From positions 15,157 through 79,156 of the forward strand of contig JABJNO010000006.1 in NCBI GenBank assembly GCA_018664825.1: a stretch of DNA of 64,000 nucleotides. The letters run 5' to 3'. The stretch is from Candidatus Parcubacteria bacterium (GTDB lineage: Bacteria; Patescibacteriota; Patescibacteriia; UBA1558; GWA2-36-10). The translations under genes were made by a program, and so were the position numbers. Shown piece by piece: positions 1 through 64,000 of the stretch. The notes beneath the pieces are model-generated. The model was not told the origin of the DNA, did not search any database, and saw only the letters and a program-made list of their open reading frames with translations. The first letter of the stretch is position 1, and each line of letters opens with the position of its first letter.

Positions 1-597
1 ACTGCTGTAGCTGCCGGTCGTAAGGAAGCCGCTTCTGCCAATCAGGCAGAGATGGTAGCCCAAGCTGCTGGTAAGCAGGCCGATCTGCTGGCCGATGCTG
101 CTGGTGTCGAAGCTGCTGGTAAAGCTGTCGGTGCGGCCATTCTGGCCAAGCTGGGTGCTGAAGCTGATGGCGCAGACAAGAAGAACAAGGCTCTGGCCAA
201 CCTGTCCGATGGTGCCAAGCTGATCATGGTCTTGGAGAAGCTGCCGACTATCATCGAAGAGATCGGTGAAGCTGGCGAACGCGTCGTGGGTTCGGCCTTT
301 GAGCATGTTGGCTCTGGCCTGGCTGGTATCGATGGCGTCAAGATCGTGGACTTCGGTGGTGGCGGTGGTAACGGTTCCGCTGTTGCCGATCATGCTCTGA
401 ATATCCCCCGAATCGTCTTCAAGACGATGGCGGGATTGAAGGAACTGGGCATCAACCCTGAAGATCTGTTCTCCAAGCTGGGCATCGATATGTCCCAGGT
501 GGAAAACATTCTCAGTGGTGCTCTTACGACCAACAAAGATGTGACTCCTGCTCCCGAGCAGGAGACCGAGACCGAGACCGCTCCGGTCGAAGCTTAG
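1..597 (+). CDS. Flotillin-like (SPFH/band-7, YqiK/FloT-type) protein, C-terminal fragment. The ORF is open from nt 1, so it is 5'-partial.
   Basis: Frame 1 is open from position 1 to a TAG at 595-597. Ala/Glu-rich coiled-coil tail followed by the segment LIMVLEKLPTIIEEIGEAGERVV...GGGGGNG...LNIPRIVFKTMAGLKELGI. This resembles flotillin C-termini (compare E. coli YqiK ...LLEKLPEIA...GGNGG...). GC about 60%, unlike most of the window. Confidence 0.5.
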   Translation, partial: TAVAAGRKEAASANQAEMVAQAAGKQADLLADAAGVEAAGKAVGAAILAKLGAEADGADKKNKALANLSDGAKLIMVLEKLPTIIEEIGEAGERVVGSAFEHVGSGLAGIDGVKIVDFGGGGGNGSAVADHALNIPRIVFKTMAGLKELGINPEDLFSKLGIDMSQVENILSGALTTNKDVTPAPEQETETETAPVEA

Positions 598-675
598 TCC
601 AAGCTGGACTATATCCGTAAGGGAGTTGGTCTCCAGACCAACTCCCTCACTCAATCCTCCAGCAAGGAGTAAGTC

Positions 676-1473
676 ATGAGAGAACGTGAATCTGGTCGTC
701 GTGGTCTACGCGACAATGATCGTGGAAGCGATCGACGTCGTAATGATCACACCGACGATCCTCCTCCTCCCCGTGAGGAAGTGGATACGCATCATGAGGA
801 GCGTAGAACCACTACTGCTCCCCGCCGAAACACTGAATCCGAAAGGGTCACTCCTCCGCCAACTGAGCGCGTTGCTCCAGTTGCAGCAAAAGTTGCTGAG
901 GAAGAGCCGACCAATTCTGTCATCAGTGCTGATGAACTGGCTCGCAACGGCTATACCAGTGAAGCTCCCTGGGAAAATCTTCCCGCGGACGTCGTGGTAA
1001 TCTGCTGTAGCGATCAGCGATTTGGTCGTCAAAACCGTGAATTCCTGCGAGCCCTGGGTTTCCAGAGTCCGCATTTCATCCAGATTCCTTCGGGACTGGC
1101 TGTATTCCACGGTCTGGCCGCGGTAAGTGGATTTTTGCCCAAAGGCATGAATCTTCTGCTCGATAAGGCGATCGATCTGACTGGCGTCAAAGACGTCATC
1201 TGTATCGCTCACCATGACTGTGGTGGCTACAAAGCTGGTCGCTTCGAAGTGATCGGCAAGCTGACTCGCCGTCTGGCTGGCATGGACATCCAAGATGTCC
1301 AGACCGAACAGCTCCACAGAGCTGCTCGTGACGTCCAACTCAGAATGGGCAATGACACGACTGTTCGTGCATTCTACTCCGACGTAGTCGGAAACGAAGG
1401 CGACCAGCAGGTCAAGTTCAGCGAAATTGATCTGATTCAGCGTAGTCTACGCAAAAAGCGCAAGGCAAGCTAA
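676..1473 (+). CDS. Beta-carbonic-anhydrase-like protein with an Arg/Asp/Pro-rich disordered N-terminal extension
   Basis: The two beta-CA zinc-ligand and dyad motifs are in the right order and spacing: VVICCSDQRF (C-x-D-x-R) and ICIAHHDCGGYKAG (H-x-x-C-G). The first 90 aa are low complexity (RRGLRDNDRGSDRRRND, PPPPREE). GC-rich. The internal ORFs 686..1000 and 706..1338 are antisense or out of frame and are ignored. Confidence 0.4.
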   Translation: MRERESGRRGLRDNDRGSDRRRNDHTDDPPPPREEVDTHHEERRTTTAPRRNTESERVTPPPTERVAPVAAKVAEEEPTNSVISADELARNGYTSEAPWENLPADVVVICCSDQRFGRQNREFLRALGFQSPHFIQIPSGLAVFHGLAAVSGFLPKGMNLLLDKAIDLTGVKDVICIAHHDCGGYKAGRFEVIGKLTRRLAGMDIQDVQTEQLHRAARDVQLRMGNDTTVRAFYSDVVGNEGDQQVKFSEIDLIQRSLRKKRKAS

Positions 1474-1506
1474 GTCAATCAAGTTTCTTGAAAAAGCAAC
1501 AACAAA

Positions 1507-1546
1507 GGCCCGGGAAGTAAAACTTCTCGGGCCTCTTTATTTTCCC
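1507..1546 (+). terminator. Intrinsic terminator for the GC-rich gene pair
   Basis: ggcccgggaag-taaaa-cttctcgggcc stem-loop (11-bp stem) followed by tctttattttcc. Confidence 0.6.
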
Positions 1547-1578
1547 GTCCTGAGCGTAGTCGAATGGACGGTTTTTTA
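1545..1578 (+). repeat. Hairpin repeat copy A (ccgtcc-TGAGCGTAGTCGAAT-ggacgg, then T6)
   Basis: 6-bp GC stem closing a 15-nt loop. The loop sequence recurs at about 60897, 63177 and 12173-12231 with different compensating stems. It lies exactly at the boundary between the GC-rich start of the window and the AT-rich remainder. Confidence 0.6.
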
Positions 1579-1580
1579 TT

Positions 1581-3545
1581 TTAAAAAATTACTTGATAAC
1601 CATCACTAACATTAGCATCTTCATCTACTACAAATAAATAAGCTGTACCGCCATCAAGGCTTCCAATATTGGCTGTAAATTGAATCGCCGTATCACCCCA
1701 GCTAGAATAGGACTGTATTTCACAGTGGGTAGCTAAATCTTTATTTTGATTATTACAAAGTTCAACTCTAGACCAGGAGCTATCAACATAAATATCATCA
1801 ATATAAAAATCATCACGATCAGTCCCAGAGTCCCACCAAGAATTGTAAAAACCAACAATAAATGGTCGTTTTAATTCTGAGAAATCTTCTCGTGTTTTGA
1901 TAGTAGTATCTTCCAGAATCAAATTGCCATCTCTCCACATTCGAATAACTCCATTATTGATATTGACGTCTGATTCTTGATATTCAAACTGAAAAAGATG
2001 CCAAGCATCAAGTGATATGTTGTCTATATTATCAAAACTTCCACCAAAACCATCAGTCACGTGTTCGGTGCTATAAATAAGACCTCCTCCTCCATAGCCC
2101 TGACTAGCTATGACAAAGTTTTCATTTATACTTCCTGGATTCCATAAACGGAAAAATTTCACATTAGCCAAAGAAGCATCGTAGCTCTCATCTCTTTCTT
2201 CGTTTGGCAACCAACCATCTCTTCCCCAGTCCCAGTTTTCATCCAATTTGAACCAATATTGTACAAACCATTTTTCAGACAAAGGACTGCCAGCACCCTT
2301 AAAGTAACCAAGGCCCTCTTGTAGGTTTCCTTGAAAATTATGAGTCCCACTGTATTGAGAATTTATATGCCTAGCTTCTGTGCCCACACTCAAATGATTT
2401 ATTGATCCCCAATTCTCACTAAAAGAACCCGACTCTACATCGTCCCAAACAACAGGACTATCCGTTGTCTTGGTAGTAAATGCACTACCACCAATAGTAT
2501 AACTCTGACCATGACTCAAGGTATCAGCAGACAAAGAGCTGATACTTGGCTCATCTGGAGTTGGGCAAGACAAGTCACTACCACTACAATCCTCATCCAC
2601 GCCATTGCCACAAATATCAGTAGCTCCTGGATTTATACTGGCATTATTATCATTGCAATCCAATGAAACATTGTAACCATCTGAATCACCATCGCACAAA
2701 CCACAGTCAGTAGAACAAGATGAACAGCTTTCTGTAGCGTTGCAAATATTATCACCGCAGTATGGGCCAGGAGTTGGCTCTGGATCTGGGTCTGGAATAG
2801 GATCTGGGTCTGGGTCTGGTTCGGGGTCAGGAGTTGGCCCTGGTGTTGGAGGTGGAGAAAAATAATAAGCTGGCATATAACCAGATAAGTTTATTTCTTC
2901 TCCTGTGATTGTCTCGCCAATAGAATAATCCACCAAACTATCAATTTCTATTACATTTGAAAGATTAAAATTGTTGGCTCCAAAAACATTCATACTGTTA
3001 AATTTACGAACATTGCCAACTTCAGAGACATAATATATGTCACCATCTTTTTTTATCAATGTTCCTCTTGGATATAAGTTTGATAAGTCTATATCCACTC
3101 GATAACTTGATGCAAAATACCCGGGAATAACATCCATAACCTTTGTATACCAATTCGCTCCATAAAGTGACTCAGCTATTTCGGCTGTAGGTATCCAATG
3201 GATAGCACCATCAAGATCAACTGCGTAAATTTTGGCTGTATTTTGATGGGTAATCAATTTTGTTCCTGCTCTATAAGGAATAGCTCCGCCATCTGGATAC
3301 TTATCAAGTTCAGTCACACTTACCCTGACCACATCATCAAAATTTTCATGCCAAGTAAAATATGTTTTATCATCTGGGAAGATATACTTTGCGCCATCTG
3401 AGCCAACATAATAAACAGCTGTACTCTCAACGCCCTCCAGAGCAAGTAAAGACCCTGGCCCATAGTTACCTTCTGCTTTGGTGGTAACTATCTGAAATGC
3501 ACCAAGGCTAAAAATAATAACTACTAATAAAATTAATTTTTTCAT
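1581..3545 (-). CDS. Secreted multidomain protein. It has a signal peptide, a Pro/Asp-rich linker, a Cys-rich Asp-rich metal-binding-like module and a C-terminal domain of unknown fold (possibly lectin/glycoside-hydrolase-like).
   Basis: The likely start is the internal MKKLILLVVIIFSLGA signal peptide. This avoids overlap with the neighbouring gene; the track start is 3575. Linker PPPTPGPTPDPEPDPDPDPIPDPDPEPTPGP. Cys cluster CGDNICNATESCSSCSTDCGLCDGDSDGYNVSLDCNDN...CGNGVDEDCSGSDLSC. No SD. Confidence 0.5.
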   Translation of the reverse strand: MKKLILLVVIIFSLGAFQIVTTKAEGNYGPGSLLALEGVESTAVYYVGSDGAKYIFPDDKTYFTWHENFDDVVRVSVTELDKYPDGGAIPYRAGTKLITHQNTAKIYAVDLDGAIHWIPTAEIAESLYGANWYTKVMDVIPGYFASSYRVDIDLSNLYPRGTLIKKDGDIYYVSEVGNVRKFNSMNVFGANNFNLSNVIEIDSLVDYSIGETITGEEINLSGYMPAYYFSPPPTPGPTPDPEPDPDPDPIPDPDPEPTPGPYCGDNICNATESCSSCSTDCGLCDGDSDGYNVSLDCNDNNASINPGATDICGNGVDEDCSGSDLSCPTPDEPSISSLSADTLSHGQSYTIGGSAFTTKTTDSPVVWDDVESGSFSENWGSINHLSVGTEARHINSQYSGTHNFQGNLQEGLGYFKGAGSPLSEKWFVQYWFKLDENWDWGRDGWLPNEERDESYDASLANVKFFRLWNPGSINENFVIASQGYGGGGLIYSTEHVTDGFGGSFDNIDNISLDAWHLFQFEYQESDVNINNGVIRMWRDGNLILEDTTIKTREDFSELKRPFIVGFYNSWWDSGTDRDDFYIDDIYVDSSWSRVELCNNQNKDLATHCEIQSYSSWGDTAIQFTANIGSLDGGTAYLFVVDEDANVSDGYQVIF

Positions 3546-3549
3546 ATTT

Positions 3550-4233
3550 TTATTCTTTTCTTTCTGCCACAACATAAATGATAAAAGCTCCTAAAATAAC
3601 AACGATAAATATTCCTAGCATAAAATAAAGCATTTTTGTATTTGAATCTTGCACCGGATCTTGCTGAAATACCAAAGGATCCTCTTCACCAGAATCATCT
3701 AGATGTATCACGTTGGGAGCAGACGGCATCATTTGTCTTTTGTCATTTTGTCTTTCGTTATTAGGATAAATTGGCTTACTTGGTGCATCTATCTGCTCTT
3801 CTCGAGTTTCAATAGTAAAATAAAGTTTTACAGCAGCTGAAATTTTTAGACCTCCTTGAGTAATAGGAGTAGCCTCAAGAAAAGCAAAATAATCACCCTC
3901 TTTTGCATCAGTTGGCAAATCTAGAAAAATATTTACTTCTCTTTTATCTCCTGCTTCAAGGAAAAAAATTTCAGGATCAAATTTTATCCATGACTCATCT
4001 GGTTGCAGCTCTTCTGCACTATCAGAAAAAGAAACGCTCATCTGAAAATCAACAGGATCGCTTCCTGTATTCAATACCTGTACTGCTTCCAGCTGGTATG
4101 TATCCCCTGCCTGGAGATTTTTGTCCAAATCAATTTTACCAGTACCAACTCCTACTCCTACTCCTAAACCAGCCAAAGATGCTATAGGGATAGCAATGGC
4201 CAATAAAGTTGTAATTAAAAATAATTTTTTCAT
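3550..4233 (-). CDS. Cell-surface protein with N-terminal signal peptide and C-terminal transmembrane anchor
   Basis: MKKLFLITTLLAIAIPIASLA signal peptide. Gly-Val repeat GLGVGVGVGTG. C-terminal hydrophobic helix MLYFMLGIFIVVILGAFIIYVV followed by ERKE. Confidence 0.45.
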   Translation of the reverse strand: MKKLFLITTLLAIAIPIASLAGLGVGVGVGTGKIDLDKNLQAGDTYQLEAVQVLNTGSDPVDFQMSVSFSDSAEELQPDESWIKFDPEIFFLEAGDKREVNIFLDLPTDAKEGDYFAFLEATPITQGGLKISAAVKLYFTIETREEQIDAPSKPIYPNNERQNDKRQMMPSAPNVIHLDDSGEEDPLVFQQDPVQDSNTKMLYFMLGIFIVVILGAFIIYVVAERKE

Positions 4234-4235
4234 AA

Positions 4236-4299
4236 TTTTATTTAATAATATGTTTTTATTGTACCAAAAAATCGCCTATTCGGCGATTTTTATAATTTA
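4236..4299 (-). terminator. Terminator plus extended -10 promoter module, read on the minus strand
   Basis: Minus-strand reading: atcgcc-gaat-aggcgat hairpin, T6, then TGGTACAAT about 25 nt upstream of the 4233 start codon. Confidence 0.5.
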
Positions 4300-5061
4300 T
4301 TAGCTGTGTGGCAAAATAATACCGACAAAATACATCAGTAATACTCCTACTACTAGCCAAATTGAATGAGAAATAATATTTTTCTTGTTTTCTCCATGAT
4401 GAAGCTCTGGAATCAAATCAGCAGTAGCCAAGTATATAAAATTACCAGCTGCAAAAGCCAAAACGAGTGGAATAATATTTTGCAAAGTACTACCAAAATA
4501 ATAAAATAATAAAGCTCCAAGCACAGCTATCAGGGCTGTCACTAGATTATAAAAAATTGCCTTAGCCTTTGATAATCCTGCATAAAGTAAGACTCCAAAA
4601 TCAGAAATTTCTTGGGGTATCTCATGAAGTACTACCGCCAAAGTGACCATCAGGCCAGCATGAAAATCTATCAAAAAAGCAGAGGCTATCAAAGCACCGT
4701 CAACAAAATTGTGAATACCATCACCCACCAAGTTGATAAGGGCCAAATTCTTTTTATCTTTTGTGTTTGGCTTGCCGTGATCCTCACAATGACAATGATG
4801 CCAGTGAAATACTCTTTCTAATAAAAAGAAAAATACAATACTAACAAGTACAACCATCATGATTTGATGAACATCGTAAATTTCTGCCTCAATGGCCTCG
4901 GGCAACATATCCAAAAGAGAAACAGAAAGTAGTGCTCCAGCTGCCACAGAAATCAAGGCTTTGAGAAAACTCTTTTTATTGTCTTTTTTGAAAATGACTA
5001 AAATCCCTACCAATGAGATAAGGCTGACAAAAATTGTAGCTAACAAAATGTTTAATAACAT
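4300..5061 (-). CDS. zupT: ZIP family zinc/iron permease
   Basis: Eight predicted TM helices. His-rich loop HWHHCHCEDHG. Conserved HNFVDGALIASAF and LHEIPQEISDFGVLL (ZIP HExPxE signature). Confidence 0.8.
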   Translation of the reverse strand: MLLNILLATIFVSLISLVGILVIFKKDNKKSFLKALISVAAGALLSVSLLDMLPEAIEAEIYDVHQIMMVVLVSIVFFFLLERVFHWHHCHCEDHGKPNTKDKKNLALINLVGDGIHNFVDGALIASAFLIDFHAGLMVTLAVVLHEIPQEISDFGVLLYAGLSKAKAIFYNLVTALIAVLGALLFYYFGSTLQNIIPLVLAFAAGNFIYLATADLIPELHHGENKKNIISHSIWLVVGVLLMYFVGIILPHS

Positions 5062-5088
5062 GAACTATCTTATCTTAATAATAACTTG

Positions 5089-5127
5089 GCCCAGGCCACC
5101 CTCTCTGGCTCCGCCACTCACCTTGCC
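5089..5127 (-). promoter_or_regulatory. GC-rich structured 5' leader element, copy 1, upstream of zupT
   Basis: ggcccaggccaccctctctggctccgccactcaccttgc. This is an about 39-nt GC-rich island in AT-rich DNA, between the extended -10 and the start codon. It is nearly identical at 6744-6782. It contains the ggcca-ccctctc-tggcc hairpin. Confidence 0.45.
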
Positions 5128-5175
5128 TTTATTATATCAAAAAACCCCGCCAGAAGCGAGGTTTGAATATTTTCA
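5128..5175 (-). terminator. Terminator-promoter cassette copy 1 (hairpin CCTCGCTTCTGGCGGGG + T6 + TGATATAAT)
   Basis: Minus strand: aaacctcgcttctggcggggttttttgatataat. A nearly identical cassette lies at about 9241-9290 and 11803-11870, with a related one at 10176-10262. Confidence 0.55.
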
Positions 5176-5185
5176 TTGCCTATAA

Positions 5186-5437
5186 TCAAGTATTGCTATT
5201 TTTTTCTTTCTCTATAGCCTCTTCGATAAGCTTAATTTTATCTATCCACTCTTGTGGTGCGCTTCCTTTTGTTTCTTCTCTTACTATTTTTGCAGCTTGA
5301 AGTGATCCATTTTTATTTCTCAGCCATTTCAAATACCCACCTCCTGAATATTTGGTCCTGTTGATTTCTAAGGTTTCAGGTGTAATTTCATCAAATTTAT
5401 CTTCGTCGCTTTTGAATAATGATTTAAAAAAATTCAT
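5186..5437 (-). CDS. Small conserved hypothetical protein (about 83 aa), copy 1 of a duplicated gene
   Basis: MNFFKSLFKSDEDKFDEITPETLEINRTKYSGGGYLKWLRNKNGSLQAAKIVREETKGSAPQEWIDKIKLIEEAIEKEKNSNT. About 90% DNA identity to 9297..9548, including its downstream terminator. The start is taken at the Met conserved in both copies; the track start is 5467. Confidence 0.6.
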   Translation of the reverse strand: MNFFKSLFKSDEDKFDEITPETLEINRTKYSGGGYLKWLRNKNGSLQAAKIVREETKGSAPQEWIDKIKLIEEAIEKEKNSNT

Positions 5438-5442
5438 ATTTT

Positions 5443-6156
5443 TTATTTTAATATTGTACCTCCCCACTCTACAACAGCAAAACCTTCTCTGTTGAATGTT
5501 TCTATTGTTTGTGGTTGCAACTCTACCATTTCATCCAATGATTTAAATACTACAAAAACACGCAAAACTGAATCCGGCTTAGGATCTATATCCAATTCTG
5601 CTCTGTCATGATATTCCTCCTTAGTAGCAAAATGAACTAAATTATATTTATTATTCAATAATTGTGGTAACCAATAAACAATAAATTCATTATACTCTTT
5701 TGGAGTTAGGCCGATTTCAGCTAACTTTTCTTGTAGAAAAAATACTGTTTCCTCTCCACTCACAACAAAGCCCGTAGACAAATCATAGTCCACATCTTTG
5801 TTGGATTCTCCCTCCCAAAAAAGATAACTATATTCTCTGTTGTCTTTTAGGTTGATGATTTTACTATCTGGATAAGCAAAGACATTCCAACCATTTTCAT
5901 ATTCTGGATATGTAACTGTAAAAGTGCCCTGATAATTTAGTTGAACATCAATATTTTGAGCTTGAGTTGGATAAAGATAAATAACCGGCTTCCACTCATC
6001 ATAAGGGCCTCCCGGAGGCGAAGATGGTGGCGTAGTTGAGCTCACCTCTTGGACTGGTGGGCTTATCGGCTCTATGTTTTCTGGTTCACTTGTATCTGTT
6101 GTACAAGCTGCACCCATCAGTAATGGAATGATTAAAACTAATAATAATTTTTTCAT
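5443..6156 (-). CDS. Putative lipoprotein
   Basis: Likely start MKKLLLVLIIPLLMGAAC with a lipobox-like LMGAAC. The mature part is Pro/Ser-rich and then globular. This start avoids overlap with the upstream NYN gene. Confidence 0.45.
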   Translation of the reverse strand: MKKLLLVLIIPLLMGAACTTDTSEPENIEPISPPVQEVSSTTPPSSPPGGPYDEWKPVIYLYPTQAQNIDVQLNYQGTFTVTYPEYENGWNVFAYPDSKIINLKDNREYSYLFWEGESNKDVDYDLSTGFVVSGEETVFFLQEKLAEIGLTPKEYNEFIVYWLPQLLNNKYNLVHFATKEEYHDRAELDIDPKPDSVLRVFVVFKSLDEMVELQPQTIETFNREGFAVVEWGGTILK

Positions 6157-6178
6157 GATTTTATTTTGAAAACACCTT

Positions 6179-6724
6179 TTATTTTTTATTAATATATTTC
6201 CTAGGAGCTTTATATACAAACCAGTCTTCTTTGGTTATCTCATAAAAATAATCCGCTTCTTCAACTAATATTCTTGCTGCAGTTTTCTTTACGGCTGCTA
6301 TTTCTACTCTGACTCCCTCACCCTTCAGATGAGACACCAGATCTACATAATCAGAATCTCCAGACATTATTATGATAGTATCAACTTTTGAAGCAAGCTG
6401 TGTAGCTTTGATAGTCAAAGGTATATCTGCTGATTTATGACATGGTATCACTGACCCATAATAATTTTCATGTAACCTTTCTGCAAATTTGGATGAGATG
6501 GATTTCCCTTCACGAAAATATAACAACCTATTCAAACCCCTGCCATTCAATAATTTTGGAATAACTTTATCAAAATCAATCATTGCGCTTTTATTTTTAG
6601 AAACATCGTGAATACTTCTCTCGATATTATTTCCATCACAAAGTATGGCCACAGATTGGTTTATGACCTGTTGTCTTACTTCTGGAATTAAATCGTTGGA
6701 TACTTGATTATTTTTTATCATCAT
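6179..6724 (-). CDS. NYN/LabA-like (DUF88-type) PIN-fold domain protein
   Basis: VAILCDGNNIERS ... IIIMSGDSDYVDLVSHLKGEGVRVEIAAV pattern, typical of LabA/NYN domains. Confidence 0.5.
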   Translation of the reverse strand: MMIKNNQVSNDLIPEVRQQVINQSVAILCDGNNIERSIHDVSKNKSAMIDFDKVIPKLLNGRGLNRLLYFREGKSISSKFAERLHENYYGSVIPCHKSADIPLTIKATQLASKVDTIIIMSGDSDYVDLVSHLKGEGVRVEIAAVKKTAARILVEEADYFYEITKEDWFVYKAPRKYINKK

Positions 6725-6743
6725 AATATTTATTTAATAACAT

Positions 6744-6782
6744 GGCCCAGGCCACCCTCTCTGGCCTTGCCATTCACCTTGC
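6744..6782 (-). promoter_or_regulatory. GC-rich structured 5' leader element, copy 2, upstream of the NYN gene
   Basis: ggcccaggccaccctctctggccttgccattcaccttgc. It is followed on the plus-strand side by the T-tract/TATATCA promoter motif, the same arrangement as copy 1. Confidence 0.45.
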
Positions 6783-6861
6783 GTTCAGTATATCAAAAAA
6801 CCATCCTAAGCGATAGCCGAATGGATGATTCTTTGATTGGTCTCATATAGACGCAAATATA

Positions 6862-8268
6862 TTACCCACCAATACCTTGTCCTTCATAAAGAATTGTACC
6901 AATATCATCTCGTAATATATGGACCTCATACCAAAGGTCGTCTGTGTTTTCAATAGAAAAAAGCGCCTTCCAATACCAATCACCTTCATTTGAACCAGTT
7001 TCTACAGAATATTCAATATCACCCAAATTTTCATATTTGTTAATAAAATCTGCCAATACCTTACTTTTTCTTCTGGCCCAAATTGTAGCATCGGTTGAAT
7101 TATTTATTGGTAAAACAATTTCCTTGGGATACAAATCATGGCATTCATAAAAATCAACTTCCGCATCACGGCAATCATCATAGGTTGTATCTGTTTCTGT
7201 TATTTTTCCATTGTCATATATATACGCTCCATACTCATTCGTTGTGTTCCTTTTTATCTTTACAACATAACAATTTACACAATCCAATGACTCAGCTGAA
7301 AGTATAGTAGCATCACCGGTCCATCCTAAGTGCTCTGCTACAAATCTCAAAACATCCTTTGGCTCTTTTTTCCATGCACGTAAACATACCCGGGCTTCCT
7401 CGGTCCATCTATAGCCTGCCAAATAATCACATCCATATTTCTCATCATTGGATTTGCGTTCTTCTACTTTTACTTTTTGTTGAATTTTTTTGTAGCTACC
7501 ATAATATACAATACCAGCCTCTATTATCTGAATAACAAATAACATTAGGAAAAGAATAATCAATGCATTTATTACTTTTCGTCTACTTTTTGTAAGAATC
7601 GCAATTGTGCCAATGATCCAAATTAAATAAACCATTGTCTCAATCCAAGACCCAACCACTCTTTCTTCGGTACAATCATCACCACTAATCGGGCAAAGCA
7701 GAGTAAGTGGAGCATAAAAAATATTTAATACTGGGAGCTCATACAATCGTAATAATATATTCTTTTCTTCAGGCCAATAAATATCATTGGATCTTTTTAT
7801 GTGCCTTATATAATAATCATACATGTATTTTTTGTACACGCCTTCAGTGTCTGTGGCAAAATATTTTTTCTCCTCAAGATATTCATCAGAAGGATTACCA
7901 GATATTGTAACAAGGGGTACGGCATAAGGATCAAATACCATAATCTCTTCTCCTGCAGATAACTTTGGAGAATGTATGTCAGATTTGATTATAACATCTT
8001 TTGAATCAACGCTTGCAGTGTAAAAATCACCCAAGCCTCCTTCATATTTTTCGTCTTGCAAAACTTCCAGAATCTTCATTTCCTTGATATCCTCTTCTGG
8101 CGCATCATATACTATAGGAGTGATAATTAAAGGAAAAATAATAACAAGCAAAGTCAAAATCAAAATAATTATTTTTTTATTAAAAAATTTAAATTTATTA
8201 TTTTCCATTAGCTCCTCTTGAGGTGCTGGATTGTACTCTTGTTGAATTTTAAATTCTTGTTCTTCCAT
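6862..8268 (-). CDS. Membrane-anchored hypothetical protein, paralogous at its N-terminus to 12267..13802
   Basis: The likely start MEEQEFKIQQEYNPAPQEE matches MEEQNQNLEQEPQIQQEYKPVPQEG of the other gene. It is followed by one TM helix. There are two more TM helices mid-protein. Co-oriented 14 nt downstream of corA. Confidence 0.5.
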   Translation of the reverse strand: MEEQEFKIQQEYNPAPQEELMENNKFKFFNKKIIILILTLLVIIFPLIITPIVYDAPEEDIKEMKILEVLQDEKYEGGLGDFYTASVDSKDVIIKSDIHSPKLSAGEEIMVFDPYAVPLVTISGNPSDEYLEEKKYFATDTEGVYKKYMYDYYIRHIKRSNDIYWPEEKNILLRLYELPVLNIFYAPLTLLCPISGDDCTEERVVGSWIETMVYLIWIIGTIAILTKSRRKVINALIILFLMLFVIQIIEAGIVYYGSYKKIQQKVKVEERKSNDEKYGCDYLAGYRWTEEARVCLRAWKKEPKDVLRFVAEHLGWTGDATILSAESLDCVNCYVVKIKRNTTNEYGAYIYDNGKITETDTTYDDCRDAEVDFYECHDLYPKEIVLPINNSTDATIWARRKSKVLADFINKYENLGDIEYSVETGSNEGDWYWKALFSIENTDDLWYEVHILRDDIGTILYEGQGIGG

Positions 8269-8282
8269 GTTTTTATTTTTAA

Positions 8283-9212
8283 TTATAGCCACTTTTTTTT
8301 ATAAAATAAGAAAAGAAAAGCTGCTATTCCAAATGAGGAAAAAAACAAAACATAGAGAAAAGCAAACTTGCTGCCCGCTAAAGGCAGCTCAACATTCATA
8401 CCATAAAGACTAGCTATAATAGTTGGGATAGTCATAACAATAGTGAAGGCTGTAAGAAACTGGATAATTTTATTTAAACGATTAGTAAAAAGAATCTGAT
8501 AAGATTCCCGCAAACTCTTAATACTTTTTAGGTTAACCTGACAAATGTCTACTGATTGTCGAATACTATTTAACATATCATCAAACAAATCCTGGTCTTC
8601 TCTATAAAATTTTAGATAACTACTACTCATTAAATTTTCAAATAAATTTCTCATGGGTATCAAAGCTGAGATATATTGATTGAGAACATCTTCGTGGTTG
8701 ATTAGTTCACTAATATCAGAATTTTTAATATTCTCAATATGCTTCTTTTTGGACAAAACCTCATAACTAATCTCTTTAACTCTATTAGTAAAACTTCTAG
8801 AAACTTTTAGGAGCACATAAACCAACATCTTACCTCTTTGAGTAGTAGCAATTGATAGGCTGTTTTTTTGTATTTCTTTTATTATACTATTCTTTTCAGC
8901 AGAAATAGTAATAAAATATTTACTATTAATAATAATAGCCAATGGTACAGTATGAATAAATTTATGATCACTATTTTTTATTATCGGTGTCCTAATAAAT
9001 AAAATTATGCTCTTATTGTGCCTTTCCATACGAGGCAACTCTTGTAAATCTAAGGTATCTTGTAAATCTAAAAGACTTAAATCAGTTAATTTGGTTATAT
9101 CCTCTAAATCATTATGCTCTGCATGATTAATATTTATCCAAGAACCTTCCCGAATTTTTTGAACTTTTTTTAACCTTTTACTTTGAGCCGTTTTAAAATA
9201 TACTTTCAACAT
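8283..9212 (-). CDS. corA: CorA-family Mg2+/Co2+ transporter
   Basis: C-terminal YGMNVELP (GMN signature) followed by two TM helices. Length about 310 aa is typical of CorA. Confidence 0.75.
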   Translation of the reverse strand: MLKVYFKTAQSKRLKKVQKIREGSWININHAEHNDLEDITKLTDLSLLDLQDTLDLQELPRMERHNKSIILFIRTPIIKNSDHKFIHTVPLAIIINSKYFITISAEKNSIIKEIQKNSLSIATTQRGKMLVYVLLKVSRSFTNRVKEISYEVLSKKKHIENIKNSDISELINHEDVLNQYISALIPMRNLFENLMSSSYLKFYREDQDLFDDMLNSIRQSVDICQVNLKSIKSLRESYQILFTNRLNKIIQFLTAFTIVMTIPTIIASLYGMNVELPLAGSKFAFLYVLFFSSFGIAAFLFLFYKKKWL

Positions 9213-9240
9213 GTTTATCTTTTTATTTTAATATTACTCT

Positions 9241-9292
9241 CAGTATATCAAAAAACCCCACCAGAAGCGAGGTTTAAATATTTTCATTGGCT
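9241..9292 (-). terminator. Terminator-promoter cassette copy 2
   Basis: Minus strand: aaacctcgcttctggtggggttttttgatatact. This is the same cassette as at 5128. Confidence 0.55.
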
Positions 9293-9296
9293 ATAA

Positions 9297-9548
9297 TCAA
9301 ATATTGTTATTTTTTTCTTTCTCTATAGCCTCTTCGATAAGTTTAATTTTATCTATCCACTCTTGTGGTGCGCTTCCCTTTGTTTCTTCCCTTATTATCT
9401 TTGCAGCTTGAAGTGGCCCATTTTTATTTTGCAGCCATTTCAAATATCCACCACCTGAATATTTAATCCTATTGATTTCTAATGTTTCTGGTGTAATTTC
9501 ATCAAACTTATCTTTGTCGCTTTTGAATAATGATTTAAAAATATTCAT
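9297..9548 (-). CDS. Small conserved hypothetical protein (about 83 aa), copy 2 of the duplicated gene
   Basis: MNIFKSLFKSDKDKFDEITPETLEINRIKYSGGGYLKWLQNKNGPLQAAKIIREETKGSAPQEWIDKIKLIEEAIEKEKNNNI. Duplicate of 5186..5437. Confidence 0.6.
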   Translation of the reverse strand: MNIFKSLFKSDKDKFDEITPETLEINRIKYSGGGYLKWLQNKNGPLQAAKIIREETKGSAPQEWIDKIKLIEEAIEKEKNNNI

Positions 9549-9737
9549 AATTTTATTTTGTCTTCCCAAATAATTTTAAAAGTATTTCTTCTGGACCAAG
9601 ATCATACCCAGAAAGTAGGCCCATTGATAGTAACAACAAAAATATTAAAATCAAAATAAGTATTATAATTAATATTTTCATAATCTAAATTTAATAAAAA
9701 TAATTAGAACATCTACCAGGTTCTATAAATTATTTTT

Positions 9738-10172
9738 CTATGATTCCAAAATTCCTAACAGGTCCCTAGCCAACTCCGGAGCATCCGTAGGCCTTGCCTC
9801 TTTTTCTACCATACGCAAATCCTGTGGTACGTCCCTATACTGTTCTTTGAGTGATTGGATGACATATCTAAGTTCCGTTGTTTTGGCTTTCCATTCAGCT
9901 TGAACGGCCTCATCTGCATCTACGCCGTGAAAAGCTGATTCGGCATTATGCAAAAAATCCCACATTTCTTCTGGGGTAGCATGGCCTTTTTCTACACCAT
10001 CTATTATTTTTTGCAGCTCAAATTTTACGACTTCTTCTTTTTTAATTTCAGCCCTTTCAACCACTGGTTTTTCTGTGGTATTTGGCTGTTTTTCTTCTTT
10101 ATTTTCTGGTTGTGAAGATGTTTCTGGATCAAATCCTGGCATAATTTTATTATTAAATAATCTTATTTTCAT
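9738..10172 (-). CDS. Hypothetical protein
   Basis: ORF only. Followed by a terminator/TGGTATAAT module. No recognisable domain. Confidence 0.4.
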   Translation of the reverse strand: MKIRLFNNKIMPGFDPETSSQPENKEEKQPNTTEKPVVERAEIKKEEVVKFELQKIIDGVEKGHATPEEMWDFLHNAESAFHGVDADEAVQAEWKAKTTELRYVIQSLKEQYRDVPQDLRMVEKEARPTDAPELARDLLGILES

Positions 10173-10175
10173 TAT

Positions 10176-10262
10176 ACCAAAAAACCGCCTTTAGGGCGAT
10201 TTCTTTGGGCGGGGCACTTTCAGAACTTTTTGTTATGAAAATCCTGACTTTGATATTCTTAA
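10176..10262 (-). terminator. Terminator-promoter cassette (cgcc-ctaaa-ggcg hairpin + T6 + TGGTATAAT). It shares the ttttcataacaaaaagttctga segment with the cassette at 11803-11870.
   Basis: Minus strand: ...cataacaaaaagttctgaaagtgccccgcccaaagaaatcgccctaaaggcggttttttggtataat. Confidence 0.5.
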
Positions 10263-10276
10263 ACTATGATTTGTAA

Positions 10277-11785
10277 CTATTTTTTATCTTGAACTATCTT
10301 TTCTAAAGCTTTTTTAAATAAGCCCTCCCATTTTTCCATCGGCTGACTTATAATCATAGGCTTCAACATTTTACGTAATTCATCACTGTGTTCGCCAGCT
10401 TCTTGGTCAATTTTTCTAAAAAATTCCAAACCATCTTCTGTGCTTTGTGAACAATTTTCTTCAAAATGATCCAGAGCCTCTTCAGCCTTTGCTAAACTCC
10501 TGCCAATTGCATCCTCATCTTTTTTACCACGAGGAGTTCCTTTTGTCTCAATACGAAGTTGTCTAAAACTAAGAGTAAGTCTTCTATGCTCAGGATTCTC
10601 CACGCCAAGTTCCTCTAATAAATCATTTGGATAATATTTTAATAACATTTTTTCAAAAGTCAAACGAATATTTCCTACGGCAGCTTTTAACTTTGTTACA
10701 TAAATTGGAATTATATCATTAATATCTTCATTGGATGTTCCTGAAAAATAATAAGCTAATAACTCTTCTTTAACAGTTGCCTCTATAGATGTTTTTTGAA
10801 AATAAGCTACTATTTCTTCTAGCTTGGCCGCAATTTCTTCTAATGATTTTTCAAACGCTTGTTTTAACTTTTCTCTTTGCTCAGCTTTTAGATGTTGGGC
10901 AAATATTTCTTGTATCTCGTCTGGCAAAAGTACCCCCTTACTTTCTTTTGCCTTGGTTATTTCTTGTTGAACTTCTAGAGTTTCTATTTCTAATGTTTGA
11001 ATCATTATCTCCAAGCCATCCACGGACTCCGAAATAACTTTTTGCGGCCCCTCCATTTGTCTACGAGGCCTTAAATACAAACTATTTTCAGCGTGTTGCT
11101 TTTCATGCTCAACTATTTTATCAATATCAGATTCTGTATCCCCTTCTTCAAAGCCGCTTTTGTTTATCAAAATAACCATTTCGCTCACAGAACCAACTTC
11201 TTCTAGATCTAAATCAGGATCGGCAAAAAAAGCACCCAAGGGCAAACCCATGTCACTTGATGAAGGTAATTCTTCGAGAGACATTTCGGATTCTTCAAAA
11301 TCTGCATAAACATCGCCCTCTTTGTGGATGCCCTGAGCTACATCAAGATGATGGTCACACATAAATATTAGACTGTCTTTATCTGGGATTAATGTAATAT
11401 CTCCAAATGTGCCAGAAGAAGAAAATATTTCTTTAAACATAGCTTCTTCATATTCTTCTTCACCAAAACGCTCTTTGTAAACATCAATAGCTCTGGCAAT
11501 TGTTTCACGTTTATTAAAAAGAGTCTCAATCCCTTTTAAAAAATATTCGTGTTGTCTTTTTGTAAATTCATGATTTTCCAAAACAGCTATAACCTCTTGA
11601 CGACTAGCTTCGGGGTTTTCTTGCATAAAATTTTGTACATCACGTACAGCCTCACTAAAATCTGCCAATTGTTCAAAAACCTGCTCTTCTAGTGGAAGAT
11701 TATCTTTGTCTTTTATTTTTTGTTCTGATTCTGCCGTGTCTTCCGTTTCAGAGACCTGATTTCCTTGTTCTAATAATTTTTTCAT
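10277..11785 (-). CDS. Acidic, coiled-coil-rich hypothetical protein
   Basis: 502-aa ORF rich in Glu/Lys. No recognisable catalytic motif. Confidence 0.45.
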   Translation of the reverse strand: MKKLLEQGNQVSETEDTAESEQKIKDKDNLPLEEQVFEQLADFSEAVRDVQNFMQENPEASRQEVIAVLENHEFTKRQHEYFLKGIETLFNKRETIARAIDVYKERFGEEEYEEAMFKEIFSSSGTFGDITLIPDKDSLIFMCDHHLDVAQGIHKEGDVYADFEESEMSLEELPSSSDMGLPLGAFFADPDLDLEEVGSVSEMVILINKSGFEEGDTESDIDKIVEHEKQHAENSLYLRPRRQMEGPQKVISESVDGLEIMIQTLEIETLEVQQEITKAKESKGVLLPDEIQEIFAQHLKAEQREKLKQAFEKSLEEIAAKLEEIVAYFQKTSIEATVKEELLAYYFSGTSNEDINDIIPIYVTKLKAAVGNIRLTFEKMLLKYYPNDLLEELGVENPEHRRLTLSFRQLRIETKGTPRGKKDEDAIGRSLAKAEEALDHFEENCSQSTEDGLEFFRKIDQEAGEHSDELRKMLKPMIISQPMEKWEGLFKKALEKIVQDKK

Positions 11786-11802
11786 GAAAATTGTATTATT
11801 AA

Positions 11803-11870
11803 TATAATTTGATTATATCAAAAAACCCCGCCAGAAGCGAGGTCAGAACTTTTTGTTATGAAAACCCTGT
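11803..11870 (-). terminator. Terminator-promoter cassette copy 3 (CCTCGCTTCTGGCGGGG + T6 + TGATATAAT)
   Basis: Minus strand: ...cataacaaaaagttctgacctcgcttctggcggggttttttgatataatcaaattat. Confidence 0.55.
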
Positions 11871-11872
11871 TT

Positions 11873-12046
11873 TTAATTTTTCTTACTTGCTATAAATGCT
11901 TCTACCATTAAACCTAGACCTAAACCAATCATAATAGGGCCAATGAAAAATAAAGGACTAAGATGCAAAAATAAAAAACCTACCCCGACACCCATAAGAA
12001 CACCTCCGCCAATAGCTAAACCACCTTGATTTTTTTTGTCTGACAT
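11873..12046 (-). CDS. Small glycine-zipper membrane protein
   Basis: MSDKKNQGGLAIGGGVLMGVGVGFLFLHLSPLFFIGPIMIGLGLGLMVEAFIASKKN. The start is taken at an internal Met; the track start is 12094. Confidence 0.35.
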   Translation of the reverse strand: MSDKKNQGGLAIGGGVLMGVGVGFLFLHLSPLFFIGPIMIGLGLGLMVEAFIASKKN

Positions 12047-12122
12047 AATTTTAAAATTAAAAATAAACAACATCTTCATTATACCACAAAACAAAAAACG
12101 AGCTAAGGTTAGCTCACTTTTT

Positions 12123-12231
12123 GACCCCTCGACTCGTTACACTCGCTCAGGACAAGTTGGGTCTCTATCGTAGACCCTGAGCGATTAAAAGGAGTCGAAT
12201 GGGTCGTAGACCCTGAGCGAAGCCGAAGGGT
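12123..12231 (+). repeat. Cluster of three copies of the TGAGCG...TCGAA hairpin repeat: one inverted (12123-12156) and two direct (12173-12205 and 12210-12231)
   Basis: Inverted copy gacccctcgactcgttacactcgctcaggac. Direct copies gaccc-TGAGCGATTAAAAGGAGTCGAAT-gggtc and accc-TGAGCGAAGCCGAA-gggt. A GC-rich patch in an AT-rich spacer. Confidence 0.55.
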
Positions 12232-12266
12232 GGGGTCCTTACGGACCTTAGTTATAACTTAATTAT

Positions 12267-13802
12267 TTATGGACAAAATGTATCACTTACTTGGAAACTA
12301 GTTTCTTTTGGTTGATAATCACTATTTACGCACCAGTACTTATCTTCGGCCAATTTAACAGAGGCAGCCCAAGCCTCAAATTCAGAAACACAAGAAAAAT
12401 TTATTACCCCTAAATCACTCTCTATGATATTAACTTCTGAACTCACACAAAAATCTAAATAAGTTAAATTATCATCATAATAGATTGTACTCAAATTTAA
12501 TAACTCACTAATCTTTGATTTTCTAGAAGCTTGTTCTTCACTAGATACTCCCCAATCATTTAATTCACCCGTGGTCAAAACACCCTCTCCTAAAGGATTA
12601 TAACCATTCTCTACCTCAGCACCATCTAAATAACCATCTCCGTCGGTATCTGGATTATTTGGATCGGTACCATGCATCGCCTCTAAAACATCATTCAAGC
12701 CATCTCCGTCGGTATCAATATTGTCTAAATCAGCATCAAAGAATACATTATCATTATTTATTAAAACAGTATCTTCGTCAATATCACTATCAATATTTTC
12801 TATGCACTCATAACTTATCACATCCATATAATAACCAAGGTAATTTTTGTCTGCATCATATTTTGGTTTTAAGCCATATAAATTACCTTCTGCACTTGCA
12901 TATTGTGGACAAAATATTTTTTCATTAGTATAAAGCACTATCTGACCATATTCAGTGTTTAAATAATGTTCTATTGGATTATCATTTATTCTCATATTAT
13001 GAGAATAATTATATTCCGGATACAAAACTTTTTCTTCAGTTAAGACGCCTTGTAATATAACAATCCCCTGACTAGCTTTACTAATCTGATTGTCAAGGCC
13101 AGTAGCCGCTGGCTCAAAAAACTTAAAAGTATCCACTATACTATGATTTTTTATTCTCTGTCTTTCTATATCTTCATTTTTATCTAATAGAAATAAAATA
13201 CTAACCACATGATCATTTTTTATAAACATAAAATGCTCTTTCATGCCACGATATAATACTCTATCCTCTGGATAATCCATAATAAAATTATAAACATACA
13301 TATCGTTTATTATTATAACCTTCCCTTCAACAAATTCTTCTGATAATTCAAACTGTTGCACTAGTAACTCATAACTTTCTGGGTCTGAAAAATCAACAAT
13401 AATGTCAGAACCTCCCATGGTCATAAAAAATGACTTATCGTCTTCAGACTTCCAACCATCATGATCGCCAATTTTAATAATCTTTAAATCCTCAGGGAAA
13501 GACATATTAAAGGCCCAATAAGTATCTTCTATTTCATGCCATCCTAATTTATCTATTTTATCTTTTTCCTCATTTAAAACTATTTCATTTTTTTGATCTA
13601 CTTCTTCTGCTTCTATGACTACTGTTTTATTAGCTTGTAACCACCAAAAAATCCCTCCCCCAACTAACACTAAAAATATAACAACCACCCCAATTATCAA
13701 TGGCCAATTATTTTTCTTTTGCACTACCCCCTCTTGAGGTACAGGTTTATACTCTTGTTGAATTTGAGGTTCTTGTTCAAGATTTTGATTTTGCTCTTCC
13801 AT
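12267..13802 (-). CDS. Membrane-anchored surface protein with a TSP3-like Ca-binding module
   Basis: N-terminal TM helix. Motif DTDGDGLNDVLEAMHGTDPNNPDTDGDGYLDGAEVENGYNPLGEG, shared with the genes at 18869 and 45985. N-terminus paralogous to the gene at 6862. Confidence 0.5.
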   Translation of the reverse strand: MEEQNQNLEQEPQIQQEYKPVPQEGVVQKKNNWPLIIGVVVIFLVLVGGGIFWWLQANKTVVIEAEEVDQKNEIVLNEEKDKIDKLGWHEIEDTYWAFNMSFPEDLKIIKIGDHDGWKSEDDKSFFMTMGGSDIIVDFSDPESYELLVQQFELSEEFVEGKVIIINDMYVYNFIMDYPEDRVLYRGMKEHFMFIKNDHVVSILFLLDKNEDIERQRIKNHSIVDTFKFFEPAATGLDNQISKASQGIVILQGVLTEEKVLYPEYNYSHNMRINDNPIEHYLNTEYGQIVLYTNEKIFCPQYASAEGNLYGLKPKYDADKNYLGYYMDVISYECIENIDSDIDEDTVLINNDNVFFDADLDNIDTDGDGLNDVLEAMHGTDPNNPDTDGDGYLDGAEVENGYNPLGEGVLTTGELNDWGVSSEEQASRKSKISELLNLSTIYYDDNLTYLDFCVSSEVNIIESDLGVINFSCVSEFEAWAASVKLAEDKYWCVNSDYQPKETSFQVSDTFCP

Positions 13803-13863
13803 AATTTTATTTTAATATATTTAGTATATCAAAAAACCACTTGTTTATAAAGTGATTCTTTGA

Positions 13864-13940
13864 TGGGGTGATAGATGGGGCTTGAACCCACGACCGCCGG
13901 AACCACAATCCGGTGCTCTACCAACTGAGCTACTACCACC
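13864..13940 (-). tRNA. tRNA-His (anticodon GTG), with G-1 and an encoded CCA
   Basis: Reverse complement gGTGGTAGTAGCTCAGTTGGTAGAGCACCGGATTGTGGTTCCGGCGGTCGTGGGTTCAAGCCCCATCTATCACCCCA. Cloverleaf, anticodon loop TTGTGGT, G-1:C73. Confidence 0.85.
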
Positions 13941-13976
13941 ACGTAAATAAATTTTGAAACAATGAAAACAATAAAA

Positions 13977-14051
13977 TGGTACCCCGGCCAGGGATCGAAC
14001 CTGAATCTAAAGCTTAGAAGGCTTTTGTTCTATCCATTGAACTACCGGGGC
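13977..14051 (-). tRNA. tRNA-Arg (anticodon TCT)
   Basis: Reverse complement GCCCCGGTAGTTCAATGGATAGAACAAAAGCCTTCTAAGCTTTAGATTCAGGTTCGATCCCTGGCCGGGGTACCA. Anticodon loop CTTCTAA. Confidence 0.8.
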
Positions 14052-14104
14052 TTATATAAAAACACAGACAACTATACCAAAAAATAAGGGCTCCGTCAAG
14101 ACTT

Positions 14105-15853
14105 TTACTCCTCTAGAGAAGCTTGTTGGCGCCACAAAGCAGCATAAAGCCCAGCTTTTGTGACCAACTCACCATGCTTACCTTTTTCTATTATCCTACC
14201 TTTTTCCAATACATATATCTTCTCAGCATGAGCAATAGTAGATAGACGATGAGCTACCAATATAGTAATCAAGTCAGGGCGTGTTTTTTCTATTTCCAAA
14301 ATAGTCTTGGTAATTTCTTGTTCAGTAAGAGAATCCAGAGAAGAAGTAGCTTCATCAAAAATAATAATATTTGGATTGCGAAGCAATGCTCTGGCAATAG
14401 CCAGTCTTTGTCTTTCGCCGCCAGATAGCTTCATACCGCCTTCACCTATTTTTGTATCTAGACCTTTTTCTCCTCTATCAAGTATGTTGGCAACTGCCGC
14501 TGACCCCAAGGCTTCCATACAATCCTTGTCGCTTGCTTTTGGACTGACAAACAAAAGATTTTCTCTAATAGTTCCTGAAAATAGCTGAGTCTCTTGAGAT
14601 ACTAGGCCTATTCTTTTTCTAAATTTTTCAAAATCAATCTTGGTAAAATCAGTCTCGTTGTTTATGAGCATTTTTCCATTGGTCGGTTTGTACAAACCTA
14701 CCAAAAGTTTTATCAATGTAGTTTTACCAGATCCAGATGGCCCAACAAAGGCCACGGTCTCTCCTGCCTTGATATTTATATTTATATTTTCAACAGCTGA
14801 CTTGGTGTTGCTATCATAATTGAAATCTACATCCTTAAAATTCAAAGATTTTATAGAATCCACTTTTGTTGGATTGGCTGGTTTTGACTCTGGTGGCATA
14901 TTGAGCACTTCCTCTAGGGCTGAGTTGCTAGCCTTGGCTTGTTGATACTGTTCGGCTACTCTACTCAGCTCGGCCAGTGGACTAAACAAGAAAAAACTAT
15001 AAAACAACAATGTAAAAAACTCACCCAAAGAAATATTACCCTCAAACATCAGCCACAACATAGCAAACATAATCAAGGCTCGTAATCCATTGAGCAATGT
15101 ACCTTGGATAAAGCTCATTGTTCTGACTAGTTTTACTCTTTGCAACTCTAGTTTCAATATATTGTCATTTACTTTGTTGAGACGATTTATTTCTTGCACT
15201 TCTAGGCCTAGACTTTTTACCAATTCTACATTACGTAAAGTCTCGGTAGTATATCCAGCTAGTGATGCCTGCTCTTTGACTACTTTTGCTTGGACTCTTC
15301 TGATTCTCTTACTGATGAGAAAAATAGTAGTCCCCAAAAGAGGTACGATAAGAAATATAATAGCACCTATCATCCAGTGCACCCAAAAAGCATAAAGCAA
15401 TACAAAGGTAATGCCTAGAATATATACAAAGAGTAAATTTATCAAACTAGTAATCAAAGCTTGGATATCATCTCTGGCTTTTTGCATCTTACGCAAGACT
15501 TCTCCTGAGCTCTGGTCTTCAAAAACTCGATAAGGCAAAGAAAGTGAGTGTTTGACGCTCTTTGCATAAAGACGAGTCCCAAGACGATGAGTAATTACAT
15601 TGACATAATAGTCTTGAAAATTTTTGGCTATCCGAGACACTAGGGCTACACCCACAAATCCCACCATCAATAATCCTACTCCCTGAAAAAAAGTATCCCT
15701 ATCCATCTCGGTGACTTTTGATGCATAATTGTCTATCAACATCCGGAAAATCTGAGGATCAAGTAGAGAAAATATCTGATTTATGGCAGCCAAGACCAGT
15801 GTACCCGCCAAAAGCTTTTTATAATCTTTTAAATATGTAAATAAAAATTTCAT
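14105..15853 (-). CDS. ABC transporter, fused permease/ATPase (MsbA/MdlB-type exporter)
   Basis: N-terminal six-helix TMD. NBD with Walker A GPSGSGKTT, ABC signature LSGGERQRLAIARAL and Walker B IIIFDEATSSLD. Confidence 0.85.
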   Translation of the reverse strand: MKFLFTYLKDYKKLLAGTLVLAAINQIFSLLDPQIFRMLIDNYASKVTEMDRDTFFQGVGLLMVGFVGVALVSRIAKNFQDYYVNVITHRLGTRLYAKSVKHSLSLPYRVFEDQSSGEVLRKMQKARDDIQALITSLINLLFVYILGITFVLLYAFWVHWMIGAIIFLIVPLLGTTIFLISKRIRRVQAKVVKEQASLAGYTTETLRNVELVKSLGLEVQEINRLNKVNDNILKLELQRVKLVRTMSFIQGTLLNGLRALIMFAMLWLMFEGNISLGEFFTLLFYSFFLFSPLAELSRVAEQYQQAKASNSALEEVLNMPPESKPANPTKVDSIKSLNFKDVDFNYDSNTKSAVENININIKAGETVAFVGPSGSGKTTLIKLLVGLYKPTNGKMLINNETDFTKIDFEKFRKRIGLVSQETQLFSGTIRENLLFVSPKASDKDCMEALGSAAVANILDRGEKGLDTKIGEGGMKLSGGERQRLAIARALLRNPNIIIFDEATSSLDSLTEQEITKTILEIEKTRPDLITILVAHRLSTIAHAEKIYVLEKGRIIEKGKHGELVTKAGLYAALWRQQASLEE

Positions 15854-15922
15854 AGTTTTATATTTAGAAAAGTTATCTTACCATTATCATTAGTTTATAA
15901 CAAATCAAAAATATGGTAAAAT

Positions 15923-16315
15923 ATGAACATGAAACAAACAAAATCAGAAATGAAAATTTGGAGATTCTTGGCAAATTTTTGGGGATTGTTTACTGCTATA
16001 TTTTTTGTCCTCAATTTTCTCAAAATATTTGACCTTGACCAAGCTCTCAAAACCCTAGCTGTAATCTATATCTCTGTATTATCAATTTTTACAGGAATAA
16101 AAGAATACAATCGTTGGGTCGCCAAAAAATTTCTCTCCCGTCACAATGGTGAAATATTTATTATCCTCTGGACCACCCTAATGGTCGGCTTTATATTGTT
16201 TAATGCTTATGACCCAGATAGATACAATATCTCCGGAGAGTTTACAGCTACCTATCTTTCTATCCTTGGCGTCTTTGCTATTAGTTTAAAATCAAAAAAT
16301 TTAAAACAACGATAA
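15923..16315 (+). CDS. Small integral membrane protein (4 TM), hypothetical
   Basis: Hydrophobicity pattern only. Confidence 0.4.
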   Translation: MNMKQTKSEMKIWRFLANFWGLFTAIFFVLNFLKIFDLDQALKTLAVIYISVLSIFTGIKEYNRWVAKKFLSRHNGEIFIILWTTLMVGFILFNAYDPDRYNISGEFTATYLSILGVFAISLKSKNLKQR

Positions 16316-16374
16316 TATTTACCCCGTTAGAAAATTCACAAAATTATACGGGGTACAAAAGTAAAATTATTACT

Positions 16375-16845
16375 ATGAAAAATACTAAAATTTCTAATGG
16401 GGAGACAATTTACTTAGGAGCAGATCACAATGGCTTTAAGCTAAAAGAACACCTGGCCAAACACCTGGCCAAAAAAGGTCACCAGGTGATAGATATGGGC
16501 AATAAAAAACTGGACCTCAAAGATGATTATCCTGACTTTGGTAAAAAAGTAGCCAAAAAAGTATCCGCTGACAAAAAATCTTTGGGAATACTCCTTTGTG
16601 GCAGTGGCCAAGGGATGTGCATAGTAGCCAACAAGTACAAAAACGTCAGAGCAGCTCTGGGCTGGTCTACTGGTGCTGCCAAAAAATCTCGTCATGATGA
16701 TGATTCAAATATATTATGCCTACCTAGCTGGCGGATATCTGACGATCAGGCTATTCGGATTATAAACGGCTGGCTCAATACTCCTTTTTCAAAAATAGCT
16801 AGACACAAAAGAAGGATAAAAAAAATAAATGTCAAAAAAAATTAA
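16375..16845 (+). CDS. rpiB: Ribose-5-phosphate isomerase B
   Basis: IYLGADHNGFKLKEHL ... GILLCGSGQGMCIVANKYKNVRAAL matches the RpiB/LacAB family signature. Confidence 0.8.
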   Translation: MKNTKISNGETIYLGADHNGFKLKEHLAKHLAKKGHQVIDMGNKKLDLKDDYPDFGKKVAKKVSADKKSLGILLCGSGQGMCIVANKYKNVRAALGWSTGAAKKSRHDDDSNILCLPSWRISDDQAIRIINGWLNTPFSKIARHKRRIKKINVKKN

Positions 16846-17476
16846 AATAGTTCCATCTATATTGGTAAAAAATAAAGATGGTTTCAAAAGACAACTTGAT
16901 AAAATAAAAAATATATCCAAGTATATCCAAATAGATATTATGGATGGAGTTTTGGTATCTACCAAAAATAGCGTCTCCCCCAAAAGCATCTCCCCTCTGA
17001 CACGAGGCTACAAAATGGAGATCCACTTAATGGTCAAAGATGTACCGCGCTATATAGAGCAATGGAAAAAGCTCTCTAATGTCAAAAAAATAATCTGGCA
17101 CTACGAAGCAGAAAAAAACAACAAAGCAATAATCTACCTAGCCAAAAAATTGCGAAAAAATAAAATAAAGCCAGGCCTAGCGATCAATCCAAATACTTCA
17201 CTATCCAAAATAAAAGATATTATAAAATATTTTGATACTATCCAGGTGATGGGTGTCACTCCTGGTAAACAAGGACAAAAATTCCAGCCCAAGGTCCTAA
17301 AAAAAATAAAAGGCCTACACCAAAAATACCCCAAGCTAAATATAGCTATTGATGGTGGAGTAAATGAAAAAAATTTTTCTGCAATCAAAAAAGCAGGGGC
17401 AAATATCATAGGCCTCGGCTCCTACCTCCAAAAATCACCCGACCCAAAACAAAGTTTAAAAAAACTGCCTCGCTAG
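16829..17476 (+). CDS. rpe: Ribulose-phosphate 3-epimerase (divergent)
   Basis: KIVPSILVKN, IQIDIMDGVLV, EIHLMV, IIWHYEA, GLAINPNT, VMGVTPGKQGQKF and IAIDGGV follow the Rpe TIM-barrel motif order. Overlaps rpiB by 17 nt (operon). Confidence 0.7.
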   Translation: MSKKIKIVPSILVKNKDGFKRQLDKIKNISKYIQIDIMDGVLVSTKNSVSPKSISPLTRGYKMEIHLMVKDVPRYIEQWKKLSNVKKIIWHYEAEKNNKAIIYLAKKLRKNKIKPGLAINPNTSLSKIKDIIKYFDTIQVMGVTPGKQGQKFQPKVLKKIKGLHQKYPKLNIAIDGGVNEKNFSAIKKAGANIIGLGSYLQKSPDPKQSLKKLPR

Positions 17477-18867
17477 GCAGTTTTCTTTATATTCTTTGTT
17501 TCTTTTATTTTATGAATTTTGGGATCATATATCGGTACAGTAAAATAAAATTGACTACCTACATGTTTGATACTATCTACAAATATTTTACCACCCATCA
17601 ATTCTACTAGTTGCTTGGTAATCCAAAGTCCCAAGCCAGTTCCGACAATTCCTCTGGTTTCGTTACTTTGAATACGATAAAATTTATCAAACAATTTTTC
17701 TCTATCCTCGGCTGACATTCCTATGCCCGTGTCTTTGATGGTGATGGTCACAAACTTATCATCTTTTTCAACGATTAATTCAACTTCTCCTTCTTTTGTA
17801 TATTTTACAGAGTTACCTATCAAATTTACCAAAATCTGACGAAGCTTGTCCTCATCTACAAATACTTTTGGCAAGTCATCGGGTATATTTGGCTTCAAGG
17901 CTAGGCCTTTTTCTTTTATTCTCAACTCAAACTCATCCACTATACTACCCAAGAGGCCGGGCAATTCAATCGGAACTCCATTTACTGCCAATCTATTTTG
18001 TTCAATTCTAGATACATTGAGTAGGTCTTCTACGAGGTTGCCCAGTCTATTGACTGAAGCTTCCATTATTTTAAACCCCTTTTGTCCACCTTCATTGAGC
18101 TCACCATAGTCACCATCCAGAGCCATAGACAAATATCCTTTTAATGTAGTGATTGGAGTCCTAAGTTCGTGGGAAGCAATAGATATAAACTCATCTTTCA
18201 TCTTATCTACTTCTTTGAGCTTTCGAAATAATATAGCATGCTCAAAAAGCCTAGTGTTGAGTGCCAAAAGTAATATAACTATCAAAACCGTAACTACCAA
18301 AAAGAAATATGATTTTGCCAGAGTTGCCTTCGTTAGATCATCCATTATCTTGAGAGACATCCGCATACTCAAAACGGCTTGTTTTTCATTTTCTGAGTTA
18401 GACAACGGCATGACCAGCTCCCAAAAACGCTCCTCTTCTGTACCTGTCTCTACTTTACCAGATACCAAAGTAGCAATTGCTTCGTTTTTGTGCCAAGAAA
18501 TTATATAATTTAGGTCATCAGAAGAACGTCCAATAGCAGTATGATCCATACTAGCAACAATTCGGAATCTTTCTCCTTCTTTTTCCAAAACCTCGAGAGT
18601 TTCCAACTCCAAGGTAGCCTTTTTTAATAAATCAATTTTATTCTGCAAATCCTGATCATTTTCAGCATTTTGATAAATAGAATAATTAAACATCTTACCA
18701 ATGTTGTATGCTTGCCGTTGCAAACTCAAGTCTGTGGTGTATTGAGAAGTTTTTACTGACCAAATCGTATTGAGGATGATAGCCAAAGGAATCAAAAGAA
18801 TCAGGATGATAGCATAGACCACCTGATAATCCCTTTTCAAAAATAAACTTGTTTTTTTGCTTGCCAT
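17473..18867 (-). CDS. Sensor histidine kinase (membrane)
   Basis: Two N-terminal TM helices flank a periplasmic domain. H-box ASHELRTPITTLKGY, N-box and G-boxes GIGMSAEDREKLFDKFYR and GTGLGLWITKQLVELMGGKI. No response regulator is adjacent. Confidence 0.8.
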   Translation of the reverse strand: MASKKTSLFLKRDYQVVYAIILILLIPLAIILNTIWSVKTSQYTTDLSLQRQAYNIGKMFNYSIYQNAENDQDLQNKIDLLKKATLELETLEVLEKEGERFRIVASMDHTAIGRSSDDLNYIISWHKNEAIATLVSGKVETGTEEERFWELVMPLSNSENEKQAVLSMRMSLKIMDDLTKATLAKSYFFLVVTVLIVILLLALNTRLFEHAILFRKLKEVDKMKDEFISIASHELRTPITTLKGYLSMALDGDYGELNEGGQKGFKIMEASVNRLGNLVEDLLNVSRIEQNRLAVNGVPIELPGLLGSIVDEFELRIKEKGLALKPNIPDDLPKVFVDEDKLRQILVNLIGNSVKYTKEGEVELIVEKDDKFVTITIKDTGIGMSAEDREKLFDKFYRIQSNETRGIVGTGLGLWITKQLVELMGGKIFVDSIKHVGSQFYFTVPIYDPKIHKIKETKNIKKTA

Positions 18868-18868
18868 T

Positions 18869-21800
18869 TTAAGCTTCTATTTCTTCTCTCTTTCTTTGAT
18901 GCAAAAATATAATAACTATCAACGCAATGATAATGAGTACCGCTGCTCCTATAATATAATAAACTACCATGTTGTTTACATTGTTTGGGACAGTGGCATT
19001 ATCAAAATAATCATCAGCTGTCACCGCTTGGGCAGATTTGACCAAAAAAGAAGTTGGGTTTGATTGTTTTACTATCTTGCCAGTGTCATCATTGACCGTC
19101 ACATAGACCCGATGATGTCCATCAGCCAAAGAATGTTGTATGTCATACGTCCAGTTACCACTAGCGTCTGTCTTGGTGGTCATCACTAAAGGCAAATCAC
19201 TATACAAGAAAAGTGTCACCCAAGTATTTGGTGTTGCTTTACCTCCAAACTTTACATTTTTATCTTGGCTATTGATGTTATTAACATCAAAATTTTTATC
19301 AATCTTTTTTGATTTTACTCTCGGCTGTTCAATCATCTCACCAGCTGCAATAGCCTGCTCCAAATCATTTCTCGTGATTTCTAGCCTGCCTGGCCCCAAA
19401 GGATCATAGCCATTTTTTATTTCCTGACCATCTAGATAGCCATCTCCATCGGTGTCTGGATTGTTTGGATCGGTATCATAATATACTTCCAAGTCATCAC
19501 TCAAGCCATCCTCATCAGTATCAACCATCAAAATAGCCTGATTTACGATAGTCAATCTATCAGTATCTTCCAAAACTGTCTCTGATTTTGATTGAGCAAT
19601 GTATACATTTGTTTCTGCTTCTTCGAGTGGAGTCAGTGGAATAATTTCTTCATCTATACCTCCTTCATTCAAAGTAGCGTTGAGCTCGCCGACTGTCATC
19701 ACCTGTCCTATCAAAGGACTCAAAATATTATTGATATTAGTGGTTTGTCTTTGCCCAATAACCAAACGATTTAAGTATTCATCTCTCAATATATCATTAC
19801 AAATACTGATATCATCAAGCTGACAATCTACTGCGCTTCCATATTCTTCCAAGAGATAGTCTTTGCACTGATTGATATCTACAATACCCTTGTCCTGACA
19901 CTCCGTGTCCACATGAACTCTATTGAGATAGTCTTCACAAGAAATAGCATCATATATACCCTGTTCAATACACTCGTCAGCCAACGAGTCTATAGTCGCT
20001 CGAAATAAACGACAATTTTCTTCATCGCTAATGCCAGCTTCTATACAACTGGTATAAATAGTTACCGCCACACTAGCCCCTGAATCAGAAATTTCCTCTT
20101 CTTGCTCTGGAATATCCTCGGGCTCTACATCCTCATCTTCTACTTCATCCTCTACCTCGTCTTCTACCTCAGAAACAACAACATTTCCCTGCTCAATAGA
20201 AAAATAAATACGCTCTGTTTGTAAGGTTCCGTTTATCAATTCGATATAAAAATAATAATCTCCATCCTCTATCAACTGATTACCGTCTTCATCTTCAGAA
20301 TAAAATGTATATAACAACTTGTTGCTGATATTTGGATTATCTTCTTCATCTATGCTCCATGGCTCCAAAGATTCCCAATCTATCGTATAATTATTCCCCG
20401 TTTTATCAGAAACCTCTTCACCATCAACATAAAATAAATGCTGAACTGAAGCAAATGAATTTAATGATGTTAAAAATGGAAAACCGAGAGTAGCCCTTCC
20501 TTCTCTTCCTTCAAAAATACGCGGAGCGTGCAAATCAAAAATAACATCTTCCGGCACTTCCTGATTCTGACCTTCATTAACTATCTCTATATTTTCCAAA
20601 ATATTACTAGTCACCCATGGAATATACATATTACCCTCTGCCGAATGTTGGAGCCAAGCATCATAGATACCAGAAGTCAGGCCACCTAAACCATCCAAAT
20701 GGGCAGGATCTTTTGCATAAGCATAATCTGCGTCTGGAAAATTATCTCTATTTATTCCGTAGCCTTCAAGCTGACTCCAATCAGCTAAATCAGCTGAAAA
20801 ATAATATTTACTTTCATCAGCTTGATTTTCAAATACAAAATAAACCATCTGATTGTTCAGATCTACATTGGAACTCCCCATCAAAGTCACATCACCCTCC
20901 ATAAAAGATTCAGTATTGTGAAAATTGAGAACCACGTCATCCGGTGGCGGTGGTGGCAAATCCGGATCTTCTGTTTCTGCCACAATCAAGTTGTAGCCAT
21001 AGGTCGGCAGTCCTCCGCCTTCAAGCTCATATATAGTTCCGTCTTCTTTGGTGATTTCAAAAATCAAGTCATAGTTTCCTGATGGAAAAATATCGTCCCA
21101 AAAGTCGAGTATTATTCCACCTCCCCAAATATAACTATCTGGCTGTACCTGCGCAAGAACACCACCTCCGGCAATAGCGGCATCATCTTGATAAACAAAC
21201 TCGATCCCAACATCTGTAGCTATAAAATCTAATTCGATCTCAATATCAATTGGTATTATACCGTTGGAAATCAAATCACTACCTGGCACAGGAGCGATTA
21301 TGACGACCTCTTCTACTTCTGGTTGTTCTGTCAAATTACTCACTGCATATGACTCCAAAACAAACAGTGGTTCGTCTAGAGAAATTCCATTGATCTCCTC
21401 ATAAATTTTTACACTGTACGTACTATTTTGGTACAATGGTGTCCCATCAGCTCGGGCAACTGTAGTATCCCAATAACCAGAATACATCAATACACCATCA
21501 GCATCTGAAGAAAAAAGATCAACAGACCCTACATAATAATCAAAGACGTTAAAAATTTTGGCTGTTAGCTTAATGTTATCCCCCAATGGTCTGTTTATTT
21601 CAAATGCCAAAAGTACTTCTCCTGACAAGTCGGTCTCAGTAGGAGAAATAACACTTACTATTTCCAAAGGTACTATTTCTGGAATATCGACAGCAGGAGG
21701 AACTATAGAAAATCTTACATAATTACTAATCGCACCGGTGGGTCCTTCTTCGCCACTACTGCCATCAAGATCAGCTTGCATTATTATCTGATATTCACCA

Positions 21801-22573
21801 TCCGCCAAGCTCGATATATCATAATCGCGTACTCCCCATGTACCATAGACTAGGTCAAGTTGTTGACCATGAATATCTTCTACCAATGCTGGCACAACAA
21901 TAATTCCATTGTTATCAACTTCATGAATATCAAAAAAAATGTTGTTCAAATATTCAGTACCTTCAAATTCAAATATTATATCCATTGTATCATCAGTAAT
22001 CTCCATATCCGTCAATGGATTAAGAAACGTTGTATCACCCCCAATATCATACTGCTGTGGGTCTTGATTTCTAGATGCCAACAAGACAAAACTTTCCAAA
22101 GGTGACTCTATCTCATCAGACAAAAGACCATTGTTGTCAAATATCTGAGCAGTTACTTTCAAATAATAGTCTCCAGCTGGAAAATCAGCGGTATCCCAAC
22201 TAGAAATAGCTTTCCAACTACCATCACTCTGCAGTTCAGCTGGAAACTCTAGGTTTGTTATAGTCCCCAAAAGAGTAAAGTGTGCATGTGTAAAACCCTG
22301 ATTAGGTCCAATGTTGGCCTGAATATTTAGAACCGTGCCCCCTGGTATATCTACGCCCTGAACAGGATCGATATAAGTAGCCGACAGTTGTGGCAATTGT
22401 GGAGGGTCAATAATCTGAGCTCGTGTAGCCACAAAGACCAAGCCATACATTAGAGACAAAGCGATAACAAAAGTTATCATCAAATGATGTTGTACTCTTT
22501 CTAAAATCATAAAAAAAAATTTGTATTTAACTGAGTTTATTATACCACAAATCAATACAAATAAAAAAATCAC
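18869..22573 (-). CDS. Giant (1234 aa) cell-surface protein with signal/TM N-terminus, acidic tandem repeats, TSP3-like Ca-binding module and C-terminal TM anchor
   Basis: VEDEVEDEVEDEDVEPEDIPEQEEE repeats. Cys-rich segment CIEAGISDEENC...CIEQGIYDAISCEDY...CQDKGIVDINQCKDY. DTDEDGLSDDLEVYYDTDPNNPDTDGDGYLDGQEIKNGYDPLGPG motif. C-terminal helix VVYYIIGAAVLIIIALIVIIF then LHQRKREE. Confidence 0.55.
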   Translation of the reverse strand: MIFLFVLICGIINSVKYKFFFMILERVQHHLMITFVIALSLMYGLVFVATRAQIIDPPQLPQLSATYIDPVQGVDIPGGTVLNIQANIGPNQGFTHAHFTLLGTITNLEFPAELQSDGSWKAISSWDTADFPAGDYYLKVTAQIFDNNGLLSDEIESPLESFVLLASRNQDPQQYDIGGDTTFLNPLTDMEITDDTMDIIFEFEGTEYLNNIFFDIHEVDNNGIIVVPALVEDIHGQQLDLVYGTWGVRDYDISSLADGEYQIIMQADLDGSSGEEGPTGAISNYVRFSIVPPAVDIPEIVPLEIVSVISPTETDLSGEVLLAFEINRPLGDNIKLTAKIFNVFDYYVGSVDLFSSDADGVLMYSGYWDTTVARADGTPLYQNSTYSVKIYEEINGISLDEPLFVLESYAVSNLTEQPEVEEVVIIAPVPGSDLISNGIIPIDIEIELDFIATDVGIEFVYQDDAAIAGGGVLAQVQPDSYIWGGGIILDFWDDIFPSGNYDLIFEITKEDGTIYELEGGGLPTYGYNLIVAETEDPDLPPPPPDDVVLNFHNTESFMEGDVTLMGSSNVDLNNQMVYFVFENQADESKYYFSADLADWSQLEGYGINRDNFPDADYAYAKDPAHLDGLGGLTSGIYDAWLQHSAEGNMYIPWVTSNILENIEIVNEGQNQEVPEDVIFDLHAPRIFEGREGRATLGFPFLTSLNSFASVQHLFYVDGEEVSDKTGNNYTIDWESLEPWSIDEEDNPNISNKLLYTFYSEDEDGNQLIEDGDYYFYIELINGTLQTERIYFSIEQGNVVVSEVEDEVEDEVEDEDVEPEDIPEQEEEISDSGASVAVTIYTSCIEAGISDEENCRLFRATIDSLADECIEQGIYDAISCEDYLNRVHVDTECQDKGIVDINQCKDYLLEEYGSAVDCQLDDISICNDILRDEYLNRLVIGQRQTTNINNILSPLIGQVMTVGELNATLNEGGIDEEIIPLTPLEEAETNVYIAQSKSETVLEDTDRLTIVNQAILMVDTDEDGLSDDLEVYYDTDPNNPDTDGDGYLDGQEIKNGYDPLGPGRLEITRNDLEQAIAAGEMIEQPRVKSKKIDKNFDVNNINSQDKNVKFGGKATPNTWVTLFLYSDLPLVMTTKTDASGNWTYDIQHSLADGHHRVYVTVNDDTGKIVKQSNPTSFLVKSAQAVTADDYFDNATVPNNVNNMVVYYIIGAAVLIIIALIVIIFLHQRKREEIEA

Positions 22574-22603
22574 CCAAAATAAACTTGAATGAAATAAAAA
22601 AAT

Positions 22604-23407
22604 TTATTCACAAGGACAAAGATTGCTATAGCCAGCTACATTGAAGTCACAAGGGAAAATATCTGTACGGTAAGAACAGATGATTCCACCACCGGCATGT
22701 GCCGGAGAATAATCTTGATAAGTTGGGTCATTGCCAAGGAAACAAGCGGAGCTACAAGCCGCACCAAAAGCCTTGTTTAGAGCACAATAACCAGTATCTC
22801 CAGAATCTACATCTGAAGCATATCTGATAGTTTCCACACAGATAAAACCATTGTCCGAACAAACGGTGTCACAACTTTTGGTAGTTGCATCTGCTTCATA
22901 CCAACAATAACCCCCAGCATAAGCTGGGCAACTTACTTGAATAGTAGTAGTACTGACGACATCTGCCGTACCATAGGTACTACACGCCCCTACTACCAAC
23001 TGATTATTTTCTCCTTTTTTAAAATAATACCCCGTGTCTTGATTACTTGTCTTGTCAGGATCAATCGGTAATGTTGGTAGGTATTCAACATAAAAATCTG
23101 AATCAGCAATTCGCAAACAATGAGCGCTGTTGCCGTCACAAGTTACATCAGCAGCACCTTGTTCTGTGCAGATTACTGTTTTTGCAGTTGGTACTGCCCC
23201 CAATACCGGCAAAGCCCCCCTGTGATCTTTGACATATGCATCTACTGCTCTGACAATTTCCAAAACCTCTTTGGTTCTTTGCCTGTCTTTGGCTTGACCT
23301 ATTTTGGCCACAGGATCAATCCAAACAAAAACCGAAGCCGCCAATACAGAGATTACAGCTACGGTTATTATCAATCTTGCCAGTGTAAATCCTTTCATGC
23401 TATGCAA
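22604..23407 (-). CDS. Type IV pilin-like (prepilin-type N-terminus) Cys-rich secreted protein
   Basis: MHSMKGFTLARLIITVAVISVLAASVFV resembles the prepilin leader plus hydrophobic alpha1-N. Position +5 is R, not the usual E. 18 Cys in the globular part. Confidence 0.4.
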   Translation of the reverse strand: MHSMKGFTLARLIITVAVISVLAASVFVWIDPVAKIGQAKDRQRTKEVLEIVRAVDAYVKDHRGALPVLGAVPTAKTVICTEQGAADVTCDGNSAHCLRIADSDFYVEYLPTLPIDPDKTSNQDTGYYFKKGENNQLVVGACSTYGTADVVSTTTIQVSCPAYAGGYCWYEADATTKSCDTVCSDNGFICVETIRYASDVDSGDTGYCALNKAFGAACSSACFLGNDPTYQDYSPAHAGGGIICSYRTDIFPCDFNVAGYSNLCPCE

Positions 23408-24257
23408 ATTCTTTGGTAAGTTTATCCAAATTTCTAGTTGTTATTTTTCTTTTACTCAAAGCCTGTCCTTTTAGTTGAGGTAGGTTGCTGCCATAGGTAT
23501 CTCTCTTTGCTTTATACAAAACTCCATAAGGTATTTTTTTGCCCCATTCTTGAGTTTTTCCAAAAGCAGCCATCTTGTCTGTATTTTTATAAGTAGCATC
23601 ATCATCAACATTGTATACTCTATCAAAAAACCACTCAAAAGTATTTATTTTGTTGAAAGTAACACAAGGTTGGAATACATCAACAAAAGAAAATCCTTTG
23701 TGAGTAATAGCCTGCTTAAATAAACCCTTGAGATGTTTGGCATTTCCTGAAAAACCCCTAGATACAAATGTCCCGCCATTGGTCACGGCCAATGATGTTG
23801 GGTTTACTGGTACTTCGATGATGCCCGCTGGAGTTGATTTTGCTTTGTAGCCTTTGTCTGCAGTTGGCGCTGCTTGTCCAGTAGTCAATCCATAAACATG
23901 ATTATCATGTACTACATAAGTAATGTCTGCATTGCCACGGATTGCATGGAGAAAGTGTCCTAGTCCTTCACCAAAAGCATCACCATCACCAGCCATCACA
24001 ATCACCGTCAAATCTTTGTTGGCTAGTTTTGCTCCAATTGCACTAGGTACTGCTCGACCATGTAGTGAATGCCATGTATATGATTTGGTAAAATTGGCTC
24101 CGTTTCCAGAACAACCAATTCCATAAAAAATCAACACATTTTCGGGTTTAAGCCCTAGTTCTGCCAAGGCTCCGCGCATAGCAATCCAAATCGCATGATT
24201 ACCACAACCCGGACACCAAGTAGGTTTATAATTTGTTTCAAAATCTTTTAAATTCAT
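23400..24257 (-). CDS. korB: 2-oxoacid:ferredoxin oxidoreductase beta subunit (TPP-binding)
   Basis: N-terminal WCPGCGNHAI Cys motif. TPP-binding GDGD...N motif. Confidence 0.8.
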   Translation of the reverse strand: MNLKDFETNYKPTWCPGCGNHAIWIAMRGALAELGLKPENVLIFYGIGCSGNGANFTKSYTWHSLHGRAVPSAIGAKLANKDLTVIVMAGDGDAFGEGLGHFLHAIRGNADITYVVHDNHVYGLTTGQAAPTADKGYKAKSTPAGIIEVPVNPTSLAVTNGGTFVSRGFSGNAKHLKGLFKQAITHKGFSFVDVFQPCVTFNKINTFEWFFDRVYNVDDDATYKNTDKMAAFGKTQEWGKKIPYGVLYKAKRDTYGSNLPQLKGQALSKRKITTRNLDKLTKEFA

Positions 24258-24258
24258 A

Positions 24259-25998
24259 TTAAAATTTCTTTAAAGCTTTAGTTATTTCTTCTCTAAAAAA
24301 TGGTCGCCCATCATATTTTAATAACTTATTTTTTATTTTTATTCCTGTTTCCTGAGCTATCAAGTTGCCCAATTGAGCATTGCTGTTGTTTTCTATCAAC
24401 AAAACATCTTTGGAAGTCTCCAAAACGTGGCTGACAAATTTCCCAGCAAAAGGCCAGATATATTGTACCTGCATTATTCGGATTTTCTTTTTTATACTTT
24501 CAGGAAGCTGGACATAAGCATCCAAAATCACTCCTTTGGTAGATCCCCAAATCACAACTGTCTTTTTGGCTTTTGGATTTCCATAGATTAGTGGTGTTGG
24601 CATACTCTTCATAAAAGTATCTAGCTTGGACTGACGTTTGTCTACTTGCTCAATCCTATTTTTTGATCCTTCAAAGGAAAATCCATAAGAATCATGCTCA
24701 TCACTATTGGCAATATACAAACCGCCCTTCATGCCAGGCACAGTACGTGGCGAAATACCGTCGGCTGACAATTTGTAGCGACGATATTCCTTTATCTTGT
24801 TGAGCTGTGCCTGAGTCAAGAGCTTCCCTCTATTTATTTTTATATTATTGGTTTTAAATTTTGGTACAGTACTGTTTCCTTCAGCGATAAACTTGTCAGA
24901 AATAATAATCACTGGAGTTTGGTATACCTCGGCTATATTCATAGCCTGAGCACCAAGATCAAAAGCTTCTCCAGCATCTCCAGGAGCCAAAATCACTCTT
25001 GGGAAATCACCCTGAGCAGCATGAAGCATAAATTGTAAATCTCCCTGCTCAGTCCAAGTAGGAATACCAGTAGCTGGTCCTCCTCTTTGGACGTTGACCA
25101 TGACGACTGGCGTTTCGGTCAAGGCAGCTAGCCCAAGAGATTCGGTCATCAAGGCAAATCCTCCACCAGAAGTACCGACCATTGCTCGCGCACCAGTGTG
25201 AGCTGCTCCCAAGGCCATATTTATTACCGCTATTTCATCTTCGGCATGTTTGACTACTGTGCCGGTTTTCTCAGCTACGCTAGCCAAATAATGCAAAATA
25301 GATGAAGAAGGAGTCATTGGATAAGCTACATAAAAATTCAATCCTGCGGCAAGAGCTCCCATAGCTAGTGACTCATTGGCTGAAATCAAAATATTGTCCT
25401 TTGGTTTTAAAGTAGGCAGATCACAAGGAAAATCTTTTTTGTATTCTTTGATTACAAAATCAAATCCCGCCTTTACAGCTTTGAGATTGTTAGCAATTAT
25501 TTTTGGACCTTTGTTTTTAAAATTTTCTCGAATTACTTTGTTGGCAATTAGCAATTTTTGATCTACCAAAGCCAAAGTTGCTCCCAAGGCCACCACATTT
25601 CTCATCACCTCTCCACCTGATTCTTTGGCAAAAGTTGTCAGTGGTATTCCAATACCATCTACCTTGGCATTTTTTAGTTTGGCTGAAGATATCTTTATCT
25701 TGTCAGTGTCATATATCAAAACTCCTCCTGATGCCAAATCATCAAAATTTTCTTTGATAGTATTTTGATTTAGAGCCACTAGAACATCGATTTTTTCAGT
25801 CACACTATTGACCGGCCTAGTGTCGACGATCAATTGGAAGACATTGTGCCCTCCTCTGATTAGAGATGGATACTCTGTATAGTCAAACAATTCGTAGCCT
25901 GCTCGCATAAAAATCTTGCCGAGCATCATACCAGCTGATTTGATTCCAAAGCCTGCCTCACCGGCAATCTTCCAACTCAAGTTATTTTTTTGTTTCAT
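24259..25998 (-). CDS. korA: 2-oxoacid:ferredoxin oxidoreductase alpha subunit (fused gamma-alpha type)
   Basis: 579 aa. Pyruvate/2-oxoglutarate flavodoxin/ferredoxin oxidoreductase domain order. Lies 1 nt upstream of korB. Confidence 0.75.
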   Translation of the reverse strand: MKQKNNLSWKIAGEAGFGIKSAGMMLGKIFMRAGYELFDYTEYPSLIRGGHNVFQLIVDTRPVNSVTEKIDVLVALNQNTIKENFDDLASGGVLIYDTDKIKISSAKLKNAKVDGIGIPLTTFAKESGGEVMRNVVALGATLALVDQKLLIANKVIRENFKNKGPKIIANNLKAVKAGFDFVIKEYKKDFPCDLPTLKPKDNILISANESLAMGALAAGLNFYVAYPMTPSSSILHYLASVAEKTGTVVKHAEDEIAVINMALGAAHTGARAMVGTSGGGFALMTESLGLAALTETPVVMVNVQRGGPATGIPTWTEQGDLQFMLHAAQGDFPRVILAPGDAGEAFDLGAQAMNIAEVYQTPVIIISDKFIAEGNSTVPKFKTNNIKINRGKLLTQAQLNKIKEYRRYKLSADGISPRTVPGMKGGLYIANSDEHDSYGFSFEGSKNRIEQVDKRQSKLDTFMKSMPTPLIYGNPKAKKTVVIWGSTKGVILDAYVQLPESIKKKIRIMQVQYIWPFAGKFVSHVLETSKDVLLIENNSNAQLGNLIAQETGIKIKNKLLKYDGRPFFREEITKALKKF

Positions 25999-26090
25999 TT
26001 TATTTTGTTAGATTGTTTTCATTATTATTATAACATTTTTTCGCCAAAAATAAAAAGCACCCCCATTACAAAAGGGGGTGCTTCATTTAG
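25999..26090 (-). promoter_or_regulatory. kor operon promoter (TGTTATAAT extended -10) immediately preceded by a bidirectional terminator (gcaccccc-attacaaaa-gggggtgc)
   Basis: Minus strand: gcacccccttttgtaatgggggtgctttttatttttggcgaaaaaatgttataataat, then about 25 nt to the ATG. Confidence 0.55.
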
Positions 26091-26266
26091 ATTGGAGAGT
26101 CTTTGTTGCTATACTCTTCATGTTTTAAATTTTGTTCTTCACTTTGATCTTCGTTTTTTTCTACCACCATTAGATCATCAGGTGGAGCTTGTTGTAAATC
26201 ATGAGCTGGTTGCTTCATGATTTGTTTATTGTTGTTTAATCCCAACAACTTTTTCCAAAATGACAT
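26087..26266 (-). CDS. Small hypothetical protein (59 aa), not in the ORF track
   Basis: MSFWKKLLGLNNNKQIMKQPAHDLQQAPPDDLMVVEKNEDQSEEQNLKHEEYSNKDSPI, translated by hand. Just below the 60-aa track cutoff. Confidence 0.3.
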   Translation of the reverse strand: MSFWKKLLGLNNNKQIMKQPAHDLQQAPPDDLMVVEKNEDQSEEQNLKHEEYSNKDSPI

Positions 26267-26398
26267 AAATTTTAAAGTTCAATTTTTGTTTTTTAAAGTG
26301 TTTTAGCAATACATAGTATAGGGTGCCCAACTAAACATTACTAAAACATAAAGTGCTGTTTCCATTTTTTTGTTTTTATTTTTGTTTTTACTTAATGA

Positions 26399-26509
26399 TT
26401 ATCCGACTAGATATACTAGTCCTAGCAAGAATAAGGTCAATACAGACCAATTCTCATGACTTTCCACTTTGGGATCACGATAGAATCCCACTAATTGAAA
26501 TGACTTCAT
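26399..26509 (-). CDS. Small hydrophobic peptide (36 aa), paralogous to the adjacent peptide
   Basis: MKSFQLVGFYRDPKVESHENWSVLTLFLLGLVYLVG. Hand-translated and absent from the track. Confidence 0.35.
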   Translation of the reverse strand: MKSFQLVGFYRDPKVESHENWSVLTLFLLGLVYLVG

Positions 26510-26531
26510 TGCATTTTATTTTATTTAATTG

Positions 26532-26675
26532 TTAAATAGCTTGACCTACTACGAAAAAAAGAACGAAGGCTCCTCCAGCAACTAATGCCAAAATTGCCCA
26601 ATAATCACTGTTACGCAGCTTTTTGTCTCCTGGTTTTACAACCAGCTTAAATGAGTTTACGTTGTTATTTAGCAT
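26532..26675 (-). CDS. Small hydrophobic peptide (47 aa), paralogous to the adjacent peptide
   Basis: MLNNNVNSFKLVVKPGDKKLRNSDYWAILALVAGGAFVLFFVVGQAI. It shares the SF(K/Q)LV...W(S/A)(V/I)L(T/A)L...G pattern with the 36-aa peptide. Confidence 0.35.
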   Translation of the reverse strand: MLNNNVNSFKLVVKPGDKKLRNSDYWAILALVAGGAFVLFFVVGQAI

Positions 26676-26910
26676 AATACCTTTTTTATTATTTGGTACC
26701 ACATGGAAGTTTTTATTGTAAGGCTGTTTTATATGAAAACAAAAAAATTGGTCGCCAATGCCCCATTTCTAGGGTATTTGGTCTTACACCAATCTTAACT
26801 TACAAAGTAATGATAGCACAAAAAATCGCTTTTGTCAACCTAAGATATTTTACTTTTTATCTATAATTGATTATGTTATAATATACTGGTAATAATTAAT
26901 ACTTATATAT

Positions 26911-27123
26911 ATGAAAATAGAAGTAGATAGAGAACTTTGTACTAGTGTAGCTACCTGCGTAGCTGTTGCTCCAGGCACCTTTGAGCTAGATGATGAAGGA
27001 ATTGCTATTATAAAGGACTCAAAAGGAGATGTTGAAGACATTATTTTGAAAGCAGCCAAAAGCTGTCCTGTTGATGCTATCATCCTTTATGATGATGCCG
27101 GAAAACAAACTTGGCCAAAATAA
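26911..27123 (+). CDS. fdx: Small single-cluster ferredoxin
   Basis: 70 aa. ELCTSVATCVAVAP ... AAKSCPVDAI cysteine pattern of small Pyrococcus-type ferredoxins. TGTTATAAT extended -10 about 35 nt upstream. Divergent from korAB. Confidence 0.7.
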   Translation: MKIEVDRELCTSVATCVAVAPGTFELDDEGIAIIKDSKGDVEDIILKAAKSCPVDAIILYDDAGKQTWPK

Positions 27124-27197
27124 TAGCTTTTACAACAAAAACCATGTTTGAGGTGAATAACATCACCCCTGTTTTTATTAGATGATAAGAAATAAAT

Positions 27198-28439
27198 ATG
27201 CCCAATAATATATATTTAGACTATGCCTCTACCACTCCCACTGATCCGGAAGTGGTCAAAGCCATGCAACCTTATTGGAATGACGTCTACGGAAACCCCT
27301 CTAGTCTTTATTCTATGGGGCAAAAAAGTAAAAAAGCCTTGATTGCAGCTAGATCTGCTATAGCTGATACATTTAGTTGCCAACCAGAAGAGATAATCTT
27401 TACTGGTGGTGGCACCGAAAGTATCAATCTAGCTATCAAAGGGCTTTTTCAGTACCAAAAAGAGCCCCGTCATATGATCACATCGGCTATTGAGCACCAT
27501 GCTGTAATCGATTCTGCAGAAAGCATCACTCGCCAAGGACACGCCGTGTCTATTTTGCCAGTTGATGAAGATGGTTTGGTCAATCTAAAGGATTTGGAGA
27601 CTGCCATCAAAGACAATACTCTCCTCGTCAGCATCATGCTAGCCAACAACGAAGTCGGCACCATCCAAGATATCCGCGCTATTGGGAATTTTATAGAAAA
27701 ATTGAACAAAAAAAGAGTCGCCAAAGATTTGCCCAAGATATTTTTCCATACCGACGCTTGTCAGGCAGCAGGAGCTCTAGATCTCGACGTCCAAAAGCTC
27801 CACGTAGACATGATGACTATCAATGGTAGCAAAATATACGGACCAAAAGGCATTGGTGTGCTTTATAAAAAAAGAGATGTACCTCTTACTGCCCTAGTCA
27901 GTGGTGGTGGACAAGAAAGAAACTTACGCTCAGGTACAGAAAATGTCCCTGGCATCATAGGTTTGGCCAAAGCACTAGAGCTAGCTGAAAAAAACAAGAA
28001 AAAAGAAAATGCTCGCCTCAGTAAAATGCGTGATTGGTTGATCGAACAAATTTTGCAGATACCAAAAACAAGATTAAACGGACATCCTACAAAAAGATTA
28101 GCAAACAACATCAATATTTCTATATTAGATATCGAAGGCGAAGCCACTCTCCTCTACCTTGATGAGATTGGTGTCCAAGCCTCAACCGGCTCCGCCTGTA
28201 CCTCTGAATCCCTCGAACCAAGTCACGTCATCCGAGCCTTGGGTCGCCCTTATGAAGCTGCTCATGGCTCTATCCGCTTTACTCTAGGCAAACATACTAC
28301 TCAAAAAGACCTAAAATACTTGGTTTCCAAGCTACCAGATATAGTAGAACATCTCCGCAAGGCTTCTCCTGTTGATGTTGATATGGATACTTTGGATAAA
28401 TCAATAAAAACTTTTCCCCGTGAAATAACGGAATTATAA
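27198..28439 (+). CDS. iscS: Cysteine desulfurase (class V aminotransferase, IscS/NifS type)
   Basis: PLP-lysine region TINGSKIYGPKGIGVLY. Active-site loop SGTENVPGI. Catalytic Cys in STGSACTS. Confidence 0.85.
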   Translation: MPNNIYLDYASTTPTDPEVVKAMQPYWNDVYGNPSSLYSMGQKSKKALIAARSAIADTFSCQPEEIIFTGGGTESINLAIKGLFQYQKEPRHMITSAIEHHAVIDSAESITRQGHAVSILPVDEDGLVNLKDLETAIKDNTLLVSIMLANNEVGTIQDIRAIGNFIEKLNKKRVAKDLPKIFFHTDACQAAGALDLDVQKLHVDMMTINGSKIYGPKGIGVLYKKRDVPLTALVSGGGQERNLRSGTENVPGIIGLAKALELAEKNKKKENARLSKMRDWLIEQILQIPKTRLNGHPTKRLANNINISILDIEGEATLLYLDEIGVQASTGSACTSESLEPSHVIRALGRPYEAAHGSIRFTLGKHTTQKDLKYLVSKLPDIVEHLRKASPVDVDMDTLDKSIKTFPREITEL

Positions 28440-28464
28440 ATAACAATTAATAGAATTTATATAT

Positions 28465-29130
28465 ATGTCAAAGACAAAAAGTGTTGCTGCTGATGTGGAC
28501 ATTGTCCCCAAAGGCACCGACGAAGACTGGGTCTATACCCAGACAATAAAAGAACATTTTTTTAGCCCTCAAAACTTGATTACAGATGCTAGTAAAATGA
28601 AGGACTACGATGGCCTAGGTATGGTAGGAAGTCCTGCTTGTGGTGATATGATGAAGGTCTGGATCAGGGTGGATAAAAAAGCAGATAAAATCAAAGAGAT
28701 GAAGTGGCAAACTTTTGGTTGTGGCTCTGCTATCTCTGCCACCTCTATGCTTTCTGTCATGGTCAGCGAAAAAGGTGGCATGCAAATAGAAGATGCTCTC
28801 AAAATCAAACCCCAGGACATCACCGCTCGCCTAGGAGGTCTACCTACTCGCAAAATTCATTGTTCTGTACTAGGAGACAAAGCTTTGCTCAGTGCCATCA
28901 ATAACTATTTCCTAAAAAGCAAACAAAAAGATAGAGTAATAAAAGAAAGTAAAAGAATGATAGACAAAATAGCCAAGGTGACAGACCACGATATAGAAGA
29001 AGCTGTCCTCGAGGGCGCTCATGACTTGGCTGCTGTCCAGAAAAAAACAAAAGCTGGTATTGGCAATCCGTCTGTCATACCAGAAATCGAACAACTTATC
29101 AGATTTTACACCGAAAAATATTTCGGTTAA
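28465..29130 (+). CDS. nifU: NifU/IscU-like Fe-S cluster scaffold with extra C-terminal domain
   Basis: GSPACGDMMKVWI ... TFGCGSAISATSML ... HCSVLGDKAL (three scaffold Cys plus His). Confidence 0.8.
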   Translation: MSKTKSVAADVDIVPKGTDEDWVYTQTIKEHFFSPQNLITDASKMKDYDGLGMVGSPACGDMMKVWIRVDKKADKIKEMKWQTFGCGSAISATSMLSVMVSEKGGMQIEDALKIKPQDITARLGGLPTRKIHCSVLGDKALLSAINNYFLKSKQKDRVIKESKRMIDKIAKVTDHDIEEAVLEGAHDLAAVQKKTKAGIGNPSVIPEIEQLIRFYTEKYFG

Positions 29131-29162
29131 AATAAACACATAATAAATTAAATATAAAATAT

Positions 29163-29777
29163 ATGAATAAATTTGAAACACCTTCATTGCCTTATGACTA
29201 TAATGCTCTGGAGCCACATATAGATGAAGCAACTATGAAAATTCACCACGATAAACATCACGTTGCTTATACAACAAATTTTAACAAAGCCCTAGAGAGT
29301 GTCGCCAACCTAGATGGTAAATCAGCTGAAGATATTTTGAAAAATTTGGACTCTATACCAGAAGACGCTCGCAATGCAATCAAAAATCATGGCGGTGGAC
29401 ATGTCCATCACAGCTTTTTTTGGGAAATCATGCGACCAGGGCAAAACAACAATGCCCCTGAGGGTGAACTACTTGAAGCTATAAACAAAACATTTGGTAG
29501 CTTTGAAAAATTCCGTGAAGAATTTAGTCAATCTGCAATGACTGTCTTTGGCTCCGGCTGGGCCTGGCTAGTTGTAGATGGTGGAGACCTAAAAATCACT
29601 CAAACTTCAAAACAAGATAGCCCCTATTCACTAGGTCATATCCCTGTCTTGGGTATTGACGTTTGGGAGCATTCATATTATCTTAAATACGAAAATAAAA
29701 GAGCTGATTTTGTCGATGCCTTTTGGAATATAATCAACTGGACGAAGGTTGCTGAAAACTACTCAGCTAGTAAATAA
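29163..29777 (+). CDS. sodA: Fe/Mn superoxide dismutase
   Basis: HHDKHHVAYTTNFNKALE. Metal-ligand motif DVWEHSYYLKYENKRADFV. Length 204 aa. Confidence 0.9.
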   Translation: MNKFETPSLPYDYNALEPHIDEATMKIHHDKHHVAYTTNFNKALESVANLDGKSAEDILKNLDSIPEDARNAIKNHGGGHVHHSFFWEIMRPGQNNNAPEGELLEAINKTFGSFEKFREEFSQSAMTVFGSGWAWLVVDGGDLKITQTSKQDSPYSLGHIPVLGIDVWEHSYYLKYENKRADFVDAFWNIINWTKVAENYSASK

Positions 29778-29803
29778 CAAAGACTTAACTTATTGGCGAA
29801 TAA

Positions 29804-30682
29804 ATGGAAAGAGACACTATTATTATTGTTGAAGGAGGTACTATCCAAGGAGTATTTAGTGCTGGAGTTTTGACCCCTCTACAAGAACACAACTTTTATC
29901 CACGTATACATTCTGTATATGCTGTTTCGTCAGGAAGTCACAATGCTGCCTATTTTTTGGCCAAAAACATTGAAGTAAGCTCAACTCTATACTGTGATTA
30001 TCTAGCCAAAAGGCATGCTTTTTTCAAGCATCTTTCAGCCAAGGTAATAATCAAAAAACTATGGAGACTTGCTAGATATAGAGAAAGTTTTGATATTATA
30101 GATTTGGCCTATGTCGAAGATATAGAGAGAAATATCATGCCCATGGATGCAGAGACAATCAAAAACTCTCCAATCAAATTCTACGTACGCGTATTTGATC
30201 CCAAAACCAAAAAAACAAAATACTTAGATGCCAAAGAGGATACCATCACTCGTTGTATCCAATCATCAAAAGTACCGCCCTATGCTTATTCTAATGCCAA
30301 AGAAGATGTATACTTTGATGGCGGCATCATGCCTTGCAAAGATTTTTTGAAAACCGTCAAAGCCAATCCTGATAAAAAAATAATCTATATTTTCAATGAC
30401 AAAAAAACTCCCAAAAGAGTGACCCGTTATATAATGTCTGACCTACTAGATATCTTGTTCAAAACTGTCTATCTAGGATTGGACTATGGCTTGAAACATT
30501 TGTTCAATATTTATAACTACACTTATGTGCACGACCTAAAAAAGTATAAAAATGTACATATACTCTATGATGAAACCGGAAACTCCAAACGAGAAAAAAA
30601 TGTTGAAAAAATTACCGAAGCTTTTGAGCTCGGCAAAAAGAAAGGCGAACAACTTTTGAAAGATATAAATTTTATAAAATAA
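29804..30682 (+). CDS. Patatin-like phospholipase
   Basis: N-terminal oxyanion hole EGGTIQGVFSAGVL. Nucleophile elbow AVSSGSHNAAYF (GxSxG). D-G later (YFDGGIM). Confidence 0.6.
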   Translation: MERDTIIIVEGGTIQGVFSAGVLTPLQEHNFYPRIHSVYAVSSGSHNAAYFLAKNIEVSSTLYCDYLAKRHAFFKHLSAKVIIKKLWRLARYRESFDIIDLAYVEDIERNIMPMDAETIKNSPIKFYVRVFDPKTKKTKYLDAKEDTITRCIQSSKVPPYAYSNAKEDVYFDGGIMPCKDFLKTVKANPDKKIIYIFNDKKTPKRVTRYIMSDLLDILFKTVYLGLDYGLKHLFNIYNYTYVHDLKKYKNVHILYDETGNSKREKNVEKITEAFELGKKKGEQLLKDINFIK

Positions 30683-30700
30683 TTAATAACAAACAAATAT

Positions 30701-31312
30701 ATGGAAAAAGAACATGACTGCTGTGGCGGTGGAAACTGTGATAGCTACGAACTAAAAATAGGTAGCCCTGCTCCAAGTTTTGAAGCAGAAATCTATCATG
30801 AAGATGATACAAAAAAGATAAAGCTATCTGACTACAAAGGAAAATGGGTGATTCTATTTTTCTATCCAGCTGATTTTACTTTTGTCTGTCCAACTGAGCT
30901 AAGTGATATAGCTGATAGATATGAGGAAGTCAAAAAGCTCAACGGAGAGATATTGTCAGTCAGTACTGATACTGTCTTTAGCCACAAAGCTTGGCACAAT
31001 GAATCAGATACTATCAAAAAAATAAAATTCCCAATGGTAGCAGACCCAACTCACGAAATATCATACAAGTACAATGTTTTGATTGAAGATGAGGGCCTAG
31101 CTCTCAGGGGAACATTTATCATCGATCCTGAAGGCAATCTCAAAACTATGGAAGTACATGACAATGGTATTGGCCGAAGTGGTGACGAACTCATCCGCAA
31201 GCTGCAGGCCGCTCAATTTGTCCATAAGTATGGCGACCAAGTCTGCCCTGCCAATTGGCAACCAGGCAAAGACACGCTGAAACCCGGACTAGACCTAGTA
31301 GGAAAACTTTAA
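30701..31312 (+). CDS. ahpC: Typical 2-Cys peroxiredoxin (AhpC/Prx1) with a Cys-rich N-terminal extension
   Basis: FFYPADFTFVCPTEL peroxidatic Cys. Resolving Cys in QVCPANW. Extra N-terminus MEKEHDCCGGGNCDSYE. Confidence 0.85.
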   Translation: MEKEHDCCGGGNCDSYELKIGSPAPSFEAEIYHEDDTKKIKLSDYKGKWVILFFYPADFTFVCPTELSDIADRYEEVKKLNGEILSVSTDTVFSHKAWHNESDTIKKIKFPMVADPTHEISYKYNVLIEDEGLALRGTFIIDPEGNLKTMEVHDNGIGRSGDELIRKLQAAQFVHKYGDQVCPANWQPGKDTLKPGLDLVGKL

Positions 31313-31320
31313 ATCAATTT

Positions 31321-31352
31321 AAAAAGACCTCCCTTTGGAGGTCTTTTTTATT
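31321..31352 (+). terminator. Bidirectional intrinsic terminator between ahpC and the paralog array
   Basis: aaaaagacctccctttggaggtctttttta. A 9-bp stem flanked by A and T runs. Confidence 0.7.
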
Positions 31353-31944
31353 ATTCATATAATATTTTGTCTTTCAAGCCTCCTAGTCTTTTTATTCTAA
31401 AAGCTTCTTCCACCAAAGATGCATCTACATAAATATGACCATGCACAACCAAATCATCGGGCAACTCTTTTATCTTTGTTTTTTTCATATACAACACCCC
31501 TCCTACTTCCAGGCCTTTTGGCAGTTTTGTAATACCGTCATTGTCCAAGTATAGATCTCCTGTTGTAGTCAGATTGTCTGGTATTCTCGAATCAATATCT
31601 TCTGTATCTTTTAAATTTAAAAATCCCTGGACAGCTATTATTTTTATTTCTTCTCCATTTTTTATTCTAGTTTCAACTTTTACTTTTTCTCTAGGCTCAA
31701 CTTCTTCACCAATCTCCTTTGATTGAGCTATGACAGCCTCAACTGTAAACTTGTAGCCATTGATAACTCCTACTTCTTTTTTTAAAAAATCTAAACTTGG
31801 CTCCAACTGATGTTTTTTTAGTGACCTCAACAATCTAAAATCACAATCTTTTGAATCTGCCAAAAAATTGTTATCAAAATTTTGCTTACTTTCTTTGAGC
31901 TGAACAATTTCTCTTCTCAGGTTTTCACAATCTATTGCTTGCAT
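31351..31944 (-). CDS. LRR-like repeat protein, member 1 of a five-gene tandem paralog array (cytoplasmic, no signal peptide)
   Basis: C-terminal triple about-21-aa repeat IPDNLTTTGDLYL / ITKLPKGLEVGGVLYM / IKELPDDLVVHGHIYV. N-terminus MQAIDCENLR. DNA segments are shared with its neighbours. Confidence 0.55.
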   Translation of the reverse strand: MQAIDCENLRREIVQLKESKQNFDNNFLADSKDCDFRLLRSLKKHQLEPSLDFLKKEVGVINGYKFTVEAVIAQSKEIGEEVEPREKVKVETRIKNGEEIKIIAVQGFLNLKDTEDIDSRIPDNLTTTGDLYLDNDGITKLPKGLEVGGVLYMKKTKIKELPDDLVVHGHIYVDASLVEEAFRIKRLGGLKDKILYE

Positions 31945-31953
31945 AATTTTATC

Positions 31954-32529
31954 TTAATCTTCAAGGCCTACGTGTACTGAACCATATATGCCATTTATTC
32001 TAGTCACCTCATCCGTCAAAATGGGATCAATATAAATATCTCCATGTACTATCAAATCATCTGGTAGTTTTTTTATCTTGGTACGGTTGATATGCAGATT
32101 ACCTCCCACTACCAGTCCTCTTGGTAATTTTGTAATCTTTGTACCCTTAAAATTTAAATATTCTTTCACTTCTAAATTGTTGGGTATTTTTGAGTCTATA
32201 TCATTCATCATATCTAAGACTAATCCAATTTTTATGACAGTAATCTTTATACTAGCACCATCTCTATTTCTATACTTAAAATCTAATGACTTTTCTATAT
32301 CTCCTGGATTAAGCCTCATATCAATGGCCTCAATTGCAAACCTATACCCTTTAATAGCTTCCACTTCTGACCTCAAAGATTCTAAACGTTTTTCTAGGCT
32401 AGTTTTCCATAATCTGAGATCAACAAAATCCCACTTCTCTGAAGTGCCTCTACACCTTTCATCAAAACCATCTTTGTCCTCTTTGGTACGATGTATAAAT
32501 TTCCTCGTTTTTTCACAATCTATTGGCAT
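31954..32529 (-). CDS. LRR-like repeat protein, array member 2
   Basis: MPIDCEKTRK ... KEDKDGFD ... WDFVDLRLW ... KGYRF; C-terminus ITKLPRGLVVGGNLHINRTKIKKLPDDLIVHGDIYID. Confidence 0.55.
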   Translation of the reverse strand: MPIDCEKTRKFIHRTKEDKDGFDERCRGTSEKWDFVDLRLWKTSLEKRLESLRSEVEAIKGYRFAIEAIDMRLNPGDIEKSLDFKYRNRDGASIKITVIKIGLVLDMMNDIDSKIPNNLEVKEYLNFKGTKITKLPRGLVVGGNLHINRTKIKKLPDDLIVHGDIYIDPILTDEVTRINGIYGSVHVGLED

Positions 32530-32537
32530 GTTTTTAT

Positions 32538-33128
32538 TTATCCCATTAAATGTATATCTCCTCGTAAATTTCCTGCTTTACGTAATCGAACTACCTCGTC
32601 TCTCAAACTTTCGTCAAGATAAATATCTCCGTGAACCATCAAATCGTCTGGTAATTTTTTTATTTTGCTGTTATTGATATGCAGATTACCTCCCACTACC
32701 AAGCCTTTTGGTAATTCCGTAATATCTGAACCTTGTAAAAATATATTTTCCATCACAGTCATGTTTTCCGGTATTTTTCCATCCAAATTTTCTACTCTCT
32801 TTAAATTCAAAATATCTTTTACTACTATTGTTCTAATCTTTTCTCCACCCCTTAGCCCGCCCTCTACAAGTACTTTTTTTCTTGCTCCCTCAAAATCCTT
32901 GGGCTCACCTACACTAGCCATGACTACACTCACTATAAATTTATAACCTTTAACAAATTTTAACTCTCCCCTTAAAAAATCCAAACGCTGGCCCAGGGCA
33001 ATCCTCCATTGCCTCAAAGCAACGAAATCCCAATCGGCCACTTCACCAATACAAGATTTATCAAACCATCTTTTATCTTCCTTGGCGTGCTCTATGGTTA
33101 TTCTTATTTTTTCACAATCTATTATCAT
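32538..33128 (-). CDS. LRR-like repeat protein, array member 3
   Basis: MIIDCEKIRI ... KEDKRWFD ... WDFVALRQW ... KGYKF; C-terminus ITELPKGLVVGGNLHINNSKIKKLPDDLMVHGDIYLD. Identical 29-nt DNA stretch shared with member 2 (attgatatgcagattacctcccactacca). Confidence 0.55.
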   Translation of the reverse strand: MIIDCEKIRITIEHAKEDKRWFDKSCIGEVADWDFVALRQWRIALGQRLDFLRGELKFVKGYKFIVSVVMASVGEPKDFEGARKKVLVEGGLRGGEKIRTIVVKDILNLKRVENLDGKIPENMTVMENIFLQGSDITELPKGLVVGGNLHINNSKIKKLPDDLMVHGDIYLDESLRDEVVRLRKAGNLRGDIHLMG

Positions 33129-33130
33129 AT

Positions 33131-33721
33131 TTATGCTGCTACAAAGAGACTACGTATATTACCCTTTTTCTTTAGCTTGGTTATTTTATCTCCCAATAAA
33201 GGTAGTTGTTTTTGATTAATAACCAACTCTCCCTCAACTACAAGATCATCTGGAATATCCGTAATAAGAGTACCCCTAATATCCATATTACCACTTACTA
33301 GTAGATCACGAGGTATTTCTCTTACATTAAGATCTTTGATAAAAAAATTTCCATCTATTGTCCAGTCACCCGGAATCCTTACTGTCTTTTCACCAAATAT
33401 ATCTTTTCCGTTTTCTGTAAAATCCAAACCTCCTTTGTAGAGCATTCTTCCGTGTCTTTTAAATTCCATGAACTCTACCATAGATAAGAGATCTTCTCTA
33501 TCAGAACTTCTGATAAATTCCATCATATCAACCCCAATTACTTCTCCTTTGAGTTTTTCCAATGCTTCACTTATATTTATTTTTTTTTCTCTCAACTTGC
33601 CAAGATCCAAAGAATCATCGATAGCATCAAATTGATCCACAAAACCAGCAAAGGCTGGCTTTGTTACCTTTAGTAAATATCTCCATTGTTCACATTCTAC
33701 TTTGTTTTTATTTTTAAACAT
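33131..33721 (-). CDS. LRR-like repeat protein, array member 4 (divergent N-terminus)
   Basis: C-terminus IPGDWTIDGNFFIKDLNVREIPRDLLVSGNMDIRGTLITDIPDDLVVEGELVIN retains the repeat. Confidence 0.5.
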   Translation of the reverse strand: MFKNKNKVECEQWRYLLKVTKPAFAGFVDQFDAIDDSLDLGKLREKKINISEALEKLKGEVIGVDMMEFIRSSDREDLLSMVEFMEFKRHGRMLYKGGLDFTENGKDIFGEKTVRIPGDWTIDGNFFIKDLNVREIPRDLLVSGNMDIRGTLITDIPDDLVVEGELVINQKQLPLLGDKITKLKKKGNIRSLFVAA

Positions 33722-33725
33722 ACTT

Positions 33726-34319
33726 TTAATACAACATGCTTAATTTGCCACCTATCTGACCTTTGTCTTTTAATCTTTGCATCAGCTCTCTACGAGGATC
33801 ATTGGGATCAGAAAAAGTCAGATAACAATCTCCCTTGATGATAATATCTTCTGGAATATAATATCTATCGTCTTTATCAAATGAAAAATTACCATTCACT
33901 ACTAAACCTTTTGGTAAAAAACTAATATCTGTATTATTAATATTAAAATCCCCCTCAACAACCAAATTCTTTGGTAAAAATTTGATTGGCCTTCTAGATA
34001 AATCCAAATCTTCTTGATATATTATCTTTCTTTTTTCAAAACTAATTCCAAATCGTGGTAAAAAATATTTTCTATCATCTTCCGAACCTACCATGGCTAC
34101 CAATCTCCGTATTTGCTTTTGAGCAGGAACCATAAAAAGGGTTTCTTCAATATTTTTTTTCAACAAGCCAAAAGAATAGGTAGTATTTCCAATAGTAGCA
34201 AAATTTCTTGTTTTTATTGCATCTGGATATTGATCAGCAAAGTCAACTACAAAGCCCTTCATAGCTCCTAGGTCTCTCCTCAGTTCTTCACAATATTTTT
34301 TTGGTGTTTCTTGGCTCAT
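33726..34319 (-). CDS. LRR-like repeat protein, array member 5 (divergent N-terminus), first gene of the array
   Basis: C-terminus IKFLPKNLVVEGDFNINNTDISFLPKGLVVNGNFSFDKDDRYYIPEDIIIKGDCYL. Confidence 0.5.
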   Translation of the reverse strand: MSQETPKKYCEELRRDLGAMKGFVVDFADQYPDAIKTRNFATIGNTTYSFGLLKKNIEETLFMVPAQKQIRRLVAMVGSEDDRKYFLPRFGISFEKRKIIYQEDLDLSRRPIKFLPKNLVVEGDFNINNTDISFLPKGLVVNGNFSFDKDDRYYIPEDIIIKGDCYLTFSDPNDPRRELMQRLKDKGQIGGKLSMLY

Positions 34320-34415
34320 ATTCTTAAATTAGCAATAATTTCTATATTAATCAAATCTACTTAATTTTAGCATAAAATTTTAAAAAATGTTATAATCTTT
34401 ATATAAAAACAGCTT

Positions 34416-34994
34416 ATGAAAATAGAATACGAAGTAACATTTCCGGACATAAACAAAAATGAAATCAGAGCTCGCCTCAAAAAAGCAGGTGCCAAGATGA
34501 TTTATCCAGAATTTTTGATGAAAAGACATGTCTGGCTCTTGCCAGAAGGACACGAAATAGAAGGTAGTTGGGCTCGCGTCCGCCAAGAGGCTGACAAAGT
34601 AACTATGAGTGTCAAAATAGTAGCTGACAACAAAAAAATCGAAGATCAAAAAGAGATTTGTATCACAGTAGATAGTTTTGATACTGCCTGTGACATACTC
34701 AATACCCTAGGCTGTCAGGAAAAAGCCTATCAAGAAAGCAAACGAGAACTCTGGATACTAGATGGAGCCGAAGTGACTATAGATGAGTGGCCTTGGCTAG
34801 AACCTTTTGTAGAAGTCGAAGCCAAAACCGAGCACCGAGTAAAGCAAGTTTGTAAAAAACTAGACTTTGATTATTCTGAAGCACTCTTTGGATCAGTAGA
34901 CTTCCAATATGCCGACAAATATAATATAGATCTAGAAAAAATAAACGAAAGGACTCCCAATATTACTTTTGATATGCCGAATCCTTGGAAATAA
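34416..34994 (+). CDS. CYTH-domain protein (CyaB-like class IV adenylyl cyclase / triphosphate tunnel metalloenzyme family)
   Basis: N-terminal KIEYEVTF (the EXEXK start of CYTH). Alternating acidic beta-strand pattern WLLPEGHEIEGSWARVRQE ... WPWLEPFVEVEAKTE. Confidence 0.5.
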   Translation: MKIEYEVTFPDINKNEIRARLKKAGAKMIYPEFLMKRHVWLLPEGHEIEGSWARVRQEADKVTMSVKIVADNKKIEDQKEICITVDSFDTACDILNTLGCQEKAYQESKRELWILDGAEVTIDEWPWLEPFVEVEAKTEHRVKQVCKKLDFDYSEALFGSVDFQYADKYNIDLEKINERTPNITFDMPNPWK

Positions 34995-35006
34995 AAATAA
35001 AATAAA

Positions 35007-36365
35007 ATGCCAAAACTAAAACTAACATCATTTGGAGCCGCTGGTGAAGTGACTGGCTCTTGCCACCTTCTCAATATCGGAGGCTATCGCCTACTGGTCG
35101 ATTGTGGTATGTGGCAGGGTGGCCAAGAAGGTTATCTCAAAAACTGGGACAAATTTTTGTTTGATGTCAAAAGTATCGATGCTGTCATCCTCACTCACGC
35201 TCACCTAGATCACTGTGGTCGTCTAGCCAAGCTCTATGCTCATGGCTACAAAGGAAAAGTCTATGCCACTCCTCCTACTATCAAGCTAGCCGAAATCGTC
35301 CTGACTGATAGTTTCAATATAATGAAGGAAAAAGCTGCACGGAAAAAACTTCCCATGCTACATAGCTCACGGGACTTAAAAAGACTATACGAAAGCTGGA
35401 AGCCAACTCCATATTACAACCAAGTAAACCTGACTTCTGATATAAAATTCAAATTTCACAACGCTGGACATATCCTAGGCTCTGCAATAGTAGAGATCAC
35501 CGCTGGCGACAAGACCGTCGTGTTTTCTGGAGATATAGGTGGGCATGATATGCCCCTAGTCAAAGACATAGACTACGTCCCTCACGCTGACTATGTAGTC
35601 TGTGAAGGTACTTATGGTGATCGTGTACACGAACATCTCAAAGATAGAAACCAAAAACTAATCCAAGCAGTCCAAAACGTCACTTTGAACAACTCCACTC
35701 TACTGATTACAATCTTTGCGATCGAAAGAACTCAGGATATACTCAAAGTACTCAATGACTACTACGAAAGTCACCTAGACTTCCGCGTACCTGTCTATCT
35801 AGATAGTCCAATGGCCGCCACTGCTACCAAAGTATACAAACAAGAACTAGAACACCTAAATCCCGCCGCTCAAGAAACTCTAAAAAGAGATAAGGACATC
35901 TTTAATTTTCCTCATCTTGATATCACCAACAATATCCGTCAATCAAAAAAAATAAACAGTGCCTCGCCACCAAAGATAATCATGGCTGGTAGTGGTATGG
36001 CTGAAGGTGGACGAATGATTCATCATTTTGCTCACTACTTATCAAACAATAACAACCACGTCTTGTTTATGGGATTCCAAGTGCCTGGTACACTAGGACA
36101 CAAAATCCTCAATGGAGAAGGTGGTTTTAACTACTACGGCAAAGACATCCCTGTCCGTGCTCAAGTAGACCAGATAGATGGCTTTTCTGCTCATGGAGAC
36201 CTAAATGCTTTGATGGACTGGCTAGATCATTTTGAAAAACCTCAACGAATCGTCCTGGCTCACGGAGATCAAAGGGTATTGGAAAGTTTTGAAAAAACAA
36301 TAAACGATAAACTAGGATATCAAACAACGATATCTAGACAAAATATACCTATCAATTTAAATTAA
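35007..36365 (+). CDS. MBL-fold beta-CASP family ribonuclease (RNase J / CPSF-like)
   Basis: HxHxDH motif ILTHAHLDHCGRL, GD, the beta-CASP motifs and a C-terminal His (AHGD). 452 aa. Confidence 0.7.
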   Translation: MPKLKLTSFGAAGEVTGSCHLLNIGGYRLLVDCGMWQGGQEGYLKNWDKFLFDVKSIDAVILTHAHLDHCGRLAKLYAHGYKGKVYATPPTIKLAEIVLTDSFNIMKEKAARKKLPMLHSSRDLKRLYESWKPTPYYNQVNLTSDIKFKFHNAGHILGSAIVEITAGDKTVVFSGDIGGHDMPLVKDIDYVPHADYVVCEGTYGDRVHEHLKDRNQKLIQAVQNVTLNNSTLLITIFAIERTQDILKVLNDYYESHLDFRVPVYLDSPMAATATKVYKQELEHLNPAAQETLKRDKDIFNFPHLDITNNIRQSKKINSASPPKIIMAGSGMAEGGRMIHHFAHYLSNNNNHVLFMGFQVPGTLGHKILNGEGGFNYYGKDIPVRAQVDQIDGFSAHGDLNALMDWLDHFEKPQRIVLAHGDQRVLESFEKTINDKLGYQTTISRQNIPINLN

Positions 36366-36370
36366 AACTT

Positions 36371-37837
36371 ATGTTTAAACAAAAACATTTGGATTTTGCT
36401 CAAATCATGATCTATATCATGATAGCTTTTGTACTAGTCACCTACGTCGTACTGGTGGTCTGGTATTGGCAAAACAAAGTCGACAATAGTGGAGAGTATT
36501 TTAAAAATCCACTCTATTGTGAAAGTGTTTCTGATTGTACCTGGCAAGAAGAGTCTTGTAATAATTGCAAATGTCCAGAACCTAGAAATAAAACCAACTT
36601 ATTTGATTTGGACTGTAGTGTTGCAGACGCTAATCCGGTGTGCCTCCAAATATGTGAAACTGGAGAATTGGACTGTGTAAAAAATACCTGCGTAGCTAAA
36701 AAACAAAAAAAAGAATTTGATCAAAAATATCTCGATGATTCTCTGTATTGCGAAAATAAAGAAGATTGTATTTGGCAAACTACTGATTGCGGTGGCTGTA
36801 CTTGCCCAGAACCAGTCAACAAATACAATCAGACCAAGACCACTCTAGATTGCGCGGACTTTGACCCAGGTTTGAGTTGCGAATTGGCCTGTGAACATGC
36901 CAATCTAGAATGTATGAACAATACTTGTGTTGGTGCAAAACGTGGTGACGAAATCTTGGTGAGCTATCCCTGGAAAGACAACTCGGTCCCAAATTCTTTT
37001 ACTATCCGCGGACAAGCTCGAGGGTCTTGGTTTTTTGAAGGAAGCTTTCCTTTTGATATATACGACAAAGATGACAAGCTAATCCTCCAAAGCTACGTCA
37101 CGGCTACCGAAAATTGGATGACTGACGACTGGGTACCTTTTGAAGCTGAGGTAAATATAAACCCTAGTGACAAAAGAGGTTATATAATATTTAAAAAAGA
37201 TAACCCATCTGGATTACCCGAACACGATGATAGTCACTATCTATATATAAGGTTTGCTGAAGCAGACAAATTTGATTACAACCACCTACTAGCCGTACAT
37301 ATCAGCAAGGCCCATTACAAAACTTGGAAATTGGTGTCATATGAAACTATCGACAATGTGCAGATAGAAGTCTACAAACCAGAGCTAGGACTACTAGACG
37401 ATGAAATACTCAATGCCCCAAAAACCAAGACTCTATTTTTCCGAGAAGGTGGCAATTTTGCTACTTATGATGAAGATTATAAACAATCCCGACGAGTAGA
37501 CCCACTGACAGGTCAATGGGAAATAGAAGATAGGGTCAAAGCTATCCTATCCGTAGATATAGGAAATATTTATCAAGATAAATACGAAATTGTAGAGCTG
37601 GAAGATGATTTGCTAAAATTAAAACCTCTTGAATATTTAGACCCAAGCACTTATTGTACAGATGATTCCGAATGTGTCCTTCAGGCAACCTGCTCTTGCG
37701 GTTGTCCTACGGCAGTAAACAAAGAAAGCTACACTGACATACTCTGCCTTCAAGATGAAGAGTTTTGTGATTTGTGGTGCCCTGAGACAACACCAAAGTG
37801 TATAGCCAACAAATGTACTGCTATAAATGTAGAATAA
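36371..37837 (+). CDS. Membrane-anchored Cys-rich protein with a Gmad2-like immunoglobulin-like domain
   Basis: N-terminal TM helix. Three copies of C.W....C..C.CPEP.NK modules (CTWQEESCNNCKCPEPRNK; CIWQTTDCGGCTCPEPVNK; CVLQATCSCGCPTAVNK). Central SYPWKDNSVPNSFTIRGQARGSWFFEGSFPFDIYDKDDK...ENWMTDDWVPFEAEV resembles Gmad2. Confidence 0.45.
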   Translation: MFKQKHLDFAQIMIYIMIAFVLVTYVVLVVWYWQNKVDNSGEYFKNPLYCESVSDCTWQEESCNNCKCPEPRNKTNLFDLDCSVADANPVCLQICETGELDCVKNTCVAKKQKKEFDQKYLDDSLYCENKEDCIWQTTDCGGCTCPEPVNKYNQTKTTLDCADFDPGLSCELACEHANLECMNNTCVGAKRGDEILVSYPWKDNSVPNSFTIRGQARGSWFFEGSFPFDIYDKDDKLILQSYVTATENWMTDDWVPFEAEVNINPSDKRGYIIFKKDNPSGLPEHDDSHYLYIRFAEADKFDYNHLLAVHISKAHYKTWKLVSYETIDNVQIEVYKPELGLLDDEILNAPKTKTLFFREGGNFATYDEDYKQSRRVDPLTGQWEIEDRVKAILSVDIGNIYQDKYEIVELEDDLLKLKPLEYLDPSTYCTDDSECVLQATCSCGCPTAVNKESYTDILCLQDEEFCDLWCPETTPKCIANKCTAINVE

Positions 37838-37842
37838 AACAA

Positions 37843-37876
37843 ACTAAAAACACCCCAAAGTGGGGTGTTTTTTATT
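37843..37876 (+). terminator. Intrinsic terminator (acaccccaaagtggggtgt + T-run)
   Basis: 8-bp GC-rich stem, then tttttattttat. Confidence 0.65.
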
Positions 37877-38098
37877 TTATCGTTTATTGAGTGGATTTTC
37901 TATCTCTTCTTCTGGTTTTTTATCCTTTTTCTCATTTTCCAAAGGCAAAGTGGGATATACTTCTTTGTCCAGTCCTCCAATATACAAAACAGGATCTACT
38001 AGCTCTACTTTTTCGGTAGACTTAGCAGTTCTTGGGCCATGAGGACCTTTTTTGAAGAATGGTTTTTTCTTTTTTTTGAAAAATTTTGCCATGACCAT
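37877..38098 (-). CDS. Small Lys-rich hypothetical protein
   Basis: 73-aa ORF rich in KKKK. Weak evidence; it could be non-coding. Confidence 0.25.
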   Translation of the reverse strand: MVMAKFFKKKKKPFFKKGPHGPRTAKSTEKVELVDPVLYIGGLDKEVYPTLPLENEKKDKKPEEEIENPLNKR

Positions 38099-38208
38099 AT
38101 AGTATCAGAGTCTAAAAAAGCTGTCCAGAGCCCAAAATTGGACTTTTCTTTATCGTTGCATTATAATGAAATGACTCAAAAACAAACACAAAAATCGAAA
38201 ATTTAGCC

Positions 38209-38256
38209 AAACTACATCTTGTGTGCTATAATGATTTCAGACACTACATGTAGTGG
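38209..38256 (+). promoter_or_regulatory. nrdJ promoter (extended -10 TGCTATAAT at about 38224-38232) with two NrdR-box-like palindromes (38209-38224 and 38241-38256)
   Basis: Box 1 ACACTACATGTAGTGg is a near-perfect 14-bp palindrome. Box 2 aAACTACATCTTGTGT matches 12 of 16 positions. Box starts are 32 bp apart, bracketing the -10. The NrdR consensus is acaCwAtATaTwGtgt. Confidence 0.5.
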
Positions 38257-38323
38257 TTTAGTCCTAAATTTTGTACCGTGTTTCTTTTTTTGACCTAAAT
38301 TATTAAGCATAAAAACAAAACTC

Positions 38324-41260
38324 ATGCCTATCAATAAAGTCCAAAAACGTGGTGGACAAATCGAAAACTTTGATTTGGAAAAGCTAATCGCCTCATTCAA
38401 GCAGATACTAAAGAGTATAAACGCAAAAGACAATCCTGTTTCAGGAAAATTAGCCAAACAAACCATTGAATATATAGAAAACAACTACGACGGCGGAGAA
38501 TTTGTCACTACTGACGATATCCGTAGCGCCGTAAATATCGTTTTGTTGGAAAACGATATGCCAAAAGCTTCTATGGTCTACTTTAAGACTAGAGGCAAAA
38601 AAATACAGACTCAACAAACTATTTTCCCCGGCCTCACAAAGGTCCAAAAGCGCGACGGTACTGTCGTTGATTTTGATACTCACCGTATTTACAATGCTGT
38701 CTTAAAAGCTGGAGAAGCAAGTGGTGAACTCGACGAAGAACAAACAAAAATACTAGCCGACACAGCTATCTCCATCCTCGAGCACAAATATGACGAACAC
38801 AATATCCCGACAGTTGAAAATGTCCAAGATATTATCGAAATTTTGCTCATCCAAGGCAATTGGGCCAAAACCGCCAAGCACTTTATCCTCTACCGAGAAC
38901 AACGCAAAAAAATCAGACTAGAAAGAGGTAAACCAATCACTAGTGCTGAGGTCAAAAAACTAGAAGAACTAAGCATACCTCTTAGTAAACAAGCCAAACA
39001 TATATTAAACAATTCTACCAACTTTGATGAGCTTGGCAGAATCATATTTTTGGACAGATATAGCATCAAAGACAAAAGAGGTGATGTAGAAGAAGGTGAT
39101 CTAGTAATAGTAGTCACCAAAGAAGACAGAAAATATCCAAAAAAAGATCTTGGTATCATCAAAAAACTTCACGACAATGATAAGGCTACTCTACATATAC
39201 TGACTGGTGTCTACGCAGACGAAGCAAACAACTACGAATTCAAACAAGCTTTGACCAAGATAGACAAACCCCGTGAATCAATCGAAGATGCTCATCGTCG
39301 TATCGCCAAAGCAGTAGCTAGTGTCGAAGCTGATGAAAACCGTGAAAAATACTTTGAACTATTTTTTGAACAACTTCGTAAAAAACATATTCAACCTGGT
39401 GGACGTATCATGACCGGTGCCAATGTAGACAATCATGGCAACTATACTTCAAATTTGACTTTGTTTAACTGCTATGTCCTACCTAGTCCTCTAGATAGCA
39501 GGCAAGCCATAGTAAAAGACACCCTCCATCAAATGGTAGAGGTGATGTCTCGTGGTGGTGGAGTTGGAATGTCTCTTTCTGCTCTAAGGCCTCGATATGC
39601 CTATGTAAAAGGCGTACACGGCAAATCCTCTGGCTCTGTGTCATGGGCTGGGCTATTTTCCTATGCTACAGGCCTAATAGAGCAAGGCGGCTCACGTAGG
39701 GGCGCTCTGATGCTAATGCAATGGGACTGGCATCCAGATGTACTAGAGTTTATCTCTTCAAAATCAGTAGCCGGGCAAATAGAAAACGCCAATATTTCTG
39801 TGATGATTTCTGATGATTTTATGGAAGCTGTCAAAAATGACGGTGATTGGAACCTAGAATTCCCTGATTATGAAAATCCAGCTTACAAAGATATATATGA
39901 CAACACTTGGACTGGTGACTTGCATGCTTGGAAAGAAGCTGGCTACCCAGTCAAAATCTACAAAACACTCAAAGCTCGTGAAATTTGGAACAAAATCACA
40001 AAAAATGCCCACAGTAGTGCTGAGCCGGGTATAGTATTTATGGAAAGATACAACAAAACTTCAAATTCATACTATTTCAACAAAGTAATAGCTACCAACC
40101 CCTGTGGTGAACAAGGTTTGCCTGGTTGGGGAGTTTGCAACCTAGGGCATATATACTTGGCTTCATTTGCCAAAGAAGTAGACAACGACGATATCGGACC
40201 TATATATGAGATGGACTGGGCAGAGCTCAAAAAATCAGCTCGTATCTTGACCCGCTTCCTAGACAACGTCATCGACCTGACTCCATATCACTTCAAAGAA
40301 AACGAAGAAAATCAAAAAAACGAAAGAAGAATCGGTGGTGGTACTCTAGGACTTGGAGAACTCCTCATCAAGATGCGTTTGAGATATGGCTCTGATCAAA
40401 GCTTGGAATTTATCGACAAGATATACAAAACAATTACTACTCAGATGTATCATGAGTCTACCGAGCTAGCCGCCGAAAAAGGACCCTTTGCCAAATTCAA
40501 TACTGACAAATTTCTAGAATCTGGCTTTATGAAAACAATGCCAGTAGAAGTCCGCGATGCTGTCCGAGAAAACGGTATCCGCAACGTCACTCTGACTACC
40601 CAAGCTCCGACTGGTACAGTAGGATCTATGCTGGGTACTAGTACAGGAGTAGAGCCTTACTATGCTTTCAAATTTTTCCGCCAAAGTCGACTTGGCTTTC
40701 ACGAAGTATTTATTCCCCTGGCCGAACAGTATAGAGTCAACGGCAATCTACCAAAATTCTTTGCCTCTGCTATGGACCTCATCCCCCTAGAACATATCAA
40801 AGTCCAAGCAGCAGTCCAAAAATGGACAGACTCCTCTATTTCCAAGACAGCCAATGCTCCAGCAGACTTTACTGTCGAGCAGACAGCAGAGCTCTACGAG
40901 CAAGCCTATGAGCTAGGATGCAAAGGTGTGACTATCTACCGTGATTCTAGTCGTACCGAACAAGTACTGACAACAGACAAAGATACAGAAAAGAAAAATC
41001 TAGCCTACAACGGCGACAGCAAAAAAGAAAAAGAAGATACACCAAAACAAGAAACATTTGCTGAACCAGCCAAAGTAGAAATCACTGAAATGCAAAATCC
41101 TCTCAAACACGCTGAAAAGATAAAAGAAGAATCCAAGAAATATGGCACCGACGTCGGCCAAGTCTGCCCTCAATGTAAAGAAGGCGTAATGGTCAAACTG
41201 GGCGGCTGTACAGAATGTAGTAAACAGTGTGGAATGAAAGGCGCTTGTGATTTAAAATAA
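38324..41260 (+). CDS. nrdJ: Class II (adenosylcobalamin-dependent) ribonucleotide reductase with two N-terminal ATP-cone domains and a C-terminal zinc ribbon
   Basis: ATP cones KVQKRGGQIENFDLEKL and KVQKRDGTVVDFDTHRI. Catalytic NPCGEQGLPGWGVCNLGHIYL. C-terminal CPQCKEG...CTECSKQC. 978 aa. Confidence 0.85.
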   Translation: MPINKVQKRGGQIENFDLEKLIASFKQILKSINAKDNPVSGKLAKQTIEYIENNYDGGEFVTTDDIRSAVNIVLLENDMPKASMVYFKTRGKKIQTQQTIFPGLTKVQKRDGTVVDFDTHRIYNAVLKAGEASGELDEEQTKILADTAISILEHKYDEHNIPTVENVQDIIEILLIQGNWAKTAKHFILYREQRKKIRLERGKPITSAEVKKLEELSIPLSKQAKHILNNSTNFDELGRIIFLDRYSIKDKRGDVEEGDLVIVVTKEDRKYPKKDLGIIKKLHDNDKATLHILTGVYADEANNYEFKQALTKIDKPRESIEDAHRRIAKAVASVEADENREKYFELFFEQLRKKHIQPGGRIMTGANVDNHGNYTSNLTLFNCYVLPSPLDSRQAIVKDTLHQMVEVMSRGGGVGMSLSALRPRYAYVKGVHGKSSGSVSWAGLFSYATGLIEQGGSRRGALMLMQWDWHPDVLEFISSKSVAGQIENANISVMISDDFMEAVKNDGDWNLEFPDYENPAYKDIYDNTWTGDLHAWKEAGYPVKIYKTLKAREIWNKITKNAHSSAEPGIVFMERYNKTSNSYYFNKVIATNPCGEQGLPGWGVCNLGHIYLASFAKEVDNDDIGPIYEMDWAELKKSARILTRFLDNVIDLTPYHFKENEENQKNERRIGGGTLGLGELLIKMRLRYGSDQSLEFIDKIYKTITTQMYHESTELAAEKGPFAKFNTDKFLESGFMKTMPVEVRDAVRENGIRNVTLTTQAPTGTVGSMLGTSTGVEPYYAFKFFRQSRLGFHEVFIPLAEQYRVNGNLPKFFASAMDLIPLEHIKVQAAVQKWTDSSISKTANAPADFTVEQTAELYEQAYELGCKGVTIYRDSSRTEQVLTTDKDTEKKNLAYNGDSKKEKEDTPKQETFAEPAKVEITEMQNPLKHAEKIKEESKKYGTDVGQVCPQCKEGVMVKLGGCTECSKQCGMKGACDLK

Positions 41261-41270
41261 AGTTTATTTA

Positions 41271-41298
41271 AAACTCCACGAAAGTGGGGTTTTTTTAT
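41271..41298 (+). terminator. Intrinsic terminator after nrdJ
   Basis: ctccacgaaagtgggg, then ttttttt. Confidence 0.6.
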
Positions 41299-41356
41299 TG
41301 GACAAGTAATAAGAGTGCTGATAAGATTTAAATATACTTACTAATTAAATTACATT

Positions 41357-41974
41357 ATGGAAATTTTAAACAACCCCTGGATAATAACTATTGGAAGTGG
41401 CATAATTGTCGCTATATTTTCTTTTTTTATCCTAAGAAAAAAATCTGAGCCTATGCCTGCTAAAAAATTAACACAGGCAGGAAAACACAATCAATCTATT
41501 AATATTGATATAAAAGATGGGGACAACAAAATAAGTATCAACGAACGAGATAAAAATAGGAAAAAACATGACAACCAAATGGATATAGATAATCTAAAAA
41601 AAATAACAAACATACTATTTGTTGATGATGATCCCAATTACATGATTGTCAAAATATTAAAAAAGCAAGGCTGGATAAATACAAAAATTGTTACTGATAT
41701 CATTGATCCGGATAAATTTAATGACGTACATGTATTTTTTGTTGATATAAATGGGGTCGGTAAAAAAATGCACCTCAAAGATGAAGGCATGGGTTTAGCC
41801 TTGCTCTTAAAAGATAAGTTTGTAGATAAAAAGGTTATTTTATACTCTTCTGACACAAATAGAGATATGGCCCATCCAGTCTTCAAAAAAATAGATGGAA
41901 TTTTACCTGCAGATGCTCAAATTTATCAATTTACAAATATACTTGAACAATTTGCAAAAGAGATAAAAATTTAA
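41357..41974 (+). CDS. Membrane-anchored protein with a degenerate receiver (REC)-like domain
   Basis: N-terminal TM helix. NILFVDDDPNYMIVKILKKQGW ... VHVFFVDINGVG ... KVILYSSD follows the beta-alpha pattern of CheY-like domains (acidic pocket DDD, candidate phospho-Asp in FFVD). GC about 25%. Confidence 0.35.
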   Translation: MEILNNPWIITIGSGIIVAIFSFFILRKKSEPMPAKKLTQAGKHNQSINIDIKDGDNKISINERDKNRKKHDNQMDIDNLKKITNILFVDDDPNYMIVKILKKQGWINTKIVTDIIDPDKFNDVHVFFVDINGVGKKMHLKDEGMGLALLLKDKFVDKKVILYSSDTNRDMAHPVFKKIDGILPADAQIYQFTNILEQFAKEIKI

Positions 41975-41976
41975 AA

Positions 41977-42996
41977 ATGTTTTACTATCATCTACTCGAC
42001 AATAACAATGAACTAGTTTTATCTAATCTTCCTCCAGAATTAAAAAAATACTTTACAAAATGTAAAGATAAGAATAAGCTATCACGTTTTAATGGGCAAA
42101 AATGCAGAGAGGGTAAATTAGCTGATGGTACTATTGGAACTGCATATATACTCACAACAGATACTAATGAGGTTAATAGTTCAAAAATCTTCCAAGACAA
42201 ACTAGCATTATATTTAAAATTTATTCAAGAAATAATAAATATAAAAAATGATACTGTAAACAAAATATTACATGAAATAACCAAAATTAACGGCCATTGT
42301 TTACTGGAATTATTTGATATAATACCAAATGATATAAGTAAAACTAAAACTTATAAAAAACAAATTTTAAAAGTAGAAAAACAAATTATAGCCAAAACCA
42401 AGGATACAGCAAAAAGCTTATTTAGCCTACACAGAAAAATATTACACATAAAGACCACTTGCTCTAATTTAAAACTTTTATTTAGCAAAAAAATAACCGT
42501 AGATAAAGAAAGGCACGATATAGCAAACGCAATTAAACCTAGTTTACATGTTTATATTCCACACTTACAAGAAAAAGGTGTACACATAAATGTAAAAGAA
42601 AAAAATACAAAGAATATAAACATGAATTTTGAGTACTTCGAAGCTGCCATGGTACCTCTTTTAGATAATACACTTAAATATATCTTGCATGACTCTACTC
42701 TTCATATTTATTTTAAAAACTCCGAAGAGGGTTTCATAATAAACTTTGATATGATAAGCATGGCCATAACAAAAGAGGAAGAAGAAGATATTATGAAATA
42801 TGGGTTTTCTGGAATAAACGCAAAAAAGAATCAAAAAAATGGTAAAGGCATTGGAATGACTACTATAAAAGATTCATTAAAGGTTAATAATGCTAAAATA
42901 AAGTTTGAAAATAATGTTAATGGAAGAAGAGAAAAAAGATATAAAAACACCACCTATGAAAGGAATATATTTAAAATAATTTTTCTGGATCAGTAA
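41977..42996 (+). CDS. Soluble histidine-kinase-like ATPase (HATPase_c N-box and G2-box present)
   Basis: N-box MVPLLDNTLKYILH. G2-box GKGIGMTTIKD. Candidate H-box HEITKINGH. Starts 3 nt after the preceding stop. Extremely AT-rich. Confidence 0.4.
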   Translation: MFYYHLLDNNNELVLSNLPPELKKYFTKCKDKNKLSRFNGQKCREGKLADGTIGTAYILTTDTNEVNSSKIFQDKLALYLKFIQEIINIKNDTVNKILHEITKINGHCLLELFDIIPNDISKTKTYKKQILKVEKQIIAKTKDTAKSLFSLHRKILHIKTTCSNLKLLFSKKITVDKERHDIANAIKPSLHVYIPHLQEKGVHINVKEKNTKNINMNFEYFEAAMVPLLDNTLKYILHDSTLHIYFKNSEEGFIINFDMISMAITKEEEEDIMKYGFSGINAKKNQKNGKGIGMTTIKDSLKVNNAKIKFENNVNGRREKRYKNTTYERNIFKIIFLDQ

Positions 42997-43290
42997 TTTT
43001 TTATTAAAATCCGAGCTTATAAAGTTTGAATAAAATTTTACAGCAAAATGAAATGTCCTCCGCCAAAAGCGGAGGAATTTTTATTTGTTTGAGGACGTAG
43101 GACGAGTTATAAAAATTAATGGAGTTTTGCTGATACAAATTTATGAAAAGTTTATCTAGCGAGCCGCTTTTTTCTGCTACTTTTTTGGCGGGCAAAAAAG
43201 TGGCGAAAGAAACAAAAAAAAGTACAAGAAGAAAAGCTAGCTAAAGAAAAAAAATAATGATAATATAAAAGCATAAATTAAATTAAAACT

Positions 43291-44028
43291 ATGAAACTAT
43301 TTAAAAACCAAAAAGGATTTAATGACGTAATCACCCTCGCCATTATAGGTGGTATAATTGGCGCCTTATTTATAACAGGCACTTATATATGGCAAGAGAT
43401 GAAGCAGGGCGACAATTTTATAGTCTACAAAATAAACAAAGACTCCGAACCAGTTGAAAAAAAACTAGGAGATTTTATAGAATTTAGCATCCTGGATCTA
43501 GATGTAGAGGCTACCAAAAAATACATCCAAGAAAATAAAACATACAGCCAAACTTATAATATAAATAATGTAAGAAAAGTCATCCATAAAGACTTGGATG
43601 GAGATAGCATAAATGAAGCTATAGTTGAGTTTGACACTGACCCTTATAAGACAAGGGATCTATTGGAGCAACTTAGTAGAAAAATAATCAGACCCGCACA
43701 TGCAGGTGGCTGGCCTACAGCAAGTATCTTTGGAGTATTCAAATATAATACAACAGATAAAATATGGCGCCCAATATACATGGACTATGTTGCTATTGGT
43801 GTTTGGGGTTGTGCGGATGAAGTAGAAGATTGCTATGATGATATAAAAGGAAATAAAATTCCCGAAATAGTAAGAATAGAAATATTAAACAAACAATACG
43901 GAGTGACTCCTGAAAAACCACTAAAGACTGATATCCTGATTGAGAAACAATCTTGTAGCGGAACCACACCCTGCAAATACATACTACATTTTGAAAATTT
44001 AGAATTTACAAAAGAAGAAATAGAATAA
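43291..44028 (+). CDS. Membrane-anchored hypothetical protein
   Basis: N-terminal TM helix LAIIGGIIGALFITGTYIW. No recognised domain. Confidence 0.4.
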   Translation: MKLFKNQKGFNDVITLAIIGGIIGALFITGTYIWQEMKQGDNFIVYKINKDSEPVEKKLGDFIEFSILDLDVEATKKYIQENKTYSQTYNINNVRKVIHKDLDGDSINEAIVEFDTDPYKTRDLLEQLSRKIIRPAHAGGWPTASIFGVFKYNTTDKIWRPIYMDYVAIGVWGCADEVEDCYDDIKGNKIPEIVRIEILNKQYGVTPEKPLKTDILIEKQSCSGTTPCKYILHFENLEFTKEEIE

Positions 44029-44101
44029 AATAATACAATAACCAAAATAGACAAATAAACCCAAAAAAGCTAAAATAGACACATAAAATTAATTTAAAAC
44101 T

Positions 44102-44824
44102 ATGGCTGAAAAAACAAACAAATTTAAAGACTGCTCTTTCTGTTCTGAAAAGATCCTAGAAAGTGCAACAAAGTGTAAACATTGCGGAGAATGGCTAAAT
44201 AATACAGTGCCCCGTCCAGGTGTGACAATGCATGTCAGTGATAAAAACAAGAAAATCGGAATATTTTGGCTAGTCGCTCCCACCCTATCCATGGTAATGG
44301 TTTTGATGTTGTATGCTATTGCTAAATTTGCCTTTGGAGTAAATAACCCAGAAGAAATGACAACAACAATGGGAATAATCAATGTTGTCCTAGGATTCAT
44401 GGGTATAATATCTACCTTTGGAATACTCGCCGGAATACCAATAGGCATTGTCTTCCTAACCAAAAAAACTCCCGTAGACCCGAATATAAAATTTGACTCT
44501 CGTAGTGGTAAAGGTGATCTGTCAGAAATACCAGCCGAAATTCATGGCTGGAGCTGGGGAGCCGCAGGACTTACTTGGCTTTGGGGAATTAGCAATGGTG
44601 TCTGGCTTTCTCTTTTGATGTTTATCCCTTATTTTGGATTGATCTGGTGGATTGTCTTGGGTATAAAAGGAAACGAGTGGGCCTGGAAAGCAAGGCCATG
44701 GACAAGTACCGCTGAATTTATTGCCCATCAAAACAAATGGAAAATATGGGGAATTATAGTTTTCTTTTTACCATTACTGATGCTACTTATAAATATTCTC
44801 GTAGTAATAGCCGCTTTTTCATAA
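44102..44824 (+). CDS. Zinc-ribbon-fronted polytopic membrane protein
   Basis: CSFCSEKILESATKCKHCGEW zinc ribbon, then about 5 TM helices. Confidence 0.45.
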   Translation: MAEKTNKFKDCSFCSEKILESATKCKHCGEWLNNTVPRPGVTMHVSDKNKKIGIFWLVAPTLSMVMVLMLYAIAKFAFGVNNPEEMTTTMGIINVVLGFMGIISTFGILAGIPIGIVFLTKKTPVDPNIKFDSRSGKGDLSEIPAEIHGWSWGAAGLTWLWGISNGVWLSLLMFIPYFGLIWWIVLGIKGNEWAWKARPWTSTAEFIAHQNKWKIWGIIVFFLPLLMLLINILVVIAAFS

Positions 44825-44842
44825 AAAATCAATTTAAAATAA

Positions 44843-44876
44843 AAACCCCCTATTTTCATAGGGGGTTATTTTTTTA
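44843..44876 (+). terminator. Bidirectional terminator (aaccccct-attttcat-agggggtt)
   Basis: 8-bp stem flanked by A and T runs. Marks the left edge of a GC-rich island. Confidence 0.65.
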
Positions 44877-45149
44877 TACTTTTTTCAAAGTTTCGAGAAT
44901 ACGCTGAGGGACAAAACAGATTTCGTCGGCTTGGCTACGCACCCAAAGCACGGGGTCGCTGTGATTTACACAATCACATCGCATACCTTCGGGTATAGGC
45001 GCTGCTCCCAGCACAGTAGCTGGCTTGTCCATGTGCTCCTCAGGAGCAATCTGATCGCCGGCTTCAAAGCCAAACTGACTACAAGCCTCAGTATCGACCT
45101 CGATTGTTCCCCCGCCATCTTGCAGGGTGATTGTTTGCATCTTCGGCAT
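44874..45149 (-). CDS. Hypothetical protein in GC-rich island
   Basis: 91-aa ORF, GC about 52%. Contains CDCVNH. Third gene of a three-gene minus-strand set. Confidence 0.4.
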   Translation of the reverse strand: MPKMQTITLQDGGGTIEVDTEACSQFGFEAGDQIAPEEHMDKPATVLGAAPIPEGMRCDCVNHSDPVLWVRSQADEICFVPQRILETLKKV

Positions 45150-45172
45150 TACAAAACCTCCGTTTGTTTTGG

Positions 45173-45361
45173 TTACTTCTTTTTGGGTGGATAAACCGCG
45201 TTGTAACTTTTACGACCATTCTCATAAAAAACACCACGCCTCGCAATCAACAAAGCACCTTGAGCCTCTGGATTGAGATGCTCAAAAGCCACTTGGCTAG
45301 TTGGAATGTCCTTGTGCTGAGGACGCAGATCTTCTCGGTCAAACTCTACCTTCATAATCAA
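45173..45361 (-). CDS. Hypothetical small protein in GC-rich island
   Basis: 62 aa. Overlaps the upstream gene by 4 nt. Confidence 0.35.
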   Translation of the reverse strand: MIMKVEFDREDLRPQHKDIPTSQVAFEHLNPEAQGALLIARRGVFYENGRKSYNAVYPPKKK

Positions 45362-45567
45362 GCCTCTTCCTTTGGGTAGCTCTCAAGAATCCTCGCCCAG
45401 CCCCAATGGCTAGGATTTTCTAAAACAATATCCTCAATAGTCTCTCTTAGGGTGGGTGGTTCCTCTTTGAGATCGATGGTAAATCCAAGGGCAAACAAGC
45501 AAAGCAAGGCAACCCAGGAAATGACGAATCTCTTTGAACTCATATTATTCTCCTTGTTAGGGTACAA
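45358..45567 (-). CDS. Hypothetical small secreted/membrane protein in GC-rich island
   Basis: N-terminal hydrophobic segment FVISWVALLCLFALGF. Confidence 0.35.
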   Translation of the reverse strand: MYPNKENNMSSKRFVISWVALLCLFALGFTIDLKEEPPTLRETIEDIVLENPSHWGWARILESYPKEEA

Positions 45568-45732
45568 AAAACTACATTAGACAATACAATATTTCATGTA
45601 TTTTGTCAATATATAGCCTAAAAAAGCCTTTCTTTTGTAAAAAACAAGAAAAAACTTGATAAAAGGTTAAATCTATTATAATCTACCCTTAGTCCTTTAA
45701 AACTCATAGGAAAATAAACAAAGGAGATAAAG

Positions 45733-45894
45733 ATGGGCAATAAAGGAGCCTCCCCCGAATTTGTAAGGCAAGCCCGCGAAATCTCTGACCGCGCCAACAT
45801 GCGTCAAGCTGGCTATGGCCCTGGCGGACCTTCTCCTAGGCCTCCAATCCAAAGATCGCTCTGGCGTAAATTTCTCGACAGACTCTTTTCCTAA
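45733..45894 (+). CDS. Small protein (53 aa) with strong SD, not in the ORF track
   Basis: aaaggagataaagATG. Sequence MGNKGASPEFVRQAREISDRANMRQAGYGPGGPSPRPPIQRSLWRKFLDRLFS, hand-translated. A TTGATA...TATAAT promoter lies about 55 nt upstream. Followed by the terminator aagagggaac-tacg-gttccctctt + T6. The track's antisense ORF 45697..45900 is probably spurious. Confidence 0.45.
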   Translation: MGNKGASPEFVRQAREISDRANMRQAGYGPGGPSPRPPIQRSLWRKFLDRLFS

Positions 45895-45984
45895 ACACAC
45901 CCAAAGAGGGAACTACGGTTCCCTCTTTTTTATTACCCTCAAAAATGCTAAAATAAGTACGTAAATAAAATAAAAACACTCAAA

Positions 45985-47643
45985 ATGCCAAAACAAAAAA
46001 TAAAATTCTTGTTTTTGATAATTACTGGGTATTTTTTTATTTTTGCCAAGCCAGCCAAGGCTGTCATACCGCCTGATTTTATATTTAGCATTACTGCCCA
46101 AATAGTCCAATTTTTTTCAATCATAATGATATTTTTGGCTACTATTTTAGGAACTTTGGTTCAATTTTTTAAAACGAAATACTACACTATCAGACACAAA
46201 AAAACTATCCTGACCTTGATAATAATCGGTATTGTCTTGGTCTCTTTTGTTTCTTCCTACTTTTATGCTACCCACAAACAAGAAGTCGAATATCAAAAAT
46301 GGCTAAACGAAAGTGAAAAATACAATATAGTAGAAATGGAGAACGAAGACATGGACTCTGATGGTGATGGACTGACAGATCTAGAAGAAGTCACCTACGG
46401 CACAAATCCTCACAACGCAGACACTGACGGAGACTCCTACTCAGACGGAGAAGAAGTCGCCAATGGCTATGATCCCCTGGGAAGTGGCAAGACCAAAGAA
46501 AATATAGAAAAAGGAGATGCAAACGATCAGCTAGCAATCGGTGCTCAAGCAAATGAAAATATCGATACTTCCGACAATACATTTGTATCCAATGTAGAGA
46601 TCACTGATGCTTCTACTAGTTTTATAAATGAGTATTATAGCAACATGGCCAACAGCAAACTAACCGAGGCCTATGAAATGTCAAAAAAATCTGTCAGCTA
46701 CTCAACATTTGAAAGCTGGTATCTAGAAACTACCAAAATTACTATTGATAAACTCATCAGAATAGACGAAACAAAATCATCCATAGAGCTCACTTTGTTT
46801 GAAGGAGAAAAATTTACTAGATATGGTGTCTTGATGGCTTTGGAGTTGAGAAATGAAATCCCACAAAGAGTAGCTAGCTCCAATGTAAAAATACTAGCCG
46901 AAGGAACTATCCAAAATCAAATTGTATCTATAGACGAACAAAAACTTTCTGATGAATATGCTTTTTTTGATGAACATAAAAACAAAAATCTCCTCTTCGG
47001 CAACCAAGAGCTACAAGACTTGATATCTAGTAGCGCCCAAGACTATATCATCTTGGATGCCAGAGAAGATATCGAATATGAAAATGGATATTTTCCTGCT
47101 AGTGAACATATACGCTTTGCAGATCTCAAGGCCGGACAATGGATAGAAATACCAGATGATAAATTTGTCTATGTCCTCTGCTGGTCAGGTATCCGTGGCA
47201 AAGAAGTAGCCGAATTTTTGAGAACCAAAAAAATAGTTGCCTCATACCTAGAAGAAGGAGCCAATGGCTGGGTAGAATTTGGTGGACACTGGATAGGTAG
47301 TATAAAATTTGGAGCACAATACAACGAATCAAGATATCAAATAGTATTTGATACTGATGATGTCAGACAAAAAGTACGAGATGGTGCCTTTTTGGTAGAT
47401 ACTAGAGAGCCCTACAAATTTAAACAAACCCACATAACAGGCAGTGTAAATATACCTATCATGTACACTCCTACTGTAAATATCGAAAATGTTTTTGCCC
47501 AAGTGCCAGCCAACAGCCAAATAATCACTGTCTGCGATGGTTATGTAAATTGTTTTGATGCAAAAATAACTGGCGTAGAACTAGAAAGACGTGGACATCA
47601 GTTTTTGGGAAGATACAATAAACCCTGGGAATATGAAAATTAA
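45985..47643 (+). CDS. Membrane-anchored protein with TSP3-like Ca-binding module and two C-terminal rhodanese domains
   Basis: Signal/TM N-terminus. DSDGDGLTDLEEVTYGTNPHNADTDGDSYSDGEEVANGYDPLGSG. Rhodanese 1 active-site loop LCWSGIRGKE. Rhodanese 2 ITVCDGYVNC. Confidence 0.55.
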   Translation: MPKQKIKFLFLIITGYFFIFAKPAKAVIPPDFIFSITAQIVQFFSIIMIFLATILGTLVQFFKTKYYTIRHKKTILTLIIIGIVLVSFVSSYFYATHKQEVEYQKWLNESEKYNIVEMENEDMDSDGDGLTDLEEVTYGTNPHNADTDGDSYSDGEEVANGYDPLGSGKTKENIEKGDANDQLAIGAQANENIDTSDNTFVSNVEITDASTSFINEYYSNMANSKLTEAYEMSKKSVSYSTFESWYLETTKITIDKLIRIDETKSSIELTLFEGEKFTRYGVLMALELRNEIPQRVASSNVKILAEGTIQNQIVSIDEQKLSDEYAFFDEHKNKNLLFGNQELQDLISSSAQDYIILDAREDIEYENGYFPASEHIRFADLKAGQWIEIPDDKFVYVLCWSGIRGKEVAEFLRTKKIVASYLEEGANGWVEFGGHWIGSIKFGAQYNESRYQIVFDTDDVRQKVRDGAFLVDTREPYKFKQTHITGSVNIPIMYTPTVNIENVFAQVPANSQIITVCDGYVNCFDAKITGVELERRGHQFLGRYNKPWEYEN

Positions 47644-48547
47644 AACTTCAAAAGTCATAATACTTTGGTTACTGGTCGTTATTTTGTCCATTGCTGTACC
47701 TCTTAGCTATTTGTTGTTCAACAAATCACTATACTTTTCTGATAGAATAATTGTATTGTTCAATGACGAAAACAATGCCAATCATGCCTTGATAGTTGAG
47801 CTAGTTAGTTATGAGATGGCGCCTTATTATTATCATCATACTTATTTTGCAATTTTGCTGGATGAGAAAAAAAATAGCCATACCAAGTCACACGAGTTCA
47901 ATTCTTTCAACGGTGATTTTCAAGCCAAAGATTTTATAAAAAATATCAAAAAAGAAAACAACGAAAATATCCTAGACGAAGACTATCTTATCAGCTTACA
48001 AATCAATAACAAAAATATCGAAATTGATTTGACTGACTTACGTGGAGATTTTTTGATAAACAACTCTTTGGACAGATTTACTTATATGAATCTAGGCAAT
48101 ACCGAGATAAAAATAAACGGACAAGGGCAACAAGCCGACTTTGCAATGAATAGGACATCATCCATAAACCACGGCAAGCTGATGTTGTCTCAAAATGTCA
48201 GAGCAAAAGGTCAGGCTGTATTTTTGGCAGACAAAGATGGCGCTTTGTACTACACCGACATAACCAATGTCCCCGAAAATAGCACAAACTATATGTCCCA
48301 TGCTTGGTCTATAAACAAACACGACAATGTATTGCGCAAAGATGTCAGCGAACGAATAAATATAACCGACATAGACCAAGAAAGTTATATTTTGGATTTG
48401 CCACACTTTGATAACGCTTATATAAAAATAAACAAGACATTTATCTATCCTGGTATAATAGACTACGCCCTACTCCGAGGCGAGCTGATAGATAATCATG
48501 GTGAAAAAATAATACGTGGTTTTAGTATGCAATATGACTACCGATAA
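47633..48547 (+). CDS. Membrane-anchored hypothetical protein
   Basis: Start chosen at the MKIKTSKVIILWLLVV Met, which overlaps the upstream stop (ATGAAAATTAA). The track start is 47591. Confidence 0.4.
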   Translation: MKIKTSKVIILWLLVVILSIAVPLSYLLFNKSLYFSDRIIVLFNDENNANHALIVELVSYEMAPYYYHHTYFAILLDEKKNSHTKSHEFNSFNGDFQAKDFIKNIKKENNENILDEDYLISLQINNKNIEIDLTDLRGDFLINNSLDRFTYMNLGNTEIKINGQGQQADFAMNRTSSINHGKLMLSQNVRAKGQAVFLADKDGALYYTDITNVPENSTNYMSHAWSINKHDNVLRKDVSERINITDIDQESYILDLPHFDNAYIKINKTFIYPGIIDYALLRGELIDNHGEKIIRGFSMQYDYR

Positions 48548-50576
48548 AAGTCTCATTTCTATACAAGAAATTGACTCTTACAAAAAATTTATTGGCAACA
48601 AAACTCTAAATTTAAAAAAGTGTTCTGATTTTGGATTCAATGTTCCAAAATTTTTGGCTATCCCCAGTACAGTTACTAGTATTTTGTTGACCAACCCCAG
48701 TGCACGCAAAGATATCGCCAAAAAAATTGTACACACACTTCCCAGTGAAAAATACGCTATCCGCTCTAGTGGACTTTTGGAAGATAGTCAGAGTCAGTCA
48801 TTTGCTGGCCAATTTTTGACCAAAACAAATGTCAGGCCAAGTGGCCTCGAAGACGCTATCCGCCAAGTCCTAGAACATGCTGACAAATACCTAAAAGGGC
48901 AGATAGATAAATTTTCTATAATAATACAAGAATACATAAACCCTCAGATGGCAGGCGTCACTTTTACTAGAAATCCAAACGGTAGTAGAGAGATGATAAT
49001 CGAATATGGATATTGTGAGGGCGAAAAGATAGTCAGTGGAGAAATAAAGCCAAAAAAAGTTTCTTTTTATTGGTCAGAGCAAACACCAAAAAAGCTCCCA
49101 GAATCATTTGTAGATCAAAAAGTTATTGAACAGTTCAAAGATATAGAGACAAAAAACAACTGGCCACAAGATATAGAGTGGTGCTTCAAAGACGAGACTT
49201 TTTATATATTACAAAATAGGCCGATCACTACCATCTCTCCAGAAAAATATCAGGAAAGTACTTTTTTGGACAACAATTTGGCAAAGCAAAAAAAATACTA
49301 CTTTGAAAAAACTGAAATATCCGAAATAGCACCAAAACCCAACACTATTACGCTAGATATACTCAAAAAAATATACAGCCCAAAAGGTCCTGTAACCAAT
49401 ATCTACAAAAAATATAATGTAGCTTACAAAGATACTGATTTTTTAAAAATTGTTGGCAATGATCTATATGTAGACAAAGAAAAAGAAATACAAAGTCTCT
49501 TACCTGCTTATAGCTATCTACAAAACAATACTTATTCTGCCAAATTCAGAAAATATTCCAAAACTTTGATAACTCTAAAAAATCTCCTCCACCTAAACAA
49601 AATCAAAACTGATGATTATGAGTACATTTTTGATAACCTAAAAAACAAAATCGAAGAGACAACACCTGAGCTAAATATAAAAGAAATTTTGGAGAAATTT
49701 TTGACAGACTATGAGATTATTTTCCAAGCAAATCTTTTGTCTGGTATGGCTATCAAAAAACTAGAGGCTATTTTGAAAAACGAAAAAATAAATCTACCCG
49801 AAATCATAGAGAGTTCCTCTACTTTTGTTGATCTTGATAAATACAAAATAAATCTACCCCAAAACCTACAGGGAAACTCTATTGATATAGCTGACAAATC
49901 AGAATTTGCTACTAGTGTAAAAAATAGCCAAGAAAATAAAGATACAAAAGAGTGGTGGCAAAAAATATCTAGCTACAAAAAGAAAGTTTTTGAAAAAAAG
50001 ATAGAAGAAGGTATTTTTTATAACTACTTACGAGAAGTAGGCCGCTACCTAACAGTAAAAAATATCAATCTACTACGACAATCTTTACTCAATATCGCCA
50101 AACAAAATAATTTTGCCAATCCAGAAGACATATACTTTACCAATCTTGAAAATGTCTTGGAAAACAAAATAAATGAAGAAAAATGCATTGCTAATAAAAA
50201 CAATTATCTAAAATACAAAGATTTTGAGTTTCCAAGCACCCTGACTTCATCTGTGCCCAATATAAAAAACAAAATAATGGGCGTATCAGCAGGCGTGGCT
50301 ACTGGTATTTTGCAAACCGCTGATATGATCAAAAATACAGGAGACAAAAATATTATATTGTATACCAAAATGTTATCTCCTGATCTGACTACCTATTTTG
50401 ATAAAATATCTGGCATAGTCTCAAACAACGGTGGCCTACTGTCCCATCTAGCCATAGTTGCCCGTGAAAGTAACATCCCTGTGATCGTAGGTGTATCACT
50501 AAACACCACCCAGATAAAAATCGGAGACAAAATACAAATAGACGGTAGCCAAGGTAAAATTTCTAAAATAAATTAA
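48534..50576 (+). CDS. PEP-utilising enzyme family protein (PPDK_N-like ATP-grasp plus mobile phospho-His domain; PEP synthase / rifampicin-phosphotransferase-like)
   Basis: C-terminal ILYTKMLSPDLTTYFDKISGIVSNNGGLLSHLAIVARESNIPVIVGV matches the mobile domain GG..SHaAIvARE..iP.VvG. N-terminal half is an ATP-grasp-like nucleotide-binding domain. Confidence 0.55.
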   Translation: MTTDKSLISIQEIDSYKKFIGNKTLNLKKCSDFGFNVPKFLAIPSTVTSILLTNPSARKDIAKKIVHTLPSEKYAIRSSGLLEDSQSQSFAGQFLTKTNVRPSGLEDAIRQVLEHADKYLKGQIDKFSIIIQEYINPQMAGVTFTRNPNGSREMIIEYGYCEGEKIVSGEIKPKKVSFYWSEQTPKKLPESFVDQKVIEQFKDIETKNNWPQDIEWCFKDETFYILQNRPITTISPEKYQESTFLDNNLAKQKKYYFEKTEISEIAPKPNTITLDILKKIYSPKGPVTNIYKKYNVAYKDTDFLKIVGNDLYVDKEKEIQSLLPAYSYLQNNTYSAKFRKYSKTLITLKNLLHLNKIKTDDYEYIFDNLKNKIEETTPELNIKEILEKFLTDYEIIFQANLLSGMAIKKLEAILKNEKINLPEIIESSSTFVDLDKYKINLPQNLQGNSIDIADKSEFATSVKNSQENKDTKEWWQKISSYKKKVFEKKIEEGIFYNYLREVGRYLTVKNINLLRQSLLNIAKQNNFANPEDIYFTNLENVLENKINEEKCIANKNNYLKYKDFEFPSTLTSSVPNIKNKIMGVSAGVATGILQTADMIKNTGDKNIILYTKMLSPDLTTYFDKISGIVSNNGGLLSHLAIVARESNIPVIVGVSLNTTQIKIGDKIQIDGSQGKISKIN

Positions 50577-50592
50577 ATTTAAACCCAAAAAT

Positions 50593-51174
50593 ATGAATTC
50601 AAGACAAATCATCCTAGCATCTACCTCCCCTCGTCGCAAAGAAATACTATCTTTGACTGGTTTAAAGTTTGAAACAGTTGCCAGTGACTACGAAGAGGAT
50701 ATGACTCTAGACCTCGAACCACTAGAGCTAGCCAAACTCCTTTCTAGAGGAAAGGCCGAGGCCGTGGCAAAAGACTATAAAGATAGTATAGTTATCGGTG
50801 CTGATACTTTTGTTGTGCTAAACAACGAACTCCTAGGCAAACCACATGATGCAGATACTGCTACCAAAATGCTAGAAAAAATAAGCAATCAAGCAGTTTC
50901 ATTGATAACTGGCTATACTATCATCGATACAGCCAATAATAAAAATATATCCGAAACAGTAGAAACCAAAATATACATAAAAGAGCTTTCAGACCAAGAG
51001 ATCAAGGGCTACGTCGCAACAAAAGAGCCTCTCGATAAAGCAGGGGCATTTGCTATACAGGGTATAGGTGCAATATTTATCAAAAAAATTGAAGGTGACT
51101 TCTTTGGGGCTATGGGTTTACCACTTTTTGACCTATCAAAAGCTCTAAAAAAATTTGGAATCTCTATTTTATAA
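50593..51174 (+). CDS. maf: Maf-like nucleoside triphosphate pyrophosphatase
   Basis: IILASTSPRRKEILSLTGLKF ... VIGADTFVVLNNELLGKP ... AFAIQGIGAIFIKKIEGDFFGAMGLP. Confidence 0.85.
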   Translation: MNSRQIILASTSPRRKEILSLTGLKFETVASDYEEDMTLDLEPLELAKLLSRGKAEAVAKDYKDSIVIGADTFVVLNNELLGKPHDADTATKMLEKISNQAVSLITGYTIIDTANNKNISETVETKIYIKELSDQEIKGYVATKEPLDKAGAFAIQGIGAIFIKKIEGDFFGAMGLPLFDLSKALKKFGISIL

Positions 51175-51177
51175 AAC

Positions 51178-51987
51178 TTGCCTAATATAAAATTTAAATC
51201 TAAAATTATGAAAACAATCTTTTCCTTATTCCTCTTGGTGGTGCTGGCTGGTGCTGGCTATATCTGGTGGCAAAACAGTCAAACAGTCAAAACTACAGAA
51301 CCAGATCAACAAATCCAACAAGAAGTTTCAGAAGAACAAATCAGTCCAGAAGAACAAGAATTCAATGACAGTGGCCAAGCCAAAGCCATAGAAGATGAGA
51401 GCGATCTCTGGCCATTTTATAATAACCCAGCAGTTGGCATTTCATTTAACCACCCTCCTGATATAATTCTCTTGGAAGATGGTGTTGTGATGGATGATGC
51501 AGAACAAATCTATCTAGAAGTAGAAATAAAAAATATCGGAGAACAAGTAGAACCTATAGATTTTGACTATGATGAAGCTATGGAAAATATCCAAGACCTA
51601 TCCGGTGGAGAGTTTGGCCTAGCTCACGGTTTTCCTTTTGAAAATTCCCAACAAGTAAAGTCCGTCGGCTTTCTTTTTGCCCAAGACTATATGGTCCTAG
51701 CTCGCTTTGAAGTCTGTGATGTGGCCTTAGAAAGAAAACTTCGTTTTTATTTCAACAACAAACAAATTACTTTGACTTTGTTTGGCCCTGAAGATACGTT
51801 GACCAAAACTATGTCCAAATACTTTACTGTTGACCCTGACAATTGTGGAGATTACAAAATGTGGGATTTTGATAAACAAGCTGATTTTTACCAAGAACTA
51901 CTAGATGGTACTGCTTCACCTGAAGTCCAAAAATGGTTTGATAGTTTTGATGATATAGCCGAAAAAATAATTTTTGCTCACCGATAA
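51178..51987 (+). CDS. Membrane-anchored acidic hypothetical protein
   Basis: N-terminal TM helix. Glu/Asp-rich. No recognised domain. Confidence 0.4.
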   Translation: MPNIKFKSKIMKTIFSLFLLVVLAGAGYIWWQNSQTVKTTEPDQQIQQEVSEEQISPEEQEFNDSGQAKAIEDESDLWPFYNNPAVGISFNHPPDIILLEDGVVMDDAEQIYLEVEIKNIGEQVEPIDFDYDEAMENIQDLSGGEFGLAHGFPFENSQQVKSVGFLFAQDYMVLARFEVCDVALERKLRFYFNNKQITLTLFGPEDTLTKTMSKYFTVDPDNCGDYKMWDFDKQADFYQELLDGTASPEVQKWFDSFDDIAEKIIFAHR

Positions 51988-52213
51988 AAATAAACACATG
52001 AAAAAATATACACTTCCTATTATTATTTTTATTCTTGGCATCATCTCTTTTATTACCTTTGGCCTTATTGGTTCCGAAGTTTCAGAAGATGGGATGCTTA
52101 TAGAACAATTCGGACTTATACCTATTGGTTATTTATTGATAACTATCAGTATAATATGGAGCATAATTATTTTAATTATCCCCATGTTTCAAAAGACAAA
52201 TAAAAAACCCTAG
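51974..52213 (+). CDS. Small two-TM membrane protein
   Basis: 79 aa with two hydrophobic helices. Overlaps the upstream stop. Confidence 0.35.
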   Translation: MLTDKNKHMKKYTLPIIIFILGIISFITFGLIGSEVSEDGMLIEQFGLIPIGYLLITISIIWSIIILIIPMFQKTNKKP

Positions 52214-52229
52214 ATTAAAATCTAGGGTT
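52206..52229 (+). terminator. Bidirectional terminator (aaccctagatt-aa-aatctagggtt)
   Basis: Perfect 11-bp palindromic stem between convergent genes. Confidence 0.65.
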
Positions 52230-52236
52230 TTGTTTA

Positions 52237-52578
52237 TTAACAGGCTTTTTCCCTCTGCCACATGATAAAAAAATATGTGAGCATAAACAAAAAGAAACAG
52301 GGAAAAATAAAGCCAACTGCTGTGATTTTGGCAATGGCAAAATGAATCACCAGGTACAAGGCCGCTAATAAAATAGCCGCTCCCGACCAATTGATACGCT
52401 TGCCTATAATACCTCCAGCCACAATGCCAGCAATCAGCCCAAAGGCAAACCCTATCAAACAGCCCAAATAAGCTCTCTGCTGATCTTGCTCTCCTAGGGC
52501 TTCAACCCAAGAAAAAAAGAATCTTTGCACAATCAGACTAGCTGATGAGACCAAGATGATAGGAATCAGGTTACGCAT
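52237..52578 (-). CDS. Integral membrane protein (3-4 TM), hypothetical; strong SD
   Basis: aaaagggagataatcATG. A TTGACA -35 lies upstream. Confidence 0.45.
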   Translation of the reverse strand: MRNLIPIILVSSASLIVQRFFFSWVEALGEQDQQRAYLGCLIGFAFGLIAGIVAGGIIGKRINWSGAAILLAALYLVIHFAIAKITAVGFIFPCFFLFMLTYFFIMWQREKAC

Positions 52579-52695
52579 GATTATCTCCCTTTTTTAAAAG
52601 ATCAAAGTTTGAATTTAACGATTGATATTATTATATATAATCATCTTTGTCAATAAATAAACCCCCTAGATAAAAATATAGGGGGTTTTATAATA

Positions 52696-52775
52696 AGGGA
52701 GCAGGAACTCACCGGAAGAGCTAGGCTCCTCACGAACTCCGTAGAGCCCGCTGGGCGAGAGAGCCCCTACTCCAC
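52696..52775 (+). ncRNA. GC-rich highly structured element of about 80 nt (candidate small RNA or repeat); strand uncertain
   Basis: GGGAGCAGGAACUCACCGGAAGAGCUAGGCUCC forms nested helices (GGAGC/GCUCC and CUC/GAG around ACCGGAA). Then CUCCGUAGAG and GGGCGAGAGAGCCC hairpins. A long-range GGAGCAGG/CCUACUCC pairing is possible. About 65% GC in AT-rich surroundings. No family recognised. Confidence 0.25.
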
Positions 52776-52780
52776 ACTGA

Positions 52781-53149
52781 TTATTCTTTACTATCAGCCA
52801 AATTGACCTCAGGCCAACTCAAGACTTCTTCGGGAATTGGACTCCCCCCTTCTCTTGCTTGCCTAGCCAAAATCCGACGTAGATGAAAATTTTGGCAAGC
52901 TATCATATTGTGCATATGGCAAATATTGCTACTGCGAAAAACTCCCAAGATGCCAGGACAATCAGAATAATGTATCCGACCACTATTTTCACCTATGCGA
53001 AAAGGTGGAAAACTACCCAATGTCCACGTACCTCTTTCTTCATTTACTTTTACATTGCGCGGACACTTGCCAGTGACTTTGATTTCATTACCTTCTCTAA
53101 TTAGAAAAAGTAATCCTGACCATTTTTTTCTGGTTTTTTTCATAGTCAT
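52781..53149 (-). CDS. Cys/His-rich small protein, possible zinc-dependent nuclease-like (HNH/Vsr-like motif uncertain)
   Basis: SDCPGILGVFRSSNICHMHNMIACQNFHLRR. GC-richer. N-terminal basic segment. Confidence 0.3.
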   Translation of the reverse strand: MTMKKTRKKWSGLLFLIREGNEIKVTGKCPRNVKVNEERGTWTLGSFPPFRIGENSGRIHYSDCPGILGVFRSSNICHMHNMIACQNFHLRRILARQAREGGSPIPEEVLSWPEVNLADSKE

Positions 53150-53322
53150 CTTATACTCCTTATTTTGGGTTTAAAAGTACTATCTCAATAATCAAAAATT
53201 ACTACTTAACATAACAATTGTCAAATATCATTGACAAAATACCTTCAAAATACTAATATTTAGTGTAATTCACCTAGGTAAAAATCCTATAAAATGTACC
53301 CTAAAACAAAAGAGGTTTCCAA

Positions 53323-53703
53323 ATGAACAACAAAGTGCGCCGTTTTCTTTTGATCTTGTTATTGATCCTCATCTACATCCCTGTCCGTGGTATCGACAAC
53401 ATCAACGGTGATCTCCGATTTATAGGCTTCTGCCCCAACTGTACGGATTCCTATTATTGGAAAGAATCCAGCTCTCTGACTTATTGGAAAGCCGAAGATC
53501 AAACTTCGTTTGGCCACACATCCTCAGCAGTGATGATCTGTAAAAAATGTATGGATGACCCCGAGGGGCTGAGTCCCAACCGAATCGGCTTTATGCTCTG
53601 GTGGCCACTTGGAATAGGTGGCTGGGACAAAGAAGGCACAGACATGGTCAAGGATGCTGTACGTCAGTACAAACAAGGTGACGCAAGTCTTCGGTCAATC
53701 TAA
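53323..53703 (+). CDS. Secreted/membrane-anchored zinc-ribbon protein (CxxC...CxxC), hypothetical
   Basis: SD caaaagaggtttccaaATG. Motifs FCPNCTD and ICKKCMDDPEG. N-terminal hydrophobic helix. Confidence 0.4.
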   Translation: MNNKVRRFLLILLLILIYIPVRGIDNINGDLRFIGFCPNCTDSYYWKESSSLTYWKAEDQTSFGHTSSAVMICKKCMDDPEGLSPNRIGFMLWWPLGIGGWDKEGTDMVKDAVRQYKQGDASLRSI

Positions 53704-53750
53704 AGCCCAAAACAAACACACCGATTTCTCCCCAACCGAAAGGAAAGACT

Positions 53751-53993
53751 ATGTGGTTGATACGATTCAATCAATGGTACGACCAACTATCCCCCGATCC
53801 TCGTTTCATTTTATTCCTGCTCTTCATCGCCATAATCGGCATTGGGTCGATTAGCTTTGGTCTGAATCTCAATCAGCCCAAGCTAGCTCTATTTGGCACT
53901 GTCTGGATTGCCATCTTTGGTGGCCAAAGAGCGATTTACTTCCTTCTCAATCGAAGAGTTGTTCGTTCCAGAGTCCAAAAACCTAGAGGTTAA
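53751..53993 (+). CDS. Small two-TM membrane protein
   Basis: 80 aa. Followed by a terminator (ccctcg...cggggg + T-run). Confidence 0.35.
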   Translation: MWLIRFNQWYDQLSPDPRFILFLLFIAIIGIGSISFGLNLNQPKLALFGTVWIAIFGGQRAIYFLLNRRVVRSRVQKPRG

Positions 53994-54066
53994 ACCTCAC
54001 TCACCCTCGTTTTTTTAAACGGGGGTTTTATTTTACAAAAATATCTAAAAGGATTAAGATTATCTT

Positions 54067-54741
54067 ATGGAAAATAATAAACTAGAAGATTGTAAAAAAC
54101 TAAAGGAATACCTGGCCAATGCCAAATCGGGTCTTGAAAAAATTGATGAATTACTAGCTTCTAGTGAAATTGCTTTTGCTGGACCTGCAAAAAACTCTTT
54201 AGATTTTTTTATAGCTGAAATAAAAAAACTTTTAGATTGCTACAAAGAAATATCTTTTATTGAATATACTACTCTAGCAGAACTTGATAAAAATGATTTT
54301 CATAGCACAGAATCTTTTAAAGCCAACATATCACAACAAATAATTTTGGCAATGCTAAATGGCTATGCAGAAGGACGATATCATGCGGGTAACTCTAACT
54401 ATATAGAAGATAAAGAATCCGATAAGATAATAGGCATATCCTATAATGCACGTGGGTTTAAAGATCCTGAAAAAGATTTTGCTGGTTTTGCAGAATATAT
54501 CAAAAAAAATATTCGTCTCATCCCCTCCGACCTAAGAGATCATTTTACCATACATATTGGTCATAACTTTGGTGATGCCTGTGGTATATTGATAAAAGGA
54601 GATGAAATAAAAATAATAGACCAAGACGTAATAAACGATCAGGGAATGACCATAGGCAACAAGGGAATTACTTATTATGATTATAATAACGAACAGCTAA
54701 AAAAAATCTACAAGAAAGTGACAGAAGAACTAAGTAAATAA
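54067..54741 (+). CDS. Hypothetical protein with a helical N-terminus related to the next gene
   Basis: KLEDCKKLKEYLANAKSGLEKIDELL versus KKDCETMAENLDDAKGALELIKKVL in the downstream gene. GC about 30%. Confidence 0.4.
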   Translation: MENNKLEDCKKLKEYLANAKSGLEKIDELLASSEIAFAGPAKNSLDFFIAEIKKLLDCYKEISFIEYTTLAELDKNDFHSTESFKANISQQIILAMLNGYAEGRYHAGNSNYIEDKESDKIIGISYNARGFKDPEKDFAGFAEYIKKNIRLIPSDLRDHFTIHIGHNFGDACGILIKGDEIKIIDQDVINDQGMTIGNKGITYYDYNNEQLKKIYKKVTEELSK

Positions 54742-54742
54742 T

Positions 54743-55201
54743 GTGATGAAAAAAGCTACAAAAAAAGATTGTGAAACAATGGCGGAAAATCTAGATGATG
54801 CCAAAGGTGCTTTGGAGCTAATAAAAAAAGTATTGGAAGACAAGCTGAACAACCATCCTAAATGGCCTGACCCCGAATCCTTTACAACAGCCTTTGATTC
54901 TCATACCAGGGAAATAAGGAAGATATTAGAAAATTACGGCATCTTTACATTTGAAGAACATAGTTTTGAATTAGACGGAAATGGATTTATTGAGTTTGGC
55001 TCACTATCCAGAAGAGTAATGAAAAAACAATGCCAATATGGTAGCCGTTATATTGACGGCAAGCTAGATGATTACCCTAACCTAGGTGAGGGTTTACGCT
55101 TTGAAGGAGATACTTCGGATTATCATTTTATCAAAATACACAAAGACGATGTAACTGAATTTATCAAAAGAGTCCGCGAATACCAATCACAATATACATA
55201 A
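54743..55201 (+). CDS. Hypothetical protein (paralog-like N-terminus)
   Basis: Starts 2 nt after the upstream stop. Followed by the bidirectional terminator aaccccatactatatagtatggggtt. Confidence 0.4.
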   Translation: MMKKATKKDCETMAENLDDAKGALELIKKVLEDKLNNHPKWPDPESFTTAFDSHTREIRKILENYGIFTFEEHSFELDGNGFIEFGSLSRRVMKKQCQYGSRYIDGKLDDYPNLGEGLRFEGDTSDYHFIKIHKDDVTEFIKRVREYQSQYT

Positions 55202-55238
55202 AATAAAAACCCCATACTATATAGTATGGGGTTTTAAA

Positions 55239-55787
55239 TTATATTTTTAATGCCGGCGGATGATATCCTCCAGACGCTGCAGCTGCTGCTGTCGTACCAC
55301 TGGTCGAAGAATCTCTCCCTTTGACACCACCACCTGCTCCACTAGGATCATATGTAGCGCCACCTGTTCTTGAATTGTCCAAAAAATCAAGTGCGCCCCC
55401 GGTACTTCTACGAGGATCTTTGTGAAGTTGTGCTTTTTTGGCCTCCGTTCTAGAAGGCTTCGCGTTTTTGGCAGCTGTTTTACTAGCTGCCTTTGCGGCA
55501 TTACCCTTGCTCAAATGAGTCAACATTTGTCTAAGCTCTCTTTTGCCCTGATTACTCATACCACTGATAGAGCGAAGATCGCTGTCCACTTGTGACTTAC
55601 TATACTTACCTTTTTGTATGGCAGTTTGTCTTTTTTTGGCCAATTTTATGATTGCCTCCTGACTAGCCTTGAGTTGGTTTAGCCCTCCTGCAGAAGCCGC
55701 GTGTCTAAATTTACTTTGTAAACTACCAGAGCCAGATGTAGCTTTAAATTTTGCACCAGTTGGCAGTCTTTTTATAATATCACCCAT
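55239..55787 (-). CDS. Basic low-complexity hypothetical protein (Ala/Gly/Ser/Lys-rich)
   Basis: 182-aa ORF with GC about 48%. No catalytic motifs. Confidence 0.35.
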   Translation of the reverse strand: MGDIIKRLPTGAKFKATSGSGSLQSKFRHAASAGGLNQLKASQEAIIKLAKKRQTAIQKGKYSKSQVDSDLRSISGMSNQGKRELRQMLTHLSKGNAAKAASKTAAKNAKPSRTEAKKAQLHKDPRRSTGGALDFLDNSRTGGATYDPSGAGGGVKGRDSSTSGTTAAAAASGGYHPPALKI

Positions 55788-55863
55788 ATTTTTATCTTAA
55801 TAATATAGTTAAGAATAGCATATTTTAAAAATTCTCGACAATCCAAAATATTTAAGCTAATAT

Positions 55864-56397
55864 ATGAATATGGACATAATTACTATACAACATCTTTGCG
55901 CAGTAATGAGAGAAAATATAAGTAAATCTAAATTTACTCTTGAAACTATTGAAGAAAAAATTCAATCTAACAATTTCAACTGTTTGACTGAAAAACAATC
56001 TCTAAGCGCAAATATAAAAAACTCCCAAGAACTCCTAGAAGTAAGCAAAGAAACAACTACTGGCTTACGTCTCGTTAGACAAAGCTATACCAATCTTAAG
56101 AACAAAAAAATTACTCCTGAACCAGATATTTTGGAAGCAAACATACCTCGATTCGGTAAGGATATCAAAGTTGGTACTCAAATGAGGGTTTTTTTTGATG
56201 ATTTTAAACCAACAGTAGAAGAGAGCACGGTTTGTACGGTAGTAGGTTTTAGGAGAACCAAAAAACCTCTGATTGGTAAAAAACCAAAAGATGATCTTGA
56301 AATAATACTTTTGTATGAAGATAAACACAACAAAGGAAAAGTAACCACGGTGGGTCTTTCTGAAAGATTTTTTAATCAATGCGACCTTATAGAATAA
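55864..56397 (+). CDS. Hypothetical protein
   Basis: 177-aa ORF; no motif recognised. Confidence 0.4.
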   Translation: MNMDIITIQHLCAVMRENISKSKFTLETIEEKIQSNNFNCLTEKQSLSANIKNSQELLEVSKETTTGLRLVRQSYTNLKNKKITPEPDILEANIPRFGKDIKVGTQMRVFFDDFKPTVEESTVCTVVGFRRTKKPLIGKKPKDDLEIILLYEDKHNKGKVTTVGLSERFFNQCDLIE

Positions 56398-56401
56398 ACA
56401 T

Positions 56402-56791
56402 ATGAAACAATCAAACATTTCTTTCAACGAATTAGTCAGCAAGCTAGACGACTTTGACAAAGCTAGAGACTGGATTGGCCTAGACCCTGCAGATCTAGCA
56501 AAGTCTATCGCCCTAGAGGCTTCCGAGCTTTTGGAGTTTTATCAATGGGACAACAGTCTGACTGCCAAAGGCAAAAAAATACCAAAAAAGGATAAAGAAG
56601 AAATAGGTTTTGAGGTAGCTGATATTTTGATCTATTTACTCAAATTTTGCCGAGAGACAAAGATAGATATTGTAGGCGCTACTTTCAAAAAACTAGAGCA
56701 CAACAACAAAAAATATCCCGCCAACTACAAAGACAAGGGCGGGCACGAAGAATATGAAAGAATAAAAAAATCTTATCGTAATAAAAAATAA
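56402..56791 (+). CDS. MazG-like nucleotide pyrophosphohydrolase
   Basis: DWIGLDPADLAKSIALEASELLEFYQW ... EEIGFEVADILIYLLKFCRETKIDI (EExxE/D metal-binding helix pair). Confidence 0.65.
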   Translation: MKQSNISFNELVSKLDDFDKARDWIGLDPADLAKSIALEASELLEFYQWDNSLTAKGKKIPKKDKEEIGFEVADILIYLLKFCRETKIDIVGATFKKLEHNNKKYPANYKDKGGHEEYERIKKSYRNKK

Positions 56792-56795
56792 TTTT

Positions 56796-57197
56796 ATGAA
56801 AAAAGAATACTTAGAATTAATAAAAAAAGCTTCTGCATTGGCCAAGGCCAAAAGACACAATGACTCCATAACATCGGGCTACGTTGGTTGTGCATTACTC
56901 ACTGATCAGGGCAATACCTACACTGGGGTAAGTATTGATGCTGATTGTGCTATTGGATTTTGTGGTGAACACAGTGCTATTGCTCAGATGATTACCGCCG
57001 GCGAAGATCGCATCAAAGCAATCGTAGCTGTGGCTGATGAAAAAGACATCCTGCCCCCTTGTGGTCGTTGTAGAGAACTTATTTATCAAACAAACTACGC
57101 CAACCTAGATACCGAGGTTATCCTTTCCAAGGATAAAACAATCCCCCTTGGAGAATTACTCCCTTACAATTGGCAAAATCATTCTAATAAAAAATAA
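56796..57197 (+). CDS. cdd: Cytidine deaminase
   Basis: Zinc ligands in CGEHSAIAQ (C/H-x-E) and PCGRCRELI (PCGxCRQ). Confidence 0.8.
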   Translation: MKKEYLELIKKASALAKAKRHNDSITSGYVGCALLTDQGNTYTGVSIDADCAIGFCGEHSAIAQMITAGEDRIKAIVAVADEKDILPPCGRCRELIYQTNYANLDTEVILSKDKTIPLGELLPYNWQNHSNKK

Positions 57198-57340
57198 TTA
57201 GAAAAATATACATTCAAAAAACCCACTAGCTCATTTAGTGGGTTTTGTTATTATGATTGACAAAAGTCTTCAAATACACTTAAATACAAGCAGAATGATC
57301 TTTTTAATGAGTAAAAACCATAAACCAAGGAGAGTTTATA

Positions 57341-57637
57341 GTGAAAAGCAATGGAGAAACCGTCCAAATGACAAGGTCTGATGGAAAGCTAGGAGTTGAG
57401 TTTAACCCCCCTGAAGAATTGCAAAGATTTCTAGATTTTGTCATAAAATCCGAAGACCCCTACATGGAGCACTACCCTCAAATCCTCCGAAATGGAGGCA
57501 TCATTCCTTTGGACGATCCTGAATTTATGAAAATGTTGGATAGAAAAGGAATTACTCCTTATACTATCCCCAACACAATGCGAGCTGACTATTTGGTAGC
57601 CTTTCAAAAAAATAAGGCCTCCCAGTCAACTACATAA
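57341..57637 (+). CDS. Hypothetical protein, GTG start with SD
   Basis: ccaaggagagtttataGTG. 98 aa. Followed by the terminator aaaagtctaatcttttaagattagacttttt. Confidence 0.4.
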   Translation: MKSNGETVQMTRSDGKLGVEFNPPEELQRFLDFVIKSEDPYMEHYPQILRNGGIIPLDDPEFMKMLDRKGITPYTIPNTMRADYLVAFQKNKASQSTT

Positions 57638-57706
57638 AAGTCTAATCTTTTAAGATTAGACTTTTTTATTTAAAATAAAAAAAGCGGAGTTGTCTCCGCT
57701 CTTGTC

Positions 57707-58018
57707 TCACGAAAAAAAAGTAGGGAATTGACCTTTGATTAGATTGGCCAAAGCTATTGAAACCACAAACATCGGTAAAAAAAATACTGTGAACCGCCTG
57801 GGATATTCAACTCTTCTTTTTAGAAAACCCCAAAATATACTCAGGCCAAAAAACATAATAACATTATTCCAAAATCCAGTATGATCATAATGATTTGCCC
57901 AGAGCATATGAGTAATAAACACCAATGTAAATAAGATCGTCACCAGGGTGACATAAACCGTATTGTTTGGTTTGATTTTCACGTCTACCTCCTTGTTCCC
58001 TAAGTTTGTAACGTACAA
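57707..58018 (-). CDS. Small integral membrane protein (3 TM)
   Basis: Followed on the minus strand by the terminator agcggagacaactccgct + T7. The overlapping track ORF 57885..58124 is rejected. Confidence 0.45.
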   Translation of the reverse strand: MYVTNLGNKEVDVKIKPNNTVYVTLVTILFTLVFITHMLWANHYDHTGFWNNVIMFFGLSIFWGFLKRRVEYPRRFTVFFLPMFVVSIALANLIKGQFPTFFS

Positions 58019-58124
58019 AAGAACGCTTATTTTTACTATATATTTGAATATTTGTCAATAATAGGGTAAAATACAAGCTAAAGAGGGCCCCCTGGGCCAA
58101 CAATGATATTATTAAAAAAATCAT

Positions 58125-58397
58125 ATGGATGCTGATGACAAAAAGAAAATAAAAGATTATTTAAACAGTCCTGATACTGAACTTTTAAATATTATCCGTA
58201 GCCAATATGACACTCCCAATGCAGACCTCGCCAAATGGACTCTCAATTATAGGCTCTACGATACTATGGTGAGCCTCAACCATAGTATAAAAGCAAACAG
58301 TAAAAATGCTGCTCGTTATAATAGATATATGTTTTGGATTGCCATCTTCATGGCCACAATGACTGCTCTTAATATGATATTTATTATTTCTCTATAA
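58125..58397 (+). CDS. Hypothetical protein with C-terminal TM helix
   Basis: 90 aa. Followed by the terminator aaacccccgttgttttaacgggggttttttg. Confidence 0.4.
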   Translation: MDADDKKKIKDYLNSPDTELLNIIRSQYDTPNADLAKWTLNYRLYDTMVSLNHSIKANSKNAARYNRYMFWIAIFMATMTALNMIFIISL

Positions 58398-58428
58398 AAT
58401 AAATTACAAAAAATAAACCCCCGTTGTT

Positions 58429-58608
58429 TTAACGGGGGTTTTTTGAATACCTCTTCAGAGATTGCATAAACTTTTTCCGCTTCTGCGGACAAATTTCAGT
58501 ATCTCCGATTTCACGAATATGATTTCTGATCCCTATGATCATAAAGGTAAAAATACCTACAAAAATCAAACCAGCGACTACAGCCACGATGATTTCTTTG
58601 ATTTCCAT
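58429..58608 (-). CDS. Small membrane protein (59 aa) with textbook sigma70 promoter and SD; not in track
   Basis: TTGACA-17-TATAGT upstream, then aaaaaggagaccaagATG. Protein MEIKEIIVAVVAGLIFVGIFTFMIIGIRNHIREIGDTEICPQKRKKFMQSLKRYSKNPR, hand-translated. Its stop lies within the downstream terminator hairpin. Confidence 0.4.
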   Translation of the reverse strand: MEIKEIIVAVVAGLIFVGIFTFMIIGIRNHIREIGDTEICPQKRKKFMQSLKRYSKNPR

Positions 58609-58769
58609 CTTGGTCTCCTTTTTCCAGAGTTTTAAGGTTCAAAAATATTCTAAATACTATATCATAAAAATCTGTTTTTGTCAACAGATTCGACAAGCTC
58701 ACTACAAGTAAATAAAAACCCACCTCAATCTTTTGAAGATATATTGGTGGGTTATAGTCGGGGGTACAT

Positions 58770-59060
58770 CTACAGTTGACCTCCTGTGTAGAGCCTGGTA
58801 CTAATCCAGACATAAAAGACAACCGAGCCTATGATAAGTAAGCACGTAACCACCGCTACCGGAAAACTCAATCGACTAAGATTGGGATAATCTTTACGAT
58901 TATAGACTTCCAGTCTACTAATAAACAGGGAAAGTACTCCCACAGCAGTACCAGCGATTAGCTTGGACTTTACACCAGGCATAACGGCCACCAACAGCAC
59001 CATCAGGACAAGGGCCACAACGGCCCAGACAAAGGGGTTATACAACAGCTTTTTCATCAC
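58770..59060 (-). CDS. Integral membrane protein (3 TM) with SD
   Basis: gggaaggaagaggtgATG. GC about 50%. Followed on the minus strand by the terminator cccacc...ggtggg + T5. Confidence 0.45.
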   Translation of the reverse strand: MMKKLLYNPFVWAVVALVLMVLLVAVMPGVKSKLIAGTAVGVLSLFISRLEVYNRKDYPNLSRLSFPVAVVTCLLIIGSVVFYVWISTRLYTGGQL

Positions 59061-59087
59061 CTCTTCCTTCCCGGGGGATACGGGATT

Positions 59088-59222
59088 TTAAGCTACCTTG
59101 ACTATGGACATTAGTAGAAGAGCCAAAATGCAAAACAATAAACCCAGATCAAGCCAGTAGGCCTTGTTTGTTTCTAATGGCTCTTCTTCTCGACGATCAC
59201 GTCCTCTTTTTCCACTCATTGC
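59088..59222 (-). CDS. Small membrane protein (about 44 aa) with SD and TTGACA-17-TATATT promoter
   Basis: gggaggaatggcaATG. Protein MSGKRGRDRREEEPLETNKAYWLDLGLLFCILALLLMSIVKVA. The track's longer version (to 59333) includes the promoter region and is unlikely. Confidence 0.4.
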   Translation of the reverse strand, partial: AMSGKRGRDRREEEPLETNKAYWLDLGLLFCILALLLMSIVKVA

Positions 59223-59289
59223 CATTCCTCCCTGTTCAATGTAAAATAAAGGGTACAAAAACATCTTAATATAATTTATTATATCAGTT

Positions 59290-59847
59290 ATGTCAAATAT
59301 AGAAAATAGGCACAAATTAGGTAAAATACACATCTATACTGGAGATGGTAAAGGCAAGACTACTGCAGCCCTAGGATTGGCCGTCCGAGCTCTAGGCAAT
59401 GGCCTCCGAGTTGGTATTATTTATTTTGACAAAGGTGGAGATTATTACAATGAAAGAAAAATCCTAGACAAGCTAAAGCCAGATGGTCTAGAATACAAGG
59501 CTTTTGGCCAAACAAGAATGGTAGAAAAAAAAGGTTTTCGTTTTGAAAATGTACCAGCTGACTTTGCTGATGCCGAAGATGCTATCCTAACTGCTGAAAA
59601 ATGGATGAAAAAAAGGCTTGATTTGATGATTTTGGATGAGATCAATACTACCGTCAAAACGGGCTTGCTAAAAGTTGAAAAAATTGTTAATTTACTAGGG
59701 CAGAAACCAGCTCATTTAGAACTGATTTTGACTGGCCGTTATGCTCCAGATGAAGTTTTAAAATTCGGTGACTTGATTACCGAAATGACTATGGTCAAAC
59801 ATTATATGAGTGAGGGTATTCCTGCTAGAAAAGGGATTGAATTCTAA
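59290..59847 (+). CDS. cobO: Cob(I)alamin adenosyltransferase (CobO/BtuR/CobA type)
   Basis: P-loop-like HIYTGDGKGKTTAALGLAVRALGNGLRVGIIYFDKGG, then LDE. Confidence 0.8.
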   Translation: MSNIENRHKLGKIHIYTGDGKGKTTAALGLAVRALGNGLRVGIIYFDKGGDYYNERKILDKLKPDGLEYKAFGQTRMVEKKGFRFENVPADFADAEDAILTAEKWMKKRLDLMILDEINTTVKTGLLKVEKIVNLLGQKPAHLELILTGRYAPDEVLKFGDLITEMTMVKHYMSEGIPARKGIEF

Positions 59848-59872
59848 TAATTATACTGAGCTTTATTAAAAT

Positions 59873-60304
59873 ATGAAAAAAATTATATCTTTTATCTTCT
59901 TTATTGTAGCCATTGCTATTATTGTGCTAATATTAAGAAACAATGGTCTCCCAAATATTGGTAACAACACAATCGACGAAGGACCTATAAAAAAATATAT
60001 CGGCATAGAGTTCCTATTTACTGAAGACGACAAAATTTTTGTCCAATATGAACACATTGATCCCCCTCAAGATCTATTTACTATCACTCAGGATATAGCC
60101 CTACAACAAAACTGGGAATTTGCTTCTGAGGACTATGGAGAGATGGGCATCTTGGTTGAAAAAATAAAAGACAAAGAAAACGGAGAGAGCAAAAAATACT
60201 GGCAATACTTTATGGACCTACAACAACCCCAAGTATCTGCTGAAAAGTTTTATCCTACACCAGGACAATACATACAATGGAAATTTCAAGCGTCTGAATT
60301 TTAA
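59873..60304 (+). CDS. Membrane-anchored/secreted small protein, hypothetical
   Basis: N-terminal TM/signal. 143 aa. No motif recognised. Confidence 0.4.
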   Translation: MKKIISFIFFIVAIAIIVLILRNNGLPNIGNNTIDEGPIKKYIGIEFLFTEDDKIFVQYEHIDPPQDLFTITQDIALQQNWEFASEDYGEMGILVEKIKDKENGESKKYWQYFMDLQQPQVSAEKFYPTPGQYIQWKFQASEF

Positions 60305-60328
60305 AAAATATATTTAGTTTATCAAAAT

Positions 60329-60853
60329 ATGAAAAAAACAAACCTATTACTTATAGTAGCAATTAGTCTAATACTCTTACTTGCTAGATTGATTCCACAT
60401 GTACCAAATTTTTCTCCTTTGGCTAGTGTACTACTTTTTGCTGGAGTATACGCCAAAGACAAAAGATATCTTTTGATTCCTCTAGTTGCCTTATTTGTCT
60501 CTGACTTGTTTCTTGGTTTTTATAAACTAGAAATCATGCTATCTGTTTATATCTCCTTGGCATTGATAGGATTGGTTGGCGTCATAGTCAAAAAAAACAA
60601 AAATATTTTGAACATTATTACCGGCTCTATGGGAGCAGCTATATTATTTTTCCTAGTCACTAACTTTGCTGTTTGGTATTTTGGCGCCTGGTATCCAAAT
60701 ACTCTTTCCGGATTAGCTCTGTGCTATAGTCTGGCAATTCCTTTTTTCAAAAGTACTTTAATCAGCAATTTATTTTATACAAGTGTACTGTTTGGCACTT
60801 ATGAAATGGCCTTATATTTTTACCAACAAAGAATTCTAGCCAAATCCCGTTAA
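60329..60853 (+). CDS. Small polytopic membrane protein (5-6 TM), possible transporter substrate-capture-like component
   Basis: 174 aa with six hydrophobic segments. No ATPase nearby. Function not determinable. Confidence 0.35.
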   Translation: MKKTNLLLIVAISLILLLARLIPHVPNFSPLASVLLFAGVYAKDKRYLLIPLVALFVSDLFLGFYKLEIMLSVYISLALIGLVGVIVKKNKNILNIITGSMGAAILFFLVTNFAVWYFGAWYPNTLSGLALCYSLAIPFFKSTLISNLFYTSVLFGTYEMALYFYQQRILAKSR

Positions 60854-60896
60854 AAAATTTCTAGCCAAAATAAACAATAATTTTTTTTAAAACAAA

Positions 60897-60929
60897 TTGT
60901 CTTGAGCGTAGTCGAAAGGCGATTTTTTT
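60897..60929 (+). repeat. Hairpin repeat copy B (ttgtct-TGAGCGTAGTCGAA-aggcga + T7), acting as terminator of the upstream gene
   Basis: Same loop as copy A. The stem forms with two G-U wobbles, which works only in RNA and in this orientation. Followed by ttttttt. Confidence 0.5.
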
Positions 60930-60981
60930 AATTGTCAAAAAAATGGTATAATAATAATAGTAAAAATTATTACACACAAAA

Positions 60982-62025
60982 ATGGACAAAAAAATAAACA
61001 TCAACGATTTATTTAAAAAAGCAACCGAAAAAAAAGCCTCTGACTTACACATCATTGCTGGTAAACCACCTATCTTGAGAATTGACGGAGAACTAAAGGT
61101 AATTGCGGATTATCCTATTATTACTAGAACATCTGGAAAAGAAATGGTTTTTAGTATTCTTACTGAAAGACAAAGAATAAAGTTCGAAGAAGAAAGAGAA
61201 CTAGATATTTCTTATGAAATTCCCAAATTTTCTCGTTATCGTGTCAATCTACATTGGGAGAAAGACAATGTTGGTCTAGTAGCTAGGGTCATTTCAAATG
61301 AGGTCCCTTCTATAGACACACTTGGCCTACCTCCAATAGCCCTAGAGCTGATCTCCAAAACTAGTGGGCTACTCCTAGTGACCGGTCCTACTGGCTGTGG
61401 TAAATCCACCACTCTAGCCGCTATGGTAGAAAAAATAAACCAAATGCGCTTTGCTAATATTATTACCCTTGAGGATCCTATTGAGTTTATCCATAAACCA
61501 GTCAAAAGTATTATCAAGCAAAGACAACTAGGCAATGACATGCTGACTTTTGAAGGAGCCTTGCGACATGTCTTGAGACAAGATCCAAATGTAATCATGG
61601 TCGGTGAGGTCAGAGATCTAGAAACAATGGCAGCGACTATTACCCTAGCTGAAACCGGTCACCTAGTACTAGCCACTCTACATACTCACAATGCCGCCCA
61701 AACAATTGATCGTATTATCGACGTCTTCCCCCCTCATCAACAGGCCCAAGTCAGACTTCAGTTGTCTATTTCTTTGAGCGGTATCATCTCCCAACAATTA
61801 TTACCTAGAGTTGGTGGAGGTCGTATTGCAGCCAGAGAGATACTACTAAACACTCCAGCAGTAGCAAATATTATTCGCGAGAACAAAGTACCTCAAATCA
61901 AAAGCGTCATTCAAACTAGCGCTGAAGAAGGTATGTTTACAATGGAACAAAATATCAAGGAGTTATTAAGTCAAAACTTGATTGAAGAAACTACTGCTAT
62001 GGCTTATTTGAGTAACTTTCAATAA
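60982..62025 (+). CDS. pilT: Type IV pilus retraction ATPase PilT
   Basis: Walker A GPTGCGKSTT. Asp box, Walker B and His box VIMVGEVRDLET ... HLVLATLHT. 347 aa. Confidence 0.85.
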   Translation: MDKKININDLFKKATEKKASDLHIIAGKPPILRIDGELKVIADYPIITRTSGKEMVFSILTERQRIKFEEERELDISYEIPKFSRYRVNLHWEKDNVGLVARVISNEVPSIDTLGLPPIALELISKTSGLLLVTGPTGCGKSTTLAAMVEKINQMRFANIITLEDPIEFIHKPVKSIIKQRQLGNDMLTFEGALRHVLRQDPNVIMVGEVRDLETMAATITLAETGHLVLATLHTHNAAQTIDRIIDVFPPHQQAQVRLQLSISLSGIISQQLLPRVGGGRIAAREILLNTPAVANIIRENKVPQIKSVIQTSAEEGMFTMEQNIKELLSQNLIEETTAMAYLSNFQ

Positions 62026-62969
62026 TGAACAAAGCTATTCTCTCACAAATAAGTTTATTTAAAAATCTAAGCCCCAAAGAAATTTCAATAGTGGCTGATT
62101 TTTTGATAGACAAACAATACAACCAGGGTGACAAAATATTTAAAGTGGGAACTGTTCGAGATAAAATAATAATAATCACCGATGGTATGGCCGCCCTAAA
62201 GACAGGTCTTGATAGCGAACAAACCATTGCTCTTTTCAAAAAATATGACTCTCTAGGAGAAATGGCCTTGGTGTCAAAAGCCAGCACTCATCAATATGGA
62301 CTAGAAGTAGATACTCCAAAACTAAAAACCCTTGAACTATCTGTCTACAATTGGGCTACCATCTTAAAAAATCATCCCAAAATTGCCAACAAAATATACC
62401 AAAATATTTCCATCACAATCAAAGATCGCCTCAATCATGCCAACAATAAATTAGTGGCTCTGTTTGCTGCCGGTCAAATAATCAGTGGCCTGGATGATCT
62501 AAAAACTACCCTATCCTCTATCCTAAATATCATCCTCAAAATTATTCCTTCCGAAAAAGCTGCCTTTGCCACTTATTCAAAAGATATCCAAAAGGTTCAT
62601 ATCTATGAAAGCGTTGGTTTTAAAAATATAATAGATAACAAAAGTTATGATATAAACAAAGATCCCTTATTGACTTTTGTAGCATCTGAAGCAAAGACTA
62701 CTATCTTGGAAAAAAACAATTGGCCCAAAGAATATCAAACACTGCCCTACAAATGTGACACCCTGATTGTCTGCCCAATCAAAATACAAAAAAATGTAAT
62801 TGGTTTTATAATTTTGGGAGACAAGAGTAATGGCAGGGACTTTAGTACCAACAATAAAATACTATTAGAGTCACTTTCTAGCCAAGCTGCTCCGGCCATT
62901 TATTATATATCTTCCCAAAAAATAAAAAAAGCAGCCCAAGATATAAAAAGAGAATATATTGATCTCTAG
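62025..62969 (+). CDS. Cyclic-nucleotide-binding-domain plus GAF-like domain regulatory protein
   Basis: N-terminal cNMP-binding-like segment LFKNLSPKEISIVADFL...GDKIFKVGTV...GEMAL. C-terminal GAF-like region. Start overlaps the pilT stop (TAATG). Confidence 0.5.
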   Translation: MNKAILSQISLFKNLSPKEISIVADFLIDKQYNQGDKIFKVGTVRDKIIIITDGMAALKTGLDSEQTIALFKKYDSLGEMALVSKASTHQYGLEVDTPKLKTLELSVYNWATILKNHPKIANKIYQNISITIKDRLNHANNKLVALFAAGQIISGLDDLKTTLSSILNIILKIIPSEKAAFATYSKDIQKVHIYESVGFKNIIDNKSYDINKDPLLTFVASEAKTTILEKNNWPKEYQTLPYKCDTLIVCPIKIQKNVIGFIILGDKSNGRDFSTNNKILLESLSSQAAPAIYYISSQKIKKAAQDIKREYIDL

Positions 62970-63050
62970 TCACTACTATTGAAATATCTTTTATTCTGTG
63001 TTATATTGTTTTGGCTTATAGCTTATCAGGCTATTTTTTAATATAAATCT

Positions 63051-63126
63051 GCGGTCGTAGCTCAATGGATAGAGCACTTGGCTTCGGACCAAGGGGTTGT
63101 AGGTTCGACTCCTACCGGCCGCACCA
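63051..63126 (+). tRNA. tRNA-Arg (anticodon TCG), CCA encoded
   Basis: GCGGTCGTAGCTCAATGGATAGAGCACTTGGCTTCGGACCAAGGGGTTGTAGGTTCGACTCCTACCGGCCGCACCA. Anticodon loop CTTCGGA. Confidence 0.85.
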
Positions 63127-63202
63127 TTCGACTCGCTTCGCTCGCTCATGGCCTACGGCCAGAATATGCGAGGCGAATGTCCTGAGCCTAGTCGAAGGAC
63201 AT
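63124..63202 (+). repeat. Inter-tRNA copy of the hairpin repeat: one inverted half (63124-63152) and one direct hairpin C (63177-63202: atgtcc-TGAGCCTAGTCGAA-ggacat)
   Basis: The stem atgtcc/ggacat covaries with ccgtcc/ggacgg of copy A while the loop is conserved. The inverted half begins at the tRNA CCA end. Confidence 0.55.
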
Positions 63203-63219
63203 CAATCATTATCAAGTCC

Positions 63220-63295
63220 GCCCTTATAGCTCAGTCGGTAGAGCAGTTGCCTCTTAAGCAAACGGTCGGGGGTTCAAGTCCCTCTGAGGGCACCA
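63220..63295 (+). tRNA. tRNA-Lys (anticodon CTT), CCA encoded
   Basis: GCCCTTATAGCTCAGTCGGTAGAGCAGTTGCCTCTTAAGCAAACGGTCGGGGGTTCAAGTCCCTCTGAGGGCACCA. Anticodon loop CTCTTAA. Confidence 0.85.
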
Positions 63296-63402
63296 CTAAA
63301 ATAACCTTTTCTACAGGGTTGTTTTTAATTTGACAGCTTTGGAGATTAGCCCTAAGATAAATACGATTTGTTGTACCCTACGACTCAAAAAGGAGAGAGG
63401 AA

Positions 63403-63633
63403 GTGAAAAACACTCGTGTCATAATCGTCACCAATGGTGAACCACTACCCACAGAAATCACTCAACAACTAGAAGCTGGCTACCAGGAGGTAATTGTTAC
63501 TGAAGACATGGATATTGGAGATGTTCTCCGAGATTGCTTTTTTACTAGGATTGGCTATTATAGCCCTCTACACCGACAGTTTGTTGGTGAGCTACTCAGC
63601 CACCTAAAAAGACACAATACAAGGCCTTCCTAA
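63403..63633 (+). CDS. Hypothetical small protein, GTG start with SD
   Basis: aaaggagagaggaaGTG. 76 aa. GC about 48%. Confidence 0.35.
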   Translation: MKNTRVIIVTNGEPLPTEITQQLEAGYQEVIVTEDMDIGDVLRDCFFTRIGYYSPLHRQFVGELLSHLKRHNTRPS

Positions 63634-63767
63634 AGCCCCAATCTATCAAGATTGGGGCTTTTATTGTATAATATTGACATACTATCCCAATATTGGTAGT
63701 ATAAACAATCGTTTCGTTTCGTACTTTTCATTCACATCTCAAAAGGAGGTGAAATAATGAGTTCCTA

Positions 63768-64000
63768 CTCACACGGACAGATGATCTGTCACATTAAAGA
63801 CAAAGAACCTACTCTTCTCACTACTCTACAAGGAGCCTTCAACCAAGACGTTACGTCTTTTATAAGACATATTATTGAAGTTGATCAAAATATCTCTCTG
63901 GGTATCCCCCAAAGAAAATTCAAAGGCTTTGTTTTTGACCTCTCTGAGGTCACTGCCGTAGGTAGAGAGCTAGAAGTTTTTTTGGCAACCTTATCTCAAC
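63768..64000 (+). CDS. Hypothetical protein, 3'-partial (runs off window end), strong SD
   Basis: aaaggaggtgaaataATG. The ORF MSSYSHGQMICHIKDKEPTLL... stays open to the window end. Not in the track. Confidence 0.4.

Follow-up and report, generated by a model that had tools for sequence, protein, structure and literature searches.

Dispersed TGAGC..TCGAA Hairpins in a Parcubacteria Genome as a Probable Sequence Variant of the Ssn/SRM Repeats

Introduction

Seven hairpins dispersed through a stretch of Parcubacteria DNA (referred to as the window, meaning the whole 64,000 nucleotides, or 64 kb, that were analysed) are probably orphan Ssn-type ssDNA hairpin repeats, in a variant that the published motif leaves uncovered, and some of the copies would act as terminators as well. 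This kind of repeat and nuclease has been known since 2025 as Ssn/SRM, and the TGAGC..TCGAA core of the present hairpins is outside the published search pattern. A previous sequence-only reading, which had assigned the hairpins to no known family, is therefore out of date as to the kind of element, although the pattern by which that kind is searched for misses the present core. The TGAGC hairpins are classed here as a variant, in sequence, of the Ssn/SRM kind rather than as proven members of it, because the SRM pattern fails on them while features of the architecture are found; since the arrangement of hairpin, gene, and inverted hairpin is the one published for Ssn, they are not an unknown kind of element.

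The reference system was described by Chenal et al. (Nat Commun 2025; PMC11893778) in N. meningitidis, where SsnA, a 94-aa single-domain GIY-YIG protein (cd10448), binds the NTS repeat CGTCATTCCCGCGMAVGCGGGAATCYRG as ssDNA only and on one strand only, cuts a few nucleotides upstream of the NTS hairpin, and is inactive on dsDNA and RNA. Meningococcal SsnA lowers transformation by NTS-bearing DNA; across phyla, 71% of the homologues are flanked by an SRM (Ssn-related motif), 42% having one on either side, with Rickettsia listed among the SRM-rich genera, and the NTS-ssnA-NTS unit was likened by its authors to IS elements and REP/RAYT (PMC11893778). By analogy, the TGAGC..TCGAA repeats would fold as ssDNA hairpins and serve as the recognition sites of very small single-domain GIY-YIG nucleases. 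If SsnA is a guide, such a nuclease would act on ssDNA bearing the repeats, binding their TGAGC..TCGAA strand wherever DNA is single-stranded (e.g., during replication, transformation, or repair) and nicking a few nucleotides upstream of the bound hairpin. The repeats would then spread or persist through the activity of the nuclease, in the manner of REP and RAYT.

Seven Hairpin Copies in the Window

The copies share a TGAGC..TCGAA core and comprise four short and three long forms. They are given below in the order of the window, together with the accessory elements and the tRNA pair among which they lie.

1545..1571, + strand: copy A, short form; arms ccgtcc (1545-1550) and ggacgg (1566-1571), core TGAGCGTAGTCGAA (1551-1564)
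12123..12155, - strand: copy E, long form, inverted; core CTGAGCGAGTGTAACGAGTCGAG (12128-12150); 10.5 bits, E 1.8
12159..12247, no strand: accessory mini-hairpins among copies F and G, namely gggtct..tagaccc (12159-12177), gggtc-gta-gaccc (12201-12213), and ggtcc-ttac-ggacc (12234-12247)
12173..12205, + strand: copy F, long form; arms gaccc and gggtc, core TGAGCGATTAAAAGGAGTCGAA (12178-12199), extra T at 12200
12210..12231, + strand: copy G, short form; arms accc and gggt, core TGAGCGAAGCCGAA (12214-12227); 26.7 bits, E 6e-5
60896..60923, + strand: copy B, short form; arms attgtct (60896-60902) and aggcgat (60917-60923), core 60903-60916; 30.1 bits, E 6e-6
63051..63295, + strand: tRNA-Arg(TCG)/tRNA-Lys(CTT) pair, the context of copies D and C; spacer of 93 nt in the window
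63124..63151, - strand: copy D, long form, inverted; the + strand reads CCA-TTCGACTCGCTTCGCTCGCTCA-TGG, with the CCA 3' end of tRNA-Arg(TCG) as left arm and TGG as right arm
63150..63176, no strand: mini-hairpin ggcc-tac-ggcc (63150-63160) and a degenerate core-like atgcgaggcgaa, between copies D and C, as read from the sequence
63177..63202, + strand: copy C, short form; arms atgtcc (63177-63182) and ggacat (63197-63202), core TGAGCCTAGTCGAA (63183-63196); 23.7 bits, E 4e-4

The sequence-only reading had claimed at least seven copies, and every one that it listed was found, at a frequency well above chance: CTGAGC-N3-14-TCGAR matched four times in the window against 0.17 expected, and none of 100 shuffles attained four. 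The longer middle that this pattern allows brings in long forms at 12128-12150 on the - strand and 12177-12199 on the + strand. Exact matches to the core TGAGCNTAGTCGAA occur three times, at 1551, 60903, and 63183, each on the + strand, and a variant with two mismatches lies at 12214. A covariance model run over the 64-kb window with filters off recovered the four short forms at E<=4e-4 (copy A with 25.5 bits, E 1e-4) and, with E 1.8, a long form spanning 12120-12157; beyond the four short forms, no match in the whole window was significant. The arms that had been proposed for copies A and C were recovered as given, with one extra T between the core and the 3' arm of copy A, and the cluster at 12123-12231 consists, as claimed, of one inverted and two direct copies. 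The element at the CCA end of tRNA-Arg (63124) had been correctly placed but wrongly taken for an inverted half, as it is a complete inverted long-form copy, and the count of seven is accordingly correct. The 22-nt core of this copy D was found again in unrelated loci.

Within the 12.1-kb cluster, the long-form pattern TGAGCG-N10-GTCGAR is shared by two of the three copies. The stem of copy E is weak (two Watson-Crick pairs plus two G.T), and copy F folds as RNA with -14 kcal/mol (z -2.7). The direct repeat cgtagacccTGAGCG is present twice at the accessory mini-hairpins of this cluster (12159..12247), and small accessory hairpins with GTA/TAC-type loops stand between copies in both window clusters. 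GTCY abuts the core directly in four window copies, while GTAG precedes two of them and is also found inside many family cores. Copy C lies 17 nt 5' of tRNA-Lys(CTT). The claim that copies sit at compositional boundaries holds for copy A and for none of the others, the GC content of the window being ~36% except in its GC-richer first 1.5 kb. Pfam searches of ORFs next to the copies in the window yielded no informative match, and an Rfam scan of the window at gathering thresholds returned four tRNAs and no hairpin match.

Conservation and Covariation across the Family

Further copies, which the sequence-only reading had proposed to seek by a genome-wide search, are abundant outside the window. 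The exact 14-mer core was found in at least 120 viral (phage-like) contigs, where about half of the copies have complementary, copy-specific flanks (e.g., ccc/ggg, tac/gta, cac/gtg, and tgc/gca), and in at least 120 genome loci in a scan of one genome per species. The phyla among the matches listed are Cyanobacteria, Bacteroidota, Spirochaetes, Acidobacteria, Verrucomicrobia, Chloroflexota, Ignavibacteria, Nitrospirae, Proteobacteria, and several Patescibacteria. Other cores occur in the same phage-like loci, namely GAAGT, GAAGC, CTAGT, GGAGT, a 13-nt YTGT form, and the 22-mer of the window's tRNA-Arg. The family consensus is TGAGC(GNAG/CTAG/YTG)YCGAA; according to position profiles, conservation throughout the family is limited to ~20 nt, made up of Y-N-C, the core, and G-N-R-Y, with extra conservation on the 5' side only. 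No real match to the hairpin core was obtained among cultured phages (INPHARED), and a literature search with the literal core sequences found none.

A selected hairpin with a conserved core and compensatory stem changes had been claimed from the window copies, and seven are too few to establish it. The claim is confirmed by the covariation statistics of 135 family hairpins picked by core alone and scored over an 8-bp stem. Pairing was seen in 71.5% of stem cells against 49.5% in shuffles (0/500), double-sided stem changes numbered 298 against 149+-10 in shuffles, and the covariation score was 0.563 against 0.208 shuffled, with slid-partner controls at 0.11-0.22. The consensus folds as DNA with -10 kcal/mol (z -3.6, ViennaRNA).

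Solo copies and gene-flanking copies differ in stem length, 3 bp in the former versus 6-8 bp in the latter. They differ also in a GTCW tag at -7 to -4: of 217 solo copies, 47 carry it, with none having it at the mirror position, and of 157 gene-flanking copies a single one does. Y at +4 is frequent. Orientations alternate, with R->F spacing peaking at 20-60 nt and F->R spacing at 20-40 and 300-400 nt, and hairpin arrays are found in L176, L224, L246, and L248. Two of the interpretations that the sequence-only reading had offered are supported in that the family behaves like a REP/MITE-type element and like a hairpin substrate, in this case of a nuclease. Adjacency to tRNA genes is no general rule (four hairpin-tRNA neighbours, with 31 tRNAs in 2.3 Mb). 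Several other readings of the motif were considered and dropped: a ribozyme (CUGA..GAA), as it has neither G8 nor A9 of the hammerhead core; a K-turn-like reading of the same CUGA..GAA; a T7-like phage promoter (CGACT..GGG), as the 3 bp on either side covary and a promoter does not need this; and a T-loop/D-arm chimera, as the base 5' of TTCGA is not G.

A Small GIY-YIG Nuclease as Partner

All-against-all clustering of 2432 ORFs within 1.5 kb of 262 hairpins yielded one specific recurrent neighbour family, a ~100-aa protein starting MKGWLYILECADGSYYTGST; the remaining recurrent neighbours were generic (ABC and two-component). The protein is a GIY-YIG domain (PF01541, E 4e-19) whose best solved structures belong to UPF0213 (1zg2, E 1e-16; 1ywl, E 4e-12), and NCBIfam has no model for it. 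The GIY-YIG gene was located within 600 nt of a hairpin in 5 of 120 hairpin-selected genome loci, four of these five being tightly bracketed on both sides. In a reverse test on 80 metagenome loci chosen by the GIY-YIG protein alone, a hairpin lay within 300 nt of the gene in 58, and the remaining ~270 kb of the loci contained 35 hairpins.

The layout around the gene is hairpin (F), gene, inverted hairpin (R). The nearest upstream copy is in F (TGAGC) orientation on the gene strand, 11-52 nt before the ATG, and the inverted copy R overlaps or follows the GIY-YIG stop codon, often with further R/F copies beyond; the second mode of F->R spacing (300-400 nt) equals the length of the GIY-YIG gene. 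The partner family is very large, with 7968 of 8000 scored clusters at E<=1e-10. Hairpins at MKGWLYILEC-type genes have 6-8-bp stems and the form CCGNTNNC, whereas the hairpin near a second partner type (L209) reads CGTCA-TGC-TGAGCGAAGTCGAA-GCA-TC. Loop type (13 or 14 nt) tracks protein clade weakly (permutation p 0.002; nearest neighbours agree in 37 of 54). A family HMM found no GIY-YIG gene in the 64-kb window, and it is for want of a nuclease gene there that the seven copies are called orphans.

These neighbourhoods also bear on the partner that the sequence-only reading had suggested, an HUH transposase of the RAYT/IS200 type. If an HUH (Y1) transposase acted on the hairpins, either as REP/BIME repeats or as ends of the IS200/IS605 type, this would account for covarying stems in alternating, BIME-like arrays and for the GTAG that many cores contain and that precedes two copies in the window. 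It would nonetheless be very surprising, since the 2432 ORFs around the 262 hairpins include no transposase family and GIY-YIG stands in its place; in addition, no paper tying GIY-YIG to REP/RAYT was found in a literature search.

Mobility and Close Relatives

Indels were detected by a relaxed screen, default gap costs having given none. A clean insertion of 30 nt, TGGTTGGTGAGCGTAGTCGAACCATCAAAT, distinguishes two related phage contigs (L002 and L097) and is in frame with an ORF, at the 5' end of the latter; another pair (L114 and L001) differs by a 24-nt tandem copy consisting of left arm and core. Tandem arrays with a period of 21-25 nt are present in L266, L194, and L183.

The PilT protein of the window is identical to one listed at NCBI under 'Candidatus Parcubacteria bacterium'. 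The nearest relatives of the window are Komeilibacteria/Patescibacteria; in L326-L329, PilT is 84-87% identical, and the syntenic order in the lineage is CobA-DUF4430-DUF6580-pilT-cNMP-tRNA-Arg-tRNA-Lys. Between CobA and DUF4430, L328 has a lineage-specific insertion of ~45 nt with a TGAGC hairpin that the other relatives are without, adjoined by GACCC-AGA-GGGTC, which is similar to the mini-hairpins at 12.1 kb. The spacer between tRNA-Arg and tRNA-Lys is 29 nt and empty in L326, 122 nt in L328, and 369-444 nt in L329 and L327, in which it holds a GIY-YIG gene of 88-104 aa; in the window, it measures 93 nt and contains copies D and C. The CCA of the tRNA forms one stem arm of an inverted copy in the window, in L328, and, in degenerate form, in L329. 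The GIY-YIG proteins of the relatives' spacers are a distant subfamily of the partner (E 1e-8 to 1e-10), and their genes have on their flanks another palindrome and fragments of tRNA where good TGAGC hairpins would otherwise stand. Hairpins are gained and lost between relatives, and in related sequences the units that change are single ones of ~30 nt and tandem ones of 21-25 nt.

Presence and absence of the gene at one syntenic site among close relatives would also be expected if the hairpins were ends or homing sites of a selfish GIY-YIG cassette (a transposon or a free-standing homing endonuclease gene), with solo copies as footprints or empty targets instead of sites for a nuclease that serves the host. 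The F-gene-R architecture resembles inverted repeats, partner proteins are 75-85% identical across different Bacteroidota and Ignavibacteria genera and often lie on short contigs, L172 is a pseudogene copy of the GIY-YIG gene, L176 has duplicated gene 3' ends, and a resemblance to IS elements was remarked by the Ssn authors (PMC11893778). However, the flanking hairpin stems differ within a locus and hence are not true terminal inverted repeats, solo hairpins are far more numerous than genes, lone 30-nt units insert by themselves, and nucleotide homology between loci ends at the ORF boundaries without reaching through the hairpins, which together make a cassette of this sort improbable as the explanation of the hairpins. 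It is compatible with the main explanation and not exclusive of it.

Starting again from that explanation, the Ssn-type repeat, a wider joint reading can be put forward tentatively. The TGAGC hairpins might constitute a second, undescribed Ssn-like branch, in which an imperfect-hairpin recognition element is conserved from Bacteroidota to CPR and phages, the nuclease belongs to a UPF0213-related GIY-YIG clade (at least ~8000 protein clusters) and not to the canonical cd10448 Ssn, and units of ~30 nt are self-moving, even in frame into genes. In Parcubacteria, the branch would meet a further GIY-YIG cassette, one placed 5' of tRNA genes and next to a shortened tRNA copy that bears the palindrome TCCGCCAGCTGGCGGA.

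Transcription Termination at Individual Copies

Copies A and B had been described as terminator-like, and this stands for both: T-runs follow their stems (1572-1577 for copy A; T7 directly downstream of copy B), and relatives have an ordinary terminator at the copy B site. Copy B is placed between the DUF6580 gene and the pilT promoter, where the four relatives L326-L329 carry an ordinary hairpin plus T8 and then the conserved pilT -10 box; the stems at this site are related across the relatives (GTCY.../...RGACG), and some loops keep GAGC.TAG. Given its conserved terminator position, copy B acts as, or replaces, the operon terminator, and because that position is orthologous, some copies may be maintained for transcription alone. 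At least copy B, and probably copy A, would thus double as an intrinsic terminator, and an RNA-level or terminator role is plausible for individual copies.

The T6-7 runs after copies A and B and the ordinary hairpin plus T8 of the four relatives speak for a rival explanation, according to which the hairpins work at the RNA level, as intrinsic terminators or as stabilisers of 3' ends in which an unusual loop is conserved, and GIY-YIG genes merely insert alongside. To these can be added the fold of copy B, which closes only with G.U pairs and reaches -8.1 kcal/mol as RNA versus -1.3 kcal/mol as DNA, and the orientation bias relative to genes that the sequence-only reading had proposed to count: in genome loci, the TGAGC orientation follows the gene direction (F 17 : R 6), and copies lie in 24 convergent versus 11 divergent gaps. 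The bias is, however, reversed in phage-like contigs (R 18 : F 6), with copies 9-21 nt 5' of start codons. Across the family, position profiles reveal no T enrichment at +5 to +20 3' of the hairpin, and G.T exceeds A.C in stems by only 51 to 30, a weak strand asymmetry. Copy A and the 12.1-kb cluster directly follow separate canonical terminators, copy A lying 10 nt 3' of the one at 1506-1534 and the cluster lying directly 3' of a bidirectional one. Conservation of the core across phyla is not needed by a terminator, no Rfam family matches the hairpins (in the window at gathering thresholds, or in 13 hairpin-rich loci at E<=1), and the homologous Ssn system works on ssDNA and not on RNA (PMC11893778). 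On these grounds, the RNA-element explanation is unlikely, as termination explains neither the conserved core, nor the GIY-YIG linkage, nor the absence of a T-run family-wide.

The same evidence bears on the wobble pairs in copy B. Its stem does need two G.T pairs, besides five Watson-Crick pairs, as had been observed; it is a single case, to be set beside the family ratio given above. The conclusion drawn from it, an RNA-level structure on the + strand, is not supported, since it rests on a single copy in a family that is without a T-run, has a weak G.T/A.C asymmetry, and shows no consistent gene orientation.

Significance

To our knowledge, Ssn nucleases are the only site-specific nucleases whose cutting is confined to ssDNA, and their development into tools is under way. 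If the present reading is true, the range of ssDNA nuclease specificities would grow by a widespread repeat whose imperfect-hairpin core is different and whose partner clade is distinct, and the published SRM pattern would be shown to undercount such systems. For annotation, the result accounts for a very common origin of small ORFs that are spurious and of breaks in assemblies, as found among Bacteroidota, Ignavibacteria, CPR, and phage contigs. In the Parcubacteria genome, it points to tRNA spacers and terminator regions as intergenic hot spots at which small elements and a GIY-YIG gene are exchanged among close relatives. Parcubacteria-type organisms are thought to be dependent on DNA uptake.

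Comparison with Known Systems

The closest likeness is to Ssn/SRM. Both systems consist of many-copy short hairpins, mostly intergenic, that bracket a single-domain GIY-YIG gene of ~94-100 aa as repeat, gene, and inverted repeat; at the canonical NTS locus L440, NTS(F) lies 37 nt 5' of the GIY-YIG gene and NTS(R) 7 nt 3' of it. Both are spread across phyla, and an apical GCG-NAG-(Y)C is common to the two repeat types. An oriented, non-palindromic flank, which in the published repeats consists of GTCW 5' of the palindrome and a pyrimidine just 3' of it, may be a further likeness, seen in the TGAGC family as the 5' GTCW tag of 47/217 solo copies. They differ in the repeat itself, a TGAGC..TCGAA core standing in place of the perfect NTS palindrome TTCCCGC..GCGGGAA; in the alignment, it is the inner stem CCGC..GCGG that the core replaces, so that T-A and tandem G.A pairs would break up the stem. 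The core may extend the helix through T-A, tandem G.A/A.G, and G-C to a small GNA-type apical loop, a reading based on alignment with the published NTS hairpin; ViennaRNA models no such pairs. The 14-nt loop of the sequence-only reading may accordingly be a continuation of the stem with a small apical loop.

The published SRM search pattern, HGTCWYN(0-2)YYVSBRHN(0-5)WNVSBRGN(0-2)RNCYNB (PMC11893778), gave zero overlapping matches against more than 700 TGAGC-type cores (10 + 225 + 241 + 248 + 4), while it matched the NTS controls and the canonical copies in L203 and L218. The two repeat types rarely co-occur, with 1 TGAGC copy in 1.08 Mb of NTS loci. An exception is L203, where NTS-type copies are present at a TGAGC locus. 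The partner clades differ as well, that of the TGAGC hairpins being nearer to UPF0213 than to the canonical-NTS Ssn by bit score: with the MKGWLYILEC-type partner, YazA/UPF0213-like proteins reach 67-81 bits and GIY-YIG proteins flanked by canonical NTS reach 47-52 bits. The second partner type (L209) scores 56-64 bits against canonical-NTS proteins.

UPF0213 proteins of the YazA/YhbQ type (1zg2, BH0048; 1ywl, EF2693) share the size and single domain of the partner. Unlike it, YazA-like genes from viral contigs have no flanking hairpins, and the hairpin-linked clade has a C-terminal REKQ.QGWSRKKKEALI segment that resembles Ssn-type proteins.

REP/BIME-RAYT systems are similar in their extragenic hairpins of 20-40 nt with structure-preserving variation and alternating clusters, and in having a single small gene, with its own repeats on its flanks, for a large number of orphan copies. 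The enzyme here is GIY-YIG and not HUH, with no RAYT near the TGAGC hairpins, and conservation in the TGAGC family lies at the hairpin centre, whereas in REP it lies at the 5' GTAG/CGTC tag and the stem.

Rho-independent terminators are resembled by copies A and B, each a stem followed by a T-run at a gene 3' end. In contrast to terminators, the family keeps a 14-nt core across phyla, most of its members are without a T-run, and several TGAGC copies stand beside separate canonical terminators.

Rickettsia palindromic elements, finally, are small palindromic repeats of ~100-150 nt for which in-frame insertion into coding regions is possible, and the 30-nt unit in frame with a phage ORF in L002 is like them in this respect.

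Small repeats and composition of the window

The first 1540 nt of the window (positions 1-1540) have a GC content of 50%, against about 36% across the remainder, and hold two ORFs, at 52-597 and 676-1473, neither of which gave a Pfam match above threshold. The edge of this GC-rich stretch falls at a terminator (1506-1534) and at copy A of the TGAGC hairpin, which raises the possibility that the stretch is of foreign origin or was joined on during assembly.

Aside from the TGAGC hairpins, a second repeat is present in the window, a near-identical terminator sequence, AAACCTCGCTTCTGGCGGGGTTTTTTGATATA, which occurs three times on the minus strand. Mini-hairpins rich in GC, among them gggtc-gta-gaccc and ggcc-tac-ggcc, were also found alongside the TGAGC hairpins in their clusters, and one lies inside a lineage-specific insertion in L328, a close relative of the window.

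Other small repeats
Window 5142-5164, minus strand, terminator repeat
Window 9253-9275, minus strand, terminator repeat
Window 11824-11844, minus strand, terminator repeat
Window 12159-12177, mini-hairpin
Window 12201-12213, mini-hairpin
Window 12234-12247, mini-hairpin
Window 63150-63160, mini-hairpin
L328 ~2382-2394, mini-hairpin inside the insertion

Placement, gain and loss of hairpin units

In phage-like contigs (L043, L110, L029, L106 and L002), TGAGC hairpins occupy the 20-50-nt gaps separating co-directional genes, 9-21 nt upstream of the following start codon and in an orientation antisense to that favoured in bacterial genomes. A single 30-nt unit at L002 8720-8750 is cleanly absent from L097, a 76%-identical phage relative; the ORF that carries this unit in its 5′-terminal part stays in frame. 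Tandem arrays with a period of 21-25 nt, in which the left arm and core are repeated and closed by a single right arm, suggest that the hairpin is a site of slippage or copy-choice.

Tandem arrays of left arm and core
L266 ~128-190
L194 359-422
L183 1490-1530
L114 4467-4504

Nuclease genes and comparison with known systems

The small GIY-YIG nuclease gene that these hairpins bracket in other bacteria carries an internal stop codon at L172 5219-5515 (minus strand), and at L176 439-495 a duplicated 3′ end of the gene precedes the intact copy; these are cases of its decay and duplication, respectively.

In Patescibacteria, GIY-YIG genes of 85-104 aa lie on the immediate 5′ side of tRNA genes (Asn-GTT, Lys-CTT or Lys-TTT), and upstream of each GIY-YIG gene is a partial 5′ copy of the same adjoining tRNA, with the palindrome TCCGCC-ARYT-GGCGGA in place of 7-8 nt. 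This arrangement looks like a tRNA-targeting cassette.

tRNA-linked GIY-YIG cassette sites
L327 5762-5812 and 6165-6230
L329 5682-5733
L330 1443-1481
L334 1439-1477 and ~1744
L335 1452-1500
L252 ~772-840

Repeats resembling the canonical NTS of the SsnA nuclease system (PMC11893778), of the form CGTCATTCCCGCG[A/T]AGGCGGGAATCCCC, were found in Bacteroidales and other MAG loci (L203 6253-6280 and 7158-7185; L218 7799-7826), which had been retrieved via the TGAGC-type hairpin.

Follow-up and report, generated by a model that had tools for sequence, protein, structure and literature searches.

Two copies of a 39-nt unit upstream of zupT and an NYN-domain gene

The window analyzed in this work, a stretch of DNA of 64 kb, contains two copies of a GC-rich unit of 39 nt, one located upstream of a gene of the ZIP family (zupT) and the other upstream of a gene coding for an NYN-domain protein. 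The coordinates of both copies and of the neighboring features are presented in Table 1. All the genes around the two copies are on the minus strand, which is also the strand on which the unit is read here (gene sense). A covariance model search found no third copy in the 64-kb window. Copies A and B differ at 4 of their 39 positions, and their GC contents (69% and 64%, respectively) are far above that of the whole window (36.7%).

A preliminary description of this DNA had proposed that a GC-rich element is shared by the two genes, and this was borne out: the sequence pattern given there matches twice without any mismatch, against none expected from 100 shuffles. The second match had been placed correctly, at 6744-6782, and the first one lies at 5088-5126, one base off the 5089-5127 given there; the boundaries used in this work (5087-5125 and 6743-6781) were set by the family alignment and the covariance model. 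The description was also right in locating both copies between an extended -10 promoter and the start codon. Each copy starts 5 nt past a TGnTATA(A/C)T box that has a T-run ahead of it, and an A/U-rich spacer of 25 nt (zupT) or 18 nt (NYN gene) separates it from the ATG. Based on the spacing from the -10 box, the transcripts of both genes probably begin with the 39-nt unit. Frame 1 of both copies meets a stop codon ahead of the gene, so that neither is coding at these two places. The host has essentially no Shine-Dalgarno sequences, and its leaders are 15-25 nt long. The same strain is present in 17 contigs from several metagenomes, and the copies are identical in those that were read. Elsewhere in the window, the orientation of the genes flips near 26-27 kb, where neither dnaA nor an origin was found.

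Table 1. Position of the two copies of the unit, of their hairpins and of the adjacent host features in the window.
Feature	Position	Strand	Basis and remarks
Copy A, 39-nt unit CAAGGTGAGTGGCGGAGCCAGAGAGGGTGGCCTGGGCCA	5087..5125 (read 5125 to 5087)	-	Predicted 5' end of the zupT transcript; covariance model R1, 58.8 bits, E 6e-20
Copy B, 39-nt unit CAAGGTGAATGGCAAGGCCAGAGAGGGTGGCCTGGGCCA	6743..6781 (read 6781 to 6743)	-	Predicted 5' end of the NYN transcript; covariance model, 60.2 bits, E 1.8e-20
Hairpin H1 of copy A, TGGC-GGA-GCCA, containing GCGGAGC (GCGNAGC mini-hairpin motif)	5106..5116	-	Covariation on 75 distinct units; loop statistics; motif from PMC13037366
Hairpin H2 of copy A, TGGC-CTGG-GCCA	5087..5098	-	Two-sided changes somewhere in the family at 3 of 4 pairs
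Hairpin H1 of copy B, TGGC-AAG-GCCA	6762..6772	-	Covariation and covariance model
Hairpin H2 of copy B, TGGC-CTGG-GCCA	6743..6754	-	Covariation and covariance model
Extended -10 promoter TGATATAAT of zupT	5131..5139	-	Ends 5 nt ahead of copy A; host feature, outside the element
Extended -10 promoter TGATATACT of the NYN gene	6787..6795	-	Ends 5 nt before copy B; empty orthologous promoter known in L144
Intrinsic terminator of the upstream small ORF	5142..5164	-	Host feature; delimits the zupT transcription unit
zupT (ZIP family)	4300..5061	-	PF02535, 2.6e-40; ATG at 5061, 25 nt downstream of copy A
NYN-domain gene	6179..6724	-	PF01936, 1.5e-20; ATG at 6724, 18 nt downstream of copy B

Two covarying hairpins in the unit

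On the gene-sense strand, the unit reads C-AAGGTGAA-[TGGC-loop-GCCA]-GAGAGGG-[TGGC-CTGG-GCCA]. Its length is 39 nt, which rises to 45 nt when the first stem gains 3 bp, and its two ends (CAAGG... and ...GGCCA; start CAAGGTGAA, end GGGCCA) are not inverted repeats. Two hairpins, H1 and H2, are both built on TGGC/GCCA stems and lie near the two ends of the unit. The variable part is H1, which is TGGC-GAA-GCCA in the 39-nt form and TGGCCGC-GCA-GCGGCCA (Haliea), TGGCTCC-GAA-GGAGCCA or TGCCAGC-GCA-GCTGGCA (Firmicutes) in the 45-nt forms.

Covariation was analyzed on 75 distinct units, with H1 formed by columns 10-16 and 20-26 of the alignment and H2 by columns 34-37 and 42-45. The two helices together are paired in 95.9% of the cases, and two-sided changes were found at 7 of the 11 pairs (54 cells). 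No such values were obtained in any of 500 shuffles, except that the number of pairs with double changes was reached in 1 of 500, and slid controls collapsed. Compensatory changes include GGC/GCC, GCC/GGC, GCT/AGC and GAC/GTC in H1, and TGAC/GTCA and TAGC/GCTA in H2. The preliminary description had suggested another hairpin, GGCCA-N7-TGGCC, which did not hold: it is perfect in the NYN copy only, and its core GCCA-GAGAGGG-TGGC with the nested outer stem shows no compensatory change in the whole family, remains at the level of the shuffles and is thermodynamically favored only in copy B, with its particular loop.

About 31 G-T wobble pairs were counted in the hairpin stems, as opposed to about 10 A-C mismatches. 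This excess shows only that it is the sense strand that folds, be it as RNA or as top-strand DNA. The changes in H1 swap the encoded residues non-conservatively (G.A to A.G, A.S or D.V), and synonymous positions are frozen in genomes whose GC content spans 30% to 65%; it is therefore the nucleic acid, and not a peptide, that is constrained. A C-GNA-G triloop (GAA, GCA, GGA or GTA) closes 97 of 125 H1 hairpins, and the H1 sequences GCGAAGC, GCGCAGC, GCGGAGC and CCGAAGG correspond to a mini-hairpin DNA motif. The GCGNAGC mini-hairpin is extraordinarily stable as DNA and considerably weaker as RNA, and it occurs at sites that are recognized as single-stranded DNA (PMC13037366). Copy A (GCGGAGC) matches this motif and copy B (loop AAG) does not. 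With DNA parameters, the minimum free energy fold of the consensus is exactly H1 plus H2, whereas RNA parameters give the 39-mer another fold. The folding energy of the consensus is no better than that of shuffled sequences in either the DNA or the RNA form, and the same applies to the RNA fold of copy A.

Several other readings of the unit were considered and rejected. A sigma-54 promoter on the plus strand is at odds, by eye, with the spacing and orientation of the GG and GC elements, and neither a K-turn, nor a bacterial SECIS element (UGA in frame 2), nor a BHB intron fitted when read against the consensus. A leader peptide or uORF starting from the ATG in ...GGTGAATGG has a frame that is not conserved and a Shine-Dalgarno spacing of zero. 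An origin from tmRNA PK1, the 16S 3' end or 23S H71 was dismissed on the basis of the missing blastn match in E. coli genomes, which contain all three; the resemblance of the unit to these RNAs is, as we take it, limited to 7-9 nt.

Distribution of the unit in bacteria

Two scans were performed. The first covered 185,579 species genomes with the pattern AAGGTGA-N6-16-CCAGAGAGGGTGG, and the second covered the JGI metagenomes with the pattern CAGAGAGGGTGGNCTGGGCCA; each leaves the opposite half of the unit free. The half that was left free is nonetheless near-invariant, it being important to mention that both patterns demand 20-21 exact bases, so that decayed copies are under-sampled and conservation is overstated. 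In all, about 125 distinct sites were obtained, orthologous sites of related strains being counted separately. The covariance model gave 121 matches in 83 loci, including decayed copies of 18-47 bits. Chance matches were set aside, namely L011, L024, L026 and L043, a family of palindromic terminators (L059/63/66/67/71/81/100/132) and L089.

Among the MAGs of Patescibacteria, at least nine copies were found in Komeilibacteria SI047_bin69 and five in H52-bin081_1, and SI048_bin106 also carries the unit; the density in this group is roughly one unit per 30-100 kb. Carriers among the Pseudomonadota are Haliea, which has many copies in a genome of 65% GC, Cycloclasticus and the isolate Mariprofundus sp. 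EBB-1, and low-GC MAGs labelled as Gammaproteobacteria carry it as well. In the Lachnospiraceae, the unit was detected in the isolates Lachnoclostridium sp. An14 and Alitiscatomonas aceti, in Enterocloster and in human-gut contigs. Near-identical units are thus present in at least three phyla; some MAG taxon labels may be wrong, and the claim rests on Haliea, the isolate genomes and the Patescibacteria. REP- or PATE-like repeats do not usually remain so similar from one phylum to another, and the similarity is in part a matter of ascertainment, given the 20-21 exact bases required by the scans.

No unit was found in viral contigs, phages, plasmids or E. coli genomes, the plasmids giving only chance matches of 20-30 nt, and no vector is evident. 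Rfam 15 returned only tRNAs at the gathering thresholds and nothing relevant over 4950-7000 at E <= 10, in agreement with the preliminary description, which did not recognize the element as a known riboswitch. A description of the unit was not found in the literature searched, either by sequence or by concept.

Genomic contexts of the copies

The context counts given here refer to the low- and mid-GC loci. In 53 sites the unit lies in frame 1 of an ORF that has 100 codons or more, where it always encodes KVNGxAREGGLG followed by Q or H. Frame 3 is open in the sense direction too, and no site using it was found among these loci. Two sites are antisense in long ORFs, which gives a ratio of 53 to 2 for sense versus antisense. 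The peptide of frame 1 is hydrophilic and glycine-rich; a stop codon interrupts frame 2, and frame 3, like the antisense frames, would encode many tryptophan and proline residues. Nine sites, representing about seven independent genes, lie exactly 5 nt past a -10 hexamer, and 16 further sites have other locations; one of these is a 3' UTR, where the unit separates a stop codon from a terminator.

The hosts checked with Pfam were GyrA (unit ahead of the catalytic domain), a Mur ligase, HsdR (within HSDR_N), DUF1385, a glycosyltransferase and an ABC exporter. A Clp ATPase (clpC-like) carries the unit in its C-terminal tail together with a decayed second copy, and LigA carries it antisense, read as GPGHPLWLRHSPC in the HhH region. 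The host genes keep their full Pfam domain sets. At least six N-terminal copies are located at exactly ATG + 9 nt (4 codons after the ATG). Tandem arrays of two or three units also occur. The genes behind the leader copies are functionally mixed and encode ZIP, NYN and PilT proteins, a possible rhodanese-like protein and membrane proteins.

In Haliea, GTAG-REP doublets carry the unit in the loop of one of their arms, which reads cgcccgcGGAgcgggc when empty and cgcccgcGGA[unit]gcgggc when filled. At one Haliea locus (L015), a Y1_Tnp/RAYT gene (PF01797, 5e-9) is flanked by GTAG-REPs that bear the unit. The unit may be only a passenger in these repeats, with the surrounding GTAG-REP as the cognate repeat of the RAYT.

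The flanks of the copies are A-rich downstream, and upstream they have an A at position -1 in 55 of 62 sites, a G at -2 in 28 and an A at -4 in 44, often as ...AAGA^. This AAGA is an insertion preference and does not constitute a fixed target word.

The preliminary description considered a shared cis-regulatory RNA at gene starts plausible, a view that is contradicted by the further copies in ORFs, in the 3' UTR, in REP loops and in tandem arrays. It had also offered a mobile leader module as a possibility. The mobile unit is retained here, and the restriction to leaders is dropped on account of those same contexts.

Comparison of filled and empty sites

The insertion can be followed at loci where related sequences are available with and without the unit. 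An ABC ATPase that contains the unit (P0121, 248 aa) was compared to its closest relatives P0122-P0126 (83-93% identity), which are all 235 aa long and show a clean gap of 13 aa. At the DNA level, the empty sequence ...GACGGGGA|AACGGAA (L142/L143) faces the filled sequence ...GACGGCGA[39 nt]GACGGAA (L017), so that the insertion point falls between bases 2 and 3 of a GAA codon and no duplication is seen. Filled and empty forms are both present in the REP loops of Haliea, likewise without target duplication.

The leader of the NYN gene contains the unit in the window and in L050 (protein identity 84.7%), whereas it is empty in L144 (90.6%) and in L145-L147. In L144, the promoter GGTTTTTTGATATACT and the leader TaCTATTAAATAAAAAT are the same as in the window and abut exactly at the place of the unit. 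The site is thus filled in two non-sister lineages, a patchy pattern that would reflect scarless loss or, alternatively, more than one insertion at the same place. The unit is missing from four zupT orthologues (72-83% identity), whose intergenic gaps measure 3-26 nt; in two of these four, a gene of the Fur family directly precedes zupT. Within the window itself, the region upstream of corA (9221-9284) belongs to a module of a small ORF, a terminator and a promoter, 300 nt long and 92% identical to that of zupT, and it continues after the -10 element with an ordinary leader and no unit. Where the unit is present at orthologous sites, it can be intact while its flanks diverge, as in the NYN gene of two species and the ABC exporters of gut Lachnospiraceae. 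The comparisons of filled and empty sites show the whole unit to insert precisely, with neither target duplication nor terminal inverted repeats.

Comparison with known systems

By definition, a REP is a single imperfect palindrome that carries an unpaired tag, GTAG or CGTC, at one of its ends (PMC3733652). Like the unit, REPs and BIMEs, which are mobilized by RAYTs, are GC-rich non-coding hairpins of 20-45 nt that are dispersed, sometimes in tandem and occasionally intragenic (PMC3733652). The unit differs in that its consensus contains neither GTAG nor CGTC, in having two direct hairpins with one stem sequence instead of one palindrome, and in its low copy number. It is also mostly intragenic or located at +1 and not downstream of genes, and REP families are largely specific to a species or genus.

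The ends of IS200/IS605 elements and the ORF-less PATEs share with the unit the subterminal hairpins at both ends and the absence of both TIRs and target duplication. Oriented insertion after a short preferred sequence may be another common trait, and the patchy NYN site makes precise loss of the unit plausible. A single-stranded DNA intermediate, as in IS608 and ISDra2, is assumed for both. At 39 nt, the unit is much shorter than known PATEs; it shows a weak target preference, with no fixed tetra- or pentanucleotide, and its right end is the foot of H2; an autonomous relative with matching ends was not found in 1 Mb of loci.

The Rickettsia palindromic elements (RPEs) are selfish palindromes that lie in frame in functional genes and are presumably translated (cited in PMC3733652). 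The unit appears to reside in the same manner in intact protein genes (53 sites, with a clean indel of 13 aa), but RPEs are roughly 100-150 bp long, CGTC-tagged and limited to Rickettsia, whereas the unit measures 39 or 45 nt and was found in at least three phyla. MITEs such as Correia/NEMIS, RUP and ERIC are also small, non-autonomous, co-transcribable and hairpin-forming; they have terminal inverted repeats and target-site duplications, and the unit has neither. Small riboswitches (preQ1-I, guanidine-II) are of similar size, and the layout of two hairpins is superficially like guanidine-II, but the unit has no linked gene family, is not kept in orthologous leaders, occurs in ORFs and has no Rfam match. 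The closest kinds are the REP/RAYT repeats, the hairpin elements derived from IS200/IS605 and the in-frame RPEs, and the unit displays the structural hallmarks of IS200/IS605.

Proposed mechanism and alternative explanations

We consider it reasonably probable that the copies represent a non-autonomous mobile element of miniature size, whose movement probably takes place as single-stranded DNA. In the proposed mechanism, the unit would travel as ssDNA and its two hairpins would be recognized by a trans-acting enzyme of the HUH/Y1 type, similar to the IS200/IS605 TnpA or to RAYT. Such movement is suggested by the combination of the IS200/IS605-like hallmarks, the DNA-type mini-hairpin, the insertion into hairpin loops and the association with a RAYT locus in one genus. 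Copies would persist where 39 extra bases do little harm, that is, at the first transcribed base of leaders lacking a Shine-Dalgarno sequence, in first codons, surface loops, linkers, C-terminal tails, 3' UTRs and REP loops, and the survivors in coding sequences would be restricted to the one benign frame (KVNGxAREGGLG). The positional regularity could have arisen in two ways. Transiently single-stranded DNA, for example in the open promoter complex, may be targeted; alternatively, copies may survive at neutral sites only, since with no Shine-Dalgarno sequences and leaders of 15-25 nt, +1 would be the sole spot that spares both the promoter and the leader.

As regards the enzyme, the searches tied no transposase to the unit: with IS200/IS608 TnpA queries, the only Y1 genes obtained were the RAYTs of Haliea, and about 0.5 Mb of low- and mid-GC loci yielded no Y1 gene. 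Neighboring genes were also considered as a source of a common mobilizing enzyme, and none is common to the loci; the protein families that recur around the unit in all three GC classes are limited to ABC transporters and similar ones. The 1 Mb of loci contained no autonomous, split or cargo-bearing version, and orphan halves were seen only as decayed or tandem copies.

A bolder reading, which we regard as possible but rather doubtful, is that the unit belongs to an undescribed class of ultra-small (39/45 nt), translatable mobile elements, near-invariant in Patescibacteria, Pseudomonadota and Bacillota. Such elements would insert precisely and without duplication, perhaps also excise, and perhaps target transient ssDNA (the +1 bubble, hairpin loops and A-rich tracts), using an enzyme that perhaps lies outside the described transposase families. 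Targeting of transient ssDNA would explain both the 5-nt spacing from the -10 box and the filling of the NYN site in two non-sister lineages.

The sense bias of 53 to 2 and the exact +1 position could also be explained by a role at the RNA level or by an RNA-mediated origin. The host may have co-opted a mobile element as a generic 5'-proximal RNA element, in which the Shine-Dalgarno-like AAGGUGA and the two GC hairpins would alter mRNA stability or ribosome loading in hosts poor in Shine-Dalgarno sequences. The constant 5-nt distance of all nine leader sites (about seven independent genes), the recurrence of at least six N-terminal sites at exactly ATG + 9 nt, the sense orientation of nearly all copies, the near-absence of Shine-Dalgarno sequences in the host and the intactness of the unit at orthologous sites with diverging flanks (NYN, gut ABC exporters) all argue for this explanation. 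We nevertheless judge it unlikely, given that many copies are mid-ORF, C-terminal, in the 3' UTR or in a REP loop, and one is antisense in ligA; that the unit is missing in the closest orthologues of both window genes and the leaders past it are ordinary; and that the RNA folds of copy A and of the consensus do not rise above shuffles. The exact positions can equally be explained by purifying selection, as +1 alone spares the promoter and the leader of 15-25 nt. In a different scenario, a small structured RNA would be joined to the 5' ends or cleavage sites of transcripts and then reverse-transcribed into the genome, which would account for the +1 position predicted for all leader copies and for the sense bias. 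The lack of target duplication agrees with it, as does the fact that what distinguishes the subfamilies is the length of one helix set between invariant flanks, as in a structured RNA gene. We hold this to be quite improbable: no source RNA gene was found in Rfam or by similarity in E. coli genomes, the surroundings of the copies revealed no reverse transcriptase, the C-G-closed GNA triloop is a stability motif of the DNA rather than the RNA type, and the antisense in-frame ligA copy and the insertion in a DNA-repeat loop beside a RAYT gene favor a DNA process.

There is very little to be said for a cis-regulatory leader RNA, either a riboswitch or a protein-binding one and possibly metal-responsive, that would co-regulate zupT and the NYN gene, a reading that goes back to the shared cis-regulatory RNA of the preliminary description. 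This idea drew on the presence of one sequence at equivalent places in two leaders, one of them that of a zinc transporter, with a GC content far above the surroundings, but it is contradicted by the unit-free zupT orthologues and closest NYN orthologue, by the mixed functions downstream, by about 125 other sites in unrelated contexts (coding DNA included) and by the paralogous promoter module ahead of corA, which lacks the unit. The hairpin proposed along with it shows no compensatory changes, and Rfam gives no match up to E 10. No indication of a zinc-related or common regulatory role was obtained for the window copies, which we infer to be passengers, at most a generic 5' structure, and neither a zinc sensor nor a co-regulation device. 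Selection at the protein level, with the peptide of 13-15 aa KVNGxAREGGLG(Q/H) serving for instance as a tag or linker, seems just as far-fetched. The use of a single frame by all 53 sense coding copies, even though frame 3 is open too, would be expected from it; the invariance of synonymous positions in genomes of 30% to 65% GC and the non-conservative outcome of the paired H1 changes would not, and many copies, including both in the window, are non-coding, with one copy apparently translated antisense.

Implications of a mobile 39-nt unit

The size of the unit, its near-identity across phyla, its in-frame residence in essential genes and its positional precision at promoters are unusual. If the copies are indeed a mobile element, it would be among the smallest mobile DNA units known, and its near-identity in groups as far apart as the Patescibacteria, the Gammaproteobacteria/Zetaproteobacteria and the Lachnospiraceae would imply that it either spread recently between phyla or has a recognition sequence under very tight constraint. 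It would also be tolerated in frame in essential genes (gyrA, ligA, Mur ligase, clp and ABC ATPases), to which it would add a loop of 13-15 aa, and it would land with single-base precision at predicted transcription starts. For annotation, the consequence would be that GC-rich "leader motifs" common to unrelated genes in AT-rich genomes can be insertions and not regulators, and the covariance model built in this work could be used for flagging them. The cultured hosts Lachnoclostridium sp. An14, Alitiscatomonas aceti and Mariprofundus sp. EBB-1 would open the mechanism to experiment.

Copies of the unit at other loci

The region of a Haliea locus listed in the table below was found to be a REPtron, as were the loci L040 and L114. 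In the Haliea REPtron, the RAYT gene, a transposase gene associated with GTAG-REP repeats (Y1_Tnp, 5e-9), is located between GTAG-REP doublets, and in all of these flanking doublets the 45-nt form of the two-hairpin mobile unit occupies the loop of one arm.

Human-gut Lachnospiraceae contigs (L064, L083, L102 and L123) carry 5-7 units and decayed units within ~14 kb of ABC-transporter genes. These units recur at two positions, directly after the start codon and in a loop of the ATPase past the F-x-Y strand. A copy is also present in the equivalent loop of a Patescibacteria ABC ATPase (L017).

A perfect palindrome, AAAACAGAGAGGGTGGCC-TGG-GCCACCCTCTCTGTTT, was observed in a 65% GC genome (loci L059, L063, L066, L067, L071, L081, L100 and L132). 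It has 21 nt in common with the unit, a match of notable length that we nonetheless treat as chance, the palindrome being regarded as unrelated.

Expression signals and the duplicated module upstream of zupT

Across the upstream regions of 51 ORFs in the whole window, Shine-Dalgarno sequences are essentially absent, and the usual arrangement is a TGnTATAAT promoter followed by an A/U-rich leader of 15-25 nt and then the gene.

A 300-nt direct repeat (92% identity between its two full copies) lies directly upstream of both zupT and corA, which encode metal transporters, and a partial third copy was also detected. The repeat contains a promoter, a terminator and a small ORF of 90-93 aa that has no match in Pfam. 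The pairing of a paralogous small protein with two cation transporters may represent a genuine functional link. At two loci orthologous to that of zupT (L138 and L139), a Fur-family gene, probably Zur, is situated 3-8 nt ahead of zupT; no such gene adjoins zupT in the window, where its place is held by the duplicated small-ORF module.

Coordinates of the features described (in the window unless a locus is named)
Feature	Position	Strand	Sequence
GC-rich region	1-1500
GC-rich ORFs in this region	52-597; 676-1473	plus
300-nt repeat, full copies	5133-5432; 9244-9543	minus (genes)
300-nt repeat, partial copy	11791-11854
Small ORFs of repeat	5186-5467; 9297-9569	minus
Promoter of repeat			TGATATA(A/C)T
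Terminator of repeat			ACCTCGCTTCTGG(C/T)GGGGTTTTTT
GC-rich intergenic island	12120-12250
Repeated sequence in island	12170; 12206		GTAGACCCTGAGCGA
Tandem paralogues	31351-33721	minus
Region without long ORF	51990-54060
GC-rich patches therein	52720-52782; 53553-53590
Fur-family gene, L138	2587-2997
Fur-family gene, L139	2618-2992
REPtron, Haliea (L015)	4640-5520

Other features of the window

The first 1.5 kb has a GC content of ~56%, compared to ~36% in the remainder; it could be of foreign origin or reflect a join made during assembly. The GC-rich intergenic island, flanked by two minus-strand genes, contains several small hairpins, one of them a GCGAAGC mini-hairpin, and has no match in Rfam. 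The ~2 kb region without a long ORF gave only sub-threshold Rfam matches (Yfr10 scored 33.5 bits, where the gathering score is 43). Finally, four paralogous genes of ~191-197 aa each are arranged in tandem, and three of the four share a repeat family (D1) with 63-75% identity over 186 nt.

Follow-up and report, generated by a model that had tools for sequence, protein, structure and literature searches.

Dispersed duplication of an 83-aa gene with a predicted terminator-promoter tail ahead of ZIP and CorA transporter genes, and a short two-hairpin element, in a Candidatus Parcubacteria genome

The window, by which is meant the whole 64,000-nt stretch of Candidatus Parcubacteria DNA that was analysed (GCA_018664825.1, JABJNO010000006.1:15157-79156), contains two copies of a small gene coding for 83 aa, each located on the minus strand ahead of a gene for a divalent metal transporter. 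The genes at and around the two copies are:

4300-5061, minus strand: ZIP-family transporter gene, downstream of copy 1 (Pfam Zip, 2.6e-40)
5186-5437, minus strand: copy 1 of the 83-aa gene (ORF list; family HMM 113 bits)
5443-6219, minus strand: gene for a 258-aa signal-peptide protein, preceding copy 1 by a 5-nt gap
6179-6724, minus strand: NYN gene, heading the predicted NYN-258aa-copy 1 operon
6862-8292, minus strand: 476-aa membrane ORF, overlapping CorA by 10 nt
8283-9212, minus strand: CorA-family transporter gene, downstream of copy 2 (Pfam CorA, 6.6e-39)
9297-9548, minus strand: copy 2 of the 83-aa gene (ORF list; family HMM 111 bits)
9553-9681, minus strand: doubtful 42-aa hydrophobic ORF, preceding copy 2
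9738-10172, minus strand: 144-aa ORF, preceding copy 2
10277-11785, minus strand: 502-aa ORF, after the third terminator-promoter cassette
11873-12094, minus strand: 73-aa membrane ORF, before the third cassette

Read along the minus strand from 14 kb downwards, the order is a 511-aa ORF, the 73-aa ORF, the third cassette, the 502-aa, 144-aa and 42-aa ORFs, copy 2, the second cassette and CorA. The 476-aa ORF comes next, then a different terminator with the same -10 box, a 39-nt element and the NYN gene, and these are followed, down to 1.5 kb, by the 258-aa gene, copy 1, the first cassette, another 39-nt element, the ZIP gene and ORFs of 227 and 664 aa. The 476-aa and 511-aa ORFs resemble each other in their N-terminal segments (family D6). 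As the original prediction had it, the ZIP gene follows copy 1, while CorA and an overlapping membrane-protein ORF follow copy 2. To judge from the predicted boundaries, copy 1 would be the last cistron after the NYN and 258-aa genes, and copy 2 would either close a unit with the 144-aa ORF or form one by itself, so that the small genes appear to end the unit that precedes each transporter and not to be the first genes of the transporter units.

An earlier reading of the sequence described a repeat of about 90% identity over about 320 bp, including the small gene and a terminator-promoter cassette, and this is borne out, the identity being 92% over about 317 nt. The repeat units and the cassettes are:

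5133-5449, minus strand: repeat unit copy 1 (about 12 nt of leader, CDS, 3' UTR, terminator and -10 box)
9244-9559, minus strand: repeat unit copy 2 (same parts; repeat search, MAFFT alignment and BLAST)
5131-5164, minus strand: T1 hairpin (AAACCTCGCTTCTGGCGGGGTTT), T-run and fused extended -10 box TGATATAAT (5139-5131), before ZIP
9242-9275, minus strand: T1 hairpin, T-run and TGATATACT, before CorA
11812-11844, minus strand: third T1 hairpin, T-run and TGATATAAT, without an 83-aa ORF (repeat family D4)

A repeat search of the window matched 5133-5432 to 9244-9543 at 92% over 300 nt (family D2), and BLAST lengthened the pair to 317 nt at 91.8% (5133-5449 and 9244-9559). In the MAFFT alignment, homology extends from about 12 nt upstream of each ATG to exactly the -10 box (GATATAAT / GATATACT), and beyond that box the sequences of the two copies are unrelated. 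The copies are direct repeats with sharp, identical boundaries. Both are present in three independent assemblies of the same population (L008, L009 and L011; identity at least 99.76%), and shorter contigs of this population (L006, L007, L010 and L012; also at least 99.76%) carry one copy each. Since the same architecture is seen in independent assemblies, the two-copy arrangement is not an assembly artefact. Every examined contig that spans the interval carries both copies, with no deletion variant among them.

Both ORFs are intact at 83 aa and differ from each other at 8 amino acids. The exact copy 1 protein was read on 22 contigs (25 blocks indexed), and protein cluster P0001 is 99% identical to copy 2. 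Between the two genes there are 8.5 non-synonymous and 12.5 synonymous differences (pN 0.042, pS 0.27), giving a dN/dS of 0.13 with dS around 0.34. This ratio, together with membership of a conserved protein family, indicates that the ORFs are real genes, and by the pattern of substitutions they are genuine retained paralogues with purifying selection on both.

Relatives of the 83-aa protein are few. A word-indexed search of 5.8 billion proteins returned only four, and an exhaustive profile search of 1.84 billion representative proteins returned 38 at E<=1e-3. Homologues in other CPR genomes reach down to 25-30% identity, most members are 80-120 aa long, and the named sources are MAGs of Candidatus Sungbacteria and Candidatus Nealsonbacteria and one labelled 'Patescibacteria group bacterium'; on the strength of these searches the family is small and restricted to CPR/Parcubacteria. 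Shared motifs are an N-terminal M-x-F-(F/L)-K-x-L-F, followed by F-x-E-I-T-P-E-F-L and Y-x-K-W-L-R, and a C-terminal I-P-x-x-W-I-D-K-x-x-L-I-E-x-E-I-E-K. Across 34 members only Tyr35 is invariant, and Trp38 and Leu39 are more than 90% conserved. When the window was translated in six frames, the family profile matched only the two copies.

Neither copy was matched in Pfam, NCBIfam, PHROGs or PADLOC, and no Pfam family was matched by more than one of the 34 members. A profile search of PDB sequences with the family gave nothing significant (best E = 1.4), and Foldseek found no match in the PDB to the predicted structure better than E = 4.5. AlphaFold2, run with a small alignment, predicted a three-helix bundle (helices at residues 20-29, 34-56 and 62-81; mean pLDDT 79, pTM 0.67), with residues 1-12 modelled at low confidence (pLDDT <50). 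As modelled, the bundle takes up about 65 residues, probably in the cytoplasm, and comes after the conserved hydrophobic/amphipathic MxFFKxLF motif; the hydrophobic moment of the N-terminal segment is moderate, at about 0.5. The analysis so defines a small unannotated protein family of about 40 representatives, predicted to form a three-helix bundle and without a Pfam entry.

Several relatives carry a more obvious connection to the membrane. A transmembrane helix lies ahead of the domain in five members (P0029, P0033, P0034, P0036 and P0038), and in three others the domain is N-terminal in a longer protein and is followed by a hydrophobic segment, two of these three (P0028 and P0039) continuing into TPR repeats (Pfam TPR, 1e-27 to 1e-31). 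Proteins with a signal peptide or transmembrane segment are encoded beside the small gene in the window and in three of the homologue loci (L001, L004 and L005). Given the relatives with an N-terminal transmembrane helix or a fusion to transmembrane and TPR segments, and the signal-peptide or membrane proteins that are its usual neighbours, we infer that the 83-aa protein may serve envelope proteins as a small adaptor or partner, on the cytoplasmic side of the membrane. FtsY and SepF have N-terminal amphipathic membrane-targeting helices, and the M-x-F-F-K-x-L-F-K start of the 83-aa family, followed by a soluble helical domain, resembles this arrangement, with relatives that replace the start motif with a transmembrane helix or add one. 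The family has no sequence homology to either protein, and the segment itself is modelled at low confidence.

The small gene had been proposed to encode a metallochaperone or a regulator, and this proposal finds little to sustain it. Cys and His are absent from both copies and Met occurs solely at the start, no metal-ligand motif (Cys/His/Met) is conserved across the 34 family members, and the protein has no HTH or FUR match in Pfam. The profile searches and structure prediction described above brought out no homology to a known metal-binding family. Synteny with metal transporters was checked at about 10 homologue loci in other CPR genomes, and at none of them (L001-L005 and L013-L020) was a metal transporter adjacent; carried over to other genomes, the condition that the original prediction had set for its own refutation thus goes against it. 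The homologue instead follows a large secreted protease-like protein in L001 and L003 (preceding a 150-aa membrane-anchored protein in L001), follows a protein with a thrombospondin-type-3-like repeat in L002, lies between two paralogous membrane-anchored proteins in L004, and in L005 comes after a multi-TM protein and before lipoprotein-like and ligand-gated channel-like genes. In the Sungbacteria loci (L013-L015) it is found 1 nt after a Band_7 gene, beside dnaA and dnaN; in L016 it is inside a restriction-modification and integrase island; in L018 it has a Zincin_1 gene on one side and on the other a 423-aa ORF, after which comes an H+-pyrophosphatase gene; and in L020 it is among small unknown ORFs. 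A metal role therefore fails on three counts, namely the terminator that intervenes before each transporter, the lack of ligand residues, and the absence of adjacent transporters at the homologue loci. We consider it fairly probable that the link to metal transporters is positional and not functional.

ZIP orthologues do occur at a greater distance in two of these loci. In L004 one (62% identity) lies 6.4 kb downstream of the homologue, and in L005 one lies 5.4 kb upstream of it on the opposite strand. Directly upstream of the ZIP gene in L004 is a Fur-family gene (Pfam FUR, 4e-15), which occupies the position that the original prediction gave to the 83-aa gene and serves as a positive control for the domain search; a search of the window itself brought up no Fur homologue. 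Metallochaperones of the CopZ/HMA type, and Zur/Fur regulators beside ZIP or znu genes, resemble the present case in being small genes directly upstream of metal-uptake genes. The 83-aa protein, by contrast, has no metal ligands, HTH, HMA domain or homology to these proteins, a terminator separates the genes in the window, and the synteny is not conserved. The data hold no evidence for a new metal-homeostasis factor, and the finding is of a retained local duplication of a CPR-specific small gene.

The terminator scan places the T1 hairpin at 5164-5142, 9275-9253 and 11844-11824. It has the features of an intrinsic terminator, with a 10-pair stem and T6 found 22-45 nt past each stop codon, its efficiency being a prediction. 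The fold energy is -14.5 kcal/mol (z = -3.3) in copy 1 and -12.6 kcal/mol (z = -2.2) in copy 2, where the stem has a single difference that changes a G-C pair to G-U. The 21-mer of the hairpin has three matches in the window against none expected. An extended -10 box (TGnTATAAT) is found at six minus-strand intergenic sites and is a predicted promoter, with no -35 match reported. At up to one mismatch, the window holds TTTTTGATATAMT nine times where 1.2 would be expected; six of the nine lie in intergenic DNA on the minus strand, from 5.1 to 13.8 kb, and the other three include a plus-strand near-match at 13.6 kb. Alignment A7 shows a promoter/leader layout common to the window and related genomes: a terminator hairpin, which varies, leads by way of a T-run into TGATATAMT, and after 5 nt and, in some cases, a 39-nt element comes TATTAAAATAAAAWT-ATG. 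Over the 55 nt that begin at the stop codon and close with the -10 box, the two copies differ at 4 positions, compared with about 13 of 46 synonymous sites (Fisher p 0.007-0.013), and the fewer differences imply that the tail has been constrained or homogenised.

Bifunctional terminator-promoter intergenic modules occur in compact bacterial genomes, and the roughly 35-nt hairpin/T-run/TGnTATAAT of the window is predicted to act likewise, ending one unit and starting the next. What sets it apart is that one specific hairpin has been copied three times within 7 kb, once with a whole CDS. With the terminator present three times, the promoter/leader layout at least six times, the 39-nt element twice, and N-termini shared between ORFs, the region is best explained as a recombination-prone accessory stretch of 10 kb built from reshuffled, reusable modules, to go by its sequence, and its cassettes illustrate how a compact CPR genome may reuse terminator/promoter modules.

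The reading that we prefer, and think reasonably probable, is the duplication of a gene with a terminator/promoter tail, the tail driving whichever gene comes next. A dispersed segmental duplication of about 315 bp would have yielded the two paralogues. The copied unit would open with a short leader rich in AT and take in the CDS with its 3' UTR; behind these come an intrinsic terminator and, joined to its T-run, an extended -10 promoter. The conserved tail would end the small-gene unit and restart transcription for the next gene, here ZIP or CorA, and both paralogues would have been retained for a function of their own, probably a membrane-proximal one. Some observations sit awkwardly with this account: it takes luck for two of two copies to precede divalent-metal transporters by coincidence, in the two closest long loci the homologue has a ZIP orthologue no more than 5.4-6.4 kb away, and the terminators and promoters are predictions, so that read-through could give co-transcription.

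The duplicated unit might instead be the promoter cassette with a hitch-hiking ORF, as was also suggested at the outset. One half of that suggestion stands, since the cassette recurs without the ORF at 11812-11844, and the other half does not, as a dN/dS of 0.13 and a family of homologues are not those of a passenger. In its fuller form, with the terminator/promoter module as the copied and selected unit and the 83-aa ORF travelling along once, the proposal is unlikely. It draws on the third, ORF-less hairpin with its T-run and -10 box, on a tail significantly more conserved than synonymous sites, and on a promoter/leader layout that six local units share with related genomes. The ORF, however, is intact in both copies and has conserved homologues in other CPR genomes down to 25-30% identity, and those homologues carry no such cassette downstream, the next gene following within 8-35 nt in L001, L004 and L005.

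Another proposal, which we regard as improbable, is that each paralogue serves its own transporter, ZIP or CorA, as a dedicated accessory or regulator in the cytoplasm (by gating or stabilising it, for example), with the 8 residues having diverged to match. That both copies are directly upstream of divalent-cation transporters, that purifying selection acts on both despite a dS of about 0.34, that the family appears membrane-associated, and that in L004 and L005 a ZIP orthologue lies at a distance of 5.4-6.4 kb would all agree with such a role. Against it are the lack of Cys, His or any conserved ligand motif across 34 members, the strong predicted terminator within each pair of small gene and transporter, and the homologue loci (L001-L005 and L013-L020) where metal transporters are not adjacent; moreover, ZIP in L004 has its own Fur-family regulator directly upstream, and in L005 it is oppositely oriented. 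Least probable of all is the entry of the 3.8-kb block CorA-476aa-NYN-258aa by a single crossover between a small gene on the chromosome and its homologue on a circular DNA, leaving the 315-bp direct repeats as scars; the sharp, identical boundaries of the repeats, the GC content of CorA (28%, the lowest in a region of about 35%) and a fluid synteny (in the closer relative L048, whose NYN is 86% identical, the NYN gene is followed by what by eye is a short-chain-dehydrogenase-like gene and not by the 258-aa gene, small gene and ZIP) speak for it, but Pfam finds no integrase or mobile-element gene in the block, the 8% divergence implies an old event, and all examined spanning contigs hold both copies with no deletion variant.

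Of greater consequence than the 83-aa duplication is a short element that lies next to the -10 boxes of two of the units:

5087-5125, minus strand: 39-nt two-hairpin GC-rich element, 5 nt after the -10 box (model R1 59 bits, E = 3e-20)
6743-6781, minus strand: the 39-nt element again, here 5 nt past the -10 box of the NYN operon (model R1 60.5 bits)

The copy at 5087-5125 is outside the duplicated unit. A 68-nt repeat of 88% identity (D5, 5079-5146 and 6735-6802) contains the GC-rich core upstream of ZIP and NYN, and at the locus of the NYN orthologue (L048) the element is found in the same arrangement. The predicted ZIP and NYN-operon mRNAs most likely have this element as their structured 5' end. 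An exact 20-mer of the core was found in 45 metagenome stretches, and a comparison of flanks defined the element as a discrete unit of 39 or 45 nt, made up of CAAGGTGAAT, a hairpin of 9 or 15 nt, and AGAGAGGGTGGCCTGGGCCA. Its parts are, in order, CAAGGUGAAU, the variable hairpin, AGAGAGGG and the hairpin UGGCCUGGGCCA. Two hairpins are supported by 33 distinct versions of the element, in which 97.6% of cells are paired and 8 of the 10 pairs show compensatory changes; none of 500 shuffles reached the observed values, slid controls collapsed, and RNAalifold independently predicted the same two helices. The covariance model (R1) found 70 strong copies (E<=6e-12) in 0.49 Mb, with exactly two in the window. 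The covarying hairpins point to a function, or a mechanism of mobility, that would operate on sense-strand RNA or single-stranded DNA.

The hosts of the element range from CPR-like, marine and groundwater sequences of 32-43% GC, through human-gut metagenomes of about 52%, to TARA scaffolds of 64% GC, and its nucleotide sequence is nearly invariant across phyla of 33-65% GC. At no fewer than 15 distinct sites (>=15) it lies in a long ORF, and all of these are in the sense orientation and in one frame, encoding KVNG(x1-3)AREGGLG(Q/H). Five of the six frames of the element are stop-free, and 18 of 18 copies use the same one (binomial 2.6e-13). To judge by eye from the flanking proteins, the element breaks one and the same loop in three ABC ATPases, and its other host ORFs include a MurF-like ligase, a uL23-like protein, a GpmI-like mutase with three tandem copies, and the tail of a Clp-type ATPase. 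Part of the bias in frame and orientation could come from selection for an insert that is benign, hydrophilic and Gly-rich. Seven CPR leaders, those of both copies in the window among them, have exactly 5 nt between the -10 hexamer and the start of the element, and these 5'-UTR cases could in part reflect common descent of the promoter cassette. In L046 it is located between the T-stem and T-loop of a recognisable tRNA-His (Rfam 33.5 bits) within a tRNA array. In the 64% GC scaffolds it is found inside the loops of REP-like hairpins, and the flank of one of them (L032) holds an empty REP unit of the same family. The ends of the element (CAAGGT... and ...GGGCCA) show no terminal inverted repeats, and neither the filled and empty REP sites in L032 nor the tRNA T-arm in L046 show a target-site duplication, the insertions being clean.

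No Rfam family matched the element at the gathering score or at E<=10. BLAST at E<=0.01, which detects only near-full-length copies of the version used as query, found the 39-nt form absent from plasmids and phages and gave no match of the 45-nt form in E. coli genomes. The exact 20-mer core was not found in viral contigs, and a 46-aa concatenated peptide query gave a single weak match, in a Mariprofundus MAG (E = 5). Among the papers searched, none gave the element's sequence, its peptide or the description of a matching element. It may be an undescribed cross-phylum family of 39/45 nt that inserts cleanly and only in the sense orientation, a new minimal mobile or structured element, although this is put forward tentatively. 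If it is indeed undescribed, then a near-invariant sequence is shared by CPR, gut and marine bacteria and is carried within essential genes, a tRNA and the 5' ends of mRNAs, and its movement, its translation as opposed to its removal from RNA, and its role in 5' UTRs become directly testable.

Several known kinds of element were considered and rejected. A riboswitch was set aside: the structure is conserved, but the element sits in ORFs, a tRNA, REP loops and unrelated leaders and has no Rfam match; a ZIP riboswitch in particular, to which a loose ZTP likeness (GACUGGCG / CCGCCUGGGC) might point, is contradicted by the absence of the element upstream of ZIP in L004 and L005. A tRNA 3' end or att remnant (the plus strand ends in ...GCTCCGCCA) was dismissed, there being no T-arm and no relation to the four tRNAs of the window. 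Translational bypass, as in T4 gene 60 or the mitochondrial 'byp' elements, is unlikely given that the frame used is stop-free and the length in every case divisible by 3. For an archaeal-type BHB intron, no exon-intron helix can form with flanks that are not conserved, and the element lacks the inverted ends and target-site duplications of a MITE.

The nearest parallels are Rickettsia palindromic elements (RPEs) and PARCELs, coding repeats that are selfish or spread horizontally and that insert into ORFs in-frame (PMC10969869; PMC2996958). RPEs are about 150 bp long and confined to Rickettsia, and PARCELs consist of 75-nt tandem units spread sporadically across bacteria and eukaryotic microbes (PMC10969869; PMC2996958). 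Like them, the present element is a hairpin repeat located in-frame in unrelated, often housekeeping ORFs, where it encodes a conserved peptide, and its distribution suggests horizontal spread; it is RPE-like in its in-frame insertion and conserved peptide, and its size and host range differ. At 39/45 nt it is far smaller than either, it keeps to a single orientation and frame and is without inverted ends or target-site duplication, and it is found in addition at predicted transcription starts, in the T-loop of a tRNA and in the loops of REPs.

Six intergenic sites on the minus strand, between positions 5131 and 13835 of the window, have TTTTTGATATAMT in common, a sequence in which the T-run of a terminator is fused to an extended -10 box; the AT-rich leader that comes next (TATTAAAATAAAAWTATG) is also similar from site to site. 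Beyond these, the window contains just three near-matches to TTTTTGATATAMT, including one on the plus strand (13590-13602). The same layout is found in related genomes (L021, L048, L049 and L064).

A two-hairpin element of 39 or 45 nt, arranged as CAAGGTGAAT, a variable hairpin and AGAGAGGGTGGCCTGGGCCA, occurs twice in the window, with further copies in loci L021-L065:

5087-5125, minus strand, 39/45-nt two-hairpin element
6743-6781, minus strand, 39/45-nt two-hairpin element

The element shows strong covariation, and no match to it was found in Rfam or in the literature. Its hosts include CPR, gut-metagenome and 64% GC marine genomes. In CPR leaders it lies exactly 5 nt past the -10 box, and copies within ORFs keep a single orientation and frame, giving the peptide KVNG..AREGGLGQ. 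Copies are also housed in the T-loop of a tRNA-His (L046, 1579-1623) and in the loops of REP hairpins, and tandem copies are present in L027, L038, L043, L062 and L030. In two human-gut metagenome contigs of about 52% GC (L036 and L050), three adjacent ABC-transporter genes contain the 45-nt form once or twice each, always in the sense orientation, and L036 has ten covariance-model matches within 13 kb. More copies are present in the non-coding DNA nearby, and this pattern suggests local hopping of the element.

In Candidatus Sungbacteria (L013-L015), a 106-aa relative of the duplicated 83-aa protein begins 1 nt after a Band_7/SPFH gene, the pair adjoining dnaA-dnaN, and a functional pairing with this membrane-scaffold protein is possible. 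The window's own genome has a Band_7 gene past the low-coordinate end of the window, about 4.6 kb from the first copy of the 83-aa gene (L008, 14841-16544). In a related bin (L004, 16206-17388), the gene directly before the ZIP orthologue, which it overlaps, encodes a regulator of the Fur family (Pfam FUR, 4e-15); a tblastn search for a Fur homologue across the 64-kb window found none.

The first 1500 nt of the window have a GC content of 56%, compared with about 35% in the remainder, and contain, among other ORFs:

676-1473, plus strand, 265-aa ORF with an Arg/Pro-rich N-terminus

The junction of this stretch is present in three independent assemblies (L008, L009 and L010), and a chimera is therefore ruled out; the stretch may have been acquired recently by horizontal transfer.

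Two membrane-anchored ORFs of the window (476 and 511 aa) share an N-terminal segment (EEQ..IQQEY.P.PQE), Asp-rich repeats resembling thrombospondin type 3 occur in the 511-aa ORF and two others of the window, and three copies of a 186-nt unit are probably tandem paralogous genes:

8195-8262 and 13711-13778, similar N-terminal segments of the 476-aa and 511-aa ORFs
12589-12718, 19395-19524 and ~46345-46488, thrombospondin-type-3-like Asp-rich repeats
31403-32778, three 186-nt units, spaced ~600 nt, 63-75% identity
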